In this document: positions 1-64,000 of the stretch, one piece after another
How positions within the stretch are numbered: position 1 is the first letter of the stretch
Layout of the letters: each line of letters starts with the position of its first letter
The notes under the pieces: model-generated
What the model was told of the DNA's origin: nothing
The model's database searches: none
Seen by the model: only the letters and a program-made list of their open reading frames with translations
Made by a program: the position numbers and the translations under genes
Source of the DNA: a virus
Reading direction: 5' to 3' (one strand)
UHGV virus genome: UHGV-0248979
Length of the DNA stretch: 64,000 nt

Positions 1-35
1 CGCTTAAAAAAAAGAAAAAAAAATAAGAAAGTTAA

Positions 36-57
36 CCTACCTCCGAAGGGAGGTAGG
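36..57. terminator. GC-rich hairpin (CCTACCTCC-GAAG-GGAGGTAGG) flanked by A-run upstream and T-run downstream; terminator-like
   Basis: Perfect 9-bp stem with GAAG tetraloop; poly-A at 6-27 and T-rich at 61-72. Confidence 0.5.
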
Positions 58-66
58 TGCTTTTAT

Positions 67-900
67 TTATTTCGCCAAGTCTGCTTCTTTTACAAAGATG
101 CCGTCGGCGTTCAGGTAACCTTTACGGTCTTTGATTTCATGCCAGGCTAAAGAGAAGCAATGGCGAATATCCAATTTATAATACAAGGCGATACGAGCAA
201 GATGGGCTAAACCCAGGCTAACGAAATCGAAACCATGATCTTTACCTTCCATAAAGGTTGTGGCAAAACTTTCAATAGCGTGAAGGTATTGTTGATGTGG
301 GTATCCAGCGTTGTTTAAATTTTCTTCAACTTCAGCTACATCTTCCACGTCTAAGCGTAGACCAGACTCGATGCAGTCTTCTGCCACTGTAAGGTAACCA
401 GAATTCGCATCCCCTAATTCGATGATGTTTACCAGAACCACCAACGCATCGCCGATACCATCCATGATCATTTCAGGTTTGTTTTTACTGATGCCCGCCG
501 CAATTTCACCTAACTCTTCAAAGAACTTCGTGATTTGGGTTTCCAGTTTGCCGTTATCGAGAATCCCACGTTCTTTAGACCAACCTTTAACGAGTTTTAC
601 ACATTTTGCGATCGTGCAAACTAGAACAGATTCTGTATGCATTACCGTACCGTTATAAACGGCATCGGTAAGCTTAATAGGCGCTACAATCGTTTCAATA
701 TCCAGTTCTTGATTACCGGTGTGGCGTTTACCTTCTACACGAATACGGCTGGTACCAGGGTTTACACCAATTGTGTAAATAGCGTCGAACTGTACTGCAT
801 TCTCATTCAGAGCGCGCAGTTGCGCGTTAACTTCTTCCAGGTGTTGGCCAGGATTAACCACGATGTTGTAAATAGTGTTGATGTCAAAACGTTCGCCCAT
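67..900 (-). CDS. MazG-like nucleoside triphosphate pyrophosphohydrolase domain protein (277 aa)
   Basis: Motif FFEELGEIAAG...DGIGDALVVLVNI resembles MazG/dCTPase EExxE...D metal-binding helices; start moved to ATG at 898-900 with GGAG 7 nt upstream. Confidence 0.5.
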   Translation of the reverse strand: MGERFDINTIYNIVVNPGQHLEEVNAQLRALNENAVQFDAIYTIGVNPGTSRIRVEGKRHTGNQELDIETIVAPIKLTDAVYNGTVMHTESVLVCTIAKCVKLVKGWSKERGILDNGKLETQITKFFEELGEIAAGISKNKPEMIMDGIGDALVVLVNIIELGDANSGYLTVAEDCIESGLRLDVEDVAEVEENLNNAGYPHQQYLHAIESFATTFMEGKDHGFDFVSLGLAHLARIALYYKLDIRHCFSLAWHEIKDRKGYLNADGIFVKEADLAK

Positions 901-969
901 TTTAAACTCCATTAGATTAAACAAAAAAGAATAAGGATTAGGGGTGCTACATAAGCACCCCGTGAACTG

Positions 970-1113
970 TTAAATTTTGCAAGCCCCGCCTGAGCAGTTA
1001 TCGTCTTCCGTAGTTGGGTCAGCACCCTTCTCTACGGTTGCTTCTGGGTCTAAGCCAGGGATTGCAAATTCGTCAGTTTCTTTAACGGTTTCTACTTTAA
1101 CTTCTTCAGTCAT
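970..1113 (-). CDS. small acidic hypothetical protein (47 aa, ends CSGGACKI), not in ORF track
   Basis: Manual translation of minus strand fills the gap between flanking genes; weak RBS. Confidence 0.25.
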   Translation of the reverse strand: MTEEVKVETVKETDEFAIPGLDPEATVEKGADPTTEDDNCSGGACKI

Positions 1114-1155
1114 TTTAGTTCCCAAATTTCTTACAAAGGTGTTAGCAGTTTTGAT

Positions 1156-1338
1156 TTAACGATGGCGAATGTGAGACAGAAGCAGGCCCATCCGTAATGG
1201 AACTGTCGCTGTCATTGCCTTTTTATACTGCACAGTGCGTACTTTCGATTTACCAGGTCCCTTACGTACGCGGTTGTAGCCAATAAAATATAGAGTACCT
1301 GTAAAGAATCTGAGGTTATGAAAATATGGCTTCTTCAT
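1156..1338 (-). CDS. small basic hypothetical protein (60 aa)
   Basis: ORF with strong SD AAGGAGGA upstream of ATG; start overlaps upstream gene stop (ATGA). Confidence 0.5.
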   Translation of the reverse strand: MKKPYFHNLRFFTGTLYFIGYNRVRKGPGKSKVRTVQYKKAMTATVPLRMGLLLSHIRHR

Positions 1339-1508
1339 TGTTCCTCCTTCTCGAATGGGTTAGCTTCAAGGAACTTGGAATAAGAAAATTGAATTACTTG
1401 GAAACGTTTACGTCCTTTACGTGGCCCTTTGCACCAACGTGTAACAATGGTACGGAACTTCTTCGGCTCGAAATACGTTATCGTGAAATTAAGAACATCG
1501 TCCAACAT
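1335..1508 (-). CDS. small basic hypothetical protein (57 aa), not in ORF track
   Basis: Manual translation; TGA stop overlaps ATG of the 1156-1338 gene (ATGA coupling); SD-like GGGGA upstream. Confidence 0.35.
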   Translation of the reverse strand: MLDDVLNFTITYFEPKKFRTIVTRWCKGPRKGRKRFQVIQFSYSKFLEANPFEKEEQ

Positions 1509-1529
1509 ATCAATTCCCCACAGGTTACC

Positions 1530-1919
1530 TTAATCGGTGTGGATAGTGAGATAATTGCTTTCAAAATCGAAGGTTTCGATTAGTTTTTGCAATTCTTCCA
1601 ACGCGCGCTGTTTCCATTCATCGCGTGGAATGAGCTGATCCAATTCTTCAATATATTGTTTAAAAGCGGTGAGTTGTTCTTTATTGATTGCGAACTCACT
1701 GCTACCGCATACCGTCGTTATATTGAATTCGGATTTAAGTTTGTTAAACGCGTTCCAACAAAACGACAGCCTTTCTGTCCACACCAACTCACCCTGATCA
1801 GATATTTCGCCGTGTATGTCGTCAACATGATCGACAAATTGTTGGTTGTCCCAAGCCTGACGCACGGATTCTTTTACAGCGGATTTTGAGTATGAATAAA
1901 CGTAGATATCGATTGACAT
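1530..1919 (-). CDS. hypothetical protein (129 aa)
   Basis: ORF with SD-like GGGAG upstream. Confidence 0.5.
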   Translation of the reverse strand: MSIDIYVYSYSKSAVKESVRQAWDNQQFVDHVDDIHGEISDQGELVWTERLSFCWNAFNKLKSEFNITTVCGSSEFAINKEQLTAFKQYIEELDQLIPRDEWKQRALEELQKLIETFDFESNYLTIHTD

Positions 1920-2135
1920 AATGAATTTACTCCCTGAGTTAATTTAATCAGTAAGGTCGGATTATAACCTTTTCGAAGTATTTATAAATAAATACCTTCT
2001 TGTTTTGATGTTTTCTTGGACCTTTCTTGATACGAGAGATCAAAATACGATCGATGTAACATTCTTTTATAACACGTCTTCTAGGAATGTAACAGGGAAC
2101 CGCCTCTAATTCTTCCATAGAACTAACCCCACTGA

Positions 2136-2582
2136 TTAACCCATTAAATGTATTACGACGTCTTTAGTTACTGAGTTTGCTAGTAAGCGGAAAAACTTCA
2201 TGTAACGGAAAATGCTAAAGAAAACCCCAGCGTCGTCTACAATAACAAGGCTGTATTTTTCTTTTTCTGTACCCATCTGATAACCGATGATTTGTGTGAT
2301 ATTCTCCGGTAAGTCTTCGAGACCCAAACGGAATAGCACATCGTCCTCTAAGAACCCTTTTGGATTAACGAATAATACCTTCCCTTTATGGTTCTTAGCT
2401 AACTCGACACCGAAGTCTGTAAGTCCTGTCTGCCTGCCCGTACCGTAACGAATAGTTCGAAATTCAGATAAGGCTTTGGGACCATAACGATCGGTAAACG
2501 GATTATCTTTGGAATCCAGATCAGTTAAACCTTTTGATAATTCTTCTACTACGATGTTATAGTTAACATGAGTTTTAGACAT
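2136..2582 (-). CDS. hypothetical protein (148 aa)
   Basis: ORF with SD AAAGGAA upstream. Confidence 0.5.
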   Translation of the reverse strand: MSKTHVNYNIVVEELSKGLTDLDSKDNPFTDRYGPKALSEFRTIRYGTGRQTGLTDFGVELAKNHKGKVLFVNPKGFLEDDVLFRLGLEDLPENITQIIGYQMGTEKEKYSLVIVDDAGVFFSIFRYMKFFRLLANSVTKDVVIHLMG

Positions 2583-2639
2583 TTCAATGTTCCTTTTAGT
2601 TTCGAGGTGGTTCAGATATAGATTGCATGTGAAACAACT

Positions 2640-2936
2640 TTACTGAAAATCACGTTTAGCCTTGCTAATGATTTGAGATATTCGGCTTGGCGTCACCCCG
2701 TGTATTTCGGCCAATTTCTTGTTACTTAGGCCACCCAATTTACCAACAAGAATGTTTAATAGACGCAAGTCTTTTAACGTTGCCGAAATCTTTTCTAAGA
2801 TCTCGATATCGTCTTGATCAAACTTACCTTTGGTCTGCAAAGCTATCCCAGCACGCTCGGTAATAGTTTTTAGCTCAGCTAATCGACTAATGCCGAAAGA
2901 AGTTAACTCCACGTACGATTTCTCATTAATCATCAT
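2640..2936 (-). CDS. small helix-turn-helix protein, sigma-70 region-4-like (98 aa); possible transcription regulator
   Basis: C-terminal LSNKKLAEIHGVTPSRISQIISKAKRDF resembles sigma region 4.2 / HTH. Confidence 0.4.
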   Translation of the reverse strand: MMINEKSYVELTSFGISRLAELKTITERAGIALQTKGKFDQDDIEILEKISATLKDLRLLNILVGKLGGLSNKKLAEIHGVTPSRISQIISKAKRDFQ

Positions 2937-2943
2937 GTACCCC

Positions 2944-3978
2944 TTAGACAGCTATGGGAGCTTTAATTGTGTCGTGTGATTGATACCCAACCAATTCGAA
3001 GTCTTCGTATTTGTAATCGAAGATAGAATCAGGTTTACGTTTGATAACCAGTTTAGGTAGCGGGTAAGGTTCGCGAGTAAGTTGAAGTTTTGCCTGCTCC
3101 AGATGGTTAGAGTAAAGATGAACGTCTACACCACTATAAACCAACTCGTCTGGAACCATATTCAACTGCTGTGCAATCATGTGGGTTAGCAACGCGTACG
3201 AAGCGACGTTAAACGGCGCGCCAAGTAGGTAATCGTTGCTCCGCATCATGTAAAAACATGAAAGCTTACGGCGTGGAATACCTTCACGATCTAAAGTTTC
3301 ATGAAGACGTTCTTCATCATCAATATCTTCGTGATTAATAAGCGGTGCGCTCGCAAATTTTTCCGGCTCGTTTATTTCGTACCAATCCAGTCGCTCAAGC
3401 AGTGTCATTTCTGTAGTGTAGAATTGGAAATAGTTGTGGCATGGGTTAAGTGCCATATCGTCCAGGTCACCTACATTCCAGGCACTAACAATAATACGAC
3501 GGGAGTCAGGGTCTTCACGAAGTTGTTGGATAACTTTACTGATCTGGTCATGTGCTTTCTCATAGACCAAATACGTCGTACCATCTTCCTTCATATTCCC
3601 AATATACTTGTAACCCCGCTGCATTAGTTGTTGTGTACGTCTTACGTCATGACACTCCACAACTTTACAGTCACGCCATTCGCGCCACTGTTTACCATAA
3701 ACTGGTCCTAAGTTCCCCTCCTCGTCACTCCATTCGTTCCAAATTTTTACCCCGTTCTCTTGCAGGTACTTCACGTTAGTGTCACCATTTAAGAACCACA
3801 GCAGTTCATGAATGATACTTTTCAGGTGAACCTTTTTCGTAGTAACTAATGGGAAACCTTCTTTTAGGTCGAAACGTAGTTGGCGACCAAATACAGAAAG
3901 TGTCCCTACGCCTGTACGGTCTTTCTTGACAACACCGTTATCTAGAATGTCTTGCATTAACGCTAAATACTGTTTCAT
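2944..3978 (-). CDS. thyA: thymidylate synthase family protein (344 aa) with large insertions
   Basis: Hallmark motifs [45 protein letters not shown] (catalytic Cys), [10 protein letters not shown]; SD GGAGA upstream. Confidence 0.85.
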
Positions 3979-4292
3979 TTGTTATTCTCCATACGTTTCG
4001 TTAAAATGTCTAAATTACGTTGCGCTTGCTCAGGACTAAAAATAATGTTTTCCTGGCTATACGTTACATGGAAATGTTTTTTGTTAACAATCTCAACCTT
4101 AAGGCCACGAACTTCGAATTGCCGTTTAGCCTCTTCAACCTTTTTTGGTGAGATTCTAAGAAGACCTGGAAATAGTTCGTCTGCAGGAACGTAGTATTTG
4201 ATTTCCTTAGTTTCGGGAATTAATTCGATCCTATCTAAACTGACGCTTATGATTTCGTCAATCTTTTTCTTTATATTGTCGTTCACAGTCAT
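3975..4292 (-). CDS. hypothetical protein (105 aa)
   Basis: ORF; start/stop overlap with neighbours. Confidence 0.5.
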
Positions 4293-4600
4293 CAGATTTT
4301 GTCCTTTTCGAGTTCAGTTAAAATTTCAAACAGGTCTGCGTTGGACTGCAGTACGATTTCACTGCCTTCTGCTACAACAGTAATTAAAGGCTTCTTACCA
4401 CGTAGCAAGAACTCCCAACGCATTGTTCTTACGTGGCTGTCGAGTAACTGTTTTAATTTGTGGTTAACTTCAACTTCCAATTTGCCCAGTAACTGTGGTG
4501 TAATGCTTTCACCTGAGTTTTTGTTATAAAGTGTACGCACTAAAGAACGTAAAGAATAGCCAATGCACTGCGAAATTGCCCAACCCGAATAGTTTTCCAT
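4292..4600 (-). CDS. hypothetical protein (102 aa)
   Basis: ORF in operon-like array. Confidence 0.5.
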   Translation of the reverse strand: MENYSGWAISQCIGYSLRSLVRTLYNKNSGESITPQLLGKLEVEVNHKLKQLLDSHVRTMRWEFLLRGKKPLITVVAEGSEIVLQSNADLFEILTELEKDKI

Positions 4601-4601
4601 G

Positions 4602-5147
4602 TTAATCCTTCAAAATGTCTTTAAGTTTTAGTTTTGTATAGAACGGAGAACTACTTAGTTCTTCTGTCCAACTTATACGTCCGTTCTGTAGAACCCGGTC
4701 GAAGATTAGGCCGTTCATCTTTATAATTCTGGCCAATTGATAAAAGAGCGTCGCGAGATGTAGACGTCGCTCCATTTGTGCGCGAGCGGTACAACTTCGT
4801 ACCGCTTTGATAGCAAGTACCGCTTCTGGCATCAACGTAACCGCGATTGACTCAGAATGTTCGTTTTTCCATTTCTTAATGGCTAGTAGTCGGTGTAGTG
4901 ATTTTTCAAGGGGACGTAAATCCCCGTTATTCATCACGTAAACTAGAGCAGCAATATCCCACAAGGCGTTACCCACCGCTTTAGCAACAAACAACCCGTC
5001 GTGTGATGTCGTGGATTCACAGACTTTGCCAATACTTCCATAAACACGTGCAGTCCATGCGTCTGTCTGTTCGCCGGGTTTTATACCCGCGTTATCCAGA
5101 AAGTGTTTAAACGCATTAACGTGATCAGTTAACTGTATTTGTTTCAT
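4602..5147 (-). CDS. hypothetical protein (181 aa)
   Basis: ORF. Confidence 0.5.
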   Translation of the reverse strand: MKQIQLTDHVNAFKHFLDNAGIKPGEQTDAWTARVYGSIGKVCESTTSHDGLFVAKAVGNALWDIAALVYVMNNGDLRPLEKSLHRLLAIKKWKNEHSESIAVTLMPEAVLAIKAVRSCTARAQMERRLHLATLFYQLARIIKMNGLIFDRVLQNGRISWTEELSSSPFYTKLKLKDILKD

Positions 5148-5161
5148 TTCCGATACCCGAT

Positions 5162-5626
5162 TTAGTCACGAGACTTTATTTTAAGGTACGCAACCGCAGC
5201 TCCCACGATTGCAATACCGGCGCCCCAACCTATCTTTTCTATTACACTCATATCGTCCCATCTTTTCTCTTCGTTACGTCGTTTGGCCTCGTCTGCCCGT
5301 TCTCTCCACATCGCTTCGCGTTCCAGACAGCTGGGATTTATTTCCTCTTCACAACGACGTTTCCGCTCTTCTTCCCTAACCAGTTCTTCTAAATAGAGCC
5401 TCGTTTCTTCCACAGCTTGTTCATAGACGTCTATGCGTTCGGGAAGAATTCTCCTGTGAGCGGCTTTGTTGCGAACGGAAGCAATCATGTGGAGTTTCCG
5501 TTCGTATTTTGGTTCGAGAAGATGAGCTATGCTTTTGGTCTTCCCATGAAGCCCATGACCGGTACCGCCGAGTTTTTCCACAAGTTCTTCTACAGAAATT
5601 GCAAGATCGAGAATATATCCACGCAT
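5162..5626 (-). CDS. HEPN-like protein with C-terminal transmembrane helix (154 aa)
   Basis: R-x4-H motif (SVRNKAAHRR), charged coiled region, then hydrophobic IGWGAGIAIVGAAVAYL; start moved to ATG at 5624-5626 with SD GGAGA. Confidence 0.35.
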   Translation of the reverse strand: MRGYILDLAISVEELVEKLGGTGHGLHGKTKSIAHLLEPKYERKLHMIASVRNKAAHRRILPERIDVYEQAVEETRLYLEELVREEERKRRCEEEINPSCLEREAMWRERADEAKRRNEEKRWDDMSVIEKIGWGAGIAIVGAAVAYLKIKSRD

Positions 5627-5686
5627 AATTGTTTCTCCGCTTAAACGCAGTCTTGGGAGACATAAGTCTGTTCCCAACTGTAAAAA

Positions 5687-6055
5687 TCATTTCAACAAAA
5701 CAAGATGAATTTGGTATTCGTCATCAGCAGGAGAAGAATAATCGCCAGCTTCAGGTAACGTTATATCTCCCAGTAGAGCGTGGAAGGGTAATCCACGAGC
5801 AGCCTCAACTATTCGTACAAGCGGAAAACCTGTTCTTTTAATCCAATTGTAATCAACAAACATAACACCACCAGGACTTCCCGAACCTTCCCACACACGA
5901 ATTTCCACAGTCTTTCCCGAAAAGTTGGCAAGTACGGTGCGTAGTCCTAATCGCACATAACTGGGAAAGGGTACTTCAATAACTTGTTTTGGTAAAACAA
6001 ATTCAGGGAATTTAAAACCGAAACCTTTGGGTGTACTAAAAAACTGAGCTTGCAT
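5687..6055 (-). CDS. hypothetical protein (122 aa)
   Basis: ORF with SD AAGGAGA. Confidence 0.55.
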   Translation of the reverse strand: MQAQFFSTPKGFGFKFPEFVLPKQVIEVPFPSYVRLGLRTVLANFSGKTVEIRVWEGSGSPGGVMFVDYNWIKRTGFPLVRIVEAARGLPFHALLGDITLPEAGDYSSPADDEYQIHLVLLK

Positions 6056-6087
6056 GATAATTCTCCTTTAGGGTAAAAAATGAAAAT

Positions 6088-6113
6088 ACCCTACTCCTGT
6101 CTAGGAGTAGGGT
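6088..6113 (-). terminator. intergenic hairpin CCCTACTCC...GGAGTAGGG (hairpin family member)
   Basis: 9-bp stem; A-rich on plus strand upstream = U-run for minus transcript. Confidence 0.45.
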
Positions 6114-6118
6114 AGGTA

Positions 6119-6778
6119 TTACATACGGGTAACTGAATCCCAGTAATCGCGAAGATATTCTTGATCTTCAGGATCTTTCGGTGTAGCCGGAATGTGGCCG
6201 TCAAACTCAAACGGAATTACAGACAGAACATCCGCAATCTCGTAACGCTCGACTTCCAGTTCAACTTTCACCCAGTCACCGACGCTGGTACTACTACGCA
6301 TCTCGGTGAGGAGATCGTTAAAGTCAGCCGAAACTTCAATTGCAGGGTGTCCGGTGGTGATAGTGAAAATATCAATATCCCAATGCTTAGCGCCTTTATC
6401 GGCTAATTCACCCGGTTCTAAGTGGATACGTTTCACCAGGTGAGCCAAATAACCGTCCTTGTAAAAAGAGAGTGCAGAACTAATACCGATATCCGAATTC
6501 TCTTCAACCTTTCCGTCCAGGAATTTACGCTTAAGCGTTAGCTGTGCTGTACCGTCTTCTTTAATACGGATACGACGACGCCCACCTTCTATCGGCATGA
6601 GAATGTCCATGAACATCTTAGTGGACTGTGCGTGTAGCCAATCCCATCCCGCTTGCGTGGGTTTTACCCAAACGCAATATTCCTTTTCCACTTCACGTTT
6701 AATGGATTCGCCTGCAACGCGAATAACTTCTTCTTCCTGCGCTTTTTCCAATTGCGCAAGGGTATCGAATAATCCCAT
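6119..6778 (-). CDS. hypothetical protein (219 aa)
   Basis: ORF; start overlaps upstream stop (TAATG). Confidence 0.5.
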   Translation of the reverse strand: MGLFDTLAQLEKAQEEEVIRVAGESIKREVEKEYCVWVKPTQAGWDWLHAQSTKMFMDILMPIEGGRRRIRIKEDGTAQLTLKRKFLDGKVEENSDIGISSALSFYKDGYLAHLVKRIHLEPGELADKGAKHWDIDIFTITTGHPAIEVSADFNDLLTEMRSSTSVGDWVKVELEVERYEIADVLSVIPFEFDGHIPATPKDPEDQEYLRDYWDSVTRM

Positions 6779-7620
6779 TAGATTAATCCCATACTTTCAC
6801 TGACGCTCGTAATGTCGAACGTTGTGTCGTTAAAGTCGATGTTTTCTACAATAGAAACCACCAGATTAGGAAGCCATTCTGAATGGGGTGGTGTAATAAC
6901 CCGGCCGTTCATAACGTAGTAATGCAAGAACGGTAGTCCCATCGAATGGCAGTACGATAACACATTACCTAAGCAACTCCCGTCAAACTTCAAGAGTCGG
7001 AGCTTACGCAGCAATGCGTTTTGAAATGCACCGTTCGCGTAATTGCTAAACTCGCCAGGTCGATAATCCGTGCCCCCGTAGATACTCGCCTTTAATCGCC
7101 GACCGCGTTGTATACATTCAGCCCCAGTCAGGGTTCGTAATAAACGAATGTCTGGATATTCAGTTTCCAAACGACCCAAAGCGTTTATTCCGTAGCCCTT
7201 GTAGAACAGATAGTCTACGATCCTTAAATAATGATAGTAACCTTCCAACGTTAAAAACTGACCGTGAATTGTGTCGAATTTAGCACCGTTAGGTTGCGCG
7301 TAGAAGTTACTGATCATTTTCCCTACGGTAGTGCGACCGTTAGAGTAAAGATTAAGATGGTTGATACCGTCGGTAAAAGGGAGTTTTTCGGGTAACGCAC
7401 AAACGTAGCCTAAACGACGAAGGTATAGGACATAAACAAAGCGCTCATCAGGAGTAAGCACAATGTTCGACGCGCTAACGTATGTATTAGGATTATTTCG
7501 GCCAGGCTGATAACCCAGCGTTAAAGCCAATGCTTGATTGTCTTCGCTCTGACTTTTGATCTTCTTTAATACGGAACGCAGTAATTGTGGTTCGGTCATA
7601 ACCGGCCTCTTAAATTGCAA
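6778..7620 (-). CDS. hypothetical protein (280 aa)
   Basis: ORF. Confidence 0.5.
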   Translation of the reverse strand: MQFKRPVMTEPQLLRSVLKKIKSQSEDNQALALTLGYQPGRNNPNTYVSASNIVLTPDERFVYVLYLRRLGYVCALPEKLPFTDGINHLNLYSNGRTTVGKMISNFYAQPNGAKFDTIHGQFLTLEGYYHYLRIVDYLFYKGYGINALGRLETEYPDIRLLRTLTGAECIQRGRRLKASIYGGTDYRPGEFSNYANGAFQNALLRKLRLLKFDGSCLGNVLSYCHSMGLPFLHYYVMNGRVITPPHSEWLPNLVVSIVENIDFNDTTFDITSVSESMGLI

Positions 7621-8884
7621 AATAGTCTTCCACGATTTTATCGGTAGACTGGTAACTTACACTGCCTGCAGCAATCACGTAATTACGTTTCTCAGTGGTC
7701 AGTAGTGCCTGAATCGCATTTACGCCCGCGTAGGTGTAAAGTTTAAGTTCAGTCATCTCCGGCGTGATGTTCTTCGCTTTGTCCCACTTTGCATCTAATC
7801 CTTTAAATAGCGTTAATAGGCGAGTACCATACGTTTTGAAACTGACACCAGGTTCAACCCGAAGGTTAGCCATGAGGTTTTGGATAACGGTGGTTGCGAT
7901 CTGGGTTCCTTGTCCTGGTTGGAGTTTATCCAGATAGTATTCCGTTGAATCCAGATTACCTGTCGCTGCCGCCTGAATCATCAACTCGCCGTACAGTACC
8001 TCTTTTGCTTGTGTGTCGGTAATCGCTTGAAGCATCGGTTCGATTTTAGCCGGTAAACCATAACTGTTCAGTTTGGTAGATAGGCCATAAATCAGTGCTG
8101 AAGAGGTATTAATGTCTAACGTGGAGAAACTGTCGCTGCCTTTAAAGCTGTTAATCAGGTTATCGATGGCTAAGAAGTCGTCTAAGTCTTTGTAGCTGTC
8201 GAAAGTATGTTGTACGTCATCAACGATCGAGGTGATTTGATAACGCATACTGTTGACTTCGGACATAAACCCGTTGACTTCTTGACTAACTTCCGAGGGG
8301 AGTTTAGCCAATTGCCCAGCAATGTTCATCGTCCCTTCGAGACGTTTTTTCACCGAGTTAAAGTCAGTACCGATACCGGATAAAACGGAGTCGGTTAAGC
8401 TGCCGATACTATCCCACCCTTTACCTAACAGCTTCCCCATCCCACCTGGACTTAGGTAGTCTAGTGCTTTTAGGCCATCTTCATCCTTTTTCTTAAAGGG
8501 TTCAGAAACGTCACGCTTTTGTGGGTCGAGGACAGGAAGCGTTTCTTTGGTATTAGATGCAAAACCGGGAACCTTTTGTCCTGGCGACACCCCGGAGGCT
8601 GAACTCCCCGCAGTCTTAGTTCCCCCAACACTGGCGGTATCGCTACCGCCAAAAAGGTTACCAATTTTACTGGTCAGCTCGTTGCCGCCGCTAATGAGTT
8701 TGTTGAAAGTTTCACCAGCGCGGTCTGATAGTCGGCTGACGCTATCGACCGTGTTCTTAATACCACGCTCCGCATTTTCCACTGTTGTTTGTACGCGGTT
8801 TGTGGCGCTCTTTGCCGTATTAACGGAATTATCGATTGCCGACTGACCTTTATTTATCTGACTGGTTATTTGGTCGATTTTCAT
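7610..8884 (-). CDS. hypothetical Ser/Thr/Gly-rich protein (424 aa)
   Basis: ORF; start moved to ATG with SD GGAGA. Confidence 0.5.
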   Translation of the reverse strand: MKIDQITSQINKGQSAIDNSVNTAKSATNRVQTTVENAERGIKNTVDSVSRLSDRAGETFNKLISGGNELTSKIGNLFGGSDTASVGGTKTAGSSASGVSPGQKVPGFASNTKETLPVLDPQKRDVSEPFKKKDEDGLKALDYLSPGGMGKLLGKGWDSIGSLTDSVLSGIGTDFNSVKKRLEGTMNIAGQLAKLPSEVSQEVNGFMSEVNSMRYQITSIVDDVQHTFDSYKDLDDFLAIDNLINSFKGSDSFSTLDINTSSALIYGLSTKLNSYGLPAKIEPMLQAITDTQAKEVLYGELMIQAAATGNLDSTEYYLDKLQPGQGTQIATTVIQNLMANLRVEPGVSFKTYGTRLLTLFKGLDAKWDKAKNITPEMTELKLYTYAGVNAIQALLTTEKRNYVIAAGSVSYQSTDKIVEDYFAI

Positions 8885-9695
8885 TCTGGTCTCCAATTTG
8901 GTATTCGTCAAGGTTTACCGTGACCTGAACTTCGTAGATCTTATTGTCTTTCTGACGCCTTAAGGTCAAAAGGATTTCGAAACTACGAACATCAATTGCC
9001 TTGAGTACCCTCATAAACCATTTCCAGGAAAACTTCTTTTTTAACCTTAGATTGTGCTGCATATTGTGCCGCAAATCATTTCGTTTCGACGGCGTCTGCT
9101 CACAGTTAGCGGGATCGTTAACGAAGTTTGTGGAAAGACGGTACCACCAATCCGCATTCATTTTCATGTTTGCGAAGATAGTCCAAGTTAACCGAGATAA
9201 CGGATGTACCATCATCTTTGCGGTCTCACCACAGTTCTGGAAATAACGGTTCAGTTGCGCCGTTGCAGACTCCTTAGGTCGTTCGTCGTTATCTTCGAAC
9301 AAATCCCGAGCGAGATCTTCACGCACGCGTGTGGTAACTTCAGATACGGTTTTTGTTTTGAAGTGTCCTCGGTAAGTGGTTACACAAATCCGCAGTGTTT
9401 CCACTCCGGTAATCACCAACCCTTCTGTAAAACCTCGCCAGGTAAGATCGACAGGTAGTGCAGGGATGTTACCTGAACTCAGCTTCGTGGAGATACGTTG
9501 TATTCGATCGTCCATCGTTGCTTTTGAACGTGTTTTAAATTCTGGAGACAGAATATGTTTGGCGACGGCGAGTTTGTAATCCGAAGGCTTCCATCCGATC
9601 AATTCTTTATAATTCCAATAAAGCGTTTGAAGTGGTCCGCCAGCACGTTCGTCTTCAGCGTCCACGACCACACTTACTTTTTTGCTATCCATCAC
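8850..9695 (-). CDS. hypothetical protein (281 aa)
   Basis: ORF. Confidence 0.5.
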   Translation of the reverse strand: MMDSKKVSVVVDAEDERAGGPLQTLYWNYKELIGWKPSDYKLAVAKHILSPEFKTRSKATMDDRIQRISTKLSSGNIPALPVDLTWRGFTEGLVITGVETLRICVTTYRGHFKTKTVSEVTTRVREDLARDLFEDNDERPKESATAQLNRYFQNCGETAKMMVHPLSRLTWTIFANMKMNADWWYRLSTNFVNDPANCEQTPSKRNDLRHNMQHNLRLKKKFSWKWFMRVLKAIDVRSFEILLTLRRQKDNKIYEVQVTVNLDEYQIGDQNENRPNNQSDK

Positions 9696-9725
9696 ATCAC
9701 CTTGTTACAAGGGGTTACTGGTTTG

Positions 9726-10274
9726 TTAAATAGGGCGTTCTAAAAGGTAGTGTTCGATCAGTGTTTCCAACTCCCGGAATAAATGCGCTGTTTGGTTTAC
9801 CAACGCTTTGTCTTCGTCGGACTCCGGTTTAAGGAACGTCGATTCATAAGGTTGAATTAGCGCGAGTAATTTACCCAATTTATAAGCGGCAACCTCAGGA
9901 CTGGACGTCCCAAAATAAGTGTCTAGCCATCGGTATTCTGCCAAGTCGTTTCGTTTATTTAAAGCATCGGGCAATGGTAGCCATTCAATTGAACTCCTGT
10001 TAATTGCTCGTTGGTATTCGTTAATGAGAAATGCTAAACGTTGATAAAGAATGTCAATGTTATTAACGCGCAATTCGAGGAAACCGCGAAGGCTGGGGCG
10101 AAAGGGTTCTTCATTTATGTTTAAAGGCAATGTAAGCAATTGTAAGCCGGTAAAGACTCTGACATAGGGGTTGTGGGTGTTCTTATGGAACTCCTGCTTC
10201 AAAGACTCTCTGAGGGCTTTTAAACGGTTATTCTCTAACCGTTGTTTAAAACGAGTTATTATTCCTGTTAACAT
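9726..10274 (-). CDS. hypothetical protein (182 aa)
   Basis: ORF. Confidence 0.5.
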   Translation of the reverse strand: MLTGIITRFKQRLENNRLKALRESLKQEFHKNTHNPYVRVFTGLQLLTLPLNINEEPFRPSLRGFLELRVNNIDILYQRLAFLINEYQRAINRSSIEWLPLPDALNKRNDLAEYRWLDTYFGTSSPEVAAYKLGKLLALIQPYESTFLKPESDEDKALVNQTAHLFRELETLIEHYLLERPI

Positions 10275-10345
10275 AATTCACTCCTAAAGAATGTCTCACG
10301 TAGATAATATCTGTCTGACTTCTTTTTGAAATTGAGGTAGTAAGA

Positions 10346-10810
10346 ATGGCTGACGAAGAAGTGAAATATCAGGCGTTTGATGGAGATGTGGACGACGAAG
10401 AATCGCTTCTCCGCCAAACGCAACAAGCCCGTGTACGGATTGTGAACCTCATCTTAGACGATCCACAAGCACACAAAGACTTGAAAACGGTAGACCGTCT
10501 AGGGTCTTTGCTTAACGACGTTGATAAACAAATCATTTCCAAACGTCGTGTCGCCGCTGCACAGAAAAACAGCGAAGCTAACCAAGATTTGGCGAATGCA
10601 CTTAATAGCATCCTCATGCAACGTGGTAATATCAAAATACGACGTCATGATGAGGAAATCGAAGAAACCCAGGGCTACCAGCCCCCCGTTCCTGCTATTC
10701 CCAATGTTGAGGTAACAGAAGGGGAGCTGGCACCAGTAGGTGAACAAATCGATGTTAAGTCCATTATGATGGCGGCGTTTGCACGTCCTGAACAGGACGA
10801 GCAAGACTAA
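10346..10810 (+). CDS. acidic hypothetical protein (154 aa)
   Basis: Lone plus-strand ORF in minus block; D/E-rich N- and C-termini; SD GAGG upstream. Confidence 0.5.
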   Translation: MADEEVKYQAFDGDVDDEESLLRQTQQARVRIVNLILDDPQAHKDLKTVDRLGSLLNDVDKQIISKRRVAAAQKNSEANQDLANALNSILMQRGNIKIRRHDEEIEETQGYQPPVPAIPNVEVTEGELAPVGEQIDVKSIMMAAFARPEQDEQD

Positions 10811-11486
10811 ATAAAGCAGCATCCCGTGGGTCGACACCGACCCACTCTGCCATAAACCGGATATGTTCCTTAAACGGGTTAACGCCGTCTTGTTTGATTT
10901 GTTCAACCAACACGCCGGTCAATTCTGGTGTGAGCATGGCAGGGTGTGTGATGGTAAAGCTTGGAATCGGTTTTTTCAAGTGCGAAGCGTTAAGCTTAAT
11001 CCACTCGAACCAATCGTACATTATCCAGCAATCCCACGCCAATGATAATCTCCCCGGTGTGAGGTCTTCTAACGACCAAGACACCAATTCGACTTGTACG
11101 TTATTGTAATACATCCGAAACAGATTCAAAAAGGCTTGAAGTTCTTCGCCTGTTAAATCCGTATAAGGCCATGTATTGATGGTCAGAGTAGGTTTTTCAA
11201 TTGGCGAATGCATTTCGATTTCAAGCATCATACACTCGAATTCGTTTTTCATCGTTGCCAATAATTCAGTAGGCTGCGCATTAATCAAAGCGCGCTTATC
11301 CCGCTTCCGCCACTCTTCATCCCATTTTTCAAACCCGAGTACACCCGCCCATGCTTCTGTATAGCGACGCCGATAAACATCGTAGTCTAGTAAGGCTAAG
11401 CTTTCAGGCTTAATGGCTTTTACCCAACCTAAACGCGTATCAAATAACGTATCAATATCGATTAAGAAACGTCGAGATAATCTCAT
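10764..11486 (-). CDS. hypothetical protein (240 aa)
   Basis: ORF; 3' end convergently overlaps the plus-strand gene. Confidence 0.45.
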   Translation of the reverse strand: MRLSRRFLIDIDTLFDTRLGWVKAIKPESLALLDYDVYRRRYTEAWAGVLGFEKWDEEWRKRDKRALINAQPTELLATMKNEFECMMLEIEMHSPIEKPTLTINTWPYTDLTGEELQAFLNLFRMYYNNVQVELVSWSLEDLTPGRLSLAWDCWIMYDWFEWIKLNASHLKKPIPSFTITHPAMLTPELTGVLVEQIKQDGVNPFKEHIRFMAEWVGVDPRDAALFSLARPVQDVQTPPS

Positions 11487-12151
11487 GACGGATGGCCTAT
11501 GTTGTTACCGATATGCATCGCTTTGAGGTACGCTGACCACGTCCGTGTTGCTTTAGAACTCGTTCGCTCAGCTCCAGGCAAATCGATACGTCCTTTACCG
11601 GTTTGGCGCAGCGACTGATAGAAAGCACGTTGTAGTGCGTCGTTACCACCACGCGCCCACAAGAACTCTTTCAGTGTCCAGTCGTGACCATCGGAATACA
11701 TGATGTATGCTTCTGGGAAGGAGACCCCGGATGCTTTGGAAGGACCGACAACTTGACCGGAGAGTTTATCGCGAACTTTGTCGTTCTTCGCAACCGCCAT
11801 TTTCTTCTCTTGCATCTGCGTCTGACGACGGACAGGCAAGCGTAAGACCAAGTGAGGGTAACGAGTACGGTGATAAACACCTGTTTTTGGTTCTGTTAGC
11901 CACAACCGTTGCTCCAGGTTTACCCCTAGGATTTTGCACACCTCGATATTGCGCAGGTGGTCAATTTCGACTTTACTTCCCACCGGGTTGTAAATAGGTA
12001 AACCGTTACGAAGTCGGTTAAACTGTTCGTCGGTCATTCGTGCGAAGGCTTTCTTCGCGGCTTCGGCATTAATGCCAGAAGGGTCTACCAACTTTAAGAT
12101 TTGTAAGGCGTAGGCTTCCGCCTTTTTACGCCGCGCTGGTTCGAGTTTCAT
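11483..12151 (-). CDS. hypothetical protein (222 aa)
   Basis: ORF. Confidence 0.5.
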   Translation of the reverse strand: MKLEPARRKKAEAYALQILKLVDPSGINAEAAKKAFARMTDEQFNRLRNGLPIYNPVGSKVEIDHLRNIEVCKILGVNLEQRLWLTEPKTGVYHRTRYPHLVLRLPVRRQTQMQEKKMAVAKNDKVRDKLSGQVVGPSKASGVSFPEAYIMYSDGHDWTLKEFLWARGGNDALQRAFYQSLRQTGKGRIDLPGAERTSSKATRTWSAYLKAMHIGNNIGHPS

Positions 12152-12425
12152 TGTCTACCGCCTTACGTAAATTGGATAACGTTTCTGCTTCAAGCAGGTC
12201 AATCCAGTAGCTGATAGCTTCCGTGTTTTCAGGAAGTTCGGAACGTACTGGCGCATACCCGTAACGTACTAATAGATTCGAGTAATACTCAGCGACCTTT
12301 AAACAAAAGGATTCCAGATCGGGAAACGGAAGAGTGAAGGCTTCACGAAATTCGGCCGCTGTTTCTAAATTAACACTTGCCAATCCTTCACTTAAGCGTT
12401 CCACAATCTCCGTTTGATAACGCAT
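12126..12425 (-). CDS. hypothetical protein (99 aa)
   Basis: ORF with SD AGGAG. Confidence 0.5.
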   Translation of the reverse strand: MRYQTEIVERLSEGLASVNLETAAEFREAFTLPFPDLESFCLKVAEYYSNLLVRYGYAPVRSELPENTEAISYWIDLLEAETLSNLRKAVDNETRTSAA

Positions 12426-12469
12426 GATGACTCCTTAGGTCGGGTAGGGTTTACCCTACCCGATCCTAT

Positions 12470-13966
12470 TTATTTCTTTTTCGTCAGGAACTTCGGTTCT
12501 AGTCCATCGACAGCCATACCCAGAATAGTACGTGCAGTCAGTGTACGTTTACCACCTTTGGTTTCCTGGTCTTTAAACATCCAGTATTCTACCGTGTTAT
12601 CCAGAATTTCATTCCAGTCCCACTTCTCGTCAATCAGTTTGTAAATCTCACCCATGCTGAGATGATACTTCATTTCAAGACGGTGGTAGTTGTTTTGCAT
12701 ATACGCGATTGCCGCCGTGATTTCTAAAGCGCGACGTAAGCGTGCGTTATCAGAAATCATATCACGGATTGTCGTACGTTGGAATTTCACACCAGGTAAA
12801 ATGTCCAGTTCTTTGATAGAACCGCCACTACCGCTTGACGTAAAACCAAAGTCTGACTTCTTCAGCGTGTCACTTAAATAGTGCCACAGGCTCAGGTGAT
12901 ATAACAGACCCATTTCCTGAGAGAAGATCATCTGGAATTTCACACCGGTGTGACCACCCTTCGCACGATACTGAGTAAAGGTGATAATCTTCAAGTCGTT
13001 TACCGAAGCATTCATCGCTTTAGAACGTGACGTCGGATAAAGTTCTTCGTTAACACCGGTCTGTGCGTTATAGCTCTGGTCTTTCTTCAACTCCCCTGAT
13101 TTCGTCGCGACGATAAAAGAGTTTGTTAAAAAGCTAAGCTGACGGCGAGGAATACCTGCGAATTTTAAATCGTCGTTGGCATCGTCAAGAATTTTCGCAT
13201 TTGCTTTTTGTGCCTGACGACCACCTGCCATCGCTTTCCCAGAGTCATCGGCCATCTGTGCCACGAAACCCATATAGAAACCACCGCGTGCAAACGCAGA
13301 CGGCCAGCGGCTCATCATGTTCGATTTTTGCAGTGCATCGTGGGCGTTCAGGATGTTCTGATCAGAATCACCGATATCTGTTTTTGCGTGTTTGTCTTCC
13401 AGCGAACTGGAATGCCACTCTGACAAAGAGTCGATAGAATAAAGCCAGGGGTCCAGGATTTCTTTTAACTTCCGACGAACCGGATCGGGGAACGGCGTTA
13501 CACGGGTTTTACCAGACATATACTGCTTGAAGCGTTTTTCAACTTCGTCACGAATATAATCACTGTAATACTGTTCCCCAGGCATTACATCAGAACCGAC
13601 CAGGTTATAACGACCTTCGTGGATGAGTTCCAATACGGACGTTCCGTCGTCGATACCGTTGGCGTTCATGGCAGAGATGTACCCAGTTTCTAAACGATCG
13701 AGGGCGGCGGACACTTCTGTATCGTACTTAGAACCCCACTCTGCTTTATAACGTTGCAGGATTTGGAAGATACAGAAATCTAACAAAGTGGATTTAAAGG
13801 TGTTACCGCGACCTGCGAAACCCATGATGTGGGCAAAACCACCGTTAAGGTAGTACAAACCATCTTCACCTTTTTCGTAGTTACCTAAGGCATGATCCAT
13901 GATGGTGTAAACGTTAAAACGTGGACGAATTACTTCACCGATAACTTGCTTAGTTGGGCCTGCCAT
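12470..13966 (-). CDS. hypothetical protein (498 aa)
   Basis: Long ORF; no motif recognised with confidence. Confidence 0.55.
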   Translation of the reverse strand: MAGPTKQVIGEVIRPRFNVYTIMDHALGNYEKGEDGLYYLNGGFAHIMGFAGRGNTFKSTLLDFCIFQILQRYKAEWGSKYDTEVSAALDRLETGYISAMNANGIDDGTSVLELIHEGRYNLVGSDVMPGEQYYSDYIRDEVEKRFKQYMSGKTRVTPFPDPVRRKLKEILDPWLYSIDSLSEWHSSSLEDKHAKTDIGDSDQNILNAHDALQKSNMMSRWPSAFARGGFYMGFVAQMADDSGKAMAGGRQAQKANAKILDDANDDLKFAGIPRRQLSFLTNSFIVATKSGELKKDQSYNAQTGVNEELYPTSRSKAMNASVNDLKIITFTQYRAKGGHTGVKFQMIFSQEMGLLYHLSLWHYLSDTLKKSDFGFTSSGSGGSIKELDILPGVKFQRTTIRDMISDNARLRRALEITAAIAYMQNNYHRLEMKYHLSMGEIYKLIDEKWDWNEILDNTVEYWMFKDQETKGGKRTLTARTILGMAVDGLEPKFLTKKK

Positions 13967-13981
13967 TTAGCGCTCCGATAA

Positions 13982-14281
13982 TTAACGATTCTTGGTCGGA
14001 AGAAGAAGACGGCGGTTGTGCCAGAATTCAAAGTAGGTCTCTACCCACTCAGTAACTTCTTCCGCATTTTCAGGATAAGGGTTTTCAATAGACTCGAAAC
14101 GGCGTTTGTTACGCTCGTCAATTTCCAGTTCCATAACACGTTTACCGCTCGGGCACGACGTTACGCTCAAGACTTTTCCAACTTGAATAGGCTTACCGTT
14201 CTGACCTTTTTTAACAGGGCTCAGATAAATTTCCGGTTCTAAACGCGGTGTGGTGTTTCGAGTCAGTAATTTGATTTTCAT
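13982..14281 (-). CDS. hypothetical protein (99 aa)
   Basis: ORF. Confidence 0.5.
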   Translation of the reverse strand: MKIKLLTRNTTPRLEPEIYLSPVKKGQNGKPIQVGKVLSVTSCPSGKRVMELEIDERNKRRFESIENPYPENAEEVTEWVETYFEFWHNRRLLLPTKNR

Positions 14282-14379
14282 CGAGCTTTACCTTTATGGA
14301 ATTGTCTCGGTCATAAGGTTTGGGTGAACTGTAAAAAGACTTTACTATGTAACCCTGACTTATAATCCGAGGTTTTAGA

Positions 14380-15135
14380 ATGAATGTAAATCCACTTGCA
14401 GCGTTATCTAGCTTCGCCGCTAAAGCGTCTGCAATCTTACCGAAAGGCTTTAGTGGCCCTCAACAAGAGATTGCATTAACCACTTATGACGAGATGTCGG
14501 ACGTTTCCAAGTGGATGCAACAAGAAAAATTCCTTCACTTTGCGGGAATGTTGGTTATCGTTCCACCTGGGTTTAATACCTACGTGATGGATCATTTGAA
14601 CCGCTTAGAATCCGTATGGAGTTCACTGCAAAACATTTATACGGGTATTCTGTTCCCGGTCGATAAACAACTTTCGGCCCTTACACATGATGTGGGTGTA
14701 CTGTCATTACCGATTGGTTTCCGTTACAAAAATGTTAATATACCTTTACGTAACGTTAACCCGAAAGATCTGGTTAACTTGTTAGCGAAATCGTACACTA
14801 ACAACGTTATTGACCAGCGACCAATCGAGAAGACGTATCACAGCGCGTCCGAAATTGATGTTGCGTTCAATCGTGCTAAGGCACTGAACGTTGAAATCAC
14901 AAAACGTCTACGGACAAACATCGACAAGTCAATCGAGTCTATTCGCACTACGTCAGAAATCTTGTCAGAACAAAACATTCATCCGAATGTAGCAAAAGAA
15001 CTGACGATGATGTTAGATTTTGCTTCCGATTGGGTGGAGCTGTTTGGTTTGTTCATGAAACAGGTTAACGAATTAATCGAATGCCTGAACGTTACTGCCG
15101 AACGCTTAAAAGCGCTTAAGGCAAACAAAAAATAA
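14380..15135 (+). CDS. hypothetical protein (251 aa)
   Basis: Plus-strand ORF with GAGG RBS, followed by bidirectional terminator. Confidence 0.55.
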   Translation: MNVNPLAALSSFAAKASAILPKGFSGPQQEIALTTYDEMSDVSKWMQQEKFLHFAGMLVIVPPGFNTYVMDHLNRLESVWSSLQNIYTGILFPVDKQLSALTHDVGVLSLPIGFRYKNVNIPLRNVNPKDLVNLLAKSYTNNVIDQRPIEKTYHSASEIDVAFNRAKALNVEITKRLRTNIDKSIESIRTTSEILSEQNIHPNVAKELTMMLDFASDWVELFGLFMKQVNELIECLNVTAERLKALKANKK

Positions 15136-15147
15136 AAAAGTAAAGCT

Positions 15148-15173
15148 ACCCCTAGACCACACGGTCTAGGGGT
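15148..15173. terminator. bidirectional hairpin terminator (CCCCTAGACC...GGTCTAGGGG)
   Basis: 10-bp stem between convergent genes; A-run upstream, T-run downstream. Confidence 0.6.
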
Positions 15174-15180
15174 AAACTAT

Positions 15181-16080
15181 TTATTTCCCACGATAAAATC
15201 CAGAGATGTAGCTTGGCGCTATCCATCGCCATTCGCGCCAACGCATTTCTGACATTTTACCACACCATACACGCTTCCAATGAGCACGACGGATATGTGC
15301 TGCGCAATAAATCGCCAAACAAACCTCGTGTCCCTCCTTGCGTTGTTGTTCTATATCTTCCCATTGTACCGGACTTACGTCTAAAACGACCGCTTCACTA
15401 CGTGGGCGAATCTCTGTATCAGGAACATAACGAATGGTCCTCCCGCGAAATTCTTTCTTCTCACGTTCAGTTCGTTTAATTCGCGATGAAAGATATAGTC
15501 CGATATAGACGGCGTCGAGTAGTCGTTGATTCTCCTTAACCGAAGTAAGGAGCGGCTTTAACTCCACGAAATCATCATTACTTTTATCGATCGTGTAAAT
15601 CTCAAACTCCATGTATACCGACTCGTCATGTTCTTCGCATGACATCACAAAGAGAACTTCTTCACCTTCGTAAAGACGTCTTCCGATAAATAACGTGATT
15701 GGACATTCGTCGAGATTTACGGTAACCGAGAAAGTAAATGAAGGGATGGTTTCTATCCAGAAGTACGGGATATTTTTTAGTCTCTCAGTTTTTGCTAAGA
15801 GCGCCATCAGTTCTTCATCCGAGATGATTTCAACAGCAGCGTATTGCCATCCTAGTCCCAGGGACTGCTTAATCAGTCTGGGAATCTGTTCGGTAACGCC
15901 ATATTCACGATAGGTCGGATCTTTAACTGGCATAAACGTTACGGGTATTTGTCGTTTATGCTCGTTAATGAACCGAATAAAACGGCACTGATCTAATCCG
16001 TGAATTGTTTGGTGTGCTTTTTCTATCTGTTCGCTCATGCGTCTTAGCGCTTTCCCGTAAAGTCTATTATTCGTTGTCAT
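15181..16080 (-). CDS. hypothetical protein, tandem paralog A (299 aa), conserved C-terminal AAHIRRAHWKRVW motif
   Basis: Shares C-terminal motif and internal blocks with the 16106-17032 gene; start moved to ATG with SD AGGAGC. Confidence 0.55.
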   Translation of the reverse strand: MTTNNRLYGKALRRMSEQIEKAHQTIHGLDQCRFIRFINEHKRQIPVTFMPVKDPTYREYGVTEQIPRLIKQSLGLGWQYAAVEIISDEELMALLAKTERLKNIPYFWIETIPSFTFSVTVNLDECPITLFIGRRLYEGEEVLFVMSCEEHDESVYMEFEIYTIDKSNDDFVELKPLLTSVKENQRLLDAVYIGLYLSSRIKRTEREKKEFRGRTIRYVPDTEIRPRSEAVVLDVSPVQWEDIEQQRKEGHEVCLAIYCAAHIRRAHWKRVWCGKMSEMRWREWRWIAPSYISGFYRGK

Positions 16081-16105
16081 TTTAATGCTCCTAAACACTT
16101 TTAGC

Positions 16106-17032
16106 TTAATTGTGGGGTACGTAGCCACGGACAAATGTAGGTGGAATCCAACAAAGTTTTCTTTTTCTTTCCCCATCTCTTGGACCGACCCAATATCTGC
16201 GCCAGTGCGCGCGACGAATATGTGCGGCCTTGGCGTGTTTGATACCTTCCATGGTTTTCAAGTCGGTGTTAAATCCCTTTAGATATTTCACTTGTTCTGG
16301 TGTGATGTCTATTTTAACGTCACGTTCACGAGGTTTGATTTCGTGACTTATGCTACCATTCTTTTTGATTTCTTTGAACTTAATGTCATTGAAAGACCCT
16401 CTGAGATTGGGCGGGATTAGCGTACAGAGAAATATCAACGATATGGCGGTTTTGGCCAGTGATAACCATAACGTCTTCTCTTGTTCGGTCTGTACGCCAG
16501 TTGTATAATCGATTTCAACAAGCCCGTTTCCAACACTACATATCTCTAACGAGCAGGTGGCGATTGTGGTAACGCCTTCTGTTAACCCGTAATCAGTATT
16601 TGTAGCAATTATAATAAACCTTCTATTCCCATTTTTTCGATAACCGAGAAAGAAAGTCTCATCTTCTTTACCTACATCGATTGCTACAGTCCAAGTAGGT
16701 ATAAAGTCTAACCACTCTTCAGGGAATTTACTGGGCATCTCAGTCTCGAAAACAAGTTCTCTAAGTGCTCGATCGGATATTAAGGAAGCACCACCGTATA
16801 GCCATCCAATTGCCAATGTTTGAGCGTGAAGAGAACGGGGATCTTTGAGACCTAACTCAGCGTCGTAGGGTATAAAGGCATTAGTTAAATGCTTACGATT
16901 CTTTTTTATCCATTTCGAGACGGGATTTTCTTTTGTTTGATTTTCTTCCATGACATTTTCTAGATGCTGACTCCCCATTTGTCTAAGGCAGTCTTTAACA
17001 CCTTTTACTTTTTTACTTTTGTACAAATACAC
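16106..17032 (-). CDS. hypothetical protein, tandem paralog B (308 aa), conserved C-terminal AAHIRRAHWRRYW motif
   Basis: Paralogy with the 15181-16080 gene. Confidence 0.55.
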   Translation of the reverse strand: MYLYKSKKVKGVKDCLRQMGSQHLENVMEENQTKENPVSKWIKKNRKHLTNAFIPYDAELGLKDPRSLHAQTLAIGWLYGGASLISDRALRELVFETEMPSKFPEEWLDFIPTWTVAIDVGKEDETFFLGYRKNGNRRFIIIATNTDYGLTEGVTTIATCSLEICSVGNGLVEIDYTTGVQTEQEKTLWLSLAKTAISLIFLCTLIPPNLRGSFNDIKFKEIKKNGSISHEIKPRERDVKIDITPEQVKYLKGFNTDLKTMEGIKHAKAAHIRRAHWRRYWVGPRDGERKRKLCWIPPTFVRGYVPHN

Positions 17033-17065
17033 GGTATATTCTCCTAAAATGGTTAAAAATAAAGT

Positions 17066-17085
17066 TACCCTAGCCGAAGCTAGGG
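17066..17085 (-). terminator. hairpin ACCCTAGC-CGAA-GCTAGGGT
   Basis: 8-bp stem with tetraloop, A-rich upstream on plus strand. Confidence 0.45.
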
Positions 17086-17091
17086 TGTCTA

Positions 17092-17580
17092 TTAGTCGAT
17101 TTTGACGTAGTCGGGATAGTTAGCTTTTAACCACTCCCATAGCTGTAAGGAAAGTAGGTTTTCACTACGTTCGATGATTTCCATGATATCTGCCACGTAA
17201 GACCCACCAATCCAAATTCGTCTATAAAAATTTTCCCATTCCGGTTCTGTATAGGGAACAATCGGTGTAGGAAATTTCTCTAAATTGTACGCATCGGTAA
17301 CTTTTCTTAAGAACTGATACCGGCAATCGCGAAGGCGTTGTCGAACGTCTGTTTCTGTTATGTGGTCGTTTGATGGATTGAAGAAATCAAACAGGTTAGC
17401 TGTGTATGCTATTATGCTCTGGCAACTGAAGTAGGCCGCAGCGTAATCTGCCATCCAAGGAGTGGAAGCAACCATTGGGGCCAACTTTTCTTCTATTTCT
17501 TTTCTTACACGCGCACCGTGATTGAGAAATTCATGCACAATATCACTTTTACTAAGATTGATAATATCATTTACGTTCAT
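17092..17580 (-). CDS. hypothetical protein (162 aa)
   Basis: ORF. Confidence 0.5.
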   Translation of the reverse strand: MNVNDIINLSKSDIVHEFLNHGARVRKEIEEKLAPMVASTPWMADYAAAYFSCQSIIAYTANLFDFFNPSNDHITETDVRQRLRDCRYQFLRKVTDAYNLEKFPTPIVPYTEPEWENFYRRIWIGGSYVADIMEIIERSENLLSLQLWEWLKANYPDYVKID

Positions 17581-17581
17581 T

Positions 17582-18106
17582 TTACTGTCCTAAAATTGGG
17601 GTGAGTCTGTCTGCGGTGTTTAACAATGCTTTTGTAATTTCGTGGTTGGTCTCTTTTAGGATGGCGCAGCAGAGAGTGGTATAAACCTCGATTGCTAAAC
17701 CGATTTCTTGTTCAGTCAGACACGGTTCGGTGCCGCCAATCCCGTAACGCTGCGCTGCATACTCAATTTCAAGTTTCAAACGTTTTCGTAGTGCCTCGTC
17801 ATCAGTTAAACGCGCGCACGCCCGATCGAAACGTCTATTGTAAGCCTCGATCTTGTGGACAATTTCGCGTCGCAGTTGGTCGACCTTTACGTTATCATCA
17901 AGAGTGATGGTGACGTTGTCAACTAAACAGTAATGCACCGCGTGTCGTAAGTTGTGTAATGTGGCGGCAGTAACGACCCGCTCCTGATGGTCGCTAAAGC
18001 CGTGGGCACCACAGAGCTTGCGTGCAACCGCGCCAGAGATTTTCTCCTCTAACGCTATCGGCGTGGCAATGGTTGTTTTCTTACGAAGCTGAATTAAAAT
18101 ATCCAC
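17582..18106 (-). CDS. hypothetical protein (174 aa)
   Basis: ORF. Confidence 0.5.
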   Translation of the reverse strand: MDILIQLRKKTTIATPIALEEKISGAVARKLCGAHGFSDHQERVVTAATLHNLRHAVHYCLVDNVTITLDDNVKVDQLRREIVHKIEAYNRRFDRACARLTDDEALRKRLKLEIEYAAQRYGIGGTEPCLTEQEIGLAIEVYTTLCCAILKETNHEITKALLNTADRLTPILGQ

Positions 18107-18108
18107 GG

Positions 18109-18651
18109 TTATACTCCTTTAGGTTGTCCGTATTTTGACGATAGGTAGATGAGTTCAGCATGGCAGATTTTCTCAACTAACCCGAGTGTCTCAAGGAAAA
18201 TATCCCGGATACGGGACATCGTTTCGTTGGTAAGAATATCGCTCCAACATGTTGTGTCTATTATATCCGTCGTTGAAGATTGGCGCTGCAATATTGCGAC
18301 ATACACTTCGTCGAGGCTATCTGGTGCATTATTCTGTAAGTAATGGGCGGCATGTAGAAAGGCTTTCTCAAGAATCAGCTGAATATCCGTATCGGGATCA
18401 GTTACCCGTACTAAATGCGGGTATGTCATAGCCGAACTGATTTTTATCACTAACTGCTCAACGAGGTTATTCACCATCGCTTCTGAATCCAGGATAGTAA
18501 TATCAGCTCCATCGTGTTCTTCAGAAATCTTATTCTCATGCACTGCTATCGCATCGTGTAATTCAAACGCAACGCGACTTCGCATCTCACTTAACACTTT
18601 GTTTAATTTGTCCCGTGACTCGCTGAGTGAGAAATCGATAAGTATTTTCAT
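18109..18651 (-). CDS. hypothetical protein (180 aa)
   Basis: ORF. Confidence 0.5.
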   Translation of the reverse strand: MKILIDFSLSESRDKLNKVLSEMRSRVAFELHDAIAVHENKISEEHDGADITILDSEAMVNNLVEQLVIKISSAMTYPHLVRVTDPDTDIQLILEKAFLHAAHYLQNNAPDSLDEVYVAILQRQSSTTDIIDTTCWSDILTNETMSRIRDIFLETLGLVEKICHAELIYLSSKYGQPKGV

Positions 18652-19394
18652 TATACGTACTCCTGATAAATTGGCCGACCCCGATCTTCTCGAATCTGGC
18701 AGTATGTTACAACAATACCGTTAGGGATTTGTGCGCCGCTGTCTTCAAGGTAAATAACGCCCGTAGCTTCACAGAGATAAAACGACCACAATCGTGAGAT
18801 ACCAAGCCGTGCGTTCTCGTAGTGACTGAATGGCCAGAAACCACAGTGAATCTCATCATAGTCTCCCCGTTCTATCCCGTAAGCAATCATTTCTTTTTCC
18901 CACAACGTACATTCAGCGTCGTAAGTCGAAAACCAGAAACCAACGAGATTCTTTGTCCGCTTAACGTTCATTAAGTCGTTATAAATGGGAAAGAGTGCTT
19001 TATTGAAATTTTCTAACATCTCTGGAGAGAATAGAAAATTCATGTAGTATTCTAGCCATTGATAAACGGCTTCCCAGACATCTTCAGAAGAGAAATGTTC
19101 GAATACGGCGTCATCGCAATCGTAGTTATCGAAGATCCCTGAGAGATCTATTTCGACGACGCCGCGAAGGTCAAAGTTTCTGTTGGTATTGACAGCGTCA
19201 ATAACCTCAGCGATGAGACGAGTAAAGACGATTGTGCAGGCGGTTTGTGCGGTATAAAAGAATTCTCCTTGTACGGTTGACCACTTCGGGTCCTTCAAAT
19301 GTTCATTGAAGTATTGTGGCCAAATTTTATAAAAGATTCCCTCGAACAACGAGGGATTGATACGTTGTAATTGAGGGACATAAACTTTTAGCAT
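18651..19394 (-). CDS. hypothetical protein (247 aa)
   Basis: ORF. Confidence 0.5.
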   Translation of the reverse strand: MLKVYVPQLQRINPSLFEGIFYKIWPQYFNEHLKDPKWSTVQGEFFYTAQTACTIVFTRLIAEVIDAVNTNRNFDLRGVVEIDLSGIFDNYDCDDAVFEHFSSEDVWEAVYQWLEYYMNFLFSPEMLENFNKALFPIYNDLMNVKRTKNLVGFWFSTYDAECTLWEKEMIAYGIERGDYDEIHCGFWPFSHYENARLGISRLWSFYLCEATGVIYLEDSGAQIPNGIVVTYCQIREDRGRPIYQEYV

Positions 19395-19430
19395 TCTAAT
19401 AACTCCAATGGTGTTACACCTGGATAATAT

Positions 19431-20099
19431 CTATCTAAGAATATTTTTAATGAAAAAAGGATCGGCTGTAAACTCCTTCACTTGTGAGTCATAACCCGAA
19501 TGTATTTGATCGCTACTGAGCAAATACTGGTCTAGGTCGTGCGGAAGAATCCAAGAATCACCTTGCTTAAAAATACCATAATCTGCTGTTCCTGCGGAAA
19601 AAATGATTTCCTCTGGAAACGAATAGACACGGCGTAAGGCAAGATCGGATGGCTTTAACACGATTAATCGAACGGGATGTTGACTGACTGCCTCTTTAAT
19701 AAACTGTTCACGATTAAACCAAATTATTTTTTCGGGGTAAGTTTCGAATTCAGCCCATGCCCGCGTGATAACTAATTTGGAAATCTTTCTCAATTCTTCA
19801 GAACGCTCTGCGTAGCCGATGCACTCCTTGCGTACTTCATGATTTTCTATCGATGTTGTGAATTTTTGGAATAGGTGTTGTTGGAAAAAGCCGTTCTCCG
19901 GGATATCACAACCCGCGTTGTATAGTGCAATGATCTCCCACAACAACGAAAGAGAAAACACAAATGCTAACTTTTCCACAACTTCCCAATCTTCGGAGTA
20001 AGGGGCTTTAAAGCCCCAATACTGCCGTGCGTTATACATAAAGTGAGTTTGTAAAAACCGAGGGGCTTTTGACAAGACCTCACTATAAACGATCAGCAT
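19431..20099 (-). CDS. hypothetical protein (222 aa)
   Basis: ORF. Confidence 0.5.
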   Translation of the reverse strand: MLIVYSEVLSKAPRFLQTHFMYNARQYWGFKAPYSEDWEVVEKLAFVFSLSLLWEIIALYNAGCDIPENGFFQQHLFQKFTTSIENHEVRKECIGYAERSEELRKISKLVITRAWAEFETYPEKIIWFNREQFIKEAVSQHPVRLIVLKPSDLALRRVYSFPEEIIFSAGTADYGIFKQGDSWILPHDLDQYLLSSDQIHSGYDSQVKEFTADPFFIKNILR

Positions 20100-21613
20100 T
20101 CAAGCTCCTTATCCGTCAATATTCGTTTGTTTGAATAATAGCCGCACCACAAACCATGATATTTTTCCCCGATATAAACCAACGCGTATTCGATATACTG
20201 CCGTTCTGGACGACGTACAGCCACGTAAAACCGCCCTTCCGGTTCTTTGATACGGTTGATTTCCGTACGCGTCGGTATGTCGATACCTCGAGTAAGGATA
20301 GCTTTAACCTTGTTTTTACTACCAGGGATCTTGATGGTTACGTCAAAACCTTTATCTACGTTACGATAAATGTCTTTCTTCGGCTTACCTTTCTCATCGT
20401 AAAGTACGTCAGTAATGTCATTCAACACTACTGAGTTTTTCCCTTCCATGGCATCGCGTAACCAACCTGCAAGCTCATCACGAATCGCAATACAACGATA
20501 AGATAATAGCGCAGGACGAAGAATTCGTGTAATCGAAAGATCTTCAAACATCCACAGGTTTTTGTCTTCACTAAAATGCATCCGATCGATAGGAATGCCG
20601 TTAGCAGCGGCTTCTGCGAACTTCTTGCGCTTTACGAATAAGTTAAAAACAACGGCGATTGGATCAAATTGACGTAAACGGGGCACCCCTTCCCACGCTT
20701 TCGCAGAATGGGTATTTACCAACTCGTATACGTTATCCCACGGTTCTTTGGTAAACATTACGCAGAATTGTGCATCTGGAATGTACTTACCAACGAAGAC
20801 GATATCATCCTTCTGTTTTGCGTGGTTTCCACCGAACATGTAATAAAGTTTATTACCGTTAACTGTAACAGTGGGGTGAGGCTCGTTCACCATCGGGTAA
20901 CAGAACTTCGTAACACAGATATCGGGAAAAGTGGACAAATTGACACCCTCACCAACAACTTCCGGTTGCTGTTCTTCCTCAGGCAGTTCGTCTTTTGACC
21001 AATACGGTGTATAGTCTAACCCCTCCCCTCGGGCAGAGATAATTGAGCCTTTCCGCGCTAACTCGTCTGCGCGTTCGTTTCCATAACGTCCAGAGTGGCC
21101 TTTAATTTTAAGGACACGAACACCTTTCCCTTCTTTCTTTAAGCGCTGTTTAACCACCCACATCCGTTGGATTAATTCCAGATTCGCAATAGGTGTACCG
21201 TCCGCACGACGCCAACCACGTGCTGCCCAACCATCAATCCAGTCGTTATACGTGTTGACAACGTAAGATGCGTCGATATAGATAACGTAGTTTTTGGCAA
21301 CGAAGGGGGCGTGTTCGAAGACGGTCAGGAAAGCCACGAGTTCTGCAACGTCGGAGTGTGACATTTTTGGTACAGGAACAACTCCGTCAATAAACTCCAC
21401 GGTTTCTGGTAAAGGCGGAAGTTTTTCATCTTTGTTTATCTGGCGGTATCCTGACGTCGTAATCCCCTCGGGAATAGTGGGATGGCGGTAAACCCGACCA
21501 TCCTCAATCGCTTCACGATTAAATAAGTATCCATGAATCCCCGCCCCTGTACCGAGCGGGGAAGTCAAATGGCTACCGTCCGTGTAAATTACTGCAACAT
21601 CAACGTTCTTCAT
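20093..21613 (-). CDS. RNase H (type 1) domain fused to a ~300-aa C-terminal domain of unknown function (506 aa)
   Basis: N-terminal VAVIYTDGS, conserved E, IYIDASYV, and KIKGHSGRYGNERADELARKG match RNase HI catalytic motifs. Confidence 0.75.
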   Translation of the reverse strand: MKNVDVAVIYTDGSHLTSPLGTGAGIHGYLFNREAIEDGRVYRHPTIPEGITTSGYRQINKDEKLPPLPETVEFIDGVVPVPKMSHSDVAELVAFLTVFEHAPFVAKNYVIYIDASYVVNTYNDWIDGWAARGWRRADGTPIANLELIQRMWVVKQRLKKEGKGVRVLKIKGHSGRYGNERADELARKGSIISARGEGLDYTPYWSKDELPEEEQQPEVVGEGVNLSTFPDICVTKFCYPMVNEPHPTVTVNGNKLYYMFGGNHAKQKDDIVFVGKYIPDAQFCVMFTKEPWDNVYELVNTHSAKAWEGVPRLRQFDPIAVVFNLFVKRKKFAEAAANGIPIDRMHFSEDKNLWMFEDLSITRILRPALLSYRCIAIRDELAGWLRDAMEGKNSVVLNDITDVLYDEKGKPKKDIYRNVDKGFDVTIKIPGSKNKVKAILTRGIDIPTRTEINRIKEPEGRFYVAVRRPERQYIEYALVYIGEKYHGLWCGYYSNKRILTDKELEC

Positions 21614-21615
21614 TC

Positions 21616-22350
21616 TTAATCCCTGGTTAATTGATCACGAATCTGCGGCGCAACATACTCGCCAGTTTTCAGTTCTTCGTGACAGGCTTTGGCGCGTTCA
21701 AACCCGTATTGGCGGGTGACCAAAGCGAGGTGATAAATACGTGCCGTGGTGTAGGCTTCTTTTGCTGCATCCCACATTGCGTGGTGCTCAAAAGCGGGCT
21801 TACCGCGTGTCCAATAAACTTGCTCTACCGTTAAGTCGGGTTCGAAACCAAACGCAAAAGCTAAACGCTCTGCGGTACGATCGCTATCCAACGCACTAAA
21901 TTTACGGAACTTCCCTGGCGGAATATCGCATTGTGCGAAAGCGTTTATGAAAATCGGCGCATCGAAGTCGGGACCGCGCATGGTAATAACAAACTCATGT
22001 TTTGCGGTGATCTCCCCGAGCCATTTTTGCATCGCCCACAGAGCATCAGGCAATGCTGTTGTTCCACCCCATGCTTCCGCATAGGCTTCACGAGACGGCG
22101 CGTATTCAGGTTCGCCTTTACCTTCCCACCATCCAACCGTTTGTGGGTCTTCGTGGAAAATAGCTTTTGCTTTAGGGTCATTAGGATCGATACGGATGTA
22201 TGAGGAACCAACCATTTTCAAGGTAGGGACGTCAAACGCCACTAAACCTGCACTCAACAGATAAGCGTCGGGACGTAACGATTTGGTTTCTGCATCGGCA
22301 CCAATAACCAACGTCGGTGTGTACGGGGTGATAATTTTTGGGTAGGTCAT
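21616..22350 (-). CDS. DEDDh-type 3'-5' exonuclease (DnaQ-like) (244 aa)
   Basis: Exo I-like LVIGADAET near N-terminus and Exo III-like HHAMWDA motif. Confidence 0.65.
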   Translation of the reverse strand: MTYPKIITPYTPTLVIGADAETKSLRPDAYLLSAGLVAFDVPTLKMVGSSYIRIDPNDPKAKAIFHEDPQTVGWWEGKGEPEYAPSREAYAEAWGGTTALPDALWAMQKWLGEITAKHEFVITMRGPDFDAPIFINAFAQCDIPPGKFRKFSALDSDRTAERLAFAFGFEPDLTVEQVYWTRGKPAFEHHAMWDAAKEAYTTARIYHLALVTRQYGFERAKACHEELKTGEYVAPQIRDQLTRD

Positions 22351-22405
22351 GTTGAATTCTCCTGTTAGTCTACATTAAAATAGTCGTAAACGTTAAAAAG
22401 AAAGG

Positions 22406-22434
22406 CCCTCCTGTACCTCGAAGGGTACAGGAGG
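22406..22434 (-). terminator. hairpin CCCTCCTGTACC...GGTACAGGAGGG
   Basis: 12-bp stem, A-rich upstream on plus strand. Confidence 0.5.
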
Positions 22435-22439
22435 GAGTG

Positions 22440-22898
22440 TCAGTACAAACACGATGTCAAGTATTGGTTATACGAATCGAGCAGTGCCTGACGGTCGGAA
22501 CGGTAATTCCACAACAAATTATTGAGTTTACGCGATAAATCACGGCTAATCTCCTGGGCCGTTAAAGAGCTCTCATCAAGAAACATGCGCTCAGGTACAA
22601 CGTGTAATTTCGGTAACTCATAGCGTTCACAAAGTGGAGCCAACATTGGTGGACTCCAGCCACGTTTAGCGGCTTGCTGGTTTAAATTTCGTGTGTAGAC
22701 ATAAACGTAATAAGCATAGGTGTTGACATCTGCAACATACTCACGCATTGCATTCTTGTCAATTTTCCAATTCACCATTATTGGCGGTTCAGGAGGAAGT
22801 TCCAGTGGTCTATAAGCTGGACGTTTAACTTCGTCACCGTAGCTATTACTCACCAACCCCACGAACACTACCATGATGAATAATAGCATTTTCATCAA
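22440..22898 (-). CDS. secreted hypothetical protein with signal peptide (152 aa)
   Basis: N-terminal MMKMLLFIMVVFVGLVSNSYG hydrophobic signal. Confidence 0.55.
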   Translation of the reverse strand: MMKMLLFIMVVFVGLVSNSYGDEVKRPAYRPLELPPEPPIMVNWKIDKNAMREYVADVNTYAYYVYVYTRNLNQQAAKRGWSPPMLAPLCERYELPKLHVVPERMFLDESSLTAQEISRDLSRKLNNLLWNYRSDRQALLDSYNQYLTSCLY

Positions 22899-23402
22899 TC
22901 ACTCCTTAGAAGACGATAGCGTCTTTATGATCTCCTGTCGAAAACTGTTCGCGTTTAAATTACCAACAGGTCTCGCCGAAGCCTCTTTACGTTGTTCTGG
23001 TGTTGAAGCCGGATTAACAGGAGTTTCTGGTTTTGCCGAGGACAGATCCTTCGTCGTACCGCTCGCTTTCGATGAATTAAACGTGCTTTCATATGGCGGT
23101 TTCTGGCCGAGGCAAACGAAGAGTCTGTCGTATAACTTATCATTATCTTCTTTTAGTTTATCTCGATCTTGTTTCATCTCTTGGTAAGACTGTGACATAT
23201 AAGTGTCATGAGACTGCACTGCAACGAGCGCGTGAAACTGTTGTACATAGGCGTAGGAGACGAAGCCAGAATACGACAACAAGATCGTGATGATTAAAGT
23301 CATTATCTTGCTTGCTCTTGATACGTTTTCTCCTTCTCCTGGTTTAAATGCTTCCATTAACATCTGAAGGAAGAACGGAAGCACTTTAAAAAATGAACCC
23401 AT
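22899..23402 (-). CDS. membrane protein (167 aa)
   Basis: Hydrophobic segment IMTLIITILLSYSGFVSYAYV followed by charged coiled region. Confidence 0.5.
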   Translation of the reverse strand: MGSFFKVLPFFLQMLMEAFKPGEGENVSRASKIMTLIITILLSYSGFVSYAYVQQFHALVAVQSHDTYMSQSYQEMKQDRDKLKEDNDKLYDRLFVCLGQKPPYESTFNSSKASGTTKDLSSAKPETPVNPASTPEQRKEASARPVGNLNANSFRQEIIKTLSSSKE

Positions 23403-23427
23403 TGCTCACCTCGGAGTATTTTTAATT

Positions 23428-24801
23428 ATGTTAGACTTACAAGGTTTTATTCAGATACCGGCACTGTTTGACAATCAGGACGGCGTCACCGCTCCGGTGG
23501 GCGAGCTGTCGGATTTGACACTCTCGTACGCGAAGAGTAAACAGACGTTTACCAAAACCAATTTGCAAGTTCAATTGGTGACTTTTACGTCTAAACGAGA
23601 AAAACAGACGGTTGTTGTACCAGCCGAATTTTCTGATCATATTCTAACCGTTTCTCAATGGATATACCAGCAAGCCATCTTGGGGAATCTGAGAAATGAC
23701 GAACTTGAATTCCAGCGCCTGTTACTAGGACAATTCCAATCAACCATTTCTGGCGTTCAGTCCGGTGCGATGATTCAGACGAACAGTAATTGGTTCCCAC
23801 GCTGGGTGAGCTGGAAATATGAAGCAACAGCAGATCAAGTACAAGATGACACTGATGTAGATAATCAGATCATTGTTTGGTTCTCGGATGAAGACTTCGA
23901 TCAAGATTACACAGGGTTCGAAATCGAAGTGCAGATGCCGATTTCACCAATCGACACATTTTTGTCGACCAAGTCAGTCGTTGAAAAGGCGATGGAAGGG
24001 TTTAACCTTACCGAACACCATAAGAAAATCAATGAGTTAATGGCAGGATTTCCTTACACCGCTATCCAAACCAACTACTATACTTGGCACGATAAAGAAA
24101 ACTACGAGTCCACCCTAGTTGTCCCAATGTCGGTTATTATTTACGGCCGCGCGGGAAAAAACCCAACGAAAATAAAGCAAGCATTGCGAGAACATATTCT
24201 TGCCAATTCTAGCTTTACTGTCCCCGTCGGGGTAAAGGTATTTCCTGAAATTTTCACTACCACGAAATTTACAATTGTTCCTGGATGGAAAATTCGTGGA
24301 ATACCTAATGAGGAAGACGTAGCGGCGCTTTATTCCCCTATCCTTCCATATGATTTCTGGGTCAAAGCTATCAGTCGGTTTGGAGAATGGGCAGACCTGA
24401 CGGTAGCGGAAAGAAATACTAAAACGATCAGTAAGCCTACGACAGATGTAACTGACTTACCAACCGTTTATAAATCATTAAACTGTGTTGTAATCAGTGG
24501 GCCGGAAAATGATACGCGGAAAGCGACCTTACACGAAACTATCCCGGATTATGCGTTAATTGCGACGACTAACCCTGATATTGCACGTATGTCGAAAACA
24601 ACGACCGAATGGTTGGCGTTATTCTTCCAGGCACTTATTGCTGCGGAAGAATACCACCCGTATCAAACCAGCTTAGACATTGTAAAACTGGTCGATGAGG
24701 CAGACCCTGATAACTATTTCTGGGTATTTGAGTACGATAATGTGGAATATCGAATCCTGTCTCGGAAAGCGAAATGGTACAGCGAGTTAGACAAGGAGTA
24801 A
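23428..24801 (+). CDS. hypothetical protein (457 aa), possibly structural
   Basis: Plus-strand ORF with GGAG RBS. Confidence 0.55.
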   Translation: MLDLQGFIQIPALFDNQDGVTAPVGELSDLTLSYAKSKQTFTKTNLQVQLVTFTSKREKQTVVVPAEFSDHILTVSQWIYQQAILGNLRNDELEFQRLLLGQFQSTISGVQSGAMIQTNSNWFPRWVSWKYEATADQVQDDTDVDNQIIVWFSDEDFDQDYTGFEIEVQMPISPIDTFLSTKSVVEKAMEGFNLTEHHKKINELMAGFPYTAIQTNYYTWHDKENYESTLVVPMSVIIYGRAGKNPTKIKQALREHILANSSFTVPVGVKVFPEIFTTTKFTIVPGWKIRGIPNEEDVAALYSPILPYDFWVKAISRFGEWADLTVAERNTKTISKPTTDVTDLPTVYKSLNCVVISGPENDTRKATLHETIPDYALIATTNPDIARMSKTTTEWLALFFQALIAAEEYHPYQTSLDIVKLVDEADPDNYFWVFEYDNVEYRILSRKAKWYSELDKE

Positions 24802-24804
24802 TGA

Positions 24805-25428
24805 ATGGCTACGCGTTTACCACTACAGGTACCAGTCAACACCACGGGTCTGTTTAAAGTAAAAACACCATTTACTTTAGCCGAGACAGTCATTTATACG
24901 GTAGAGGCATCGCGTACCTTCCCAGATTTAGTACGTCAGAATATCGACGTTTATAATTCGTATTACCAGCCAGCAGGGCTAGGGCGTGAAGAATATTTAG
25001 CAGATGCGAATGTTAGTGCGTCGATTTTGACATTTAAATCTCGTGATGGTCAAGTTGTATACATACCTGACACCTACCTGGAATCGTACCCAGGTTTATC
25101 CGGGATCACGTATCAACGAAATGTGTTAGTGGTAGATTTGGCACTAGTACCGGATTACGTGAAAGTGTCGTCTATAACAAAAGACGTTTCAGATATTCTC
25201 ACGCATACTCTGGGGATTGAACCGAAAGTTGAAATTACAACTCTCGAGTATGAGGGGAAGGTAACGGAGGAACAACACTTGCAGATGGAAGCGGCACGAA
25301 AAAATAAAATTCGTGAGTCTATTCCGTTGGGCGAGAAAGTTGCTGCGTTGACAGAAGAAAACAAAAAATTAAAAGAGTTAAACAACCAAATGTTAGAGAT
25401 TCTTAAAGCTAACGGGTTAGTTAACTAA
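24805..25428 (+). CDS. hypothetical protein with C-terminal coiled coil (207 aa)
   Basis: ORF immediately following previous gene; followed by terminator. Confidence 0.55.
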   Translation: MATRLPLQVPVNTTGLFKVKTPFTLAETVIYTVEASRTFPDLVRQNIDVYNSYYQPAGLGREEYLADANVSASILTFKSRDGQVVYIPDTYLESYPGLSGITYQRNVLVVDLALVPDYVKVSSITKDVSDILTHTLGIEPKVEITTLEYEGKVTEEQHLQMEAARKNKIRESIPLGEKVAALTEENKKLKELNNQMLEILKANGLVN

Positions 25429-25436
25429 AAAAGATT

Positions 25437-25460
25437 ACCCTACTCCTTCGGGAGTAGGGT
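25437..25460. terminator. bidirectional terminator hairpin CCCTACTCC-TTCG-GGAGTAGGG
   Basis: 9-bp stem with TTCG tetraloop; A-run upstream, T-run downstream. Confidence 0.65.
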
Positions 25461-25470
25461 AGCTTTTATT

Positions 25471-26019
25471 TTAAATGTCGACTTCTAGTTTACGGTAATC
25501 GATGACGCCTTGAGCAATCATAGCAGCAACATCGTTCCAAGTACGAAAAATGAAGTAAACGGTATCCCCGTTTAAATAGATATTGGATTCTTTATCCGGG
25601 AAATCATCTTCGCTAAGGTAATAGTAGGGCCTGTCGAATGGGAAGTCGCGTTCATCAGAGGAGCCAAGTACCGCATAACGATTGCCACAATCAAACAGAA
25701 TCTTCCAACCAGACATTTCACTATTAATGTCAATACGATCGGCGATTTCAACGGTAATAGGGGAATGATCAAGAAAACTGATTGTAATATCACCGTTATA
25801 ACGCTTGAATCGCCAAATATCTGTAGGTACGATTTCAGACGCCGCTATAAGGGAATAAAGTTGTGTTGAGGTGATCTTTTTGTAAACGTTAGTTCCATCT
25901 CCAAAATGGTTATATAAGAAATTAGCCAGGAAATTTATATCCTTTAAACGTGTGCGGAAAACAGAACCACGGCGAATACCGTAAGCCAGATGAGTTAAAT
26001 ATTCAGACGATGGAAACAT
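25471..26019 (-). CDS. hypothetical protein, paralog of the 26081-27025 gene (182 aa)
   Basis: N-termini alike: MFPSSEYLTHLAYGIRRGSVFRTRLKDINFLANFLYNHF vs MTFPSEVIYTLANIFRRSHNFPIFRKSVDVTADFLYNYL. Confidence 0.5.
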   Translation of the reverse strand: MFPSSEYLTHLAYGIRRGSVFRTRLKDINFLANFLYNHFGDGTNVYKKITSTQLYSLIAASEIVPTDIWRFKRYNGDITISFLDHSPITVEIADRIDINSEMSGWKILFDCGNRYAVLGSSDERDFPFDRPYYYLSEDDFPDKESNIYLNGDTVYFIFRTWNDVAAMIAQGVIDYRKLEVDI

Positions 26020-26049
26020 TTTAATACTCCTAAGATGGAAAAAGAATTA

Positions 26050-26073
26050 ACCCTACTCCCGGAGGAGTAGGGG
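26050..26073 (-). terminator. hairpin CCCTACTCC-CGGA-GGAGTAGGG (hairpin family member)
   Basis: 9-bp stem, between paralogous genes. Confidence 0.45.
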
Positions 26074-26080
26074 TCTTAGA

Positions 26081-27025
26081 TTATTTTTTGGTTTGGCCCA
26101 GCTTTTCAAGAACCAGTTCACGAATGTACTTTTGAGTACGTTTCTTCGGTGGTAAAGCCATAAGTGTGTCAACAATTTCCTGGCCACCGATAACCTTGCT
26201 GACGAGTTGTTGAACTTGGAAGAGTTCTGCTTCTTCGTCGCTAATTTCGTTAGCTTGGTCTTTCTGACACAATGCTTCTACCAGGTCAGCTACGGATATT
26301 TCATTTTCGTCACCAGGGAAATCCAGGTTTAACGATTCGAAAACATCGCGTTTAACGAGCACAGATTTCAGATCGTCGTAGTTTTCACAGACGGCGACTT
26401 CTGTGCCAGGTACCGCCGGTTCATTGTACGCAGCAAACAAATCTTCCATTACTTTCTGATTGTGCTCTACTTTCAAAGCGTGGAAAGTTTTGGAGGCGCT
26501 GGTTAAAACGTAACCAATTTGCGGCCAGCTGCTCAGAATGAAGCAAACCGTGTTTCCAGTTAGACCGATATTGCCCTGACGTGCGTCAAAAAAGATTTCT
26601 TCGGTGCGAGAAATCTGTCCAAGTTCGAAATAGGTTTCTTTTTTGGCCGCGACGACTTCATACTGATTCTTACCCTGCTCTACAACAACTAACCAGTTAC
26701 CAAGAATTTCGTGTTGGTAGTTTGATACGGAAAGTGACTCGTTGCCCGCGTGCGGCTTAATGTCAATGGACGCCCGACGCATACCCATTGAGAAGTTGAA
26801 CTTAACCCCGTCATGATACGCTGAGGCGTAGTCGATCGGGATAATTTCCGAGACACGTTCGATATCCATAATTGTTTCCTGCGTAACACATGCAGGATCG
26901 GTACCAATTAGATAATTATACAGAAAGTCGGCTGTAACATCTACTGATTTCCGGAAGATTGGGAAATTATGGCTGCGACGGAAAATGTTAGCCAGTGTGT
27001 AAATTACTTCAGATGGAAAAGTCAT
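26081..27025 (-). CDS. hypothetical protein, paralog of the 25471-26019 gene (314 aa)
   Basis: Shared N-terminal domain, acidic C-terminal extension. Confidence 0.5.
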   Translation of the reverse strand: MTFPSEVIYTLANIFRRSHNFPIFRKSVDVTADFLYNYLIGTDPACVTQETIMDIERVSEIIPIDYASAYHDGVKFNFSMGMRRASIDIKPHAGNESLSVSNYQHEILGNWLVVVEQGKNQYEVVAAKKETYFELGQISRTEEIFFDARQGNIGLTGNTVCFILSSWPQIGYVLTSASKTFHALKVEHNQKVMEDLFAAYNEPAVPGTEVAVCENYDDLKSVLVKRDVFESLNLDFPGDENEISVADLVEALCQKDQANEISDEEAELFQVQQLVSKVIGGQEIVDTLMALPPKKRTQKYIRELVLEKLGQTKK

Positions 27026-27078
27026 TTTAATAGTCCTCTTTTAGGTTTGTTCAAATCAACTAAGGGTTATGTAAAAAG

Positions 27079-27558
27079 TTAAAACAGTGGTAAGTTACGC
27101 CATTGACCTACCGAGTAAAAAGCTTTTGGATGTTTGCGGATATACGCTTTCGCTTCTTCTGGCAACCAACGATCGCCTACCAGTTTTTGTTGCGCAACAA
27201 TTACCGCCAACAGTAAATACGGGTTTTTCGCACCGGGGAACTTTGCATTGGTTTCTAGCGCAATATCTAACATTGACGACCAGCCCAGTAATTTACGTTG
27301 CGCCGGTAAACGTCCTTCAATAAACATTAGCCAGTCCATGATTTGTCTGGGTTTATACGGACACGTATAATTCGCCCAACTCACCATGGCGAACTTAATA
27401 GCCTTCGCAATAACCCATACAGGAACTGCCACGAAAAGACAGAAAATGGTCAACTGTGAGGCAGGTGCATCGATAAAAGTAACCGCTACAAGAACCATAC
27501 ACAGTTCAAGCACCACAAACCAAAAACGTGTTGGATAACGCCAAATGAATTTTATCAT
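27079..27558 (-). CDS. membrane protein, two N-terminal TM helices (159 aa)
   Basis: Hydrophobic stretches FWFVVLELCMVLVAVTFI and LTIFCLFVAVPVWVIA. Confidence 0.5.
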   Translation of the reverse strand: MIKFIWRYPTRFWFVVLELCMVLVAVTFIDAPASQLTIFCLFVAVPVWVIAKAIKFAMVSWANYTCPYKPRQIMDWLMFIEGRLPAQRKLLGWSSMLDIALETNAKFPGAKNPYLLLAVIVAQQKLVGDRWLPEEAKAYIRKHPKAFYSVGQWRNLPLF

Positions 27559-27593
27559 ATCTCTGTTCCTTTAGGGAATGAAAATAAAATTAC

Positions 27594-27620
27594 CCCTTAC
27601 TCCGTAAAGGGTAAGGGGTA
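27594..27620 (-). terminator. hairpin CCCCTTAC...GTAAGGGG
   Basis: 8-bp stem, A-rich upstream on plus strand. Confidence 0.45.
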
Positions 27621-27624
27621 GAGA

Positions 27625-28134
27625 TTAGAAGAACGGCCGATTTGGAATGACAGCGTACTCTAAAATGAACATGTGCTCTGGGGCGTCTTCTTTACGCCAG
27701 ACTTTGTGTGTTAACACAAGTTTTTCCAGAATCGTTAGAAAACTACGCTGGCAGTATGTGTTTTCGCCAAGTAGCAGTTTCTGAAGTTCTACAGTAGCGT
27801 CCATATACGCCTGTTTAAAGACTAGGCTACGGTTATACTGTCCGGTAAAATTCCAAAGCAAGACTTTCCCTTCTTCGGTTTCTTTTACCGTTGGACGTAA
27901 ACCACAAATCCACAGCAAGGCAAGGTTGACGTTCCAGTCAAACTCTAAACCTTCCTCTTCGTCATCACCGAATGCTGTAGGTAAAGCATCGTAAAATTCG
28001 TGTTTCTCTGCGAATTCTTCATCCGATTTAATCTCGTCTTCGATGCTGCTTCGGACGATACCGTAAATGTCTTTCGCGGTTAGTTGTGCGGCTTTTGTAA
28101 TGCCTTTATACCAATCGGTTACAACGATGCTCAA
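27625..28134 (-). CDS. hypothetical protein (169 aa)
   Basis: ORF; start overlaps upstream stop. Confidence 0.5.
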   Translation of the reverse strand: MSIVVTDWYKGITKAAQLTAKDIYGIVRSSIEDEIKSDEEFAEKHEFYDALPTAFGDDEEEGLEFDWNVNLALLWICGLRPTVKETEEGKVLLWNFTGQYNRSLVFKQAYMDATVELQKLLLGENTYCQRSFLTILEKLVLTHKVWRKEDAPEHMFILEYAVIPNRPFF

Positions 28135-28829
28135 AGGGTAACTCCTCTATTGATTGGAAAACTCGTGTTTATCGTATCCCAAATTTTACTAACTTCCGCC
28201 AATTGAATCTGACGTGATGTTTTCTTCGCAAACGCAAGCTGACGTGGGGCCGAGCCCACAACAACAGGCACATCGATTTTCGCGCTATAGAACGCGGCAT
28301 CTTTCATAAAGCCTGCCATTTCTCGTTGTGCTGCTCGAGATTTGCTTTTGATTCGCGTGTGAGCGCCACTTTCACCCCAGTGGTAAGCTAACGCAACTTC
28401 AGCCATGGTGGGCTTGCGTTTGAGTCGTTTGGTTAACCCCTTCTCAAGATGTTTAACATACGCGGTAGCCAGCAAAACAGCGTTACGCGGATTATACAAA
28501 TCGGCGTTCTGACTAAGACCTAATTCTTTTCCATAAAGCTTTAGCAGACTACGCTTGGTACTTGGAAGCATCTGTACCAGGCTGTGTGCCCGTGAGCTTT
28601 TGTTGTAAGCCTTGGGATCAAAACGTGATTCGCGATAAATCAGCGTAATCATCAGCTTAGGATCAACGCCTTGCTTTCGTGAGATTTCCACAATTAACGG
28701 ACTGACTTTTTCGAACCGATGTTGGATTTGTGTAAACTCACGCTGATGTTTAGTTTGTGGCGTTGACGTTGACGCCTGTGCGTTAAACGCGAAAAGTGTT
28801 ACCAGTAAAAGAAAGAAGATACGAAACAT
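28131..28829 (-). CDS. secreted lytic transglycosylase (SLT domain) with signal peptide (232 aa)
   Basis: Signal peptide MFRIFFLLLVTLFAFNAQAS; SLT-like YRESRFDPKAYNKSSRAHSLVQMLPST; start moved to ATG with SD GGAGA. Confidence 0.65.
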   Translation of the reverse strand: MFRIFFLLLVTLFAFNAQASTSTPQTKHQREFTQIQHRFEKVSPLIVEISRKQGVDPKLMITLIYRESRFDPKAYNKSSRAHSLVQMLPSTKRSLLKLYGKELGLSQNADLYNPRNAVLLATAYVKHLEKGLTKRLKRKPTMAEVALAYHWGESGAHTRIKSKSRAAQREMAGFMKDAAFYSAKIDVPVVVGSAPRQLAFAKKTSRQIQLAEVSKIWDTINTSFPINRGVTL

Positions 28830-28929
28830 TTTGTTTCTCCAGTTGGATTTATACATTTCCGTATTCCGTAAGACGAAATGACGGCGCGGACAGCTAATAC
28901 TCCTTTGTTGTGTGCCCTAATGATAATAT

Positions 28930-29490
28930 CTATTTAAAAGAGTTTGGAATTAATGACTCTGCTTCTCGGTACAGCTTATCGGGTAAGTATAACGTGTAGT
29001 GTTGCCTCCTCGGTTCAAGTTTTTTGTAAAGCCACAAGAAGATTTCTTGCCTTTCCCAGGAATCTAACCACCCATTTGCCATTCCCAGTGGAGGGATAGC
29101 AACGCTGGTATCCAGTTCCTCAACACAATCTGCTAATGCGGTAATGCCCGCAGTAACATAAGAAACCTTGGACTTTAAACGCCAATGTGTTTTCGTGGGG
29201 AGCAAGATGCACTTTTCATCAGGGTAAACGTAAACACTTCCAATCTTGATTTCGTCTTCGCGACACCGCTTACGGTAATCTTGATAAAGGTTGGGGTAGC
29301 GTTCACGGCACGCCAGTGCAATACCGCGACCCATTGCTCCTACACAGTTAATGGTAACGACTTTATAGTCTTCGGGCGCATTAAAAAGATCGTTACCAAT
29401 TTTAGATTCTTTACGTACCGTTAACATAACGAATCGGCCATAGTTGATGTGTAGTATTAAAACGTGTACCGCCGATTGATAGCTCGACAA
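28930..29490 (-). CDS. macro domain protein, TARG1/DarG-like (ADP-ribose glycohydrolase family) (up to 186 aa)
   Basis: Motifs TINCVGAMGRGIALACRERYP, LLPTKTHWRLKS, SVAIPPLGMANGWLDSWE match the TARG1-type macro domain pattern; start uncertain (M1 or M22). Confidence 0.55.
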   Translation of the reverse strand: MSSYQSAVHVLILHINYGRFVMLTVRKESKIGNDLFNAPEDYKVVTINCVGAMGRGIALACRERYPNLYQDYRKRCREDEIKIGSVYVYPDEKCILLPTKTHWRLKSKVSYVTAGITALADCVEELDTSVAIPPLGMANGWLDSWERQEIFLWLYKKLEPRRQHYTLYLPDKLYREAESLIPNSFK

Positions 29491-29514
29491 GTATAGCGAT
29501 ATATGTTTTACCCA

Positions 29515-29883
29515 TTAGCGATTTTTTGTAATCCATTGTTTGACCGCCGTTTCTAAACCTTCGTGTTGTAAGCCCAGGCGTTGCATAGTCAGTGCCAAGT
29601 TGAGCGTGTGGACAACCTGTTCACGGAACTGATGATCGTTCATGCGGTCCCAGACCTTTTCTACTGAAATATTGTGTTTCCACAGCAAATAAGCTTCGCG
29701 ACACGATGCACGACGAACCAAGCTGGGTTTAACAAAAGGTAGCTCGATTTCAGGTAAGTAACCTAAAAGCTTAACTAGCTCTGTTACCTGCGTCTTACCA
29801 AAGTCGTCGCACTGATAACAAATTTGTAGAATGTCAATTTCATTCAACGGTATGCCGTAAATTGATGGGTTCACTGTGAACAT
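29515..29883 (-). CDS. hypothetical protein (122 aa)
   Basis: ORF. Confidence 0.45.
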   Translation of the reverse strand: MFTVNPSIYGIPLNEIDILQICYQCDDFGKTQVTELVKLLGYLPEIELPFVKPSLVRRASCREAYLLWKHNISVEKVWDRMNDHQFREQVVHTLNLALTMQRLGLQHEGLETAVKQWITKNR

Positions 29884-30085
29884 TCGTATTCTCCTCAGGC
29901 TCGAAATATGGTTCGGGTGGCAACGTCCCTAAAGCCCCTTGGATACAAGCCGTCAATGAAGGTTTGCCGAAACAGACCTTACCTATTGTCCCTACATTGG
30001 GATGTTGTAAGAACGCTTTTGCACGTTCGTATTCTTTCCAACAAATACTCGTATCCAAACCACCCACTCCGTACGATTTTAACAT
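29840..30085 (-). CDS. hypothetical protein (81 aa)
   Basis: ORF truncated to ATG preceded by SD AGGAGA to avoid overlap with GNAT gene. Confidence 0.4.
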   Translation of the reverse strand: MLKSYGVGGLDTSICWKEYERAKAFLQHPNVGTIGKVCFGKPSLTACIQGALGTLPPEPYFEPEENTNVHSEPINLRHTVE

Positions 30086-30152
30086 AATTAGCTCTCCTGA
30101 CGTAAATTTCTCACACTCATAGTGAGGTACGCCAAGAGAGCTTTTATTGTTT

Positions 30153-30602
30153 TTAGAATGTTTTGCTAAAATCGACCCACTCACGATCGTGTGAGTAAAC
30201 CGCCTGATAGCCGCGTCGGATGAAATACTCTTTTGCTTCTTTACATTTCGCATACATGCCAGTAACAATTTCACCGAAAACTTCATCAGCGGCAATTGCT
30301 TTGAAAATCTCTTTCATTACACCCCGCTGACGATAGTCTGGGAGCACGTATACCGAACGTATCTTAAGTGAACCGTTACGATTCCGATAACTACAGTATC
30401 CTACCGCGACATCATCCTGATACACCAGAACTATGCAGTTACCTTCGATCAGTTGCCGAGCTTTTAATTTCGGTACCGACGTTTTTATTTTTAGTAATGT
30501 AGCCTGGTGGTCCAAGTAACGGTAGTGTAGTTTGAGTAAATCGGCAGCTTGTCGTTCGCCGACTTTAGAAGATGCGTTCAACAAATAAATTTCCATTTGC
30601 AA
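30153..30602 (-). CDS. GNAT family N-acetyltransferase (149 aa)
   Basis: Acetyl-CoA binding motif A-like VLPDYRQRGVMKEIFKA. Confidence 0.6.
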   Translation of the reverse strand: MQMEIYLLNASSKVGERQAADLLKLHYRYLDHQATLLKIKTSVPKLKARQLIEGNCIVLVYQDDVAVGYCSYRNRNGSLKIRSVYVLPDYRQRGVMKEIFKAIAADEVFGEIVTGMYAKCKEAKEYFIRRGYQAVYSHDREWVDFSKTF

Positions 30603-30923
30603 ACCTTAGAGACGCAAAAAAGTAAAATTAAAACCAACGCGCGATGACGAATGCCGCTGCGGCTAATATGGCCGTGGTGATTATCAACCCACCCCATGAA
30701 AGTTCCGCATCGTATAATGCGGATATCGCTACATTCGTAGTGTTTATCGAGGTCATTTTCTGCTCCTAGTAATACCCTCACGCCGGAGGGTATTTTCCGG
30801 ATTATTTGGGTGTTTAGTCTTCAAACGCCCATCTGTGTTGTTTAACCAGCAAGTTTAAACCTTTACCGATTAACCACATCGCACCAAGTGTTAACAGAAC
30901 CCCTTCAACCATATTCCCTTCTC

Positions 30924-31103
30924 CTAATTCCGCCATTCGCATTCACGTTGACGCCAAATTGAACCCCATGATAGTTTAATCAGATAAGATGAAACTACCC
31001 ATAAAATCATCACCACGCAAAACATGACATAAAGAACCGCTAGAATGGACATGAAACCAAACCCCGCCGCGTCCATAAAACGACGGAACCAATCAGTTTG
31101 CAT
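30924..31103 (-). CDS. small membrane protein (59 aa)
   Basis: Hydrophobic core FGFMSILAVLYVMFCVVMILWVV; SD AAGGAG upstream of the ATG. Confidence 0.4.
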   Translation of the reverse strand: MQTDWFRRFMDAAGFGFMSILAVLYVMFCVVMILWVVSSYLIKLSWGSIWRQRECEWRN

Positions 31104-33597
31104 AAACAATTTTTACTCCTTCGTTATACACCGCAGGCAATGTCACTCCTTCCGGTTCGATGACACAGTACGATGCTTCATTAAGTTTAGAATGGACCTC
31201 AGCTTCGTGGGAAACTACCAAGAGTTGTGAAAATTCTCCCGAGTTTGCTAACGTTTTAATAAAGCCGACCAGGTTATTACGGTGTTCCTCGTCCATGCCT
31301 TCCGAAGGCTCATCCAAAAGCAACGGAAACTGATGCAACTTCAGCGCTTTGTACGCAGTCAGTCTGAACATCAGATTAAATATAGCACGCTGTGCCTTAG
31401 ACCCTTTACGCACGTCAGGAACAGGCTCAGGGTGCGTTTTTAGCTGGACAGGAAAAGTATAATCCAAATCACCGTCAGTGAGATCACAGGGCATAACACG
31501 CATGGGGTACGTCCAGACCTGTTCGATATAACGCGTCATTAACTCTGTGATTCTAACGATAGCGTTGTAAAAATACTTTCTAAGTACACCCTTTTCTGGC
31601 GAGAAGGCTTGAATCATCAGTTTGTTATTGAACTGTTGGGCTTGTAAGTCTGTAAGTTCGCGCTCCAAACTGTTGAGCTGATTCAATTCATTTTCCATCT
31701 GACGATAACGTTCGCGTGCAGTTGTAAAAGCATCCAGCTTCCCTTCCCGCACTCGTAAGAGTTCCTCGACGACCGTATTTGTCAACGTAACCTTAACATC
31801 ACTCTCTAACCGTTCGAATAACGCACTGAAATCATCTACAGCACGTTTAACATTCACTAGATAGGTAAGTGTCGTGTTAGCCAGTTCGTGCTCTCTACGA
31901 CGCATTGAGAGCATCTCTGTGGCTTTACCTAACCGTGACTGTTGGAAGGCGATCTTTTGTTGTAAAGCACCATCGACGTTACCAACGGCCGCCACGGCAT
32001 CCTGCCATTCTTTTTCCGCTTTCACTAACCGTTGTCGGGTTTCATGGTACTCAATAGCAGAGTACAACTCACCGTCAAACGCTGCGCATAGACTCCCGAA
32101 CTGCTCGCGAGACTCTGTGAAAACGTTACGTTCTTGCAAACGCTTAAAGAACATACTCAATACAGGGTCCTTTGAATACGTCAGTACAATCTCACGAACC
32201 TGCCGCATATAAGTTACATCAGATTCTAATTCAACACGATCGCGTAATAAGGTCTCTAGCTGTGTTTGAAGTTCCGTCCGTTGCTGCTGTTGACCACGAA
32301 TCGATGACTCGAGTTCAGGTAAAGAACGCGTAACACCTGGCCGAAACTTAAACCGACACTGCGGACAATCCACTTCTGCTGTTTCTAAGTAGTGGTTACG
32401 TTCGTGATTTAAATTCTGTAAAACGTTCTCCACTCGCTGGAGTCTATCCCGTAATCCTGCGGTTTTTTGATCCATCACCAGAAGGCGTTCTTCCAAAACA
32501 TTGAGTTTCTCGGTTGAATGAATAGCGTCCAGTGTTGTTCCCAACCGTTGTCCCCAAACACGCGCATCGGTAGCCGCACGAAGTTGGTCTAAACTGACGT
32601 TATCGTTAAATAAACCCGGAAAGAGATGCTCGGTGTCCCATTTGGTAAGTAACTCACGTAAACGTGCCAGTGTATTCTTGAGACCTTCGTGGTTCCGCAT
32701 CAGGTAGTCTTGTCGTGTTGACTCATCCATCAATAACGACAAGTCTTTATTCAACATCGATACCTCTGTTTCGGTAGAAACGACGGCTTCGCGGGCTGTC
32801 GCTTCATTTTGTCGGGCGGCCAGTATCTGTTCATCAGTAGGCAACCCACCACGATGTTGTAATATTGCGTCGATGGTTGGACCCAAGCCGTTTAATAAGG
32901 CTTGGATTGTTTCGATCGTGACGGCACGATTTAATCCTGGCAACTGTTCGATTTCTCGGTTCAGTTCACGTAAATCCGATTCCAAACCTTTTAATCTCGT
33001 TGCTAATTGTTGTCGTTCTTCCTCGTTCTCAATAACGCGCGTCCGTAATTCGGCAATCTTACGACTGGTGATTTCAATACCCCCATTTAAGGCGGTAAGG
33101 TTTTTACGCAAACGTTGATAAAACCCTAACGCGTATGTAAGATCAGAGGTACTTAAACGGTAAAACCATTTACGGCGTAATTCGGTTCCCGCATCGGTTA
33201 ACAAAACCTCACCATTTAATAGTTCTTTAATTTCTTTCGTAATACCCGTGATTTCTTCAACACGGGAGTTGTAGACCTTCGCATTACCTTGCTCGACGAT
33301 CTTTGCTCCCGTGGTCAGATTTTCAATATCGCAAACCAAAGAGTTACCTTTACGGGCAACTTTGAATCGATACCGTTGATCACCAACTAAACAGTAGTTC
33401 GTGTAAGAACCGCCGTCTCTGAATTCAGTTTTAGCCGGTGCTAAGGGTAAGAATACAGACAGTAGACTGGTTTTCCCGCAACCGTTCCCACCCAGGATAA
33501 TTGTTGTTGGAGACTGGATAGTGAAATCGAAAGTTTCAATTTCATGTAATCCCATCCCCGTAAAACCTTTGAGTATAATGCGTTCAACTTTTAGCAT
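31093..33597 (-). CDS. sbcC: SbcC/Rad50-like ATPase with coiled coil and CxxC zinc hook (834 aa)
   Basis: N-terminal Walker A GGNGCGKTSLL, central coiled coil with CPQC hook, C-terminal LLLDEPSEGMD Walker B and SHE H-loop; start moved to ATG with SD GGAGGTG. Confidence 0.85.
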   Translation of the reverse strand: MLKVERIILKGFTGMGLHEIETFDFTIQSPTTIILGGNGCGKTSLLSVFLPLAPAKTEFRDGGSYTNYCLVGDQRYRFKVARKGNSLVCDIENLTTGAKIVEQGNAKVYNSRVEEITGITKEIKELLNGEVLLTDAGTELRRKWFYRLSTSDLTYALGFYQRLRKNLTALNGGIEITSRKIAELRTRVIENEEERQQLATRLKGLESDLRELNREIEQLPGLNRAVTIETIQALLNGLGPTIDAILQHRGGLPTDEQILAARQNEATAREAVVSTETEVSMLNKDLSLLMDESTRQDYLMRNHEGLKNTLARLRELLTKWDTEHLFPGLFNDNVSLDQLRAATDARVWGQRLGTTLDAIHSTEKLNVLEERLLVMDQKTAGLRDRLQRVENVLQNLNHERNHYLETAEVDCPQCRFKFRPGVTRSLPELESSIRGQQQQRTELQTQLETLLRDRVELESDVTYMRQVREIVLTYSKDPVLSMFFKRLQERNVFTESREQFGSLCAAFDGELYSAIEYHETRQRLVKAEKEWQDAVAAVGNVDGALQQKIAFQQSRLGKATEMLSMRRREHELANTTLTYLVNVKRAVDDFSALFERLESDVKVTLTNTVVEELLRVREGKLDAFTTARERYRQMENELNQLNSLERELTDLQAQQFNNKLMIQAFSPEKGVLRKYFYNAIVRITELMTRYIEQVWTYPMRVMPCDLTDGDLDYTFPVQLKTHPEPVPDVRKGSKAQRAIFNLMFRLTAYKALKLHQFPLLLDEPSEGMDEEHRNNLVGFIKTLANSGEFSQLLVVSHEAEVHSKLNEASYCVIEPEGVTLPAVYNEGVKIVYAN

Positions 33598-33651
33598 ACC
33601 CACCTCCATAAAGACGGAGTGTGGTGTAAAAAGAAAAAAAAAACAGAGAAA

Positions 33652-33673
33652 GGGAGAACCCGAAGGTTCTCCC
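33652..33673 (-). terminator. hairpin GGGAGAACC-CGAA-GGTTCTCCC
   Basis: 9-bp stem with tetraloop; long A-run upstream on plus strand. Confidence 0.55.
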
Positions 33674-33678
33674 AAACG

Positions 33679-34287
33679 TTATTTGGTATACGGCTGATAA
33701 CCCATTGAAGTCCAATAATCGATATTCTTCGCGTTTTCTACCCAAACCTGTCCCGCCTTTGTGGCTAAGACTTCCATTGTCAGTGCACAGATCAGGTTTG
33801 TTACCGGAATGCAATTTCCTGGCGTAACGTCGTCCAGATAAACCGGGTATAAAAACGGTGATTTAATGGATTGGTACGGATAAGAATAGTGATTGCCGAC
33901 CTTCCACCCTTCCTCTACAGGACAGAGATTAAACGTACGTGTTTCTGGAACTGCGTTTTCAGAGATCCAGTTAACAACATCGGCTTTAATTCGGTCGTGG
34001 TCGATATAGTAGAACACGACACGTTGTGGGATACTTGTGGTACCAGCCGGGTCTAAAGCCTCCAACGCCTTGAAAGGCGTCGTTAACAATGTTGAACTGT
34101 TCTCAAGTGCGTAAACCAATTTTTCGTAAGCAGTCGGCGTTTTACGTTTAAAATACTCCCGTAAGCGTGGATACGCCAGGAAGCCCTCTACTTCCTCTTC
34201 CATTAAGTCGATGAATAAAGGCGTATGCGAATAACGCTCTGCATTTTGCATCGCTTCAAGAAAACGAACTAATGTAATTTCGTTCAT
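33679..34287 (-). CDS. hypothetical protein (202 aa)
   Basis: ORF; no Mre11/SbcD phosphoesterase motifs seen. Confidence 0.5.
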   Translation of the reverse strand: MNEITLVRFLEAMQNAERYSHTPLFIDLMEEEVEGFLAYPRLREYFKRKTPTAYEKLVYALENSSTLLTTPFKALEALDPAGTTSIPQRVVFYYIDHDRIKADVVNWISENAVPETRTFNLCPVEEGWKVGNHYSYPYQSIKSPFLYPVYLDDVTPGNCIPVTNLICALTMEVLATKAGQVWVENAKNIDYWTSMGYQPYTK

Positions 34288-34316
34288 CTGGTCTTTCCTT
34301 TTAGATCAAAAAAAGA

Positions 34317-34336
34317 AGCCCCGAATAAACGGGGCC
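34317..34336 (-). terminator. hairpin GCCCCG...CGGGGC
   Basis: 6-bp GC stem, A-run upstream on plus strand. Confidence 0.4.
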
Positions 34337-34343
34337 GGGCTAA

Positions 34344-34820
34344 TTATAGCCCTAAGTGCGTGAGTGATAAAATAGGCTGTGTTTCACCTTTAATCGTCGC
34401 GAAGGAACGATACATTTCTGCGTTACTTGAAAAAACTTCGTTAGCAACGATACATTCACCCGTCTCTAAAGAAAGGAGATAAATGTAGTCGCTCCATACG
34501 CTTTGTACCAATACCCATTCGAGCGCGGTGTCATTTTCGCGTGTTGTCCGCAGGTGGTGAAAGTAAGGCCGGATTGCGTCGACCGCTGCATTAAAACGGC
34601 GATGATAAATTCGGGTTAAATCAAATGTCCAGATTGTTTCCAGGTCAACTGGGTGTAATGTGCGCACAGTGTCGATAATCGTCGACTGATCGTTAAGGCG
34701 TGCGGCTTCAGCGATGCGCAGCAGTTTCCAGGCCACCGTTAAGTTGTGACGAATTTGTTCAGGTTTAGCCGACAGGTCATGATGAAATTGCGCAGCTTGA
34801 TAGACGTTAGATAATTGCAT
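34344..34820 (-). CDS. hypothetical protein (158 aa)
   Basis: ORF. Confidence 0.5.
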   Translation of the reverse strand: MQLSNVYQAAQFHHDLSAKPEQIRHNLTVAWKLLRIAEAARLNDQSTIIDTVRTLHPVDLETIWTFDLTRIYHRRFNAAVDAIRPYFHHLRTTRENDTALEWVLVQSVWSDYIYLLSLETGECIVANEVFSSNAEMYRSFATIKGETQPILSLTHLGL

Positions 34821-34857
34821 TTTAATACTCCTTTAGGTAAAACATGTCGTAAAAAAG

Positions 34858-34878
34858 GACCCCGGACATTCCGGGGTC
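34858..34878 (-). terminator. hairpin GACCCCGGA...CCGGGGTC
   Basis: 8-9 bp GC stem, A-run upstream on plus strand. Confidence 0.5.
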
Positions 34879-34888
34879 AAGACTACAC

Positions 34889-35278
34889 TCAATGATCTAA
34901 TTCGATAGCGCCAGCCATCTTGCCCCGTTCTTCGATAACGATCAGATAACGGTCGCGAGATTTGCTTTTAGCGAGAGTTAAGACAACAGTAGGGTCGCAC
35001 GTTTTCGTGGTGATAGGAAGAACCTCTCTTGCAACGGAATCGAGTAGAAAGTAATAACCTGCGGGACACATTGTGCCACCATCAGCTTTTACCAGAATAT
35101 AGCGCCCGTCTGCGCCGACTTCTTGGCAGATTGTTTCACCGACTTCACAAACTTCAAACCCCGGGGGATTATACTGATAATCGGTATTGTTGTTTGAGGT
35201 TAGCAGTAAATCATTAACCTGGGTAGATGCCGCTACACTCAGGGAGAAGAAGAATGCTAAAGCGCAGATGAGACGCAT
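34889..35278 (-). CDS. secreted Cys-containing small protein with signal peptide (129 aa)
   Basis: Signal MRLICALAFFFSLSVAAS; several Cys in mature part. Confidence 0.55.
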   Translation of the reverse strand: MRLICALAFFFSLSVAASTQVNDLLLTSNNNTDYQYNPPGFEVCEVGETICQEVGADGRYILVKADGGTMCPAGYYFLLDSVAREVLPITTKTCDPTVVLTLAKSKSRDRYLIVIEERGKMAGAIELDH

Positions 35279-35288
35279 GAGTTACTCC

Positions 35289-35699
35289 TTAAATTTTAAG
35301 TTTATCCATAGCTACAACGATAGGTTTTTCCGAAGTGTCTAATATCCCTACCATCGGTACACCATTTTTGATTTCGAAGAACGGTTTGTTATTGCCAGAG
35401 CACAAACGTTTGTCGTTGTATTCGAGACGTTGTGCCTTCCACGTTTCGAGGTTGAGTACGGACATAGGGCTGTCGTAGCACCAGGCCCCACCCTGCTCAA
35501 CGATGAACACGTATCTGCTACCTTTGTATTTAAACAGGCTCTTCGCCTGACAGTACAGGCCGTCAATTTCTGTACAGTAGAAATCGTCGGCACTATTGAC
35601 GTACTTAATTCCAGCTGGCAACTGTGTTATTTTTGCTGATACGTTAACAGAGAACAGAATAGCAATTGCAATGAGAAGAGTGTTGATGATAGTTTTCAT
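35289..35699 (-). CDS. secreted small protein with signal peptide (136 aa)
   Basis: Signal MKTIINTLLIAIAILFSVNVSA. Confidence 0.55.
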   Translation of the reverse strand: MKTIINTLLIAIAILFSVNVSAKITQLPAGIKYVNSADDFYCTEIDGLYCQAKSLFKYKGSRYVFIVEQGGAWCYDSPMSVLNLETWKAQRLEYNDKRLCSGNNKPFFEIKNGVPMVGILDTSEKPIVVAMDKLKI

Positions 35700-35709
35700 G
35701 ATAAACTCC

Positions 35710-36195
35710 TTAGTATTTAGATTGTTCTACGTACTTCTTAACCAGATAACCGAATTCAGCAACGCCGATTTCGCCGAACCAAACCAGATAACCGGGGTCG
35801 ATGTTGTAGTAATAACCGACGAGTTTCTTGGTGTGTGGGTTGTATAGCGTTACGATATATTCCCAGCCACAAGCGTTAGCTTTACAACCACCACTTTCAA
35901 TCCAGATTTTGTTGTTGATATTTACCGGATACATGTTACCGCCAGGGCCATCCATGTAACCTTTAGAGCCGAACATTCCATCCAGTCCCACCGGATCTAG
36001 TGTTTTATCAACAACACCTTTAAATGACTTATCGGTATCGTACAAGTCGTTGATGTTTGGACACGCATTTGGCTGACCTTCCCGAGCGTTCCCATCGCAG
36101 GTAAGCAATTCGTCTACGGAGGCCGCATCTACAGTAGGTGTGGCACCGATAAACAAGAAAACCAGAAAGAACATCAGTGTATGTAAACGTTTCAT
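35710..36195 (-). CDS. secreted small protein with signal peptide (161 aa)
   Basis: Signal MKRLHTLMFFLVFLFIGATPTVDA. Confidence 0.55.
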   Translation of the reverse strand: MKRLHTLMFFLVFLFIGATPTVDAASVDELLTCDGNAREGQPNACPNINDLYDTDKSFKGVVDKTLDPVGLDGMFGSKGYMDGPGGNMYPVNINNKIWIESGGCKANACGWEYIVTLYNPHTKKLVGYYYNIDPGYLVWFGEIGVAEFGYLVKKYVEQSKY

Positions 36196-36213
36196 TGTGA
36201 CTACTCCTTTAGA

Positions 36214-36606
36214 TTATTCAGCAGGACGATTTAAAGTAACACGGCCAATTAATTCGGCGTTATGAAAGAAGTCCACAGCGGTATAGTTACCAACTGATAA
36301 CGGATGTATGCTAACCGACATGACTTTTGGTTGTTCACAGGCGATATCGGTCAAACGTTGGTAGACTTGTGCACGGGTGTCAGCAATGAGTAATCCTGTA
36401 CATGTTTCACCACGTACTAAACGATAAACTTGCAGTTTACCGAAACTGCGCATTAACGTAGGTGTCTCATCCGGGTTGATAATCGGTGAGTCAGGAGCGG
36501 GTTCGTAATGGTTGACATCCGAACCGCCGAAAGCGTAAGTGCCAGTAATGCCGATTGCACAGAAAACAATGATAGTATAAAGTATAGTTCTAATATTCAT
36601 TTTCAC
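36214..36606 (-). CDS. secreted small protein with signal peptide (130 aa)
   Basis: Signal MKMNIRTILYTIIVFCAIGITGTYA. Confidence 0.55.
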   Translation of the reverse strand: MKMNIRTILYTIIVFCAIGITGTYAFGGSDVNHYEPAPDSPIINPDETPTLMRSFGKLQVYRLVRGETCTGLLIADTRAQVYQRLTDIACEQPKVMSVSIHPLSVGNYTAVDFFHNAELIGRVTLNRPAE

Positions 36607-36628
36607 GCACTCTAAAAAAGATTAATAC

Positions 36629-37090
36629 TTATTTGTTAGGACGGGTGTGTCCACAGTTCTGGAAGAAAGTTTCAGATAGACGTTCGCCTTCTACGGTAAA
36701 GTTAGCGGCGTCATTACCATTGATACTCACGCTGAAATTTTTGGCATTACCGATAGCATTAACGAAAGCAACCCAAGCGAGTTCTGCTTTGTCACTACCA
36801 TCCACGGTAGGGATGTTATAGGTTTTGCCGTTTACGACAATATCCATCGTGTTATCTTCAGCGTTAGTTGCACCTACAGGTTCCCCGTAATACCAAACCA
36901 TGCGACCGTAAAATTTGCGATTCGCGGTTTCAGTGTCACAGTTGATAGACAGTCCGTTTCCGGTGGTGTCTTCGATTTCGTAAACTGCCTGACCAGGGTT
37001 CTGTATTTGTTCCCAGCTGTTGATAGCGGCGTGTGCAGTATTGAATCCGAAAGTTAAAATGGTTACTAAGAACGCGATAAAAGTTTTCAT
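36629..37090 (-). CDS. secreted small protein with signal peptide (153 aa)
   Basis: Start moved to ATG with SD AAGGAG giving signal MKTFIAFLVTILTFGFNTAHA. Confidence 0.55.
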   Translation of the reverse strand: MKTFIAFLVTILTFGFNTAHAAINSWEQIQNPGQAVYEIEDTTGNGLSINCDTETANRKFYGRMVWYYGEPVGATNAEDNTMDIVVNGKTYNIPTVDGSDKAELAWVAFVNAIGNAKNFSVSINGNDAANFTVEGERLSETFFQNCGHTRPNK

Positions 37091-37136
37091 TGAAATGCTC
37101 CTTCGGGTTATGGGAAAGTTCCCACAAATCATGAAA

Positions 37137-37508
37137 TTAAATGAGAAAGTGGGCAACTCTTTTAATCTGTCTATAACTATCATCGATACCTCTTATTATT
37201 TCCAGACGTTCTTCTGAAGAAAGGCATTGGTTAATGTCTTTGTCAAGATTGAACAATGTCATGAGTTTTGCAATCGAAACTGCCAGGTTGTCCGATAGCT
37301 CGTTGTTTTTACGCCATTCTTCGTTACGGAAAATACAGATAAGGTCTTTCACCTGGTTTTCAGCGAGCGGTTTGGCTAACTGTGCGTCGCGCTGTTCGAG
37401 AAGGTATGCTTCGTTGGTAAGTAATTGTTTCAGGTCTTCTGGGTAAAGGGCAGCGCGAGTAACGATCAGTAATACAACAAACGGGTCTTTGAACAATTCG
37501 TTTTTCAT
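37137..37508 (-). CDS. hypothetical protein (123 aa)
   Basis: Start moved to ATG with SD AGGAGA. Confidence 0.5.
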   Translation of the reverse strand: MKNELFKDPFVVLLIVTRAALYPEDLKQLLTNEAYLLEQRDAQLAKPLAENQVKDLICIFRNEEWRKNNELSDNLAVSIAKLMTLFNLDKDINQCLSSEERLEIIRGIDDSYRQIKRVAHFLI

Positions 37509-37546
37509 CTTTAGTTCTCCTAAAATGGTTTCGTTAAGTGAGAGTA

Positions 37547-37571
37547 ACTGAACTCTCACCTAAGTAATATA
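37547..37571. promoter_or_regulatory. conserved 25-nt AT-rich element CACCTAAGTAATATATATCTGAAAT (copy 1), promoter-like
   Basis: Near-identical (24/25) to copy at 41946-41970; 39 nt upstream of the minus gene start at 37508. Confidence 0.4.
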
Positions 37572-37612
37572 TATCTGAAATTATTTTTAATGTTGACGAA
37601 CAAAAAATAAAA

Positions 37613-37632
37613 GGTGGGGGTAAACCCCCACC
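37613..37632 (-). terminator. hairpin GGTGGGGG-TAAA-CCCCCACC
   Basis: 8-bp stem, A-run upstream on plus strand. Confidence 0.55.
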
Positions 37633-37636
37633 GACG

Positions 37637-38215
37637 TTATACATCGAACCGATACTGCCGGGAGTTAATGAGGAACTCAGTATTCAGCTCAATCCATTCG
37701 AGTAAATCCCCCAACGGTAATCGGTTTGGGTTTTCTAACTCGATAGATGCAACCGGATAAGAGTTTACTAATTCCGTAATCGCCTCAATGCCCTCTTGCG
37801 TTCCATCGTCTTCTAAGGTGATTGTAAACGGCATATCGGTACGTTCCGCATTAGGATTGTACAAACTGACTTTCGTTGCTTGCACAAACGCAGTCAGGTC
37901 GTCTCGCATAATGCGAATATCTGGCGCTAGAACTACCCAGAGATGTTGCCCTGGCTGGAGTTTACGTTTTGCGTAGTTTACGAAAGGACTTGCCGTCAAG
38001 TTATCTAAACCACAACAGATGTTACGTAAACGAATTCCGCGCGGATCTTTGTAATCCACGTCGAAAATCCCCACAGGTTCATTCGCTGCCCGCTTTATCA
38101 GAAAGGCTAATACCGTGTCCGCTCTTTCTGGTAAGGAAAGCTCTATTCCCTCAAGCTCCCCATCGACGAGATTTTCTAACCAAACGTCTTTTCGCATTTC
38201 TATTAATCGGTACAC
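37637..38215 (-). CDS. hypothetical protein (192 aa)
   Basis: ORF. Confidence 0.5.
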   Translation of the reverse strand: MYRLIEMRKDVWLENLVDGELEGIELSLPERADTVLAFLIKRAANEPVGIFDVDYKDPRGIRLRNICCGLDNLTASPFVNYAKRKLQPGQHLWVVLAPDIRIMRDDLTAFVQATKVSLYNPNAERTDMPFTITLEDDGTQEGIEAITELVNSYPVASIELENPNRLPLGDLLEWIELNTEFLINSRQYRFDV

Positions 38216-38227
38216 GGTTCCACCTCA

Positions 38228-39001
38228 CTAATAATTAAGTTTTACATCGGCAATAAACAGCAACTGTTTACCGTGTTGCTGCACTTCTTTCCAACCTAGT
38301 TTCATAGCAGCGTCAACAACATCTATCATGCTGTAACGAGACATCAACGCGGTTGATTTTGTTCCTGACATTAAGTAAAGCGGCTCGTTGGGGCAACGGT
38401 CGCGTGCATCAGGAAGTTCCCGAGAGACTGCTGAGCCTTCGGGTACGGTAACAACATGAATCACGGTAAATGGTCTTTTGTGGGTTAAATAAATACGAAA
38501 CCCAACGTGTTCAGACTCATGAAAGACTTTCTTTACAACCACATCTTTTAGTGTCGTCTGAACATCAATCCCAGGTAATATCGTGGATTCGCGAGAAACA
38601 AAACAACGACTATTTTCAACCATGGAGAAATAATTACGTATCGGTAAACTGGCGTTATGATCGCGCAGTTTTTTGCTCAGTAGATCGAAGTTCAGTTCTT
38701 TAACTTTCTCTAGCCATTCTTTGGCTTGTTGTATGTAATAACTACCAACGGTGCGATAAGTCAATACCTTGCCTGTGCTTACTTTCCAAAGTTTAACGCT
38801 TAGTGAATTCGGCTTATAGCGACGATACTCACCCCGCGTATAGTTGATGCGCTCGTAACGCTCTACATCGTCAACGGGCGCAGATTCGATCGATTGTAAT
38901 TGCAACGTACGATCTAATCTATCGGCGAATAGTAGTGATGTTAGCGGACCTTCGATCAAATACGGTTCGGTTTTAAAGATATCATCTAGATGGATTTTCA
39001 T
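38228..39001 (-). CDS. hypothetical protein, GW...QLLF C-terminal motif family member 1 (257 aa)
   Basis: C-terminus LGWKEVQQHGKQLLFIADV shared with three neighbours. Confidence 0.55.
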   Translation of the reverse strand: MKIHLDDIFKTEPYLIEGPLTSLLFADRLDRTLQLQSIESAPVDDVERYERINYTRGEYRRYKPNSLSVKLWKVSTGKVLTYRTVGSYYIQQAKEWLEKVKELNFDLLSKKLRDHNASLPIRNYFSMVENSRCFVSRESTILPGIDVQTTLKDVVVKKVFHESEHVGFRIYLTHKRPFTVIHVVTVPEGSAVSRELPDARDRCPNEPLYLMSGTKSTALMSRYSMIDVVDAAMKLGWKEVQQHGKQLLFIADVKLNY

Positions 39002-39022
39002 TTCTATTTCCTTCTTAACAAA

Positions 39023-39041
39023 AGCCGCGACTAAAGCGCGG
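39023..39041 (-). terminator. hairpin GCCGCG...CGCGGC
   Basis: 6-bp GC stem. Confidence 0.35.
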
Positions 39042-39068
39042 CAGTTAGAGAAAGTCTATTTTTACTTA

Positions 39069-40220
39069 TTAGAGGTCAGCAACAAACAACAGCTGGCAGC
39101 CGTACTTTTGTACGTCCGCCCAACCGTAGTCTTTTCCGATTATAGGTAGATGTAAAAAATCCAGCTTCTCGTCTTTCGCTTTTAGTTTCGCCATTAACGT
39201 ATTGGACTCCTCAGCACTGAGCAGTAATGCGGGCTCTTTTTCAGTACGTCCTTCTGCGGTTGGGAAGAAATTGTAATAGCTGCGAGTAGGTAAATCGACA
39301 GAAAAACTACGATTGCCTATTCTGGCGATGAACGCAACTCCTTCACAGTTAGCATCTACACTACACGACCATCCCGCCTCCGTTAAAAGGTCTTTTAACA
39401 GACACCACACTTTAAGTTGGTTCTTAGAAACTGTACGGTAAATAGCAAGATGTTCAGGAAGTAAATGTACGCCCATAACCACGTTTTCAGATTTCTCGTC
39501 AAGCAACTCTGGATGCTGTATCGGGAACAATAATTCAGTGATACCCACGTTATCAATTTTGTTAACAAAATCAGTTAATTCATCTTTTAAGGTACACACG
39601 GATTTTTCTCCTTTGTCTTCAATAATCAGGTGGGGTTCGCCGCTAATTAAAATGTGGTAAACGAGATCGTCAGTAGAACGGTAAGTGAGCTTGATTGCTT
39701 TATCACTTAATATTTCGTAGCGGAAGAAACTTTCGTACCAACTTGAGCCGAAATCGTTTTGTGTGAGTTCCTGCTCAACTTTGATGGTTTTTGCTTCAAA
39801 GCCGATTAACTCGCTTAATAACGCGAGTTCTTGTTTAGTTAAAATAGTTACACCGTGAAAGGGCACTTGTTCAAGCTGAAAACATAACTTAGTGACTTCA
39901 CCATTTGGGAAGACCTTAAACATAATCTTCCGGTTGCTACTCTTTTCCCTAACAACAAGTTTACGGTAATTTAGTCCACAATTTGTGTAAGACGTGAACT
40001 GGTAACCTTCAATTTCTTCATCGAAAGTACAGACATCGACAGGCGCGATAATCTCATTGTATTCACTAAGTACACAGCAGCCCAATTTATAACCAAACAA
40101 CGTATGTTGTAAAAAATAGTCGAGGGTTAAGCTTGGTAGTGGCCAAGCCCGATTATAGCATCTGTCCATCAGTTCTTTTAGGTACTTGGCATGTCTTGGT
40201 TTAGAAATAATATTTCGCAT
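39069..40220 (-). CDS. hypothetical protein, GW...QLLF family member 2 (383 aa)
   Basis: C-terminus YGWADVQKYGCQLLFVADL. Confidence 0.55.
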   Translation of the reverse strand: MRNIISKPRHAKYLKELMDRCYNRAWPLPSLTLDYFLQHTLFGYKLGCCVLSEYNEIIAPVDVCTFDEEIEGYQFTSYTNCGLNYRKLVVREKSSNRKIMFKVFPNGEVTKLCFQLEQVPFHGVTILTKQELALLSELIGFEAKTIKVEQELTQNDFGSSWYESFFRYEILSDKAIKLTYRSTDDLVYHILISGEPHLIIEDKGEKSVCTLKDELTDFVNKIDNVGITELLFPIQHPELLDEKSENVVMGVHLLPEHLAIYRTVSKNQLKVWCLLKDLLTEAGWSCSVDANCEGVAFIARIGNRSFSVDLPTRSYYNFFPTAEGRTEKEPALLLSAEESNTLMAKLKAKDEKLDFLHLPIIGKDYGWADVQKYGCQLLFVADL

Positions 40221-40252
40221 TTTTACTCTCCTTTAGGGGGTTTTTTCGTTAC

Positions 40253-40807
40253 TTAAGCAGGGCAAGCTAAGAACAACAACTGCTGACCGATTTTACGTAC
40301 GGTATACCAACCGTGGGCTTTAGCGACCGCGATCAACGTTTCCCAGTCATCAACATCACATTGCTCGTTCCGAAGTTTTGTAAAGAGTGCTTCGGCTTCG
40401 TCTTGGTTTAATAACTTACCTGGATTATCAGGGGTGGTGCCAGAAGGGGTTGGAAAGAAATCGTATTGACGCGCTAAGAGAAAATCAACCAGATACTTGG
40501 TGTTCTCTTTATAAACCAGCGTGGAAGTCTTCCCTTCGTGGAAGAAGCTGCCTGTTTTCCAAACGCTATCTTTCAGTAAGCTCTGAAGGTAATCTGTAAA
40601 GCCCGTTCTAAATGGGATATGCGTTTTACGCGTGATGTTGCGACGCAGCGGGGTTTCCTCTACAGCTTGTACACTTACCCCTACTATCATCGCACCTGGC
40701 TGGATAATGGTATTGGTCAGTACGGTATAAGGACGGACAAAGAAATGTTCGCCTACGCCTTTTTCAAGGGTTTGGATAATTTCATTTTTCAGTTCAGTTT
40801 GAAACAT
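40253..40807 (-). CDS. hypothetical protein, GW...QLLF family member 3 (184 aa)
   Basis: C-terminus HGWYTVRKIGQQLLFLACPA. Confidence 0.55.
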   Translation of the reverse strand: MFQTELKNEIIQTLEKGVGEHFFVRPYTVLTNTIIQPGAMIVGVSVQAVEETPLRRNITRKTHIPFRTGFTDYLQSLLKDSVWKTGSFFHEGKTSTLVYKENTKYLVDFLLARQYDFFPTPSGTTPDNPGKLLNQDEAEALFTKLRNEQCDVDDWETLIAVAKAHGWYTVRKIGQQLLFLACPA

Positions 40808-40838
40808 GGTATATTCTCCTTTTTTTCGGTTTTCTTAA

Positions 40839-41576
40839 TTACGCGGTTTTAATTAACAGCAGATAGTCCTTCGTAATCTCAGCACAACTCCACCCTCTCA
40901 TCGTGGCGATTTTACGAAGATCAATTTTCTCGTGATATTTCAATAAGGGATCGTCTGAGTTAATCTCAACCAGGTGGGTGGCTTTAGAAATCGTTTCCAC
41001 ATCTGGGATCTGTTTTGCTAAGTCGGATGCAATCAGTTCAATAACGCGGTAACCCTTTAACACAGAAACATAGATGCGCAAACCATATAGCGTGCCCTCG
41101 TCTTCTAATGGACAAAGATCGATGCCGGGTCCAAGCAGTGATAACTCGACGTTATCGGGAAGGTTTTCTGCATTTCGGAGTAACCCTATCCCATTTCTAA
41201 ACAGAGGGAAGTAAGAGAATAGTGGTGGTAAAGCCCAACCGTTCCCAATAAGCACATCATCGATACTAGTAGGCGTGTTCGCAAGAAGACGAATGTGGTC
41301 AGCCACAACTTCAAGTTCGGCATCACTGATCAACTTATAGATTAACATGACACTGGTTTCGGTATTAATAACGAAGAAGACGCGGTTGGCGTAACTGCCT
41401 ATCACGTATTCGTCAATCATACAGTCGATAACGTCAGTGTCTGGATAATCTTCAGGTTTAATTGTTCCAGCATCGATTAACTTAGCAGGTTGCGATTGTT
41501 TTAATAGTTCGTTAACAACAGTAGAAGAAAGTTCTAAACTGGTGTTAGTAAAGATATCGTCTAATAATTCTCTCAT
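40839..41576 (-). CDS. hypothetical protein, divergent GW...LLL family member 4 (245 aa)
   Basis: C-terminus RGWSCAEITKDYLLLIKTA. Confidence 0.5.
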   Translation of the reverse strand: MRELLDDIFTNTSLELSSTVVNELLKQSQPAKLIDAGTIKPEDYPDTDVIDCMIDEYVIGSYANRVFFVINTETSVMLIYKLISDAELEVVADHIRLLANTPTSIDDVLIGNGWALPPLFSYFPLFRNGIGLLRNAENLPDNVELSLLGPGIDLCPLEDEGTLYGLRIYVSVLKGYRVIELIASDLAKQIPDVETISKATHLVEINSDDPLLKYHEKIDLRKIATMRGWSCAEITKDYLLLIKTA

Positions 41577-41945
41577 GATTTACTCGCTAATCTCAATAAA
41601 GGGAAGTCTATTATTATGGATTGTAAAAGAGGTATAAGGAAGTCACTACGTTCCTCTGGGAAGAGTATGTCGGTATACTACGTATACCTCCGCTATTTAT
41701 ATCCGTATACATAATGCCCCCTACCCCCTACCGGTATCCCGAGTAGCAGAATAAAGGGACAGACTGTAAAATTTTAGTACCTGTTATCGGAAGGTACTAA
41801 ATGGAGTGTAGTCTTTAAGCCGTTTGTGCAGCTCATTGAGACTTTCTTTTTTTAGTAGACATGATCTGTCTCCCCAAATGGTTTAATCAATCCGTTTCGA
41901 ATGAAACGTGTCCGTAGGGGCTGAACTGGCACTTCAGTCCCTATT

Positions 41946-41970
41946 CACTTAAGTAATATATATCTGAAAT
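41946..41970 (+). promoter_or_regulatory. conserved 25-nt AT-rich element CACTTAAGTAATATATATCTGAAAT (copy 2), candidate promoter for the virion gene block
   Basis: 26 nt upstream of the ATG at 41996; contains TATATAT -10-like core. Confidence 0.4.
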
Positions 41971-41995
41971 CAATTCCGATCTAAGGAACGTCCCG

Positions 41996-42961
41996 ATGGA
42001 GAAATCCAGTGTTGATTTTTTCTCAATTGGTATCGTCGCGGAAGACAAACCCCGTGGTACAGATCGGGTAAAAGTGATACCAATTGAAACTAATTTTGCT
42101 AACCCTACCGTGGTGCAATCTGTTTCTTCAGCAACTGAAAAGACACATGAAACATCTGGTGCAACAGATAACCTAACCATTAAGACGGGTAACACGATAA
42201 CAGCAAAGTGGTGGAAGTTTAACTCCAACCGAATTAATTCCCCTGACGTTAAACGAGAAGATTACGTTATCTTGTTACGTTTGGGGAAAACCGATATTTA
42301 TTTTTGGATTGATCTGAACTTCGCTAACGTTAAGCGATTAGAGGATGCGGTTTACGCGTGGTCTGCTGACCCTGAAAACCAGATGGCGGATGACCTGTCC
42401 AATGCGTATGTGTTGAATATCTCGACGATTGACAAACATATCACGCTAAGAACAAGTATGGTGAACGGTGAGAAAGCGGCGTGGTTATTTCAGTTTGATA
42501 ATGCAAATGGCACGTGGCAGTGTGTTGACCACAAAGGGAATAAGTATTACATTAACTCGGTGGAAGACGATTTAGGTTTTGAGAATGCGATGCTCTCAAA
42601 AGTGAACATCAACAAAGAAGATGCGTTCATTTATTCAAAGCGTTCTATTAACCTGGAAACGAAAACGATTAATGAAAAATGCGAAGTTCGCAATACGGAA
42701 GCAGCGAAATCCGTTACGTTTAAAACACAAACCTGGTTAACGGAAGCAGGGAGTTCGACAACATTTAAAACGCCGAACTTTAAACAAGAAGGGAATGAAG
42801 CGATGTTCACCGGTAATCTGGAAATCGCTAAGAACTTCAAATACGGTGGTACGGGCAAAGGCGTCGGTGTCTTTACGGTTAAAGATGCGGTTATTTCTGG
42901 CATTACCTTTAGCGTTCACATTCACCAAGGTAAACATGGCCCGACATCACCTCCACAGTAA
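41996..42961 (+). CDS. hypothetical protein, likely virion/baseplate-associated (321 aa)
   Basis: First gene of plus-strand block, SD AAGGA; no motif recognised. Confidence 0.5.
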   Translation: MEKSSVDFFSIGIVAEDKPRGTDRVKVIPIETNFANPTVVQSVSSATEKTHETSGATDNLTIKTGNTITAKWWKFNSNRINSPDVKREDYVILLRLGKTDIYFWIDLNFANVKRLEDAVYAWSADPENQMADDLSNAYVLNISTIDKHITLRTSMVNGEKAAWLFQFDNANGTWQCVDHKGNKYYINSVEDDLGFENAMLSKVNINKEDAFIYSKRSINLETKTINEKCEVRNTEAAKSVTFKTQTWLTEAGSSTTFKTPNFKQEGNEAMFTGNLEIAKNFKYGGTGKGVGVFTVKDAVISGITFSVHIHQGKHGPTSPPQ

Positions 42962-43167
42962 TTCCCCTTTTTCTTACGTTGTTTTTATATATTGTGACCT
43001 GACGTTGGTAAAACTTTTTATCAACACTTTTCTTAAACCCATCGTTTAGTTAAGCAGGCCACTTTTTTCGCGCACTCTACTCCTCCCTACGGGGAGGAGC
43101 TATCTTATGCTTCGGTTGTAACACACGTCGGTCTTAGACCACTAACCTTTTGAAATGGAGAGCTGTT

Positions 43168-43377
43168 ATGTCTATTAAAGAGTTCTCTTCTGCTGAGCAT
43201 ATTCCAGAAGAGTTTAAGAAAATCGGTAACGTTAGCGCTTTCGGCGATACCGTTGATCATGTAACTGGTAAACTGGCTGCTGAAGCCGAAAAAATTGGCG
43301 GCGACGCATTCAAAGTTATCGGTATTTCCGGCAACAACAAACTGCACGGTAACGCGATTGTCTACAAAAAAGACTAA
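43168..43377 (+). CDS. DUF1471 (YdgH/BhsA/McbA-like) domain small protein lacking a signal peptide (69 aa)
   Basis: Pattern EF...G.VS...DTVDHVTGKLAAEAEKIGGDAFKVIGISGNNKLHGNAIVYKK matches the BhsA-family fold signature; SD GGAG. Confidence 0.6.
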   Translation: MSIKEFSSAEHIPEEFKKIGNVSAFGDTVDHVTGKLAAEAEKIGGDAFKVIGISGNNKLHGNAIVYKKD

Positions 43378-43396
43378 GCGAAAAAAAAACGTGCTA

Positions 43397-43421
43397 CTCC
43401 TACCCTCTAAGAGGGTAGGAG
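43397..43421. terminator. bidirectional terminator hairpin CTCCTACCCTC-TAA-GAGGGTAGGAG
   Basis: 11-bp stem; A9 upstream, T7 downstream; between convergent genes. Confidence 0.7.
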
Positions 43422-43427
43422 GTTACT

Positions 43428-44690
43428 TTATTTTTTTCGTGCTCTAAAGCGATGCATTTCTAAATACACTTTTTCCCAGGGACCGAATGGACCAACGATT
43501 GCTTGAGCATCGTTAATCTTCTTCTGATTATACCACCGGGCTTCACGAAAGACGTAGTTTTGACTGTCGAATTCGGTGGTGTTAAATACCCACTCACCTT
43601 CCTCCCACGTAGGCCAATAACCTACCGTCTTTCCAAATCGATTATTTAAGTACCCTAATGGTTTTTCAGAATCAGGATCGGTGGGGTCCTTGAGATAACA
43701 ACGTCCCCAAACTGCGTTATGCGAAACACCCACAACTTCTTCTTCTAAATACGGATTATCTACCGTAAAGATAAAAGAGGATTCGTGCAGTAAAAGCGCT
43801 TTCAGTGTTTCAGGGTTACGAATACGTTGAACGTTGGTAGGCGATGATAAATCCCCCACACCGATGCTATCCCAGTCGTAATAACGTCGGGTCTCCAGAA
43901 CGGTCCGTGCAAGATCAAAATTCGGTAAAGAAATCATGATCGCACGGTCAGAGAAATAACCGTCCGGTGGCAACCAACGTAGCAATCCGCCTATGACGAA
44001 ACCCACGGTTTTCCCCGTAATAGACTCAGGCAGCGATATCATTAACGTGGAGTAATAGTCGCGTGTAGTGTCGAGCTTGTTTAGCGTAAGGTTGGCGATT
44101 GGATAGGTTTTAACATTCCCTAGCTGACCAAAAACCATACAGCCAATATCTGGCGTACATGCTCTCCGTACGATTTTACCGGCCCCAGGCAATCGCACAC
44201 CTACGGTATCCGTCTGGTGTGGTACCCATTGACCGTTAATGTTGTACAGCACACTATTACGGTATTTGTCTTTCCACTTGTCCTCACAAACGACGACAAC
44301 GTCATCAGCATCGTCTAAGCTGAAATCTTGACTGTGATGGTACCCTGGTGGACACAGATATGTTTCGACAGGTACATCGGCATTAATTGATTGGTAATGT
44401 GCCCAACTGAATTCCAGTTTCGGCAATCCGGTCTTTAGAGTGGGAATGACGTTTCCGGCTTTTTCGTTTAACCAATCTTGTAAAGTGTCTGTTCGGTTTT
44501 GTAGTTCGGCAAGATGGTATTGACTGACTAACGTATAGTCTTTACCAAGTGCACTTAAACCGATCTCAAAGGTGTGGTAGTCTGAACACAACGTAGTTAA
44601 AGGTTGCGTGACATCGATGGCTCCCCAGGTACGGGACTCTCGAGAGAAGCCAAAAGCGCTGTCGGGTCGCACTTGATAAGCAGTAGTCAC
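43428..44690 (-). CDS. hypothetical protein (420 aa)
   Basis: Long minus ORF divergent from tail fiber genes. Confidence 0.55.
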   Translation of the reverse strand: MTTAYQVRPDSAFGFSRESRTWGAIDVTQPLTTLCSDYHTFEIGLSALGKDYTLVSQYHLAELQNRTDTLQDWLNEKAGNVIPTLKTGLPKLEFSWAHYQSINADVPVETYLCPPGYHHSQDFSLDDADDVVVVCEDKWKDKYRNSVLYNINGQWVPHQTDTVGVRLPGAGKIVRRACTPDIGCMVFGQLGNVKTYPIANLTLNKLDTTRDYYSTLMISLPESITGKTVGFVIGGLLRWLPPDGYFSDRAIMISLPNFDLARTVLETRRYYDWDSIGVGDLSSPTNVQRIRNPETLKALLLHESSFIFTVDNPYLEEEVVGVSHNAVWGRCYLKDPTDPDSEKPLGYLNNRFGKTVGYWPTWEEGEWVFNTTEFDSQNYVFREARWYNQKKINDAQAIVGPFGPWEKVYLEMHRFRARKK

Positions 44691-44759
44691 AGCTCTTTTT
44701 CCTCTATAGATTCAAGTCATAGTATGAACTTCGACGCCCACGGACTATAGGAGTAGATA

Positions 44760-47700
44760 ATGGCTGTCGTCTTAGACCCACACTTCAAAAAACCGGGGAA
44801 TAAAATAACCGGTGAAGCGGTCGCCGTCATTGGTACGAAATACCGAATGTTGGTACCTGCCCACGCCCCTTTTTTCACCACATCCCTGGTGGTCAAGAGC
44901 GGCGGCAAAATACTGACCTTAGGCGACGATTACGTTATTACACACCCGTACGAGACTGGTATGTTGCGCACAGCCTATCTCATTCACGGGATGATTTGGA
45001 TTGTTAATGACAAATACAAATCGAACTTTACTGTAGATTACCATGCCGTTGGTTGTGGTGAAGCAACCCAAGAGCAGATTACCGCAGAGCGCGAGCTTAA
45101 TAAAGGTAAATACCCCTCCGCGTGTCAGTGGGACACCGTCATCGGAGACGTTTACTTTCCACCGGTCGATATCCAGTTCGATTGGGAGAATTGGAAAGGT
45201 GAACTGGAGCTAATGCAGGCCATTGCTGGGGTAGGCGATTCGTTAGGGGAAGTCGTGAGTCGTCTTAACCCAATCGCACGCAATACACTGGATTTGGAAT
45301 ATCGTGCTAATAGCAAGGTTATCACTTCCGAGCAGTATGCTGCGTACGATAATAAAGGCGGTTTCACCTACAACACAGCTCGCCACCGTTATAGCCTGAG
45401 TTATAAAGCGACAACCTTTAACAACTATTCCCTGTCGGTGAAACACAGAATTCCTGCTATTCTGCCGGACATGACAAAGTTGAATCCGAACGAGCAGATC
45501 GATTGGATGCTCTGTTATGCCAACGGTGGTGCAAGCATTCTACGGTTGCAGCTAAAACAGCGCAAAATCTCACTGGTCTTAACTGTCGCTATTGGAAGCG
45601 GTTCATCAAACTACGATTATACTTTAATCAACGGTTTAACTGACGATGAGTTAAAAAACGATATCGATTTTAGTGTAACCCGACAACCCGGAAACGGCGT
45701 TTACGTAATCGTAGTAAAAACAAATAAACAGACCATGGATTATACGTTCAACGTCGATACGCCACCTGATGAGTTCTCGGCAGGGTATTCGAAAACGGAT
45801 GTAGCCAAATGGTTGAAGTCTAAAACGAACATTAACCTGAACTGGTATGCGGCTGAAAACGATAATGTTCAAATTCGTTCTTTACCCGGTGCGCCGGAGC
45901 CTGACGTTGATAACGATGTTTACCAGTTAATAGTTAAGTATCATCAGTTGGTTGAGCAGCTGTATCGTAATGCGCCTGCGCACGAACACGTTACACGTAA
46001 GGACAACCCACACACAGATACGTGGGGTCCGATCCGTGCGTTAGAGTTGAACGGTATTGCGTCGGATGCAGCATTAGCTTACGGAAAAACGAAGCCGCAG
46101 TTAACGGATTATGTTAATGCTAAGTATCCAACACAAGCGACGCTGACAGCACAAAAGAAACTATTGCGCACGTCAGCTACGAAAACGGCTAACGGAACTA
46201 TTGGAACGCTGCCCGGTTTTACTTCGTTCACGACGGAAGTTGACCCGGTGTCAATGTCGAAATACGTGAGTCCTCGTTTTAGCGAAAGCTACGTTAGTAA
46301 TGGTCACAGGTATCACGGTGCGCTTCGTTACACAGGAACGAAGAGTGGATTCGCCACTTCTTTTAATGCGGTACCTGCTAACCTGCAAGATATTGACTTT
46401 ATTGTTACCGGACGTAAAACAGCGTCTGGTAATGAAGCTGTCGGTACGGTTAGCCTACGTTTCTATCAGAAACCTGGTACTAACTCTGGAAAATTTATCC
46501 AGCTTACAGGTGAAATTTCTGCGGGTAAAGTCGGCGTTAAGTTGGAACTGAACGGTTTTTCGAATCCCACACCGGAAGTTCAGTATCTTTCCCAAGCTCC
46601 TAATCCAGCAATACCGGATGGGGATTTTACGCTGCGTTTTCAACTGAAACGCACAGGGAACGTGTTTGATGTCGTTATTACCATAAACGGCAAGACATAC
46701 AGTGCACGTGTTAACTTCACTAACATGGACGCTGCACTAGAAGCATTGGAGAATAGCCACCACTTTAAATCATTGATCAGTAATGTTGCTGACAATGTCA
46801 CTATTAGCTCGGGGAATAAAGGTAACACGGTTACCATTAAGAAAGCGCCCGACGTCGTTGACGGGACCCGTTTAGGTGCCCAGTTTGTCGTTGACCCGAA
46901 ATCCATTAAGTTTATTGGACAAGGTTCAACCGAGGTTAATGCGGGGAATAACCCTGTAACGTTTCAAGCAGGTACTAACCAACTTATATTGTATCCTGAT
47001 GATCGTGGGTTACAGTGGCGTGGTAAGAAACTCTTAGACCCCACTACCGTGGCTCCGTATCTGCCAGGCAATACCGCGGGCGGTACGGGATTATTCTACG
47101 GTACATCTACAACCACGGTAGAACTTACCGGTAGCGGGATAAAAGCATCGCCGTTCGTAGCGACTTTTATTCTCCCTACCGCGACTGATACAACAGCCCT
47201 GGCAGCTTGGCAGTTGACCGATGAGTTTGGTACCGCTGAAAACCTTGCAGCAACGCCAGCACTGATTGAAAAACTCGATGCGGAGTTCACCGGTAAATTA
47301 GTTGCGGTTAAATCGTACATTAACGACATGCAACTTACCAGCTCGGTCACTATCGACAAAATTACCTTTGGTTTAGGTAACGTTGCGAATACACCCGATG
47401 TCAATTTACCGATTTCTACAGCACAACGTGCGGAGTTAGATAAATACTCGCCTAAAGTTCACCAACACCCGTTTACCGCTTTTGGTACTGGGAACGCAAC
47501 CACAGCGAAACGTGGTCTGATTAAATTTGGTCTGGATGTGGATGATGCGACTTTAGCACTCGATGGGAGTGTGGTAATGGCGCAGACTTCCCAGATTGAA
47601 AAATTGGAAAATGCTGTCGGTGGCGTTGACTCGGGTGCTCGCGTTGACATTATTCGTTTCGGCAAGTCTGGTGACGACTTAATTAACGTTACGGTTAAAG

Positions 47701-49082
47701 ACAAAATTCTGGCTATGCTCCCCGCTTCAACGTACTTTGTTGGTGGTGAGACGTATGACGTACCGTTAATGTCGGTTAACGTCACTGAACGTTTCCCGAA
47801 TCCGAAAACGTTGATCTACGCAGGAATTTTTGTTGATATTGTTGACAACAAAGCGAAGTATGTTATCCACGACAGCTACAATCAGGCTGAAACGGATACC
47901 ATGACGCGCGTGGGAAGACTCGTTGTCAATGAGCTTTCCGAAGTGGACGTAGTGGAATTGCGTAACGTGACACGATTAGGCGAATTCCACGAGCTGAAAG
48001 ACCACATCGCTAATGACAACGCACACATTCAACGTTCTGCTTCGCGTGCAGTATTGGGGTTAAGTGATTTAACAGTAGGTGCACCTTGCTGGGCTTCTGG
48101 ACTCCAGGCAGTAGTGCGTGGTGAAGCAGATTGGCGTTATGTTGTTCGTGGACAGTATAAAGCCTTAGACGGGGTGAAATACGACCAGATCGCATCAAAG
48201 TGGATTTTCGATGCGAAAGGGGTAAGTGACAACGTTCACGGGTTTATTCACAACTTATTCCCGACTTTCAAAAACGCAGGAATGCGGGTAAGTTGGGAAA
48301 CAGAAAGCAACGCAAAAACCGGAACAGTGTTAGAAACTGTTTTAGGTTGTTGGAAGAACACCGACGGCGAGTTTATGCGGTTGTCATTACTTATCACTCG
48401 CGGTTATCGTTTAACTGACAGTAACGGTGAATATTGTTACGCAGGGTTCGGTTTGAACTTCGGTAGCGGGAAATCGGTAGTGGTAGGTTTCACACCAACG
48501 AAGCGTGTTACGCCTGCACCGTGGAGTTCATTACGACCTGACGTAACGTTTACCCACACCCGTGGTGCAAACAACGCAATAACGTTTAATGCATCGCTGA
48601 CTTTAGCTGGCACTGTGTATACTATCGTGGTGTTTTTATCCGCGACAGATAAATACGTAAGCTGTACGGCGGCAGGGGGAACTACGCAGAAAATCCCATT
48701 AGCCGACCGTTTAACCGGGTTCAATATCGAACCTATCGTTAATGATCCGTATACCCCTATTTACTACGGTTTAGGGGGACTTTATGAGGATGAGGTTCGT
48801 GCCAACATCCGCTCTACAGCAGACAGCGCAACTGCGAACAAAGTCTACGGTACGTTGTTGGACTATGTTAGCAACTATTCCTCATTAAATCGAGTACGCG
48901 TCATGGAATTGTCCGGTGTCAGCTCAGACCCCGAAACGCTTAATGCGTTAGTGGCAACTGAATTTAATAACAACCTGGCAGATTACGCTGCGTTACCGAT
49001 ACCTCCTTATCTTAACAAGGAGCGCGTAATGTCGTTTATCGACACCGACAATAAAGTGCAGGCGGTAATCATTCGCGATTAA
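44760..49082 (+). CDS. tail fiber-like / receptor-binding protein 1 (1440 aa)
   Basis: Giant Thr/Gly/Ser/Asn/Val-rich ORF, SD AGGAG; N-terminal domain shared with the next three genes. Confidence 0.55.
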   Translation: MAVVLDPHFKKPGNKITGEAVAVIGTKYRMLVPAHAPFFTTSLVVKSGGKILTLGDDYVITHPYETGMLRTAYLIHGMIWIVNDKYKSNFTVDYHAVGCGEATQEQITAERELNKGKYPSACQWDTVIGDVYFPPVDIQFDWENWKGELELMQAIAGVGDSLGEVVSRLNPIARNTLDLEYRANSKVITSEQYAAYDNKGGFTYNTARHRYSLSYKATTFNNYSLSVKHRIPAILPDMTKLNPNEQIDWMLCYANGGASILRLQLKQRKISLVLTVAIGSGSSNYDYTLINGLTDDELKNDIDFSVTRQPGNGVYVIVVKTNKQTMDYTFNVDTPPDEFSAGYSKTDVAKWLKSKTNINLNWYAAENDNVQIRSLPGAPEPDVDNDVYQLIVKYHQLVEQLYRNAPAHEHVTRKDNPHTDTWGPIRALELNGIASDAALAYGKTKPQLTDYVNAKYPTQATLTAQKKLLRTSATKTANGTIGTLPGFTSFTTEVDPVSMSKYVSPRFSESYVSNGHRYHGALRYTGTKSGFATSFNAVPANLQDIDFIVTGRKTASGNEAVGTVSLRFYQKPGTNSGKFIQLTGEISAGKVGVKLELNGFSNPTPEVQYLSQAPNPAIPDGDFTLRFQLKRTGNVFDVVITINGKTYSARVNFTNMDAALEALENSHHFKSLISNVADNVTISSGNKGNTVTIKKAPDVVDGTRLGAQFVVDPKSIKFIGQGSTEVNAGNNPVTFQAGTNQLILYPDDRGLQWRGKKLLDPTTVAPYLPGNTAGGTGLFYGTSTTTVELTGSGIKASPFVATFILPTATDTTALAAWQLTDEFGTAENLAATPALIEKLDAEFTGKLVAVKSYINDMQLTSSVTIDKITFGLGNVANTPDVNLPISTAQRAELDKYSPKVHQHPFTAFGTGNATTAKRGLIKFGLDVDDATLALDGSVVMAQTSQIEKLENAVGGVDSGARVDIIRFGKSGDDLINVTVKDKILAMLPASTYFVGGETYDVPLMSVNVTERFPNPKTLIYAGIFVDIVDNKAKYVIHDSYNQAETDTMTRVGRLVVNELSEVDVVELRNVTRLGEFHELKDHIANDNAHIQRSASRAVLGLSDLTVGAPCWASGLQAVVRGEADWRYVVRGQYKALDGVKYDQIASKWIFDAKGVSDNVHGFIHNLFPTFKNAGMRVSWETESNAKTGTVLETVLGCWKNTDGEFMRLSLLITRGYRLTDSNGEYCYAGFGLNFGSGKSVVVGFTPTKRVTPAPWSSLRPDVTFTHTRGANNAITFNASLTLAGTVYTIVVFLSATDKYVSCTAAGGTTQKIPLADRLTGFNIEPIVNDPYTPIYYGLGGLYEDEVRANIRSTADSATANKVYGTLLDYVSNYSSLNRVRVMELSGVSSDPETLNALVATEFNNNLADYAALPIPPYLNKERVMSFIDTDNKVQAVIIRD

Positions 49083-49095
49083 GGAGAATTTTTTG

Positions 49096-52000
49096 ATGAA
49101 AGCGTATCCTTACGATCCTCGGGGGACGAAAACCGAGAATCACTTCTTAGAGGAGCGTATCATCGGGTCAGAAAACAACAACGATCGGGTGGTGATTTTA
49201 GACCATCGCCCGTTCTTTGAAGATTTAGTCGTCAGACAACCAGGTTCAACCACCCCACTGAGTCGTGGGGTGGACTACGAACTGCAATATCAGCTGACGG
49301 AACTGGATGACTCGGTAGCAGCCAACGTGTATTGTGGGGTACACCTTATCAACCCTTCCATCAAAGGCATCGTAACCTTTGAAGGACAAATGCTCGGCGG
49401 TACGTTCTACGACCCGTTTGTTGATATTCTCGATGAGCTGGTGAAATATTTGAATAACCCAGTCAGCGCTGACTGGTTGTTATTAGAAGGCAGACCGTCG
49501 TTATACCCGGCTACGCCTGCGGCAACGTCTTGGGCGGATTTGCTAAACAAAAAATATTTAGCGTCGGCAGTCCACGATGTTGAATTGAAAACCGATGACG
49601 CTAACCAGTTAATTAAAGATAAATTAGCCGAAGTTAAAGCGTTAGTCGCCGCGCTGGGTAAAGAAATCGAGACATTTAACTACCCGGCACACATCGCGGA
49701 AACCAACCCGCACCAAACCACTTCTGCACAGATTAACGCACATCCTGTTAACTTGAAAACACCCGACACCTTTATGGCGTACGGGTTAAAGTTGAAAGCA
49801 TTGACGGATGAGCTGAAAGCGTTTCGTTTACCACAGTCAGTTATTGACACGTATATCTCCCACTGGATTTCTTCAGAAGTACGGGGTGTGTTTAACTGTA
49901 CGGTGTCAGGAAACCGTGCACAGTTCCGCTCAAAAAACGGTGAGTCAGAAATCATTTTTGCGAATGATGGCTTTACGTTAAAATCCAACGGTTCTGTAGT
50001 GTTAGCGGTAGGGCATCTGGAAGGAACGGGTGCAGGACGTTACATTAACTGGCGTGCTGGTAAAAACATCCTACGTATCGAGTCAACAGGCGATGCTTTA
50101 GGGATGAACAAACTCACCCTAAACGGTAACCCGTTACTGACCACCACAGCATTGATGGAATACCAACAAGATCCTGATGCTGGCGGGAGCGGTGGCGGTG
50201 ACCCCGACGACTCAAAGGTGTACATCGAAGGCCGTAATGGGATTAGCTTCACCGGTAAAGGCTCTCGGACCGATCCTATCGTGGGTACTATCGACCCGAC
50301 GAAAGCGACAACCACTGAAAAAGGTGTTGTTAAGCTTAAAACTGGTAAAGGTACAGAAATCGTTGGGGTTGCAGCAACTCCGGCTTCGTTAGCGCCATAT
50401 GCGACCGACCTATCGGGGTATGTGGCTAAAACGACCATGATTAACGGTAAGCCAATGAATGACGGCTCCAGGACAATCACGAAAGCTGACCTGGGGTTAG
50501 GGCAAGCGGATAATACCGCAGATCTTGACAAACCGTTGTCAACCAAGTTAACTGAGGCGGTTAGCGGTCTAGCAGATGTGGGCCATCATCACGATTGGTC
50601 GGAGTTAGGTATTTATAAAGCTTCTCAATCTGTTTACGGTATTGGTCGTTATGCAACTAACCAGAACGGTTTGGTTGAAAACCGTGCAGTGGTACCGAAC
50701 ATCCTAAAAGAGCTTTCGGCACGTTTAAGTGTGGTCGCTGCGGCAATTGCAAATGCGAAAGAAGGAACAGTCACGGATTTCGCTGCTGTAAAAGGCGCAG
50801 ACTGGCGATTTAATAGCCAGGGTACGGCAATCTCCGTTCAGGATTTGAAATATTTCTATTTGCTGGACGGCACGAAAGGTGACAGTACCGTTACCGGTGC
50901 GATTGACCTGCAAACCACTCCGATGTTTAACTGGTTCTCACCGAACAACCAACTTGAGCTGACTTGGCCTACGGGTAAGGTGAGTAAAGGTACCGGGATT
51001 AGTTGGGATGGAATTGTTGATCCCCCAACAATGGGGTTTCAGTCAGTTCCGGTAGGTAAAAGCGCCACCCAGATGGGCGTTCAGTCCGTTGTATCGGTAC
51101 TGGCTAAAACGCGCGTCAAAGCTCGTCAGAAAAGGCTGTTTGTTTATGCCGCTGGCGGTGGGACAATAACCGTTTATGTAAATGGTGTTGTAGGCGCTAC
51201 TGGTGCGTCGCCATTGTTAATGAACTATGGAACGTCTCCAGATGTTGAAAACTACACAATTGCTGTTAAAGCAGAGTGTAGTGACACGGCTAAATCTGCA
51301 GCGGTACAGTTCGAAGTTTACGATGGTGACTACCCCGTTTATTTCAGTGGTCCTGAAACGCGTGTAGAGCTTCTCCAGGAGTTTGTCACAACGCATGTAG
51401 GTATTCGTCATTATTTGTACGTTAACATGCTCACAGGCTCTCTGTATTCGCGTGCTGAACCAGTTCAAGGATTTGAGGTCGATCCAGAACGCGGATATAT
51501 CGGTTATGTTGATATCGTTCCTGGTCAGTCTTACGCGAATAAAACCGTGGGATTTGAAACCACGTTTGATTTCGGGAAAAGTGCGGAAGTTAGCGAGCAT
51601 AATAGTATTCGTAAGGCACACGGTCTCAACGCTGCGGACTGGTCACTGACGGATAACCCACGGTTGCCGTTATTAAACCGTGCTATTGCCGAACCAAGAG
51701 CGTGTATCTTTAGGAAACCGTTAGCAACCGCTACAGGGGATGTTTTCCATCTTGTCAGTCGTGGTCTTTATACTTACGCACACAACCAAAACGTGAAGTC
51801 GAGTCTTCAATACGTTGTGATACCTGAAGGTGCTACGCCGTATTGTTGGTTTACACCATTTAACCCGAAAGAAAACAACGCACCGACATTCGAAGGCTCG
51901 TTTGCGTTCGATGTTGACGATGTTGGTGGAACGCAAGCCCTTGCTGCTGCGCCGGATTTGGTTCTATGCACGTCAACGCAAGGTAGCAGCGTTAAACGTC

Positions 52001-53277
52001 GCTATCTGCGCATTGACCTAACTACCAAAACCTGTAAGTTGGGGATTGGTTCCCGTTCAGATTCTGCTGTTACGGATATTCCGTTAGTGATGGAGGAGTC
52101 TGGGGAAACGGCAGTGGCCGCAACGTTTAAGGATGTGTTGTTCAACGGTGAGGAAACCAACGCGGCGACGCTCGACTTGATAGGTTGGGGTGCCAGCCGA
52201 GATAAAATTTCTGCAAACCATGCACCTCGTGGCATGATTCGCTATCGTTACAACGTAAACAGTCGGGTATTACGTTTAGCACTGACGTTCTCACAGTTCG
52301 GAACGACAACAGTTAAACATCGACAGCTGGAGATTCAATTCCCGTTCGATTTAGTGGATTATTTCACTGGCGACGGTGTGGGATTGTCGTTTAAAGAACT
52401 GTCTGCGAAATGCCGTGTAACGATTAGTCACGCGCTGATTGATCCGGCTACGAGTAACGTCGACATTGATAAGTACCATTACTTACGTTCGTTGTTCGAA
52501 TCGTATCTGGATTCGTCCGTTGGGTATTTGGCTGATACCAAAGACGTTGATTTTAGTCAGACTGTGATTGACCCCGCGACTTATGAGATTAGTCAGAAAT
52601 ACCGCGTTACAGAAAGCATCGCGCTGCCAACCGGCCAGGGAAGTGTTGCTGTTTCACATGACGGTCAGTTGCCTGCGCAGTTCTTTGACCGTAAGCTGTC
52701 TCGTGGTGCCTTGATGGCCAAGAAAGGTGAACTCAACGCTTCCTGGAATAATGAGTGGAGCACGACTAAAGCTGCTGCGAGTCGTTATCGCCATAAACTC
52801 ATTCTACGCTTTGCACAAGGTGCTGATAAACAGCAGTATCGCGTTGCAAAAGTGGCCGGGACGGTGAAGTCTAACTGGCCGGGTAAAGTGATTATCGGTG
52901 ATGCCGGGAAGGACCCGTATGTATCGGCTATTGATAGCGTATCTTTTGCGCTTTCGACCGCCTCTGATACAGGTAAAGCGATTACTCTTACGCCAAAGGA
53001 CTTACGTGTAGGTCAGGACATTTATATTGTCTTAGAACCGCCCGGCAATAATCCGGAAGGTTATGAACTTAACTTTACCTGTTCGTTAGATGTCACTGAC
53101 GAGAAAAGTGTCCGTCAAGATCAACTCAATGCACAGAGTTTCGAACTCCGTAGCGGCGAAAGTCAGTTCTTAATGGAGAAACGCAACCCGTACCACATCA
53201 CGAGTAAAGCGTGGAAGTGGATTCTGGCTGTACTGAAACGAGAACTTAACGGGAAGCAGTTAGGGGATCGTACTTAG
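49096..53277 (+). CDS. tail fiber-like / receptor-binding protein 2 (1393 aa)
   Basis: SD AAGGAG overlapping upstream stop; shared N-terminal motif PFFEDLVV...GVDYEL; contains HHHDW. Confidence 0.55.
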   Translation: MKAYPYDPRGTKTENHFLEERIIGSENNNDRVVILDHRPFFEDLVVRQPGSTTPLSRGVDYELQYQLTELDDSVAANVYCGVHLINPSIKGIVTFEGQMLGGTFYDPFVDILDELVKYLNNPVSADWLLLEGRPSLYPATPAATSWADLLNKKYLASAVHDVELKTDDANQLIKDKLAEVKALVAALGKEIETFNYPAHIAETNPHQTTSAQINAHPVNLKTPDTFMAYGLKLKALTDELKAFRLPQSVIDTYISHWISSEVRGVFNCTVSGNRAQFRSKNGESEIIFANDGFTLKSNGSVVLAVGHLEGTGAGRYINWRAGKNILRIESTGDALGMNKLTLNGNPLLTTTALMEYQQDPDAGGSGGGDPDDSKVYIEGRNGISFTGKGSRTDPIVGTIDPTKATTTEKGVVKLKTGKGTEIVGVAATPASLAPYATDLSGYVAKTTMINGKPMNDGSRTITKADLGLGQADNTADLDKPLSTKLTEAVSGLADVGHHHDWSELGIYKASQSVYGIGRYATNQNGLVENRAVVPNILKELSARLSVVAAAIANAKEGTVTDFAAVKGADWRFNSQGTAISVQDLKYFYLLDGTKGDSTVTGAIDLQTTPMFNWFSPNNQLELTWPTGKVSKGTGISWDGIVDPPTMGFQSVPVGKSATQMGVQSVVSVLAKTRVKARQKRLFVYAAGGGTITVYVNGVVGATGASPLLMNYGTSPDVENYTIAVKAECSDTAKSAAVQFEVYDGDYPVYFSGPETRVELLQEFVTTHVGIRHYLYVNMLTGSLYSRAEPVQGFEVDPERGYIGYVDIVPGQSYANKTVGFETTFDFGKSAEVSEHNSIRKAHGLNAADWSLTDNPRLPLLNRAIAEPRACIFRKPLATATGDVFHLVSRGLYTYAHNQNVKSSLQYVVIPEGATPYCWFTPFNPKENNAPTFEGSFAFDVDDVGGTQALAAAPDLVLCTSTQGSSVKRRYLRIDLTTKTCKLGIGSRSDSAVTDIPLVMEESGETAVAATFKDVLFNGEETNAATLDLIGWGASRDKISANHAPRGMIRYRYNVNSRVLRLALTFSQFGTTTVKHRQLEIQFPFDLVDYFTGDGVGLSFKELSAKCRVTISHALIDPATSNVDIDKYHYLRSLFESYLDSSVGYLADTKDVDFSQTVIDPATYEISQKYRVTESIALPTGQGSVAVSHDGQLPAQFFDRKLSRGALMAKKGELNASWNNEWSTTKAAASRYRHKLILRFAQGADKQQYRVAKVAGTVKSNWPGKVIIGDAGKDPYVSAIDSVSFALSTASDTGKAITLTPKDLRVGQDIYIVLEPPGNNPEGYELNFTCSLDVTDEKSVRQDQLNAQSFELRSGESQFLMEKRNPYHITSKAWKWILAVLKRELNGKQLGDRT

Positions 53278-53315
53278 GACAGACTGCCTGCGGGCAGTTG
53301 TGTGTCCGTAGGTAA

Positions 53316-53339
53316 CCCCTCCCTGTAATGGGGAGGGGT
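53316..53339 (+). terminator. hairpin CCCCTCCC...GGGAGGGG followed by T-run
   Basis: 8-bp stem then TATCCATTTTATTT. Confidence 0.55.
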
Positions 53340-53371
53340 ATCCATTTTATTTAAAAGTAGGAGTCTTTACG

Positions 53372-56300
53372 ATGCCGAGAGAAGACGCGGCGCAGTTTAA
53401 CGGTACGCTAAGCACAACGACGTACCCTAACCGATTTAACGTGGTCATTCCGCCTGAAGGACCTTTTTATCGTATCGGATTAAAACTCACAGTAGCCGAC
53501 GATACCGCGCCTAACGGACGTCGTACTCTGATTGAGGGGTTGGACTACTATTTAGGCTATTACTTTAAAGAACTCGCAGAAGCTGAACAAGATCAGATTT
53601 ATGGCGGGTTTATGTTGCTTACTGCAACAGAAATCGAATATGAGATTTTAGGGGTAGCACGGCAGTATCGTGTACCGCAATCTGAAATCGGGAAGTTCTT
53701 AGTTCGTACTGACCTGAAAGACCCGCGTAACGTGGACTGGTCGGAGTTAATGGCGTACGCGCCGGTTATTCAACCAATCGACCCCCCTGCTAACTTAGAA
53801 GAAGCTATTCTGAGGGACGAGGTCGTTAAAGCGTTGAACGATATCCGTAAGAAAATCGTTCAGCGTTCAACAGAGTTAGATGCGGCCTTCACCGAAGTCA
53901 CTAACCTGATTTACGAGAACGGTAAAAAGATTTTCGATGAAGAACTATACCAACACCACCTTAATCCTAACGCTCACCAGTATACGACCAATGACGTTGG
54001 GGCCCTTCCGGTTTTAGGACGTGCTGTTGACGCTACAAAAGCGTTTGGGTTGACAATTGACCAACTGGCTACGCTGATGGGTTCGGCGGGCATTGAGCAA
54101 TCAGACGTTGAACAGCTAATGGGTGAAGCCCTCGGTACCGTTTACGGTCGTTGGGGCACCACGAACGGTAACGAACTAACGTTTAAAACACCGGGTGGAC
54201 ACATCATCAGCATCCGTGGTGATAAGTGGTTAATTACCTCCCCGCAACCGTTAGTGATTAAAGCAGACCAAGACAACAACGAATCCGGTTTGGCGGTTGA
54301 GTTTAGTGCGGGACTGAATACGCTTTGGGTACACTCTGGGTCAGAACAGGATGTATTAGCACCGGTCTATAACTCTGTGTATCTCGTTACACCAGAAATG
54401 GTGAACATGTACCTGACGTCTGTAACGTTACTTGAAGCGAATGCCTATTTCAAACCGTCAGACACCGTAAAACCGTACGGTACAGCGAAGCAGTCTAACC
54501 CACTAACGTTGAACGCGAATATTCCCACAGCAACCGAGTCGGTTTATGGGGTGTTTTCGATTACGAATATCGCAACCTCTGTAGCGCTAGGCACTGCTAT
54601 TTCCCAAAAGGCTGTGACCGAGTTAAAAAACCGGTTGGACTTGTACGTTGACGACGACTACACGGTTAACGGTAAAGGGTTTGTTAAGACAGGCGACAAC
54701 ATGGTGTTAACCTTAACGAAGGCCGATTTCGGTATCGATAAGATGAATAACACCGCACCCATCGCTAAACCGGTAACAAAAGCGTTAGCGAACGTGCTGA
54801 AAAATAAAAGTTTGAAGGTACACACGCACACTACCGCTGATTTGGATAATGTCCCGATTGGTAGCGCAACAGTGGACGGTATCTTACAGCTGTGGGATGC
54901 GATTGATACCACGAATGATAAAGCCGTCACATCACGCCAAGGGTGGCTGTTCGCAAAAGAGATTAAGAAGGTCTCTGATAAACTGAATACCCTCTTGCCC
55001 GCATGGACAACGGCCGGGAGCAAATATACCAACAATTCGATATTGCCGATCTTGTCGATGGGTAATTACGAAGGTTATGGTAAAAACATGGATGCGCTCC
55101 AGATGGTTATAGGGGTACAACAAGGTAAGCTTTATGCTTTAATTAGCTCTAAATCCGCCCTTCCGGGAACTGAGGGTATTTATTACGCTGTTGCTGGGTT
55201 AAAAAACGACAAAAGTCTCGGTGAAATTTACAAAACAACTTTCCGTTATAAGCCGAAAGGGTTAGAGACGAATTATCCGGGGGTGGAACTAAAAGAAATT
55301 ACCGTTACTGGTACCGAAGCATTTATAGCGAAGGGCAGCGACGATAATTATTATTTAGTTAAACTGAACGGTTCAATGGATTACACCAAACATACCGATG
55401 TCAGGTTGGTAACTTTCTCAGAATTTGTTTCAGAAACAACATGGGAATTTGTGCCGAATATGTTCATGGATCGTGTGGTCATAGCCGATAACGGCGTCTA
55501 TGTTTTGCGTACGATGCTAATGGCCGATCTGAAAAACAATAGTCTGGTGGACTACATTAAGGATACTCCGCAACCTATGTTCCGTGTTGGGTTATTGCGA
55601 CTTAATAAAACCGATCGGTTTGAACAGGTTGATTTAAGCTCTACACGAAAAATCGGTAAGTGTGCCGATTTGGTTGAACCTGGCGCGTTCGATGTAGATA
55701 ATCCGAATACGAAGCGTCTTGCCTACTTCACTGCGGAAGGCAAAGCGTTGTGGACAGTGAATTTACAATTAACTAGAGGGGTGTCAAGATGGATAACGCC
55801 CGTTGTTAAGGACGGTCACTTGTTAACCGTCGGCGTGTCTGGCGTTTGTCTTGGTTTTTCTTCAACGAAAGGTACCACATTCGGGCCATGGAATGGTGCT
55901 TATCGTCTCGACCTATTAACCGGGGAGGTTGGGTTAGAGACAACTAACATCTTCCCAATCAAAATCGATACTACAGGTTGCTACTTAAAAGACGGAACAA
56001 AAATAGAGCTGAAATGGAAATGGGCTACTCGAAGTTCTGGCTATATGGCCGACAATAGAATCTGTGTCGGTGATATGGTTTATTCTTGCTGCTGTTCGAC
56101 AGAAAAACAACTTGCACCATCTCTCCATTACCAGAAACTCCCAGAAGGAGTTAGTTATCTGGACTATGTTAAGTTGAGTGTGGGGTATGAGGGGCAATCT
56201 ACGTTTGAAAATCGGATAAATCCTGTGGTGGGTTCGGTGTGGAAACCGTCTATGACCTTCCCATTGTTCTTCCCAGGAACAAACAAAGTATGGCTTAAAC

Positions 56301-58558
56301 ATCAAAAATCGGCTTATTTCATCGAAGCCGAATATGATAAAAATACGACCTATGGTTATCCTGGATACGCTGGTTTTGGACCAACATCCCGCCGTGTTGA
56401 AAAAACAGCGAACGAATACGGCATATTGACAAATATACCGCTGGTTGTTACGCCAGAAATACCGAAAGGTCTACTAGATGGGGCTTACTTTATCGGTGCT
56501 GAAAGTAAACCATGTAAAGTTGTTTACGGTACCACTACGGTGGCTAGTGATCGGTTGTCTATCGATGCGGCAGAATGGGCGAAGTTGACTAATATTGTTC
56601 AGTCCAGCCAGTTCTCTGGGGCATCTAACGGCAACGCCTATGAGCGGATTAGCGTAGCTAAGACCAAAAAGAACAACTACAGTTTGTCCTTTTGGGTGCT
56701 TGGTCAAACGATGTCTGGTGGTCCGCTTTGTATCGCGATAGTGAGTCTTATCTATAAAGACACTGACGGGGTAAATAAGTTTGCTTTTTACTTCTTTCAG
56801 GTAAAACCGACTATAACCAACGGGGTCATAAGGTTCGTTAGTTCGGAAGCGAGAATGATGACGTTCAGGGAAAAAGTGGCCAGTAACGCCATTAATCTCT
56901 CACCCACAGCTTTTAATGGTGAACTTAAACAACGCTCCGGTCAAGTTTTCCTTTATTCGCAAGACGGACAAAAGTTCAGATTCTCAATACATAACCTGGT
57001 TGGCGGGAATCTTGTAGGATCAGAGATTTCTTTTGCTTTTGGGATAAACTTGACTAAAAAAGGCGAATGGTTTACCGGCGAAATTCATCGGGCGTGGGGC
57101 TATACGTATACGCTGAATAATACATCTGAAGTCTATATACCCGATCTCTCGGGCATCGCGCTATTGACTTGTAACTCGGAAGATTTAAACGAGTTGTATC
57201 TCGGTGGCGAACAGTATAGAATCTCTGATTTGTTTAACAAAAAATATACTGTTATCGATAAGATTATTATTGGTGGCGTACAAACACAGAGCGGTTGGAA
57301 TTTCTATCTGACGGAGGAAACCGAGTTAAGTTTTGGAAATAAAAGATATACCGTTCCAAGATGGTCCGTTGATTTAAGCGATGAATTCCCGACCAATCAC
57401 GCTAACCAGACGTTCTACGTTTATGCTGAAGTGGTCGGTTCTACTGCCCAATACCGCATCGGTTTAGAGCAGTTAGCTGATACCTCGTCGAGACTGTTTG
57501 TTGGGACAGTAACCACTGATTCGAACCGTATTACGGATATCAGTATCGATAAAGTAAAACGGTTAGGTCGCGTAAAAGAGCTGGAAAATCATGCCTCGAT
57601 TGTTGATCAGCATGATGTGGCGCAGGCGTTCGACAGGAAAACTGGCCCACTATTAACGCTGGTTAATAAACCCGTTAAAGTCGTTACAGCATCTGCGAGC
57701 AAGGGTGCTGGGTATGTCGATGGTCAGAAATGGAATACGTTGTCCGGGATTACAACACGTTCCAGGTTGCCGGTACAGGAAACCTATTCAGGTTATAAAA
57801 GTATCAGCAGGGTGGCGTATGAGAACTGCGCTGACCAGTTCTGGCAGAAAGCGGTTGCTGCGAACGTTGCAGCGGCTACTGCTTCTGAGAACAAACAAGC
57901 AGCAACCGCGAACATGAAGTGGTTGGGCGCGTATACGAAACCGACTACTGGCGAGTATGCATATCTGGCATTGAGTCTGCGTGTTAAAGTACCTGGCGAT
58001 CCTGGTACTACTAATCGTCGACTGAAAATCAGGCTTGCGGCCCCGACAGGTATAACTCAAGTTCGTTACGGGCTAAATCAGTCTGGCGGTACGATGACTG
58101 AACAGACAGTAACGCTAACTGCTAACAGTTACCTGGAAAAAGAACACGCGGGATTTAAGCCAGCCGCCGAAGTCCGCCTTCATGCTACGTTTGTCATTCC
58201 AAAAAATGAATACGATAGTTACCGGACCAAATTTGGTGCTGTTCAGCTGATTGACGTTGAGACGAACACTGTCATTAAACAGACAGATATCGACACACCG
58301 TTTATCGTGTACACCGCCACAGAGCAAGCGGCACAATCTGGTTTGGTGTATAAAGCGGTTAAGAGTCAGTTTCGTCAACTCCCGGCTCAACCTGTCGTCA
58401 TTGTAACTGATGGACAGACAGGGACTACACCACCGGTGAAAACCGCGTTTTCTGACGGGACATTAACGGTCTACGTGGCAACCACGTACGATGCGGTTAA
58501 CCCAGCACAAACTCGCGATATCGATAAGCTCCAGTTCAATCTTATGTTTACATCTTAA
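53372..58558 (+). CDS. tail fiber-like / receptor-binding protein 3 (1728 aa)
   Basis: SD AGGAG; shared N-terminal motif GPFYRIGL...GLDYYL. Confidence 0.55.
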   Translation: MPREDAAQFNGTLSTTTYPNRFNVVIPPEGPFYRIGLKLTVADDTAPNGRRTLIEGLDYYLGYYFKELAEAEQDQIYGGFMLLTATEIEYEILGVARQYRVPQSEIGKFLVRTDLKDPRNVDWSELMAYAPVIQPIDPPANLEEAILRDEVVKALNDIRKKIVQRSTELDAAFTEVTNLIYENGKKIFDEELYQHHLNPNAHQYTTNDVGALPVLGRAVDATKAFGLTIDQLATLMGSAGIEQSDVEQLMGEALGTVYGRWGTTNGNELTFKTPGGHIISIRGDKWLITSPQPLVIKADQDNNESGLAVEFSAGLNTLWVHSGSEQDVLAPVYNSVYLVTPEMVNMYLTSVTLLEANAYFKPSDTVKPYGTAKQSNPLTLNANIPTATESVYGVFSITNIATSVALGTAISQKAVTELKNRLDLYVDDDYTVNGKGFVKTGDNMVLTLTKADFGIDKMNNTAPIAKPVTKALANVLKNKSLKVHTHTTADLDNVPIGSATVDGILQLWDAIDTTNDKAVTSRQGWLFAKEIKKVSDKLNTLLPAWTTAGSKYTNNSILPILSMGNYEGYGKNMDALQMVIGVQQGKLYALISSKSALPGTEGIYYAVAGLKNDKSLGEIYKTTFRYKPKGLETNYPGVELKEITVTGTEAFIAKGSDDNYYLVKLNGSMDYTKHTDVRLVTFSEFVSETTWEFVPNMFMDRVVIADNGVYVLRTMLMADLKNNSLVDYIKDTPQPMFRVGLLRLNKTDRFEQVDLSSTRKIGKCADLVEPGAFDVDNPNTKRLAYFTAEGKALWTVNLQLTRGVSRWITPVVKDGHLLTVGVSGVCLGFSSTKGTTFGPWNGAYRLDLLTGEVGLETTNIFPIKIDTTGCYLKDGTKIELKWKWATRSSGYMADNRICVGDMVYSCCCSTEKQLAPSLHYQKLPEGVSYLDYVKLSVGYEGQSTFENRINPVVGSVWKPSMTFPLFFPGTNKVWLKHQKSAYFIEAEYDKNTTYGYPGYAGFGPTSRRVEKTANEYGILTNIPLVVTPEIPKGLLDGAYFIGAESKPCKVVYGTTTVASDRLSIDAAEWAKLTNIVQSSQFSGASNGNAYERISVAKTKKNNYSLSFWVLGQTMSGGPLCIAIVSLIYKDTDGVNKFAFYFFQVKPTITNGVIRFVSSEARMMTFREKVASNAINLSPTAFNGELKQRSGQVFLYSQDGQKFRFSIHNLVGGNLVGSEISFAFGINLTKKGEWFTGEIHRAWGYTYTLNNTSEVYIPDLSGIALLTCNSEDLNELYLGGEQYRISDLFNKKYTVIDKIIIGGVQTQSGWNFYLTEETELSFGNKRYTVPRWSVDLSDEFPTNHANQTFYVYAEVVGSTAQYRIGLEQLADTSSRLFVGTVTTDSNRITDISIDKVKRLGRVKELENHASIVDQHDVAQAFDRKTGPLLTLVNKPVKVVTASASKGAGYVDGQKWNTLSGITTRSRLPVQETYSGYKSISRVAYENCADQFWQKAVAANVAAATASENKQAATANMKWLGAYTKPTTGEYAYLALSLRVKVPGDPGTTNRRLKIRLAAPTGITQVRYGLNQSGGTMTEQTVTLTANSYLEKEHAGFKPAAEVRLHATFVIPKNEYDSYRTKFGAVQLIDVETNTVIKQTDIDTPFIVYTATEQAAQSGLVYKAVKSQFRQLPAQPVVIVTDGQTGTTPPVKTAFSDGTLTVYVATTYDAVNPAQTRDIDKLQFNLMFTS

Positions 58559-58598
58559 CGCCACGAGACAAGGACGTCTCGGATTAAGGAGAGTGGCC

Positions 58599-59798
58599 AT
58601 GGCCTCCATTGTATACCAATACCCTTTAGATTTAACGGGAACCCTAACCTCTAACGCCGTGGAGCGTCAGATTACGTTAGGTACAGGCAAAGTTAACCGT
58701 GCGTTTGCTTTCCCTGATGGTCCGTTTTATGCCGATACGTTCCGCTTGCGGGTTGCCAATCGACCTGGAGCGACATATGAGCGTGGAACGGACTATGAAC
58801 TGATTTTTGCACACCCGGCTTATGAGAAATTGACGAAGAACCGGGAAGTGGTAATGGCGGTTGTTGTAACGAACACCGCGATTCCGACCGATATCACGGT
58901 ATCGGCGCAAGTAGTTGGTGGTCCGCAGTCTGCAAATGTGACCGCGATTGAGCAAGCGATTGCCGAGTTGAAACTCGATAATCGAACTGTTGGCTTTAAA
59001 GACTTGCGAAATGTGCCGGACACGTTTCCTTCAGCACCAACGTATAAAGACGTCGGTGATATTTACGGCTTCGAATATATCATTACAGTGCTCGCTGGCA
59101 TTAAAGATGCGATAACTGCGGGTGATGCTGTACAGCTTGAGAACATCAAAGCGATTCTCGAAAGCCTGAAAAACGATTTCCTGGACGCGCTGAACGCGCA
59201 CATTAACTCCACTGGTAACGTCCACCATCTGGATATTCATCAGGTTAACGGGTTAACAGAAACGGAAATCCGCGCTTTAATTCGCAGTGTTCAGACAGCC
59301 ATTGATGCAACGATTGCCGATATCAATGCATTGAAGAAAGCGGACGTAGCGTTAGGAAAACGTATTGATGCCGTTGTCAAATCTCTGGAAGCGTGGAACG
59401 ACCAACTTAACGTCGTTGCACAAAACTACCAGAAAATGGCACTGGCAATGGCGAACCTAAACTCGTTAGTGTTACAGTTACAGAAAAATATCAACGATCT
59501 GAGCACCAAACTCAACCAAGCGATTCAACGTATTGCTGCGTTAGAGCAACGGGGTAATGAGACTGATCAGAAAATTGATAAACTGCAACAAAACCTGGAT
59601 GCGCTTAAACAACAGGTTGCGAATAACACGAACGCTATTAGTCAGGCGAATCAGAACCTACAAAACCACATTGCGGCGGATAATCCACACACAGGTTACC
59701 TGCACAAGAAATACGGTGGCGTGGTTCAGGCTTCAGTACACGTTAACGCTAACTTGACGTCCCGTGATGACGTTCAGGCAGAAGCAGGTACGAAATAA
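58599..59798 (+). CDS. short fiber-like protein with shared N-terminal domain and long coiled coil (399 aa)
   Basis: Start moved to ATG with SD AAGGAGAG; N-terminal GPFYADTFRL...GTDYEL; heptad-rich central region. Confidence 0.55.
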   Translation: MASIVYQYPLDLTGTLTSNAVERQITLGTGKVNRAFAFPDGPFYADTFRLRVANRPGATYERGTDYELIFAHPAYEKLTKNREVVMAVVVTNTAIPTDITVSAQVVGGPQSANVTAIEQAIAELKLDNRTVGFKDLRNVPDTFPSAPTYKDVGDIYGFEYIITVLAGIKDAITAGDAVQLENIKAILESLKNDFLDALNAHINSTGNVHHLDIHQVNGLTETEIRALIRSVQTAIDATIADINALKKADVALGKRIDAVVKSLEAWNDQLNVVAQNYQKMALAMANLNSLVLQLQKNINDLSTKLNQAIQRIAALEQRGNETDQKIDKLQQNLDALKQQVANNTNAISQANQNLQNHIAADNPHTGYLHKKYGGVVQASVHVNANLTSRDDVQAEAGTK

Positions 59799-59808
59799 TT
59801 TAATTACA

Positions 59809-59839
59809 GGAGGAACTATGTTTATGGACGTAGTCCTCC
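59809..59839 (+). terminator. hairpin GGAGGAACTA...TAGTCCTCC followed by T-run
   Basis: Approx. 9-bp stem, then ATTCTTTTTTATTTT. Confidence 0.5.
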
Positions 59840-59865
59840 ATTCTTTTTTATTTTAAGGATACGTG

Positions 59866-60258
59866 ATGGCGATCAGTGTTAAAAATGTGCGTGACCGAAT
59901 CACCAACGTAGAGAACCAAATGGCAACTGGCCCACGTGTTGATCCGCAAGTTGCGTCGAAAGCACATAACGCTGCTGATTCATTTTCAGGTTGGACACCC
60001 GGTCGATTAGATTGTGGAGGTAGCTGTAGCTGGACATGCTCAAACGGTTGTACGCATGGTTGTACGAGTTGTTCAGGTACATGTACATCGGTGTGCGTAG
60101 GAAGCTGTTCCTCTGCGTGTGGTAATCAATGCAGTGGTTGTAGCGGAACGTGTTCGGGTGGTTGTTCAGGATGTAGTGGGACTTGTAGTGGGGGATGTGC
60201 TGGACGTTGTTCCTCGGGGTGTAGTGGTTCTTGTGCAGGTGGTTGTTCTAACCCATAA
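59866..60258 (+). CDS. cysteine-rich leader+core small protein 1 (130 aa), candidate radical SAM substrate
   Basis: N-terminal ~55 aa non-Cys leader, then CGGSCSWTCS and ~26 Cys in CxxC/CxxxC repeats rich in Ser/Gly/Thr; SD AAGGA. Confidence 0.6.
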   Translation: MAISVKNVRDRITNVENQMATGPRVDPQVASKAHNAADSFSGWTPGRLDCGGSCSWTCSNGCTHGCTSCSGTCTSVCVGSCSSACGNQCSGCSGTCSGGCSGCSGTCSGGCAGRCSSGCSGSCAGGCSNP

Positions 60259-60277
60259 AAAATAAGGATCAATTCGA

Positions 60278-61192
60278 ATGGAAGAACTTACTAGACCGAC
60301 GGTATCCGATAAGCTTTACAGTAATCCGAGAACGTTAAACGTGATTACAACATCCAAATGTAATCTGGACTGTAGCTTCTGCGGCGGAGCCTATTACATG
60401 CATAGAGAGGATACAACCGCAGAAGTACAAAAGGAAAGTATTATCGAGGCGCTGGAAAATAACCCGACTATCACAAATATCCAATGGTCAGGGGGCGAAC
60501 CATTACTTGCCACGCGTAAAATTGATACCCTTATAGAAGAGATAAGGGAGAAGTATCCTCGTTGCGAACATTACCTGTATACCAATGGTTTAAAAATGCG
60601 TAAATCGCATCTACCGTTGTTAAAGGGTTTTGATAGTATCTTTTTTAGCATGGATGGATTCAAAGAATCAGAGCGTCCGTTCATGCGGATTATCGAAGAA
60701 AAACAATACGAGGTTTTGGAGACAATTTACGAATTGAAAAATATTCGTACTTGGGCGGTTTTGACACGCGAGCGTATTGGGGATAAACGTTGGTACGAAG
60801 ATATAATTGCGTTACATAACCACATTTACCATTATGGTTTTTGTGAGATGTCGCTGGTTTTGGACAAAAACATGCCAAAACCGTTATCTCCCGATCACGT
60901 TATGAACTTTATTTACGGGTATTTTAGAATTCAGGAGAATATAGAAAGACTGAATTCGTCCAATCGAAGTGAATGTGCGTTTACGCTAAATGCGTTATTT
61001 GATGAACCCTGTAACACATGTAGTCGTTGTTTTCGCATTGAGTCTGACGGTGCCCAGAACCAAGTAAAGAACGTTGAAATCGTAACGCAACACGGCTGTA
61101 GTGACTTGGCCAGAAAGGTTGGATTAGATGCTTACGACTATATACGTCGTGTGGTAGGGGCTAAGAATAGAGTCTCAGAAAAACTACGATAA
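60278..61192 (+). CDS. radical SAM enzyme, paralog 1 (304 aa)
   Basis: CNLDCSFC (CX3CX2C) Fe-S motif at residues 28-35, GGEPLL SAM-binding motif, extra C-terminal Cys cluster CNTCSRC. Confidence 0.8.
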   Translation: MEELTRPTVSDKLYSNPRTLNVITTSKCNLDCSFCGGAYYMHREDTTAEVQKESIIEALENNPTITNIQWSGGEPLLATRKIDTLIEEIREKYPRCEHYLYTNGLKMRKSHLPLLKGFDSIFFSMDGFKESERPFMRIIEEKQYEVLETIYELKNIRTWAVLTRERIGDKRWYEDIIALHNHIYHYGFCEMSLVLDKNMPKPLSPDHVMNFIYGYFRIQENIERLNSSNRSECAFTLNALFDEPCNTCSRCFRIESDGAQNQVKNVEIVTQHGCSDLARKVGLDAYDYIRRVVGAKNRVSEKLR

Positions 61193-61250
61193 TTTTACAG
61201 AAAGTGAATTATAATGTGTCCTAGGGGGCACTAAACCAGTAGGTATTAAA

Positions 61251-61649
61251 ATGGCGATTGGTTTATCTTCTTTAAAGGCCCGGCTAGATAACATAGACTC
61301 TACTGCATTAAAAAATACAGGTGCGGTGCAGAACTATATTCGTGGTAAAGCCACTAATAATAGCGATCTGTTTGGAGGACAGCCGAGAAATCACTATGAC
61401 TGTGGGGGTAGCTGTAGCTGGACGTGCTCAAGTTGTTCGGGCGGCTGTACCGGCAACGCCTCCGGCGGCTGCGGTTCTTCCTGTTCAGCGAACTGTGTTT
61501 CAGGATGTAGTACAGGTTGCACAGGTTGTAGCAGTACCTGCTCAGGAGGGTGCACAGGTAATTGCTCGGGCGGTTGTTCAAGTAGTTGCACCGGAACATG
61601 TTCAGGTTCATGTCGAGGCGGATGTCAGCAATCGTGTACTGGAAGATAA
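61251..61649 (+). CDS. cysteine-rich leader+core small protein 2 (132 aa), candidate radical SAM substrate
   Basis: Leader SLKARLDNIDST..., then HYDCGGSCSWTCSSCSGGC and long Cys-rich core. Confidence 0.6.
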   Translation: MAIGLSSLKARLDNIDSTALKNTGAVQNYIRGKATNNSDLFGGQPRNHYDCGGSCSWTCSSCSGGCTGNASGGCGSSCSANCVSGCSTGCTGCSSTCSGGCTGNCSGGCSSSCTGTCSGSCRGGCQQSCTGR

Positions 61650-61652
61650 GAA

Positions 61653-61862
61653 ATGATAAGTCTTAAAAACATACGCGACAGATTAGTAACGGCGGAGGGA
61701 TATATCACCACCGCTAATGCAAACAACTATATTGCAAACCAAGGAACGGTTTCCTCAACCAACAATCTCGCAGGATTACCTTTAAGTCATTATAATTGTA
61801 ATGGCGGATGTAGTTGGTCGTGCAGCGGTAGCTGTAGTAAGGGGGCGGGGGGGGGTAAGTAA
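61653..61862 (+). CDS. cysteine-rich leader+short-core protein 3 (69 aa as read); likely continues into next frame via G-tract slippage
   Basis: Leader ISLKNIRDRL..., HYNCNGGCSWSCSGSCS, terminates right after G5CG9 tract. Confidence 0.5.
   Translation: MISLKNIRDRLVTAEGYITTANANNYIANQGTVSSTNNLAGLPLSHYNCNGGCSWSCSGSCSKGAGGGK
61841..61855 (+). repeat. G5-C-G9 homopolymeric tract (slippage/frameshift-prone)
   Basis: GGGGGCGGGGGGGGG seen directly; removing one G joins the peptide-3 frame to the downstream 61863-62319 frame. Confidence 0.9.
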
Positions 61863-62319
61863 GCCCTCTAGCGGTGGTTCTACGCCAACCCCTTCAAGAC
61901 CAACCTACGACAACAAAGCCGTTGTTTATGTTGAGTCTAAGCTACACGCTAAAGATACTGTTCGTATCAATTTCTCTACTGGGGCTGTCTTTATTCAATG
62001 CGTAACGTTAACCGGTAGAGAGAAACCGATAAGGGTCTTTAAATCGTTACTGTCTGGAAAGTCCTACGCCTACCCTCAAGTTGCAATGGGTAATGGTATC
62101 ACTGTTAATTTTACAGACGCGGCTAGTTTTAAGATAGACTCTATCGGTAATGCATCTTCTGCTTCTATCTCATTAGAAGTATTAAGTAATTCCGGCGGAA
62201 GCATGGCGATTAAGCAGCAACCGAGTAAATCAAACGGCTTTACTGCAGAATTTGAAGTTACCGGCAGGCAATGGCGTGGCGGGTTCTATACCTTGAACGT
62301 CAGATTGACCGTAAAATAA
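61863..62319 (+). other. out-of-frame continuation ORF encoding a ~150-aa Ser/Pro/Thr-linker plus globular domain, reachable from peptide 3 by 1-nt frameshift
   Basis: +1 frame is open from 61801 through the G tract to the stop at 62317-62319. Confidence 0.5.
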
Positions 62320-62331
62320 TTGGAGTAATCA

Positions 62332-63219
62332 ATGAAAAACGATTTGCATTTAGCCTATAAAACAATTTTCAACCACCCACTTCATATTTCTTCCCCCGAT
62401 TCAATACGCGCTCATTTGGAAGATAAAGTTCGTTTGTTAACCCAGTTACCTGGCGAATGGCCCAAAGTGCGTGGTCGTTTTTTTACCGATCGCAATAACT
62501 ATTCAGTAGAAAACACTTTTAAAATACGCGATCTGACAGCAGAAAGCGTAGTGGTGTTTACCGGTGATTCAGATTTACGCGGTAAATTGGTTGACGGTAA
62601 ATATTTCTTTAGTGACGGTATTCTGAATAATTCTGTAGATTTGGAATTGTTCTTTACGCCATTTAAAGAGTTGAATGCGAAGCCTGTAGCACGACGTTGG
62701 TGGTCTCCAGACTATCTTGGTTCATTCCCGTACTTTTATGCCCTGGTTCCTGTAGAAACAAAAAACTATGTTGATACTGAACCGTATATTGAAATAGAAG
62801 GTTACGAGGAACTTGGCATCAACTGTTTAGCAGATCTGATGGCGTACAGTTACAAATTTATGTGGGATCGTGAACGTTCAGTATGGGTTGCCCTTACAGA
62901 TGAACATGAAATCACAAAACGTATTCGTAAACCATGGATGCAGCATTTAATTCAAACACGTATTGGTGAACATCCGTCATCGGAAGCAGATTTAGCGAAA
63001 CTTGTTAGTTTCTTAATGACGAAAGTCACGTTAACTGATGAAGAAAAAGCGGCAGTGTCGGCGGTATTGGAACGTAACGTAACGTTAGCGGATCTAGAAC
63101 GTTTAAACGTGCGTTATAAAGACCTTAATCGTATTATTGAGGCTTACAATTCACCGTTTGTATTAAAACCTGGAGTTAACGCTTACGACGATCCTTTGTT
63201 ATCCATTGGCTATATTTAA
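62332..63219 (+). CDS. hypothetical protein (295 aa) inside the radical SAM cassette
   Basis: ORF with SD-like GGAG upstream; no motif recognised. Confidence 0.55.
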   Translation: MKNDLHLAYKTIFNHPLHISSPDSIRAHLEDKVRLLTQLPGEWPKVRGRFFTDRNNYSVENTFKIRDLTAESVVVFTGDSDLRGKLVDGKYFFSDGILNNSVDLELFFTPFKELNAKPVARRWWSPDYLGSFPYFYALVPVETKNYVDTEPYIEIEGYEELGINCLADLMAYSYKFMWDRERSVWVALTDEHEITKRIRKPWMQHLIQTRIGEHPSSEADLAKLVSFLMTKVTLTDEEKAAVSAVLERNVTLADLERLNVRYKDLNRIIEAYNSPFVLKPGVNAYDDPLLSIGYI

Positions 63220-63241
63220 AAAATAGATGGACTCACCTGCA

Positions 63242-64000
63242 ATGACAACCGACGTAGAGCCAAGGTTATCGAATCGTTTATACAATAAACCCACCGTATT
63301 GTCCGTAGTTGCTACATCCAAATGTAATCTGGACTGTAGCTTCTGCGGCGGAGCCTATTACATGCATCGTGAAGATTCTCCGCGAGAGTTTCAACGTGAA
63401 CGAATTTTGAAAGCGTTGGCGTCTAACCCAACCATTACTGAAATTCAGTGGACTGGCGGTGAACCGCTACTGGCAACTCGAAAGATTGAGGCGTTTGTCG
63501 ACGAATTAAAAACGATCCGTCCTGAACTCAAACACCAGATGTTCACGAACGGTTTAAAAATGCGTAAATCGCATCTACCGTTGTTAAAACAATTCGATGG
63601 TATATATGTTAGCATCGATGGGTTTAATCTTTCTGAACGGCCTTTTAAGCGCTTTATTGATGATAATTGTCATGAAGCGTTAGAAGTAATTTACAGCTTG
63701 AATAATGTTAACACCTGGGCTGTTGTTACGAGGGAGAATTTATCCAATAAAAGATGGCATGAAGATATCATTCAATTACATACTGCTATCTATCATTACG
63801 GTTTTCGTTCCATGTCCTTATTACTAGATAAAAACATGCCAAAACCGTTATCTCCCGATCACGTTATGAACTTTATTTACGGGTATTTTAGAATTCAGGA
63901 GAATATAGAAAGATTAAACGTTCTAAATTCTAGAGACTGCGGTTTTATTGTAAACAGATTCTTCGATCATGCTTGTAATGTCTGTAGCGAAAGTCTCAGG
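63242..64000 (+). CDS. radical SAM enzyme, paralog 2 (3' partial, 253 aa in window)
   Basis: Manual translation (not in ORF track because no stop in window): SKCNLDCSFCGG, GGEPLL, C-terminal CNVCSE; blocks of nucleotide identity with paralog 1. Confidence 0.75.
   Translation, partial: MTTDVEPRLSNRLYNKPTVLSVVATSKCNLDCSFCGGAYYMHREDSPREFQRERILKALASNPTITEIQWTGGEPLLATRKIEAFVDELKTIRPELKHQMFTNGLKMRKSHLPLLKQFDGIYVSIDGFNLSERPFKRFIDDNCHEALEVIYSLNNVNTWAVVTRENLSNKRWHEDIIQLHTAIYHYGFRSMSLLLDKNMPKPLSPDHVMNFIYGYFRIQENIERLNVLNSRDCGFIVNRFFDHACNVCSESLR

What the first reader, a model, noticed from the sequence alone, without database searches (positions are those of the whole stretch)
15181..17032. Tandem paralog pair with a strongly conserved basic C-terminal motif AAHIRRAHW(K/R)R(V/Y)W ... 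W-I-x-P-x-(Y/F)-x-x-G
The 299-aa and 308-aa proteins share internal blocks (LGLGWQYAAVEIISDEEL vs LAIGWLYGGASLISDRAL) and near-identical C-terminal segments (CAAHIRRAHWKRVWCG...WIAPSYISGFY vs AKAAHIRRAHWRRYWVG...WIPPTFVRGYV). The Arg/His/Trp-rich motif looks like a nucleic-acid-binding or catalytic element, but I do not recognise the family.
Basis: seen in the sequence. Interest (0 to 1): 0.5.

Follow-up and report, generated by a model that had tools for sequence, protein, structure and literature searches.

The report
Tandem AcrVA2/FinQ-like genes, jumbo phage
The two neighbouring genes are diverged duplicates from the already described AcrVA2/FinQ protein family, whose one studied anti-CRISPR member silences a specific target gene by recognising the target's newly made protein and destroying its mRNA; the "mystery" His/Arg/Trp motif is that family's functionally essential C-terminal signature, so this is a new member of a known kind rather than a new family.

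The parts
16106..17032 (-). Copy A: AcrVA2-like/FinQ-family protein, 308 aa, GTG start. It is the positional and phylogenetic ortholog of Asesino gp235.
15181..16080 (-). Copy B: the second, more divergent AcrVA2-like/FinQ-family protein, 299 aa, ATG start at 16080.
   Evidence: ORF. RBS. phrog_6160 at E=1.5e-19. Leave-out family HMM at E=1.5e-20. A 98%-identical database protein (P0004) is tagged PF26125. dN/dS 0.03-0.17 among orthologs.
16130..16228 (-). Copy A C-terminal effector signature, residues 269-301 (AAHIRRAHWRRYWVGPRDGERKRKLCWIPPTFV). In the model these residues fall in the four C-terminal beta-strands.
   Evidence: H271/R273/H276 align with AcrVA2 H286/R288/H291. Column counts: H 129/130, R 130/130, H 130/130, G283 130/130, W295 130/130. 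Strands 271-273, 276-282, 290-296 and 299-301.
15205..15303 (-). Copy B C-terminal effector signature, residues 260-292 (AAHIRRAHWKRVWCGKMSEMRWREWRWIAPSYI).
   Evidence: Alignments. The same invariant residues are retained.
16763..16816 (-). Copy A N-terminal-domain block LAIGWLYGGASLISDRAL (residues 73-90). W77 and D87 are the counterparts of AcrVA2 W79 and D89.
   Evidence: W is present in 119/130 and D in 88/130 family members, 10 residues apart as in AcrVA2. W79A and D89A reduce AcrVA2 activity.
15808..15861 (-). Copy B N-terminal-domain block LGLGWQYAAVEIISDEEL (residues 74-91), with W78 and D88.
17067..17086 (-). Terminator-like hairpin ACCCTAGC-TTCG-GCTAGGGT followed by a T-run. It lies between the upstream gene's stop (17092) and copy A's RBS and marks the upstream border of the pair.
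   Evidence: The CCCTAG...CTAGGG hairpin type occurs only twice in the window and is conserved at this position in L003-L010.
15146..15175 (.). 13-bp-stem bidirectional terminator-like hairpin between copy B's stop (15181) and the stop of the convergent 251-aa gene (15135). It marks the downstream border of the pair.

Best explanation
The two genes encode diverged paralogs of the AcrVA2-like/FinQ family (Pfam PF26125) in a jumbo phage related to the nucleus-forming Erwinia phage Asesino. They form a two-gene unit bracketed by terminator-like hairpins. By homology with AcrVA2, each protein most likely acts in the cytoplasm as a polypeptide-specific gene silencer. In that model the helical N-terminal domain and the central mixed alpha/beta domain recognise a short sequence in a particular nascent or newly made target protein. 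The conserved four-strand C-terminal element (H-I-R-R-A-H-W-x-x-x-W-x-G ... W-I-x-P) then triggers loss of the target's mRNA. The paralogs keep the effector element and the W/D block but are only 13-20% identical across the central region, so they probably act on two different targets. The targets are more likely host or competitor proteins than Cas12a. What is shown here: the paralogy, family membership by sequence and fold, conservation of the functionally tested residues, purifying selection on both copies, and the lineage-specific duplication. What is inferred: the silencing activity itself, cytoplasmic and co-translational action, the split into recognition and effector regions, and the existence of different targets. 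The confidence of 0.55 applies to the whole statement including the inferred mechanism; for family membership alone I would put it at about 0.97.
Against: Only one family member, AcrVA2, has a mechanistic study. It is a preprint, and how mRNA loss is triggered is unknown. Identity to AcrVA2 is only 12-16%, and a direct comparison of the small jumbo-clade profile with AcrVA2 aligns only the C-terminal 39 columns. The idea that the centre recognises and the C-terminus executes comes from AcrVA2 mutant phenotypes, not from anything measured here. Where AcrVA2 binds the Cas12a N-terminal peptide is itself only predicted. In the jumbo clade the family's usual HWH is HWR or HWK (114/130 members have H), which could alter activity. 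Copy B was not modelled. No target, localisation or expression data exist for these proteins or for Asesino gp235. The host of this phage is unknown, so Cas12a cannot be formally excluded.
Confidence: 0.55

Rival explanations
1. They are genuine type V-A anti-CRISPRs: one or both copies recognise the host's Cas12a nascent chain and destroy cas12a mRNA, exactly as AcrVA2 does.
For: Same family and fold, with the same essential residues. Huge-phage proteins clustering with AcrVA2 have been proposed as candidate Acrs.
Against: Identity to AcrVA2 is 12-16%, and the N-terminal and central regions are barely alignable directly. Marino et al. find the family mostly in bacteria without Cas12a. All ten cultured-phage homologs infect Erwinia, Salmonella or E. 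coli. From my own knowledge, not tested here, type V-A systems are not typical of those hosts. Nucleus-forming phages are already protected from DNA-targeting CRISPR. I did not identify an AcrVA1 partner or an acr-aca arrangement among the neighbours, which are hypothetical PHROG families and UvsX.
Confidence: 0.07
2. They are FinQ-like weapons against competing mobile elements: they silence genes of co-resident plasmids, prophages or superinfecting phages rather than host genes.
For: FinQ, a family member on conjugative IncI1 plasmids, inhibits F-plasmid transfer and lowers tra mRNA. The family is spread over many kinds of mobile elements. The pair evolves fast, and its alleles reassort between related phages, as expected for conflict genes.
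Against: There is no direct evidence. A virulent jumbo phage gains less obviously from blocking conjugation. This rival uses the same molecular mechanism as the best explanation and differs only in who the target is.
Confidence: 0.2
3. They regulate the phage's own genes, for example by shutting off early transcripts or working with the adjacent UvsX recombination module. The basic C-terminal motif would then act as a nucleic-acid-binding element.
For: Position next to the UvsX/RNase H/exonuclease module is conserved from this phage to Asesino. The motif is rich in Arg, His and Trp.
Confidence: 0.1
4. One copy, probably the more divergent B, is a decaying or non-functional duplicate.
For: B scores lower against the family profile (1.5e-20 against 6e-33) and falls outside the A plus Asesino-type group in the NJ tree.
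Against: B has an intact ORF with an RBS and retains every invariant family residue. It is conserved in all seven related loci long enough to hold it (L003, L004, L006-L010). Its dN/dS is 0.03-0.17.
Confidence: 0.03

Closest known systems
AcrVA2 (Moraxella bovoculi prophage; PDB 7CI1/7CI2; Pfam PF26125 AcrVA2-like)
   Different: Identity is 12-16%. The recognition regions are essentially unalignable pairwise. The setting is a virulent jumbo phage rather than a prophage with AcrVA1 next door. HWH is replaced by HWR or HWK. The gene is duplicated in tandem. Cas12a is unlikely to be the target.
FinQ (fertility inhibition protein of IncI1 and related conjugative plasmids)
   Same: Same family (E=4e-63 to the family HMM; linked to AcrVA2 by tblastn at 4e-11). 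It is a mobile-element gene reported to lower mRNA of a rival element's genes.
   Different: It is plasmid-borne, sits next to the trbA-C transfer genes and is single-copy. BLOSUM distance to A and B is 0.87-0.92. Its target (F tra) has no counterpart here.
Erwinia phage Asesino gp235 and phrog_6160 (uncharacterised jumbo-phage proteins)
   Same: Direct orthologs of copy A. Identity is 28.5% by tblastn (30% in the local re-run), the length is the same (308 aa) and the synteny is the same: five small genes (gp230-gp234), then gp235, then a convergent 251-aa gene, a 99-aa gene and UvsX. phrog_6160 hits at E=4e-38 and 1.5e-19.
   Different: Asesino and the other nine cultured relatives have a single copy, and Asesino lacks the CCCTAG hairpin brackets. 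None of these proteins has been studied.
Shewanella phage vB_SbaS_Y11 ORF43 (annotated as putative AcrVA2)
   Same: Another phage-encoded family member recognised by structural comparison with 7CI1, with the same NTD/MID/CTD description.
   Different: It comes from a 63 kb siphovirus, is single-copy, is much closer to AcrVA2, and its function is likewise untested.

Membership tests
AcrVA2-like / FinQ family (Pfam PF26125) | Full-length sequence-profile similarity to family members, including the structurally solved AcrVA2 | tested here: met
   Profile A2 against PDB: 7CI1 at E=1.2e-46 over residues 10-319. Leave-out HMM: A at 6e-33 over residues 38-305, B at 1.5e-20, AcrVA2 at 5e-46. The exhaustive search found 648 cluster representatives.
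AcrVA2-like / FinQ family (Pfam PF26125) | Conserved C-terminal H-x-R...H motif (AcrVA2 H286, R288, H291) within the pHiRRaHW-x-x-[YF]W-x-G...W[IL]-x-P signature | tested here: met
   A has H271, R273 and H276; B has H262, R264 and H267. Column counts are 129, 130 and 130 of 130.
AcrVA2-like / FinQ family (Pfam PF26125) | N-terminal-domain W and D (AcrVA2 W79, D89), 10 residues apart | tested here: met
   A has W77/D87 and B has W78/D88. W is present in 119/130 and D in 88/130.
AcrVA2-like / FinQ family (Pfam PF26125) | AcrVA2 three-domain fold (helical NTD, mixed MID, four-strand CTD) | tested here: met
AcrVA2-like / FinQ family (Pfam PF26125) | Direct hit to the Pfam model PF26125 above its gathering score | tested here: inconclusive
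   The local Pfam-A copy returns nothing even for proteins the database tags with PF26125, so the model is evidently not in that copy. Homologs 90% identical to A (P0001) and 98% identical to B (P0004) carry the precomputed PF26125 'AcrVA2-like' tag.
AcrVA2-like / FinQ family (Pfam PF26125) | Translation-dependent, polypeptide-specific down-regulation of a target mRNA | not testable with these tools
   This needs expression and RNA or protein measurements. It is known only for AcrVA2.
Type V-A anti-CRISPR (functional AcrVA2 ortholog) | Inhibits Cas12a by recognising the Cas12a N-terminal LSKT peptide | not testable with these tools
Type V-A anti-CRISPR (functional AcrVA2 ortholog) | Recognisable similarity to AcrVA2 in the target-binding N-terminal and central regions | tested here: not met
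   hhalign of the jumbo-clade profile against AcrVA2 aligns only the C-terminal 39 columns. Identity is 12-16% in the structural alignments.
Type V-A anti-CRISPR (functional AcrVA2 ortholog) | Acr-locus context (partner Acr such as AcrVA1, Aca regulator) | tested here: inconclusive
   The neighbours are uncharacterised PHROG families plus UvsX, RNase H and an exonuclease. No dedicated Acr or Aca scan was run.
FinQ-type fertility inhibition | Encoded on a conjugative plasmid and acts on a co-resident plasmid's transfer genes | tested here: not met
   The locus lies in a jumbo-phage genome syntenic with Asesino, whereas finQ lies beside trbA-C on IncI1 plasmids. The activity was not testable.
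Known ribonuclease or nucleic-acid-binding folds (e.g. HEPN, RelE/barnase-like) | Structural similarity of any domain to a solved nuclease or nucleic-acid-binding domain | tested here: not met

The most novel reading that the evidence does not exclude
A clade of nucleus-forming-type jumbo phages has duplicated its AcrVA2-like gene into a hairpin-bracketed two-gene cassette. The members keep one effector element but carry diverged, reassorting recognition regions. On this reading, nascent-chain-guided mRNA silencing is a general and evolvable host-takeover or counter-defence tool of chimalliviruses, aimed at cytoplasmic, non-Cas12a targets such as RNA-targeting or abortive-infection defences that the phage nucleus cannot exclude.
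Probability: 0.3. Interest if true: 0.6.

Novelty: new member of a known kind. Interest (0 to 1): 0.3.

Why it matters
AcrVA2 is so far the only reported bacterial-system example of a protein that destroys a specific mRNA after reading the protein being made from it. Its many homologs occur where Cas12a is absent, and their targets are unknown. Nucleus-forming jumbo phages do not need protection from DNA-cutting CRISPR, so a conserved family member there should have a different target, and a pair of diverged copies should have two. Asesino gp235 is a single-copy ortholog in a cultured, microscopy-ready phage. This locus therefore offers a concrete place to ask what else the family silences and what the invariant H-x-R...H...W element does. 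It does not reveal a new family or mechanism. Its immediate practical value is a better annotation for phrog_6160 and the "hypothetical proteins" of Asesino/SPN3US-type phages.

Tried and rejected
- The local Pfam-A scan of the window proteins, their close homologs and Asesino gp235 gave no family even at E<=10. The copy evidently lacks PF26125.
- The NCBIfam scan gave nothing for the window proteins or for FinQ.
- A full-text search for 'PF26125' found no papers.
- Megablast of the locus against cultured phages found nothing. Only protein-level relatives exist.
- The first AlphaFold run, with a 7-sequence alignment, was unusable (pLDDT 48). It was replaced by the 130-sequence run.
- The third homologous-protein search, using the broad alignment, returned only 5 proteins and added nothing.
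- The afdb50 fold library was unavailable, so BFVD was used instead.
- The genome-contig scan with copy A found no close relative, so there is no host clue.
- The weak profile hit to dynein light chain (E=0.44) and the Pfam AAA_19 hit (E=0.29) were dismissed as noise.
- I considered whether the 331-aa extended ORF is the real copy B. I rejected it because of the RBS at 16092-16088, the 71-nt overlap with copy A, and orthologs that start at the equivalent Met.

Full report
**1. Observation**

The window carries two adjacent minus-strand ORFs at the stated coordinates.
- Copy A runs 17032->16106. It has a GTG start, encodes 308 aa and is preceded by AGGAG 8 nt upstream.
- Copy B's longest ORF is 331 aa from 16176, but that start overlaps copy A by 71 nt.
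- The ATG at 16080 has AGGAG 7 nt upstream.
- The spacer between the genes is 25 nt.

The two proteins are significantly similar: BLASTP E=3e-20, 23% identity over 281 columns. The quoted blocks are present verbatim. The core pattern H.R[RK].HW occurs only in these two proteins in the six-frame translation of the window.

**2. Family identification**

Local Pfam and NCBIfam scans found nothing. PHROGs places both proteins in phrog_6160, which has no known function. Several independent lines then identify the family.
- **First lead.** A small profile of the two paralogs and five close database homologs (A1) gave a weak PDB hit to the anti-CRISPR AcrVA2 (7CI1, E=0.033). The hit is confined to the C-terminal motif: HTKRPHIRRGHWHGYWQG...RVRWQPAVFV against HAKAAHIRRAHWRRYWVG...LCWIPPTFV.
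- **Family size.** An exhaustive profile search of 1.84 billion cluster representatives found 648 relatives at E<=0.001. Most are 300-380 aa, and nearly all of those listed carry the same C-terminal signature.
- **Broad profile.** A 130-sequence alignment of these (A2) hits AcrVA2 at E=1.2e-46 over residues 10-319 of 323.
- **Leave-out control.** An HMM built from the 117 members outside the jumbo-phage clade scores copy A at 6e-33 (residues 38-305), copy B at 1.5e-20 and AcrVA2 at 5e-46.
- **Database label.** The database tags close homologs of both copies with PF26125, which one source names 'AcrVA2-like'.
- **FinQ.** AcrVA2 finds annotated finQ genes on conjugative IncI1 plasmids by tblastn (E=4e-11 at 89% coverage). 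FinQ scores E=4e-63 against the family HMM.
- **Fold.** With the deep alignment, AlphaFold gives a confident model of copy A (pLDDT 86.4, pTM 0.82).

The model's layout is helices, then a mixed alpha/beta centre, then four terminal beta-strands. That agrees with the published NTD/MID/CTD description of AcrVA2.

**3. What the motif is**

In the 130-sequence alignment R273, H276, G283 and W295 (copy A numbering) are invariant. W77, P104, P112, H271, W277, W281 and P298 are at least 90% conserved.

Through the alignments, H271, R273 and H276 correspond to AcrVA2 H286, R288 and H291. W77 and D87 correspond to W79 and D89, with the same 10-residue spacing.

Marino et al. (bioRxiv 10.1101/2022.11.29.518452) report the following.
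- H286A, R288A and H291A diminish AcrVA2 activity and restore Cas12a protein and mRNA, while binding to Cas12a is retained.
- W79A and D89A cause a moderate loss of function.
- AcrVA2 recognises the N-terminal polypeptide of Cas12a, not its nucleotide sequence, and causes translation-dependent loss of cas12a mRNA.
- How the mRNA is destroyed is unknown.
- Homologs, including FinQ and 'megaphage' proteins, mostly occur where Cas12a is absent.

A 2026 review confirms that the degradation machinery is still unknown. The C-terminal one behaves as an effector element, but its chemistry is unresolved. No known nuclease or nucleic-acid-binding fold matches any part of the model.

**4. Genomic setting**

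The locus is syntenic with Erwinia phage Asesino gp225-gp245. The shared order is exonuclease, RNase H, several small genes, the AcrVA2-like gene, a convergent 251-aa gene, a 99-aa gene and UvsX. The window also encodes the giant virion proteins typical of these phages. Asesino is an experimentally shown nucleus-forming chimallivirus. I infer, but did not show, that the window's phage is one too.

All ten cultured relatives, infecting Erwinia, Salmonella and E. coli, have one copy, and both paralogs hit the same place in each. Of the fetched loci that scored against the family HMM, only the window and its own clade of ~220-225 kb contigs carry two copies (L003, L004, L006-L010). L005 belongs to that clade but is too short to hold a second copy.

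In an NJ tree the jumbo-phage proteins form one clade (100% bootstrap). Copy A groups with the single-copy Asesino-type orthologs (75%) and copy B falls outside them. Copy A is therefore the ortholog and copy B the extra, more divergent copy. The tree cannot separate an old duplication followed by loss from a recent duplication followed by acceleration.

The pair is bracketed by two terminator-like hairpins of one type, CCCTAG...CTAGGG. This type occurs nowhere else in the 64 kb window (0.03 expected). It is conserved at the same two positions in every clade member and is absent from Asesino.

**5. Evolutionary behaviour**

Both copies are under purifying selection, with dN/dS of 0.03-0.27, so neither is a pseudogene.

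They diverge much faster than their neighbours. A and B are 30% and 25% identical to Asesino, against 81% for UvsX and 76% for the 251-aa gene.

Copy B exists as two allele types about 63% identical, with saturated synonymous sites. These assort independently of copy A. L007 and L008 have a copy A that is 90-91% identical to the window's. Their copy B is only 63% identical to the window's but 98-99% identical to that of L003 and L010.

Between the paralogs, the C-terminal block (43% identity) and the W/D block (37%) are kept, while the central ~150 residues are 13-20% identical. This pattern is what one expects of conflict genes that share an effector and have divergent specificity. It is circumstantial.

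**6. Most likely mechanism**

By homology, each protein is a polypeptide-specific silencer. The N-terminal and central domains would bind a short sequence in a specific nascent or newly made protein, and the conserved C-terminal four-strand element would trigger loss of that protein's mRNA. The two copies probably have different targets.

Cas12a is an unlikely target for three reasons.
- The family's distribution mostly does not follow Cas12a.
- Divergence from AcrVA2 is extreme outside the motif.
- A phage nucleus already excludes DNA-targeting CRISPR.

What is shown: family membership, retained functional residues, selection and the duplication history. What is inferred: the activity, its location, the division of labour between domains, and the targets. 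My confidence is about 0.97 for family membership and 0.55 for the full mechanistic statement.

The rivals, with my estimates, are as follows.
- A true anti-Cas12a role (0.07).
- FinQ-like action against competing mobile elements, which uses the same mechanism on a different victim (0.2).
- Self-regulation or a nucleic-acid-binding role linked to the UvsX module (0.1).
- A decaying copy B (0.03).

**7. Comparison with the known, and novelty**

These are new members of a known family. The family has a Pfam entry, a crystal structure and a partly understood mechanism. Its presence in huge phages has been noted in passing.

What is particular here is the conserved placement in Asesino/SPN3US-type jumbo phages, the lineage-specific tandem duplication with allele reassortment, the hairpin-bracketed cassette, and a clade-specific HWH to HW(R/K) change.

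Neither the Asesino paper nor the jumbo-phage review I searched mentions gp235 or AcrVA2. The immediate gain is a better annotation for phrog_6160. The longer-term gain is a tractable system for finding non-Cas12a targets of this family.

**8. Verdict**

- Observation: confirmed.
The motif is functionally important, and the family is in fact known.
- Novelty: new member of a known kind.
- Interest: 0.3.

Noticed in passing
window 15146-15175 and 17067-17086: Two terminator-like hairpins share the stem CCCTAG...CTAGGG. This hairpin type occurs only at these two sites in the 64 kb window (0.03 expected by chance), exactly bracketing the AcrVA2-like pair. The same bracketing is conserved in L003-L010 and absent from Asesino. 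It could simply mark a transcription unit, or it could mark the borders of an exchangeable cassette.
   Followed up: partly
window 15181-16080 compared with L003, L006-L010: Copy B comes in two allele types about 63% identical, with saturated dS: a 299-aa type in the window, L006 and L009, and a 294-aa type in L003, L007, L008 and L010. These assort independently of copy A, which is 90-91% identical between the window and L007/L008. This implies recombination between related phages at this locus.
   Followed up: partly
window 17092-20099: The small genes upstream of the pair (162, 174, 180, 247 and 222 aa) form a hypervariable, mosaic block with 44-98% identity among otherwise close relatives. 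For example, the 162-aa gene is 45% identical in L009 although the adjacent copy A is 98% identical. The downstream side (251-aa gene, 99-aa gene, UvsX) is 90-100% identical. The 162-aa and 174-aa proteins have no PHROG match.
   Followed up: partly
window copy A residue 278, copy B residue 269: The jumbo-phage clade has HWR or HWK where 114 of 130 family members, including AcrVA2, have HWH. This is a clade-specific change directly after the essential His, and its consequence is unknown.
   Followed up: no
window 44760-59798: Four consecutive large plus-strand genes (1440, 1394, 1728 and 435 aa) are mutually related virion structural proteins. They share phrog_2163, phrog_7557, phrog_8078 and phrog_7449 segments, so this is a paralogous family of giant virion proteins.
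   Followed up: no
BFVD hit A0A223LH45 (Erwinia phage vB_EamM_RisingSun), plus Yoloswag and Dickeya phage JA13: Structural homologs of copy A (Foldseek E=4e-13 to 5e-12) exist in other jumbo phages that tblastn at 1e-5 did not reach. The RisingSun protein is annotated 'putative mycothiosynthase', which is probably a mis-annotation of an AcrVA2-like protein.
   Followed up: no
L072-L081 (genome contigs): Proteins carrying the exact AHIRRAHW string occur in Nitrospirota, Nocardia, Vibrio, Bryobacteraceae, Myxococcaceae, Variovorax and Burkholderia genomes. This shows how widely the effector motif is conserved across phyla.
   Followed up: no
window 16081-16176: Copy B's reading frame stays open upstream to an ATG at 16176 (331 aa), overlapping the end of copy A by 71 nt. 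RBS position and ortholog starts favour 16080, but an N-terminally extended isoform cannot be excluded.
   Followed up: partly

What the first reader, a model, noticed from the sequence alone, without database searches (positions are those of the whole stretch)
34889..37090. Run of five consecutive small signal-peptide proteins in the minus-strand early-like block
Five adjacent genes (129-161 aa) each begin with a typical Sec signal peptide (MRLICALAFFFSLSVAAS; MKTIINTLLIAIAILFSVNVSA; MKRLHTLMFFLVFLFIGATPTVDA; MKMNIRTILYTIIVFCAIGITGTYA; MKTFIAFLVTILTFGFNTAHA) and contain paired cysteines, consistent with periplasmic disulfide-bonded proteins. They are mutually dissimilar. A lytic-phage-like genome exporting five different small proteins to the host periplasm suggests envelope remodelling, superinfection exclusion, receptor masking or interference with envelope-located defences.
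Basis: partly seen in the sequence, partly recalled or inferred. Interest (0 to 1): 0.6.

Follow-up and report, generated by a model that had tools for sequence, protein, structure and literature searches.

The report
Jumbo-phage early operon of exported proteins
A giant phage switches on, from an early-type promoter, a tightly packed operon of five small proteins destined for the host periplasm; one is a divergent relative of the bacterial lysozyme/lytic-transglycosylase inhibitor Ivy, and pieces of the operon also sit in E. coli genomic islands, where a preprint reports that a protein with the same Ivy-like loop restricts phage T7.

Summary
Five adjacent minus-strand genes (34889-37090) each have a Sec-type N-terminus and 2 or 4 conserved cysteines in the mature part. 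They form one unit: terminator, phiKZ-type early promoter motif, a lineage-specific extra gene, the five genes (gaps of 10-22 nt), terminator.

The window is an undescribed SPN3US/phiEaH2-like jumbo phage.
- w4, w2 and w1 correspond to SPN3US gp180, gp182 and gp183.
- "Mutually dissimilar" is only partly right: w1 and w2 are remote paralogues.
- w5 belongs to the YfjT family (E. coli CP4-57).
- A contiguous [w4-w3-w2] segment (~70% nt identity) occurs in enterobacterial CP4-type islands. A preprint reports that knockdown of an E. coli Ivy-like protein with the same loop as some of these (CKANTC) improves T7 plaquing.

Most likely role: early-made periplasmic inhibitors that block cell-wall-cleaving enzymes of competing phages (Spackle-like exclusion). 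The main rival is control of the phage's own exported SLT endolysin. The functions of w1, w2, w4 and w5 remain unknown.

The parts
37613..37632 (-). Intrinsic terminator ending the upstream gp177-like gene; it marks the upstream boundary of the unit
   Evidence: GGTGGGGGTTTACCCCCACC followed by a T-run
37557..37580 (-). phiKZ/OBP-type early (virion RNAP) promoter motif TTTCAGATATATATTACTTAGGTG, preceded by an AT-rich tract up to ~37595
   Evidence: It matches with 0 mismatches my 24-nt consensus adapted from the promoter table in PMC7058600. The window has 4 sites against 0 expected. 41 nt are 100% identical to phiEaH2. The same motif lies just upstream of the homologous block in all 12 related loci examined.
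37137..37508 (-). wU: first gene of the unit (123 aa from the ATG with an AGGAG SD). It has no signal peptide, is a lineage-specific insertion, and is not part of the exported set
   Evidence: The 'GTG 37559' start is actually the GTG of the promoter motif. The gene is absent from the close relatives L011 and L020. It hits PHROG 27024 and has only weak hits to T4_y05I_N and AbiA.
36629..37090 (-). w5: exported YfjT-family protein (153 aa, 2 Cys in the mature part)
   Evidence: Homologues at 75-93% identity carry the precomputed Pfam family PF27224 YfjT. blastp to K-12 YfjT gives E 8e-14. hhalign to YfjT/YkfB gives 99.5%.
36214..36606 (-). w4: exported or signal-anchored protein, homologue of SPN3US gp180 (PHROG 9424)
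   Evidence: 50% identity to gp180 and 45% to phiEaH2 AFQ96649. PHROG E 5e-41. A decayed copy lies upstream of the Ivy-like gene in E. coli islands.
35710..36195 (-). w3: exported Ivy-superfamily protein with the disulfide loop C104-K-A-N-A-C109
35289..35699 (-). w2: exported protein, homologue of SPN3US gp182 (PHROG 8968); paralogue of the gp181 family and, remotely, of w1
   Evidence: An intact homologue (65% identity) follows the Ivy-like gene in a Klebsiella island copy.
34889..35278 (-). w1: exported protein, homologue of SPN3US gp183 (PHROG 5248); the best-conserved member, at 48-54% identity across genera
34858..34878 (-). Intrinsic terminator 10 nt after the w1 stop codon; it marks the downstream boundary of the unit
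   Evidence: GACCCCGGAATGTCCGGGGTC followed by a T-run
28131..28829 (-). Exported SLT-domain lytic transglycosylase (signal peptide MFRIFFLLLVTLFAFNAQA|S). It is the clade's 'putative endolysin' and a candidate self-target of w3. It lies outside the operon
   Evidence: Pfam SLT E 5e-15. About 50% identity to genes annotated as endolysin or transglycosylase in SPN3US-like phages. Signal-peptide scan.

Best explanation
The five genes are the exported cargo of one early transcription unit of an SPN3US-like jumbo phage. Soon after infection the virion RNA polymerase would transcribe the unit. The products would be exported by Sec, lose their signal peptides (w4 may stay anchored) and be oxidised to disulfide-bonded periplasmic proteins.

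w3 uses the Ivy scaffold: a five-stranded sheet presenting a disulfide-clamped hairpin loop, here CKANAC. With it, w3 would bind and block a peptidoglycan-cleaving enzyme in the periplasm. The most likely targets are virion-borne lysozymes or lytic transglycosylases of phages that try to superinfect the same cell. That would work like T4 Spackle, but on an unrelated fold. The other four proteins (the w1/w2 paralogues, w4 and the YfjT-family w5) are inferred to be further periplasmic binders in the same envelope-level competition role.

The slot between w4 and w2 is exchangeable. It holds a gp181-type protein in SPN3US, phiEaH2 and L009, and an Ivy-type protein here.

Shown: gene structure, operon boundaries, the promoter-motif match, the Ivy fold and homology of w3, YfjT membership of w5, the shared [w4-w3-w2] segment, and the island copies nesting inside this phage lineage. 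Inferred: the phage-to-island direction of transfer, export, early timing, inhibition of a muralytic enzyme, the identity of the target, and the roles of w1, w2, w4 and w5.
For: Anatomy. Terminator, then early-promoter motif, then genes with 10-22 nt gaps and AAGGAG SDs, then terminator. The motif has 4 sites against 0 expected and fits the published phiKZ/OBP/N1M2 early-promoter consensus. It precedes the block in all 12 related loci examined.

Export. The five have top-ranking signal-peptide scores and even Cys counts.

Ivy-type inhibitors insert a loop between antiparallel strands into the lysozyme active site, and T4 Spackle is an early periplasmic inhibitor of the gp5 tail lysozyme that causes superinfection exclusion (PMC7677548). 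Ivy also controls lytic transglycosylases (Clarke 2010, as cited in PMC3660660).

An E. coli O121 Ivy-like protein with loop CKANTC limits T7: its knockdown raises EOP (bioRxiv 10.1101/2024.04.20.590424). The same loop occurs in family members P0011, P0012, P0015 and L021.

Islands keep w3 (with w2, or with a decayed w4) but without any phage SLT gene in the stretches examined, so the function does not need the phage's own endolysin.

The loop residues vary between alleles (CKANAC, CKSDAC, CKAHAC, CKANTC, CKSNAC). w3 is only 61% identical between two phages whose w4 is 92% identical. This is as expected for a target-matching surface.
Against: No biochemical or expression data exist for any of the five genes, or for SPN3US gp180-183.

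The window's w3 lacks a histidine in the loop (Asn instead). From my memory of Abergel 2007, that histidine is the residue that plugs c-type lysozyme. So inhibition of any enzyme is unproven, and the target may not be muralytic.

w3 fails the Pfam and NCBIfam thresholds directly.

The T7 phenotype comes from a preprint, and identity of its protein with this family rests on the loop motif and the described Ivy-like fold. That protein is a related bacterial one, not the phage copy.

The phage exports its own SLT enzyme, which is an obvious alternative target.

w1, w2, w4 and w5 have no fold or function assignment. The w1 model was poor.

The promoter class is inferred from a motif, not from transcript data.
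Confidence: 0.45

Rival explanations
1. Self-control of lysis. w3, and perhaps its neighbours, binds the phage's own Sec-exported SLT 'endolysin' (28131-28829) in the periplasm. This keeps it inactive until lysis time, or prevents premature wall damage.
For: The phage exports an SLT-domain protein that relatives annotate as endolysin or transglycosylase. Ivy is reported to inhibit lytic transglycosylases. In E. coli phage PHB10 the only canonical Ivy homologue found in 50,697 phage records lies about 1 kb downstream of the endolysin gene.
Against: SPN3US, phiEaH2 and L009 have the SLT homologue or the block but no Ivy-type gene. Bacterial islands retain w3 with or without w2, with no phage SLT in the stretches examined. 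Early expression of an inhibitor would need a release mechanism that is not evident.
Confidence: 0.2
2. Host envelope takeover. The exported proteins inhibit host lytic transglycosylases or other periplasmic enzymes. This would stabilise or remodel the sacculus of the enlarged infected cell, block lysis-from-without, or disable envelope machines (pili, T6SS, flagella) that need lytic transglycosylases.
For: Ivy's proposed physiological role is control of bacterial lytic transglycosylases. The core genes are conserved across Salmonella, Erwinia, Cronobacter and Proteus phages, which suggests a conserved host target.
Against: The w3 loop and sequence vary strongly between close phages, which fits variable targets better than conserved host enzymes. 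The reported T7 phenotype of the E. coli Ivy-like protein points to a phage-related effect, although an indirect effect through the wall is possible.
Confidence: 0.17
3. Classical Ivy role. w3 protects the infected (gut) host cell from animal c-type lysozyme during the long jumbo-phage cycle, and the other genes are unrelated morons.
For: Ivy fold and periplasmic location. Relatives come from gut or cloacal enterobacteria.
Against: The loop histidine is replaced by Asn in the phage copy. The tight conserved operon argues against unrelated morons.
Confidence: 0.05
4. The hydrophobic N-termini are membrane anchors or chance features, and the proteins act at the inner membrane or in the cytoplasm (for example in the early infection vesicle) rather than in the periplasm.
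For: No signal-peptide predictor could be run. The h-region of w4 is long, and in phiEaH2 it looks like a possible anchor.
Against: All five have n-h-c organisation with A-x-A-like sites, and even numbers of conserved cysteines. In the alignment of w3 with 28 relatives, nearly all have hydrophobic N-termini. Ivy and the other bacterial lysozyme inhibitors act in the periplasm.
Confidence: 0.05

Closest known systems
Ivy (inhibitor of vertebrate lysozyme; Pfam PF08816; PDB 1GPQ/1XS0 from E. coli, 1UUZ from P. aeruginosa)
   Different: Only 14-15% identity, and below the Pfam and NCBIfam thresholds. The loop is CKANAC, with no His. There is an extra N-terminal Cys pair. It is encoded by a phage, inside an operon of other exported proteins. 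The target is unknown.
E. coli O121 Hypo_04657 (PHAGEPACK preprint, 10.1101/2024.04.20.590424) and the CP4-type island homologues P0002-P0015
   Same: The island homologues are the same subfamily (57-65% identity to w3), with the same signal peptide (MKRLHTLM...) and loop variants CKAHAC and CKANTC. In islands the gene is flanked by w2 or by a w4 remnant, as in the phage. The preprint's protein has the CKANTC loop and an Ivy-like domain.
   Different: The bacterial copies are chromosomal or plasmid-borne and sit next to dynamin-like, patatin and DUF932 genes. Some are fused to the N-terminus of an upstream gene. The T7-restricting phenotype was shown for the bacterial protein only.
T4 Spackle (gp61.3)
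   Same: A phage-encoded, early, Sec-exported small periplasmic protein that inhibits a muralytic enzyme (the gp5 tail lysozyme) and so gives superinfection exclusion. This is the proposed way w3 works.
   Different: Spackle is an alpha-helical bundle acting allosterically (PMC7677548), with no homology. w3 is a beta-rich Ivy fold with an insertion loop.
SPN3US gp180-gp183 / phiEaH2 AFQ96649-52 (PHROGs 9424, 8968, 5248)
   Same: Orthologous, syntenic block upstream of gp184-gp185-SbcC, with the same early-type promoter motif just upstream.
   Different: Those phages have a gp181-type protein where the window has the Ivy-type w3, and they lack YfjT-family genes. All are annotated as hypothetical.
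E. coli K-12 YfjT / YkfB (CP4-57 and CP4-6 islands; Pfam PF27224)
   Same: w5 is a family member (hhalign 99.5%). Both are small, have a signal peptide and two cysteines.
   Different: 25% identity. The function of the family is unknown. The bacterial genes are paired with the lipoprotein YfjS or YafY.
Escherichia phage PHB10 hypothetical protein QBJ00744.1
   Same: The only other phage-borne Ivy-family gene found (40% identity to E. coli Ivy).
   Different: It is a canonical Ivy type, in a 57-kb phage, next to the lysis genes. It is not related to w3 at the BLAST level.

Membership tests
Ivy superfamily (PF08816 / NF007443) | Ivy fold: helices plus a five-stranded antiparallel sheet | tested here: met
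Ivy superfamily (PF08816 / NF007443) | Disulfide-clamped C-x4-C-G loop between the same two strands | tested here: met
   CKANACG aligns with CKPHDCG. C104, K105, C109 and G110 are invariant in the close family, and C104 and C109 are invariant across all 29 aligned sequences.
Ivy superfamily (PF08816 / NF007443) | Histidine in the loop (CKPHDC motif) | tested here: not met
   The window has Asn107. His is present in the E. coli homologues P0002 and P0003 (CKAHAC) and in most distant relatives (C-E/K-x-H-N/D-C).
Ivy superfamily (PF08816 / NF007443) | Sequence match to the curated family model above threshold | tested here: not met
   No Pfam hit. NCBIfam 18.2 bits against a cut-off of 180. Transitive links exist: hhalign w3 to distant Ivy 99.7%, distant Ivy to E. 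coli Ivy 97.1%, and Pfam Ivy hits 25 of 29 aligned relatives.
Ivy superfamily (PF08816 / NF007443) | Inhibits lysozyme or lytic transglycosylase | not testable with these tools
   Needs enzymology or binding assays.
YfjT family (PF27224) | Sequence homology to E. coli YfjT/YkfB over the full length | tested here: met
   Homologues at 75-93% identity to w5 carry the precomputed PF27224 family. blastp E 8e-14. hhalign 99.5%, E 1e-22. The model is absent from the local Pfam copy.
SPN3US gp180-183 exported block | Orthology and synteny upstream of gp184-gp185-SbcC | tested here: met
   w4 = gp180 (50% identity), w2 = gp182 (29%), w1 = gp183 (48%); flanks gp177, gp184, gp185 and gp186. w3 and w5 are not part of the SPN3US set.
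T4 Spackle-type superinfection exclusion protein | Homology or fold of Spackle (helical bundle) | tested here: not met
   w3 is a beta-rich Ivy fold. No Pfam or PHROG link to Spackle. The analogy is functional only.
T4 Spackle-type superinfection exclusion protein | Excludes superinfecting phage by inhibiting its tail lysozyme | not testable with these tools
   Needs plating and enzyme assays.
Lipoproteins / o-spanins | Lipobox [LVI][ASTVI][GAS]C at the end of the signal peptide | tested here: not met
   No lipobox in w1, w2, w3 or w5. w4 has a Cys in the h-region (IVFC), but it is not conserved as a lipobox in homologues (LAAC, IAVC, none).
YfjS/YafY lipoprotein domain (PF20494), considered for w1 | Significant profile match | tested here: inconclusive
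   The hhalign alignment is co-linear over 90 columns with a shared C..G.YY.L.D...V.P...C motif, but probability is 2.7% (E 0.017). There is no Pfam hit.

The most novel reading that the evidence does not exclude
SPN3US-like jumbo phages carry an early-expressed, fast-diversifying cassette array of periplasmic inhibitors used in phage-versus-phage warfare at the cell envelope. Enterobacteria have repeatedly captured pieces of it ([w4-w3-w2], and perhaps the yfjS-yfjT pairs of CP4-57 and CP4-6) into CP4-type islands as anti-phage defence. If so, a class of E. coli y-genes of unknown function would be domesticated jumbo-phage exclusion genes.
Probability: 0.3. Interest if true: 0.8.

Novelty: new variant of a known kind. 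Interest (0 to 1): 0.66.

Why it matters
Envelope-level functions of jumbo phages are essentially undescribed. A 2026 review of jumbo-phage biology never mentions periplasm, signal peptides or superinfection exclusion. SPN3US gp180-183 are unannotated.

An Ivy-type inhibitor scaffold in a phage has not been described, as far as these searches show:
- w3 has no match in 50,697 phage records.
- Canonical Ivy has one unannotated match.
- The viral structure library gave no match.

If w3 blocks muralytic enzymes of competing phages, it would be a second, independently evolved Spackle-like mechanism.

The shared [w4-w3-w2] segment gives a concrete, testable case of bacteria co-opting phage exclusion genes. 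It also offers functional leads for the E. coli y-ome proteins YfjT and YkfB and for the T7-restricting Ivy-like protein. Practically, such genes could affect the compatibility of phages in a cocktail.

Tried and rejected
- **Direct Pfam, NCBIfam and PADLOC scans of the five proteins.** Nothing passed a threshold. The only useful lead was a sub-threshold NCBIfam Ivy hit.
- **Sequence searches of w3, w5 and the w3 profile against PDB.** No Ivy hit, only noise.
- **tblastn of w3 and w5 against phage records.** No match.
- **BFVD search with the w3 model.** No hits.
- **Idea that all five are Ivy-like paralogues.** Rejected. hhalign of w1, w2, gp181, w4 and YfjT against Ivy or w3 gave low probabilities: at most 3% except w2 against the distant Ivy set (10.8%), which aligned only 14 columns.
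- **Idea that w4 is a paralogue of w1 (PHROG cross-hit).** Not supported once signal peptides are removed (0.6%).
- **w1 vs YfjS/YafY.** Suggestive motif, but not significant.
- **Sigma-70 promoter scan.** Fewer hits than chance, so uninformative.
- **The 8-mer TATATTAC alone.** Not enriched; only the full 24-nt motif is.
- **Literature.** Nothing on SPN3US gp180-183 or on YfjT function. Abergel 2007 could not be read, so the role of the loop histidine is from memory.
Full report
**1. What is in the sequence.**
The five minus-strand ORFs exist exactly as described: w1 34889-35278, w2 35289-35699, w3 35710-36195, w4 36214-36606 and w5 36629-37090. The gaps between them are 10, 10, 18 and 22 nt. 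w1, w2, w3 and w5 have AAGGAG Shine-Dalgarno sites, and w4 has a poor one. For w5 the internal ATG at 37090 is the start with an SD; the longer ORF to 37183 has none.

SignalP was not available. I scored n-region charge, h-region hydrophobicity and the -3/-1 rule over 75 non-overlapping gene-like ORFs. The five ranked among the top scorers (5.7-7.1), and only about three other ORFs in 64 kb came near them. A run of five adjacent ones is expected at roughly 1e-3 by chance (my arithmetic). The mature parts contain 4, 4, 4, 2 and 2 cysteines, and these are conserved in homologues.

**2. The transcription unit.**
A strong hairpin with a T-run (37632-37613) ends the upstream gene. Another (34878-34858) follows w1 by 10 nt.

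Between the first terminator and the genes lies TTTCAGATATATATTACTTAGGTG (37580-37557), preceded by an AT-rich tract. A megablast of the region against phages found only this element, 100% identical over 41 nt to Erwinia phage phiEaH2. PMC7058600 tabulates the predicted promoter of phiKZ-related jumbo phages: N1M2 ...WWWWWTTTCARRYAKATATTATYWAAGTGWA, 201phi2-1 ...TATATTACDWHDGTG, phiKZ TATATTAC. It notes that the motif was judged early in OBP. A 24-nt consensus that I adapted from that table hits the window four times, all on the minus strand and two of them perfect, against zero in 100 shuffles. The same motif lies on the coding strand just upstream of the homologous block in all 12 related loci examined; in SPN3US it is 77 nt before gp180. 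Early, virion-RNAP-driven expression is therefore a well-founded inference, but it has not been measured.

The first gene of the unit is wU (37137-37508). It has no signal peptide and is absent from close relatives. Its apparent GTG start at 37559 is simply the GTG of the promoter motif.

**3. Which genome.**
No phage record is close at the DNA level. Protein synteny shows an SPN3US/phiEaH2-like jumbo phage, as tabulated below.

| Window gene | SPN3US counterpart | Identity |
|---|---|---|
| SbcC-like | gp186 | – |
| 33679-34287 | gp185 | 40% |
| 34344-34820 | gp184 | 33% |
| w1 | gp183 | 48% |
| w2 | gp182 | 29% |
| w4 | gp180 | 50% |
| 37637-38215 | gp177 | 31% |

Uncultivated relatives of 220-227 kb carry the same block. 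A 222,441-bp circular "plasmid" of Enterobacter ludwigii (NZ_CP134650.1) has the same gene order and is 77-88% identical over the matched stretches, which cover about 9 kb of the block region and 44% of the other 24 kb tested. It looks like the complete genome of a related jumbo phage filed as a plasmid.

**4. Relationships among the five.**
I compared profiles of the mature regions only, so that shared signal peptides could not drive the scores.
- w2 vs the gp181 family: 97.5% (E 8e-12).
- w1 vs w2: 54% (E 1e-4). w1 vs gp181: 51%.
- A w2 HMM picks w1 as the only other ORF in the window (E 1e-4).
- w4, w3 and w5 are unrelated to the rest.

So "mutually dissimilar" is only partly right: w1 and w2 are old paralogues.

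The slot between w4 and w2 is variable. It holds a gp181-type protein in SPN3US, phiEaH2 and the Salmonella-associated contig L009. In L009 that protein carries a w3-type signal peptide. The slot holds w3 in the window lineage. Relatives L008-L010 have two YfjT-family genes; the window has one, plus wU.

**5. w3 is an Ivy-superfamily protein.**
- NCBIfam gave a sub-threshold hit to "Ivy family C-type lysozyme inhibitor" (E 0.0018).
- The close family (alignment A1) has an invariant C104-K-x-x-x-C109-G-W.
- I verified the E. coli Ivy sequence and the CKPHDCG loop against 1GPQ, 1XS0 and 1UUZ.
- hhalign puts CKANACG in register with CKPHDCG over 75 columns, but at only 27% probability.
- An AlphaFold model (pLDDT 71, pTM 0.65) shows helices, a five-stranded sheet with the Cys loop between strands 2 and 3, and a C-terminal helix.
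- An exhaustive HMMER search with the family profile found 54 relatives. I aligned w3 with two close homologues and 26 of the more distant relatives. The loop consensus is C-[EKQ]-x-H-[ND]-C-G, and Pfam Ivy recognises 25 of the 29 aligned sequences.
- Locally, w3 family to distant Ivy scores 99.7%, and distant Ivy to E. coli Ivy scores 97.1%.
- The E. coli homologue P0002 matches plasmid genes that PGAP names Ivy family (E 3e-16).

One defining feature is not met. The phage loop is CKANAC, with Asn where canonical Ivy has His. w3 also does not pass the curated thresholds directly. I therefore file it as a divergent member of the superfamily, not as a demonstrated lysozyme inhibitor.

**6. w5 is a YfjT-family protein.**
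Homologues at 75-93% identity carry the precomputed PF27224 "YfjT" family. blastp to K-12 YfjT gives E 8e-14. The second copy in relatives is 38% identical to YfjT. hhalign to YfjT/YkfB gives 99.5%. YfjT is uncharacterised. In K-12 it sits in CP4-57 next to the lipoprotein YfjS, and its paralogue YkfB sits in CP4-6 next to YafY.

**7. Gene flow with bacterial islands.**
w3 has 57-65% identical homologues on E. coli chromosomes; P0002 alone was seen on 864 contigs. They lie in the cargo region of CP4-type islands: dynamin-like GTPase, YjcZ/RdcB, patatin, a 180-aa protein, the Ivy-like gene, DUF932, antirestriction, RadC, DUF987 and CbeA/CbtA.

The DNA similarity (70-72%) extends beyond w3.
- Upstream, in all five E. 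coli loci, there is a frameshifted remnant of w4. Its C-terminal 54 aa are 78% identical to w4. Its N-terminal 50 aa are 46% identical in another frame. The short spacing to the Ivy-like start codon is preserved.
- Downstream, in a Klebsiella oxytoca plasmid copy of the island, there is an intact w2 homologue, 65% identical over all 136 aa, after a 15-nt gap.

w4 and w2 belong to families conserved in SPN3US-type phages that lack w3. The island w2 is 76% identical to the Enterobacter phage copy but only 34-38% identical to SPN3US-type gp182. The w4 remnant is 78-81% identical to this lineage against 53-55% for SPN3US-type copies. The island copies therefore nest inside this phage lineage. Transfer of a [w4-w3-w2] fragment from phage to island is the parsimonious reading, but it is an inference.

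w3 itself is mosaic. The two phage alleles are only 61% identical to each other although the adjacent w4 is 92% identical. The loop differs between alleles: CKANAC, CKSDAC, CKSNAC, CKAHAC, CKANTC.

**8. Functional evidence from the literature.**
[quoted passage not shown] T4 Spackle, an early periplasmic protein, inhibits the gp5 tail lysozyme and so causes superinfection exclusion (PMC7677548).
- Ivy, with its CKPHDC motif, also controls bacterial lytic transglycosylases (Clarke 2010, as cited in PMC3660660).
- The PHAGEPACK preprint reports an E. coli O121 hypothetical protein with an Ivy-like domain and loop "CKANTC". Its knockdown increases T7 fitness and plaquing. That loop is the one in P0011, P0012, P0015 and the Klebsiella island copy.

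So a protein that appears to be a bacterial homologue of w3 has experimental support as a phage-restricting factor. The authors suggested T7 lysozyme as its target. I think a periplasm-acting virion enzyme, such as the transglycosylase domain of T7 gp16, is more plausible; that rests on my own knowledge and was not tested.

**9. Best explanation and rivals.**
The most likely reading is an early operon of exported periplasmic binders used in competition at the envelope. w3 would act as an Ivy-type inhibitor of muralytic enzymes of incoming phages. This works like Spackle but is not a member of that family.

The strongest rival comes from the window itself. ORF 28131-28829 has a classical signal peptide and an SLT domain (Pfam 5e-15), and it is the clade's "putative endolysin/transglycosylase". 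w3 could hold that enzyme in check. In phage PHB10, the only phage record with a canonical Ivy homologue, the gene lies beside the lysis genes. Two facts argue against this rival. SPN3US-type phages have the SLT gene without an Ivy-type gene. Bacterial islands keep w3 and w2 with no phage SLT gene in the stretches examined.

Other rivals are inhibition of host transglycosylases, and classical protection from animal lysozyme. The functions of w1, w2, w4 and w5 remain open. The only structure attempt, on w1, failed.

**10. Novelty.**
- w3 has no tblastn match in 50,697 phage records.
- Canonical Ivy has one, unannotated.
- The viral structure library has no match.
- SPN3US gp180-183 are not discussed in the genetics and virion paper.
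- A 2026 review of jumbo phages does not mention periplasm, signal peptides or superinfection exclusion.

The kind of system is known: a periplasmic proteinaceous inhibitor scaffold, and phage exclusion through a periplasmic lysozyme inhibitor. This instance is a new variant of it. What is new is the Ivy scaffold in a jumbo phage, its place in a conserved early operon of five exported proteins, and the evidence of exchange with bacterial islands.

Noticed in passing
window 37557-37580, 41946-41969, 19417-19440, 10297-10320 (all minus strand): A repeated phiKZ/OBP-type early-promoter motif, TTTCARRYAKATATTAYYWARGTG. Two copies are perfect and two have 3 mismatches, against 0 expected by chance. 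It is 100% conserved over 41 nt with phiEaH2, although at a different genome position there.
   Followed up: yes
window 28131-28829 (-): The clade's 'putative endolysin' is an SLT-domain lytic transglycosylase with a classical cleavable signal peptide (MFRIFFLLLVTLFAFNAQA|S). It would therefore be exported before lysis. How its activity is restrained is unknown. The neighbouring ORF 27079-27558 appears, from reading its sequence, to have two hydrophobic segments and could be a holin candidate.
   Followed up: partly
L020 = NZ_CP134650.1 (Enterobacter ludwigii 51A:C 'plasmid unnamed1', 222,441 bp): This record, deposited as a non-mobilizable plasmid, has the same gene order as the window and is 77-88% identical to it over the matched stretches. 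It appears to be the complete circular genome of a related jumbo phage carried by (or co-assembled with) an Enterobacter isolate. A Salmonella assembly contig of 223,413 bp (L009) is similar.
   Followed up: partly
L003-L007 ~7687-7979; L021 3806-4915: E. coli CP4-type islands carry a frameshifted w4 pseudogene upstream of the Ivy-like gene. A Klebsiella island copy carries an intact w2 homologue (WP_000846713.1) downstream of it. The 223-227-aa E. coli 'Ivy-like' proteins are fusions of the N-terminus of the upstream 180-aa gene with the Ivy-like ORF.
   Followed up: yes
L009 7427-7879: In this relative the slot between w4 and w1 holds a gp181-type protein that carries the w3-type signal peptide (MKRLHALMF...). 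w2 is missing and the ORF called at the w4 position is only 79 aa. This suggests cassette exchange with a crossover inside the signal-peptide coding region.
   Followed up: partly
window 37137-37508 (-): wU, the first gene of the unit, is absent from the close relatives L011 and L020. It has only weak hits: PHROG 27024, Pfam T4_y05I_N at E 0.02, and PADLOC AbiA/DRT at E 2.6e-4. The listed GTG start at 37559 is part of the promoter motif.
   Followed up: partly
window 34889-35278 vs K-12 YfjS (L017 14682-15125) and L003 7098-7640: The Cys-bracketed core of w1 (C-PAG-YYFLLD...V.P...C) resembles the lipoprotein YfjS/YafY (C-EGGSYYYLVD...VQP...C) and the 180-aa island protein. The hhalign alignment is co-linear over 90 columns but has only 2.7% probability. 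If the link is real, the yfjS-yfjT pair of CP4 islands would mirror the phage block.
   Followed up: partly
window 43168-43374 (+): A YdgH/BhsA-like (DUF1471) gene, 100% identical to the copy in L008. It has no signal peptide, unlike the bacterial family, which I recall as periplasmic.
   Followed up: no
window 22440-22898 (-): Another small ORF with a signal-peptide-like N-terminus (MKMLLFIMVVFVGLVS|N). It has no Pfam hit.
   Followed up: no
L019 = Escherichia phage PHB10 MK524177.1 14588-15001: The only canonical Ivy homologue in the phage collection (40% identity to E. coli Ivy). It is annotated as hypothetical and lies about 1 kb downstream of the endolysin gene.
   Followed up: partly

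What the first reader, a model, noticed from the sequence alone, without database searches (positions are those of the whole stretch)
37547..41970. Near-identical 25-nt AT-rich element at two intergenic sites, with a weaker third copy
CACCTAAGTAATATATATCTGAAAT (37547-37571) and CACTTAAGTAATATATATCTGAAAT (41946-41970) differ at one position. Both lie 25-65 nt upstream of a start codon (minus gene at 37508; plus gene at 41996). A looser version (CACGTAGATAATATCTG, about 10297-10313) precedes the plus gene at 10346. The TATATAT core is -10-like and palindromic, so the element may be a phage-specific promoter, perhaps for a phage-encoded transcription factor such as the small sigma-region-4-like protein at 2640-2936.
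Basis: seen in the sequence. Interest (0 to 1): 0.5.

Follow-up and report, generated by a model that had tools for sequence, protein, structure and literature searches.

The report
Jumbo-phage early promoters, read backwards
The repeated AT-rich element is the conserved early promoter of a phiKZ-like giant phage, probably read by the RNA polymerase the virus carries in its particle; it points along the minus strand, so this is a known kind of signal and not a new one.

Summary
The window comes from a giant phage related to Erwinia phage phiEaH2 and Salmonella phage SPN3US.

Read on the minus strand, the element is AAAAATAATTTCAGATATATATTACTTAGGTGAG. This matches, base for base and in spacing, the early promoter of phiKZ-like phages (phiKZ TATATTAC; the 201phi2-1, OBP and N1M2 consensus sequences).

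A weight matrix finds five sites in the window, all on the minus strand. Each has a positional counterpart in phiEaH2, where all 23 sites lie on the coding strand.

- **Class A** (the two near-identical copies): ATATATATTAC followed by a 5' hairpin and a leader of about 50 nt.
- **Class B** (the "weaker third copy" plus two more): ATAGATATTATC with short leaders.

So "phage-specific promoter" is right. The assumed direction is wrong: copy 2 fires away from the gene at 41996. The link to the small "sigma-like" ORF is unsupported.

It is a new member of a known kind, of low to moderate interest. Side observations: class A cassettes sit at gene insertion/deletion junctions, and a conserved structured non-coding block lies at 41634-41758.

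The parts
37553..37594 (-). Minus strand: AACATTAAAAATAATTTCAGATATATATTACTTAGGTGAGAG
   Evidence: Weight-matrix score 45.5 bits. The only part of an 8-kb query found by megablast in phiEaH2 (41 nt, 100%) and in SPN3US-like phages (about 86%). Same spacing as phiKZ early promoters.
37603..37632 (-). Intrinsic terminator (GGTGGGGGTTTACCCCCACC plus a T-run) ending the upstream operon, immediately 5' of promoter copy 1
   Evidence: The same terminator-then-promoter arrangement is seen in phiEaH2 and SEGD1. A T-run lies upstream of 30 of 52 class A instances.
37538..37559 (-). 5'-terminal hairpin of the predicted transcript (GTGAGAGT-TCAGTT-ACTCTCAC), starting at the inferred start site
   Evidence: -12.2 kcal/mol, z about -4. 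A hairpin sits at the same position, with different stem sequences, in most of 53 non-redundant class A instances.
37137..37508 (-). First gene driven by copy 1 (123 aa, unknown function, phrog_27024). Together with its leader it is an insertion relative to a close relative
   Evidence: window 37103-37551 is absent from UViG_3300045988_113438, and the breakpoint lies directly after GGTGAGAGTT.
41942..41983 (-). It points away from the baseplate gene at 41996
   Evidence: Score 38.4 bits on the minus strand, below 12 on the plus strand. Conserved in five relatives of the same clade.
41915..41943 (-). Leader hairpin downstream of copy 2 (TAGGGACTGAA-GTGCCAG-TTCAGCCCCTA)
   Evidence: z about -2.6. 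Across six orthologues, 98.5% of cells are paired and 3 pairs show compensatory changes.
41833..41862 (-). Decayed small ORF (MSTKKRKSQ*) with a Shine-Dalgarno sequence GGGGAGA. It is about 30 aa and intact in three relatives, and deleted in one
41634..41758 (-). Conserved, probably structured non-coding block lying within the transcript predicted from copy 2
   Evidence: Only 3-4 variable columns across six clade members. Found by nhmmer in phiEaH2, an Asesino-like contig and SPN3US. Hairpin with compensatory changes. No Rfam match.
40839..41576 (-). First substantial gene downstream of copy 2 (245 aa, no family match)
10293..10334 (-). The plus strand also gives a weak 14.8-bit reading
   Evidence: 35.7 bits. 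Positional counterpart at phiEaH2 116286-116327.
19413..19454 (-). Class B early promoter driving minus gene 18651-19394 (phrog_8219)
   Evidence: 42.4 bits. Positional counterpart at phiEaH2 107591.
28912..28953 (-). Class B early promoter upstream of the transglycosylase gene 28131-28856
   Evidence: 31.7 bits. Positional counterpart at phiEaH2 98711. SLT domain.

Best explanation
The elements are early promoters of a phiKZ-like (SPN3US/phiEaH2-related) giant phage, all oriented on the minus strand. By homology with phiKZ and 201phi2-1, they are read at the start of infection by the multisubunit RNA polymerase packaged in the virion. That enzyme would recognise an A-tract near -30, TTTCAG near -20 and ATAT(A/G)TATTA(C/TC) near -10, and would start at or next to the GTGAG box. 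The two near-identical copies form a sub-class (A) whose transcripts begin with a 5'-terminal hairpin and carry a leader of about 50 nt. The most likely role of the hairpin is to protect the 5' end of the mRNA from decay. The weaker copies (class B) have short, unstructured leaders. Shown here: sequence identity with the known early-promoter family, strict strand bias, conservation of position, terminator-promoter junctions and conservation of the hairpin. Inferred: the start site, early timing, which polymerase reads the sites, and what the hairpin does.
For: The window is collinear with phiEaH2 63.9-125.8 kb in inverted orientation. It encodes a giant-phage RNA polymerase beta-like subunit, and phiEaH2 has several genes annotated as RNA polymerase beta subunit. 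The minus-strand reading matches the published early-promoter consensus sequences of N1M2, OBP, 201phi2-1 and phiKZ (PMC7058600 Table 2). It also matches real phiKZ sites, such as the one upstream of gp054, with identical spacing. The phiKZ and 201phi2-1 motifs were mapped to start sites of early transcripts. The weight matrix gives 5 of 5 window sites on the minus strand and 23 of 23 phiEaH2 sites on the plus strand, against fewer than 0.5 hits of at least 12 bits per shuffled genome; the shuffles shown reach 18 bits, while real sites score 21.9-50.9. All five window sites have positional counterparts in phiEaH2. The 17-mer TTTCAGATATATATTAC occurs 2-5 times in each of many 205-246 kb viral contigs. 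A terminator lies directly upstream of copy 1. Hairpins follow GTGAG with a mean z of -2.2 in 53 instances, and copy 2's hairpin shows compensatory changes. Class B sites fold no better than shuffled sequence.
Against: No transcript data exist for this phage or, in the literature I could search, for the SPN3US/phiEaH2 group. Start site, timing and polymerase are therefore extrapolated from Pseudomonas phages. The virion polymerase assignment is itself an inference in the literature. Only five sites occur in 64 kb, and one (28912-28953) overlaps the 3' end of the upstream ORF. The core resembles a sigma-70 -10 box. The hairpin could do something other than stabilise the mRNA.
Confidence: 0.85

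Rival explanations
1. They are ordinary host sigma-70 promoters: TATATT or TATTAT acts as the -10 box, and the host polymerase transcribes the phage's early genes.
For: The core is 5 of 6 identical to TATAAT. A few relatives have TTGATT or TTGACT 17 nt upstream.
Against: The consensus scan for sigma-70 promoters does not report either element on either strand. The conserved upstream positions are GATTAAAAA and TTTCAG, not TTG; the hexamer at -35 in the family consensus is TATTCT. Conservation runs without a break from about -40 to +5, which is typical of polymerase-specific phage promoters. The homologous phiKZ motif belongs to a transcription programme reported to be independent of the host polymerase.
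Confidence: 0.06
2. They are operators or binding sites for a phage-encoded DNA-binding protein, such as the small helix-turn-helix ORF at 2640-2936 acting as a sigma-like factor.
For: The TATATA core is partly palindromic. ORF 2640-2936 has weak helix-turn-helix similarity.
Against: All Pfam hits for that ORF are below their thresholds, and it has no PHROG match. It has no tblastn match in phiEaH2, whereas the promoters are conserved there. The sites show absolute strand bias and a fixed relation to terminators, hairpins and start codons, which fits a directional promoter and not a symmetric operator.
Confidence: 0.03
3. The near-identity of the two copies reflects a mobile or recombinogenic repeat (a regulatory cassette spread by recombination) more than selection on promoter function alone. 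This can hold together with the promoter explanation.
For: Copy 2 with its hairpin and small ORF is an insertion specific to the window's clade. A one-gene insertion/deletion begins exactly at the 3' edge of copy 1. The 75-nt promoter plus leader is 97% identical to one at another locus that precedes a different gene. Genes downstream of class A sites have no phiEaH2 homologues, while those downstream of class B sites do.
Against: Only two junctions were examined. Orthologues of copy 2 carry ATATATTTTAC instead of ATATATATTAC, so the 24 of 25 identity in this genome is largely convergence on the class consensus. No recombination products have been observed.
Confidence: 0.35

Closest known systems
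Early promoters of phiKZ-like giant phages (phiKZ, 201phi2-1, OBP, N1M2, EL), attributed to the virion RNA polymerase
   Same: Same sequence and spacing: A-tract, TTT(C/G)AGAT, N, TATATTAC or ATATTATY, then YWA.GTGA. Located upstream of operons of small genes of unknown function, in the coding direction. The genome type encodes split beta/beta' polymerase subunits.
   Different: This is a different phage group (enterobacterial SPN3US/phiEaH2 relatives and an uncultured 220-225 kb clade). No start sites have been mapped. There is a clear split into two sub-classes, and class A has a 5' hairpin that the phiKZ sites examined mostly lack.
PeSL cassettes (early promoter plus stem-loop) of T4-like phages (PMC2839356, PMC4122927)
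   Same: Short, highly conserved composite terminator/promoter modules with a stem-loop, repeated across the genome, flanking small non-essential genes and lying at insertion/deletion junctions between close relatives.
   Different: PeSLs contain sigma-70-like promoters, and their stem-loop is the terminator. Here the promoter is of the phage-polymerase type, and the notable stem-loop lies downstream, at the transcript's 5' end. Recombination through these cassettes is inferred from two junctions only.
5'-terminal stabilising stem-loops of bacterial and phage mRNAs, such as the ompA 5' UTR and T7 late transcripts (from general knowledge; not tested here)
   Same: A hairpin begins within 0-2 nt of the inferred start site. 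Its position is conserved while its sequence varies.
   Different: Neither the start site nor any effect on mRNA half-life has been measured. Several hairpins are AU-rich and followed by U residues, so premature termination is an alternative.

Membership tests
phiKZ-like giant-phage early promoter | Match to the family consensus: AT-rich box TATATTAC or ATATTATY near -10, TTTYA(R)(R) near -20, A/T-tract near -30, GTG near the start | tested here: met
   Window copy 1 and the phiKZ gp054 promoter share the TTTnAGATnTATATTACTnAnnTGA spacing exactly.
phiKZ-like giant-phage early promoter | The genome encodes multisubunit (split beta/beta') phage RNA polymerases | tested here: met
   Window 11483-12151 matches phrog_3233, 'RNA polymerase beta subunit', at 6e-93. 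The collinear relative phiEaH2 has several genes annotated as RNA polymerase beta subunit. The full set cannot be checked within the 64-kb window.
phiKZ-like giant-phage early promoter | Over-represented motif, located upstream of operons in the direction of transcription | tested here: met
   5 of 5 sites (window) and 23 of 23 (phiEaH2) are on the coding strand, against fewer than 0.5 hits of at least 12 bits per shuffle. All five are conserved in position.
phiKZ-like giant-phage early promoter | Transcript 5' ends about 10 nt downstream of the AT-rich box, appearing early and independent of the host polymerase | not testable with these tools
   This needs RNA 5' end mapping during infection, with and without rifampicin.
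Host sigma-70 promoter | -35 TTGACA-like and -10 TATAAT-like hexamers, 16-18 nt apart | tested here: not met
   Neither element is reported by the consensus scan of 36500-42500. The family consensus has TATTCT at the -35 position.
PeSL regulatory cassette of T4-like phages | Composite of a terminator stem-loop and a sigma-70-like early promoter | tested here: not met
   A terminator lies upstream of copy 1, but none was found for copy 2, and the promoter is not sigma-70-like.
PeSL regulatory cassette of T4-like phages | Lies at insertion, deletion or replacement junctions between closely related genomes | tested here: met
   Two junctions. The sample is small.
Sigma factor (for ORF 2640-2936) | A Pfam sigma-70 region 2 or region 4 domain above the gathering threshold | tested here: not met
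   Sigma70_r4 scores 17.0 bits against 24.1, and HTH_3 18.5 against 23. There is no region 2 hit.

The most novel reading that the evidence does not exclude
In SPN3US/phiEaH2-like giant phages the early promoters have split into two functional sub-classes. Class A modules (terminator, promoter, 5' hairpin leader) would act as portable expression cassettes: they bring in and swap accessory early genes by recombination, a polymerase-independent analogue of the T4 PeSL cassettes. Their hairpins would set mRNA stability. In addition, the copy 2 transcript in this clade runs into a conserved structured RNA (41634-41758) that lies beside the baseplate gene in several genera and may be an undescribed regulatory RNA or leader.
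Probability: 0.3. Interest if true: 0.5.

Novelty: new member of a known kind. Interest (0 to 1): 0.27.

Why it matters
The result gives the early promoter set, its direction and the likely early operon starts for a 64-kb stretch of an uncultured giant phage. It also corrects the direction in which copy 2 and the strong reading of the third copy fire, and therefore which genes they serve. It shows that the phiKZ early-promoter grammar holds almost unchanged in enterobacterial giant phages. This is useful for annotation, for predicting early (host-takeover) genes and for designing expression cassettes. The class A/B split and the insertion/deletion junctions give a testable lead on how giant phages acquire accessory early genes.

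Tried and rejected
- **tRNA/tmRNA and Rfam:** no tRNA or tmRNA and nothing at Rfam gathering thresholds. A permissive Rfam scan of 41500-42000 gave only a chance-level hit, 6A RNA at E 3.6.
- **Host promoter reading:** the sigma-70 consensus scan did not pick up the elements.
- **Sigma-like ORF 2640-2936:** only sub-threshold helix-turn-helix hits.
- **Plus-strand reading of the class A copies:** no plus-strand weight-matrix hit of at least 12 bits at 37557 or 41946.
- **Literature:** full-text searches for ATATATTAC with 'jumbo', and for GATATTATC, found no description of this motif in SPN3US-like phages. The OBP genome paper (PMC3264338) is not held. No supplement with phiKZ start-site tables was available.
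- **The 41634-41758 block:** blastn against the phage collection found nothing; only nhmmer against fetched loci found distant copies. MAFFT alignments of the block are not structure-aware, and single-sequence folds gave z-scores from +0.3 to -2.9, most of them weak. I did not build a covariance model, so its structure remains provisional.
- **Possible upstream CTG start for the transglycosylase gene:** out of frame.
- **Other:** two script calls failed for technical reasons.
Full report
**1. The observation**

The two 25-mers exist. CACTTAAGTAATATATATCTGAAAT lies at 41946-41970. They differ at one base, and no match appears in 100 dinucleotide-preserving shuffles even with three mismatches allowed. 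The looser copy at 10297-10313 is also there.

**2. What the window is**

Low-stringency blastn places the window among giant phages of the SPN3US/phiEaH2 group. Structural genes are about 74% identical to Erwinia phage phiEaH2 and about 69% identical to Salmonella phage SPN3US.

A tblastn map shows the window is collinear, in inverted orientation, with phiEaH2 63.9-125.8 kb. Closer relatives are uncultured 220-225 kb viral contigs, whose baseplate protein is 93-100% identical.

The window encodes a giant-phage RNA polymerase beta-like subunit at 11483-12151 (phrog_3233, 6e-93). phiEaH2 has several genes annotated as RNA polymerase beta subunit. This is the split multisubunit polymerase system typical of phiKZ-like phages (PMC7598289).

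**3. The key result: conservation and polarity**

With megablast, the only part of an 8-kb query (36000-44000) that matched any of 50,697 phage records was the element at 37551-37610 itself. The match is 41 nt at 100% in phiEaH2 and 57-60 nt at about 86% in SPN3US-like phages. In those phages it sits in the same setting: gene, intrinsic terminator, element, small gene, all on one strand.

In the window that strand is the minus strand, where the element reads AAAAATAATTTCAGATATATATTACTTAGGTGAGAG. This agrees with the published predicted early promoters of phiKZ-related phages (PMC7058600 Table 2):

| Phage | Published consensus |
|---|---|
| N1M2 | TBYAWWWWWTTTCARRYAKATATTATYWAAGTGWA |
| OBP | similar to N1M2 |
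| 201phi2-1 | ...TTTRARR_BTATATTACDWHDGTG |
| phiKZ | TATATTAC |

I also checked phiKZ directly. The site upstream of gp054 reads AAAAAAATTTGAGATTTATATTACTAAATTGA, with exactly the same spacing as the window element. In phiKZ and 201phi2-1 this motif lies about 10 nt upstream of the mapped 5' ends of early transcripts, with conserved -10, -20 and -30 regions (PMC8244752, PMC11512511, PMC7598289).

**4. Family size, strand bias and synteny**

I built a 42-nt weight matrix from phiEaH2 sites.

- **Window:** five sites, all on the minus strand: 37594-37553 (45.5 bits), 19454-19413 (42.4), 41983-41942 (38.4), 10334-10293 (35.7) and 28953-28912 (31.7).
- **phiEaH2:** 23 sites, all on the plus strand, which is that phage's main coding strand.
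- **Shuffled controls:** fewer than 0.5 hits of at least 12 bits per genome.

Each window site precedes a minus-strand gene and has a positional counterpart in phiEaH2 (116286, 107591, 98711, 87432 and 84317). None occurs in the plus-strand block of virion genes at 41996-63219. Neither reader element is reported as a sigma-70-type promoter, and a strong terminator (37632-37613, minus strand) lies just upstream of copy 1.

**5. Two sub-classes**

The two near-identical copies belong to class A: TTTCAGATATATATTACYTAGGTGAG. In 53 non-redundant instances collected from viral contigs, the 34 nt starting at GTGAG fold with a mean z of -2.2, and 64% have z below -1.5. The hairpins start within 0-2 nt of GTGAG but have many different stem sequences.

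The hairpin after copy 2 (41915-41943) is 98.5% paired across six orthologues, with three pairs changed in a compensatory way. Class A leaders have a median length of about 49 nt. Of 52 instances, 35% carry a [CT]GACYAT box (background 1.5%) and 58% have a terminator-like T-run upstream.

Class B sites have ...GATAGATATTATCTAnGTGA. They fold no better than shuffled sequence, and their Shine-Dalgarno sequence and start codon follow within about 25-36 nt. The phiKZ sites examined mostly lack the hairpin.

**6. Mechanism**

*Shown.* The sequences are members of the phiKZ-type early promoter family. They are directional, conserved in position, and often placed directly after terminators.

*Inferred.* Transcription starts at or beside GTGAG and happens early. 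The enzyme is the virion-packaged multisubunit polymerase. The class A hairpin forms at the 5' end of the RNA and protects it from 5'-end-dependent decay. An alternative role for the hairpin is premature termination that yields short RNAs, since several hairpins are followed by U residues.

**7.

"Phage-specific promoter" is right. The direction assumed for copy 2 and for the third copy is not. Copy 2 fires away from the baseplate gene at 41996. The third copy's strong reading serves 9726-10274.

The third site is quasi-palindromic and gives a weak plus-strand score of 14.8 bits about 25 nt before the ATG at 10346. A minor divergent activity there cannot be excluded.

The proposed factor, ORF 2640-2936, has only sub-threshold helix-turn-helix hits and no phiEaH2 homologue.

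**8. What lies downstream of copy 2**

No ORF of 33 aa or more lies between 41942 and 41577. Alignment with five clade members shows the following order:

1. promoter;
2. hairpin;
3. a small ORF, intact at about 30 aa in three relatives, frameshifted to 9 aa in the window (41862-41833) and deleted in one relative;
4. a 125-nt block (41758-41634) with only 3-4 variable columns;
5. gene 41576-40839.

Diverged copies of the block occur beside the baseplate gene in phiEaH2 (83869-83991), an Asesino-like contig, SPN3US and other contigs. Its features are:

- a pyrimidine-rich arm pairing with GGGGGnnGGGGG through many G-U pairs, which makes the structure strand-specific;
- a CGGAGG-hairpin-CCGAC motif whose stem changes in a compensatory way (TATAC/GTATA, TGAC/GTCA, TATCC/GGATA);
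- no Rfam match.

In some lineages a terminator-like hairpin and then a class A promoter follow the block, so it may be a separate small RNA. Elsewhere it abuts a start codon, as a leader would. Single-sequence folding statistics are mostly weak, with z from +0.3 to -2.9, and I did not make a structure-aware alignment. This remains a lead only.

**9. Cassettes at insertion/deletion junctions**

Compared with phiEaH2, SPN3US and other relatives, the window's clade has about 210-240 nt inserted between the baseplate start codon and the conserved block. The insert holds the class A promoter, the hairpin and the small ORF. A remnant of the old baseplate upstream region (TTCCTCGGTAATCATAGTATTAC) is still visible in three relatives.

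At copy 1, window 37103-37551 (leader plus the 123-aa gene) is absent from UViG_3300045988_113438. The breakpoint lies directly after GGTGAGAGTT. The 75-nt promoter and leader is 97% identical to a cassette at another locus that precedes a different gene.

Genes downstream of the class A sites have no phiEaH2 homologues, whereas those downstream of class B sites do. [quoted passage not shown] Here the promoter is not sigma-70-like, and only two junctions were examined.

**10. Verdict**

The finding is a real and non-random feature. It belongs to a known kind: the early promoter of phiKZ-like giant phages. These are new members in an uncultured enterobacterial-type giant phage.

- **Confidence:** 0.85 that they are minus-strand promoters read by a phage polymerase.
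- **Interest:** low to moderate (0.27).
- **Less ordinary aspects, given about 0.3 probability as a coherent story:** the class A/B split with a 5' hairpin, the cassette-like behaviour at gene insertion/deletion junctions, and the conserved structured block at 41634-41758.

Noticed in passing
window 41634-41758 (minus-strand sense): A 125-nt non-coding block with only 3-4 variable columns across six clade members. It is recognisably conserved beside the baseplate gene in phiEaH2, an Asesino-like contig, SPN3US and other contigs. Features: G-U-rich long stem, and a CGGAGG-hairpin-CCGAC motif with compensatory stem changes. No Rfam match. It could be an undescribed small RNA or a regulatory leader.
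   Followed up: partly
window 41833-41862 (minus strand); L105-L107: A small ORF downstream of promoter copy 2 is about 30 aa in three relatives, frameshifted to 9 aa (MSTKKRKSQ*) in the window and its closest relative, and deleted in UViG_3300029126. The gene appears to be decaying.
   Followed up: partly
window 37103-37551 compared with L028 2790-2822: A one-gene insertion/deletion (123-aa gene plus its hairpin leader) whose breakpoint lies exactly at the 3' edge of promoter copy 1. The promoter plus leader (37515-37589) is 97% identical to a cassette at another locus (L044) that precedes a different gene.
   Followed up: yes
L108-L116, about 17-20 nt upstream of the baseplate-gene start codons (plus-strand sense of the window): A conserved (A)GTATGA lies just upstream of the baseplate gene in phiEaH2, SPN3US and other relatives. 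It resembles the phiKZ late-promoter TATG start motif. In the window's clade this region is displaced by the inserted cassette, and in the window itself it has mutated to GTTATCGG, so the late promoter of gene 41996 is unclear.
   Followed up: no
window 10280-10321 (plus strand), overlapping the class B site at 10293-10334: This class B site is quasi-palindromic and gives a weak plus-strand score of 14.8 bits about 25 nt upstream of the divergent gene at 10346. The same is seen at phiEaH2 116301-116326. It may be a bidirectional promoter.
   Followed up: partly
phiEaH2 NC_019929.1 115984-116877 (gp142): The annotated 297-aa ORF spans an early promoter (116286-116327). According to tblastn it corresponds to two divergent genes in the window (9726-10274 minus, 10346-10810 plus), so it is probably misannotated in the reference.
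   Followed up: partly
class A leaders, e.g. window 37519-37527 (AACCATTTT) and loci L009-L091: A [CT]GACYAT box lies between the 5' hairpin and the Shine-Dalgarno sequence in 18 of 52 class A leaders (background 1.5%). Its function is unknown; it might be a translational or protein-binding element.
   Followed up: partly
L011, L018, L055 (about 224-230 kb viral contigs): A class A promoter is followed by a conserved, hairpin-rich stretch (GAACCATGTGTTC...CCCCnnTTTCCTTTAGTGAA...GGGG) with no Shine-Dalgarno sequence or ATG nearby. It may be a promoter-driven non-coding RNA in another giant-phage lineage.
   Followed up: no
window 2640-2936 (minus strand): A 98-aa ORF with a C-terminal helix-turn-helix signal only (HTH_3, Sigma70_r4 and HTH_24, all below threshold). 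It has no PHROG family and no phiEaH2 homologue.
   Followed up: yes
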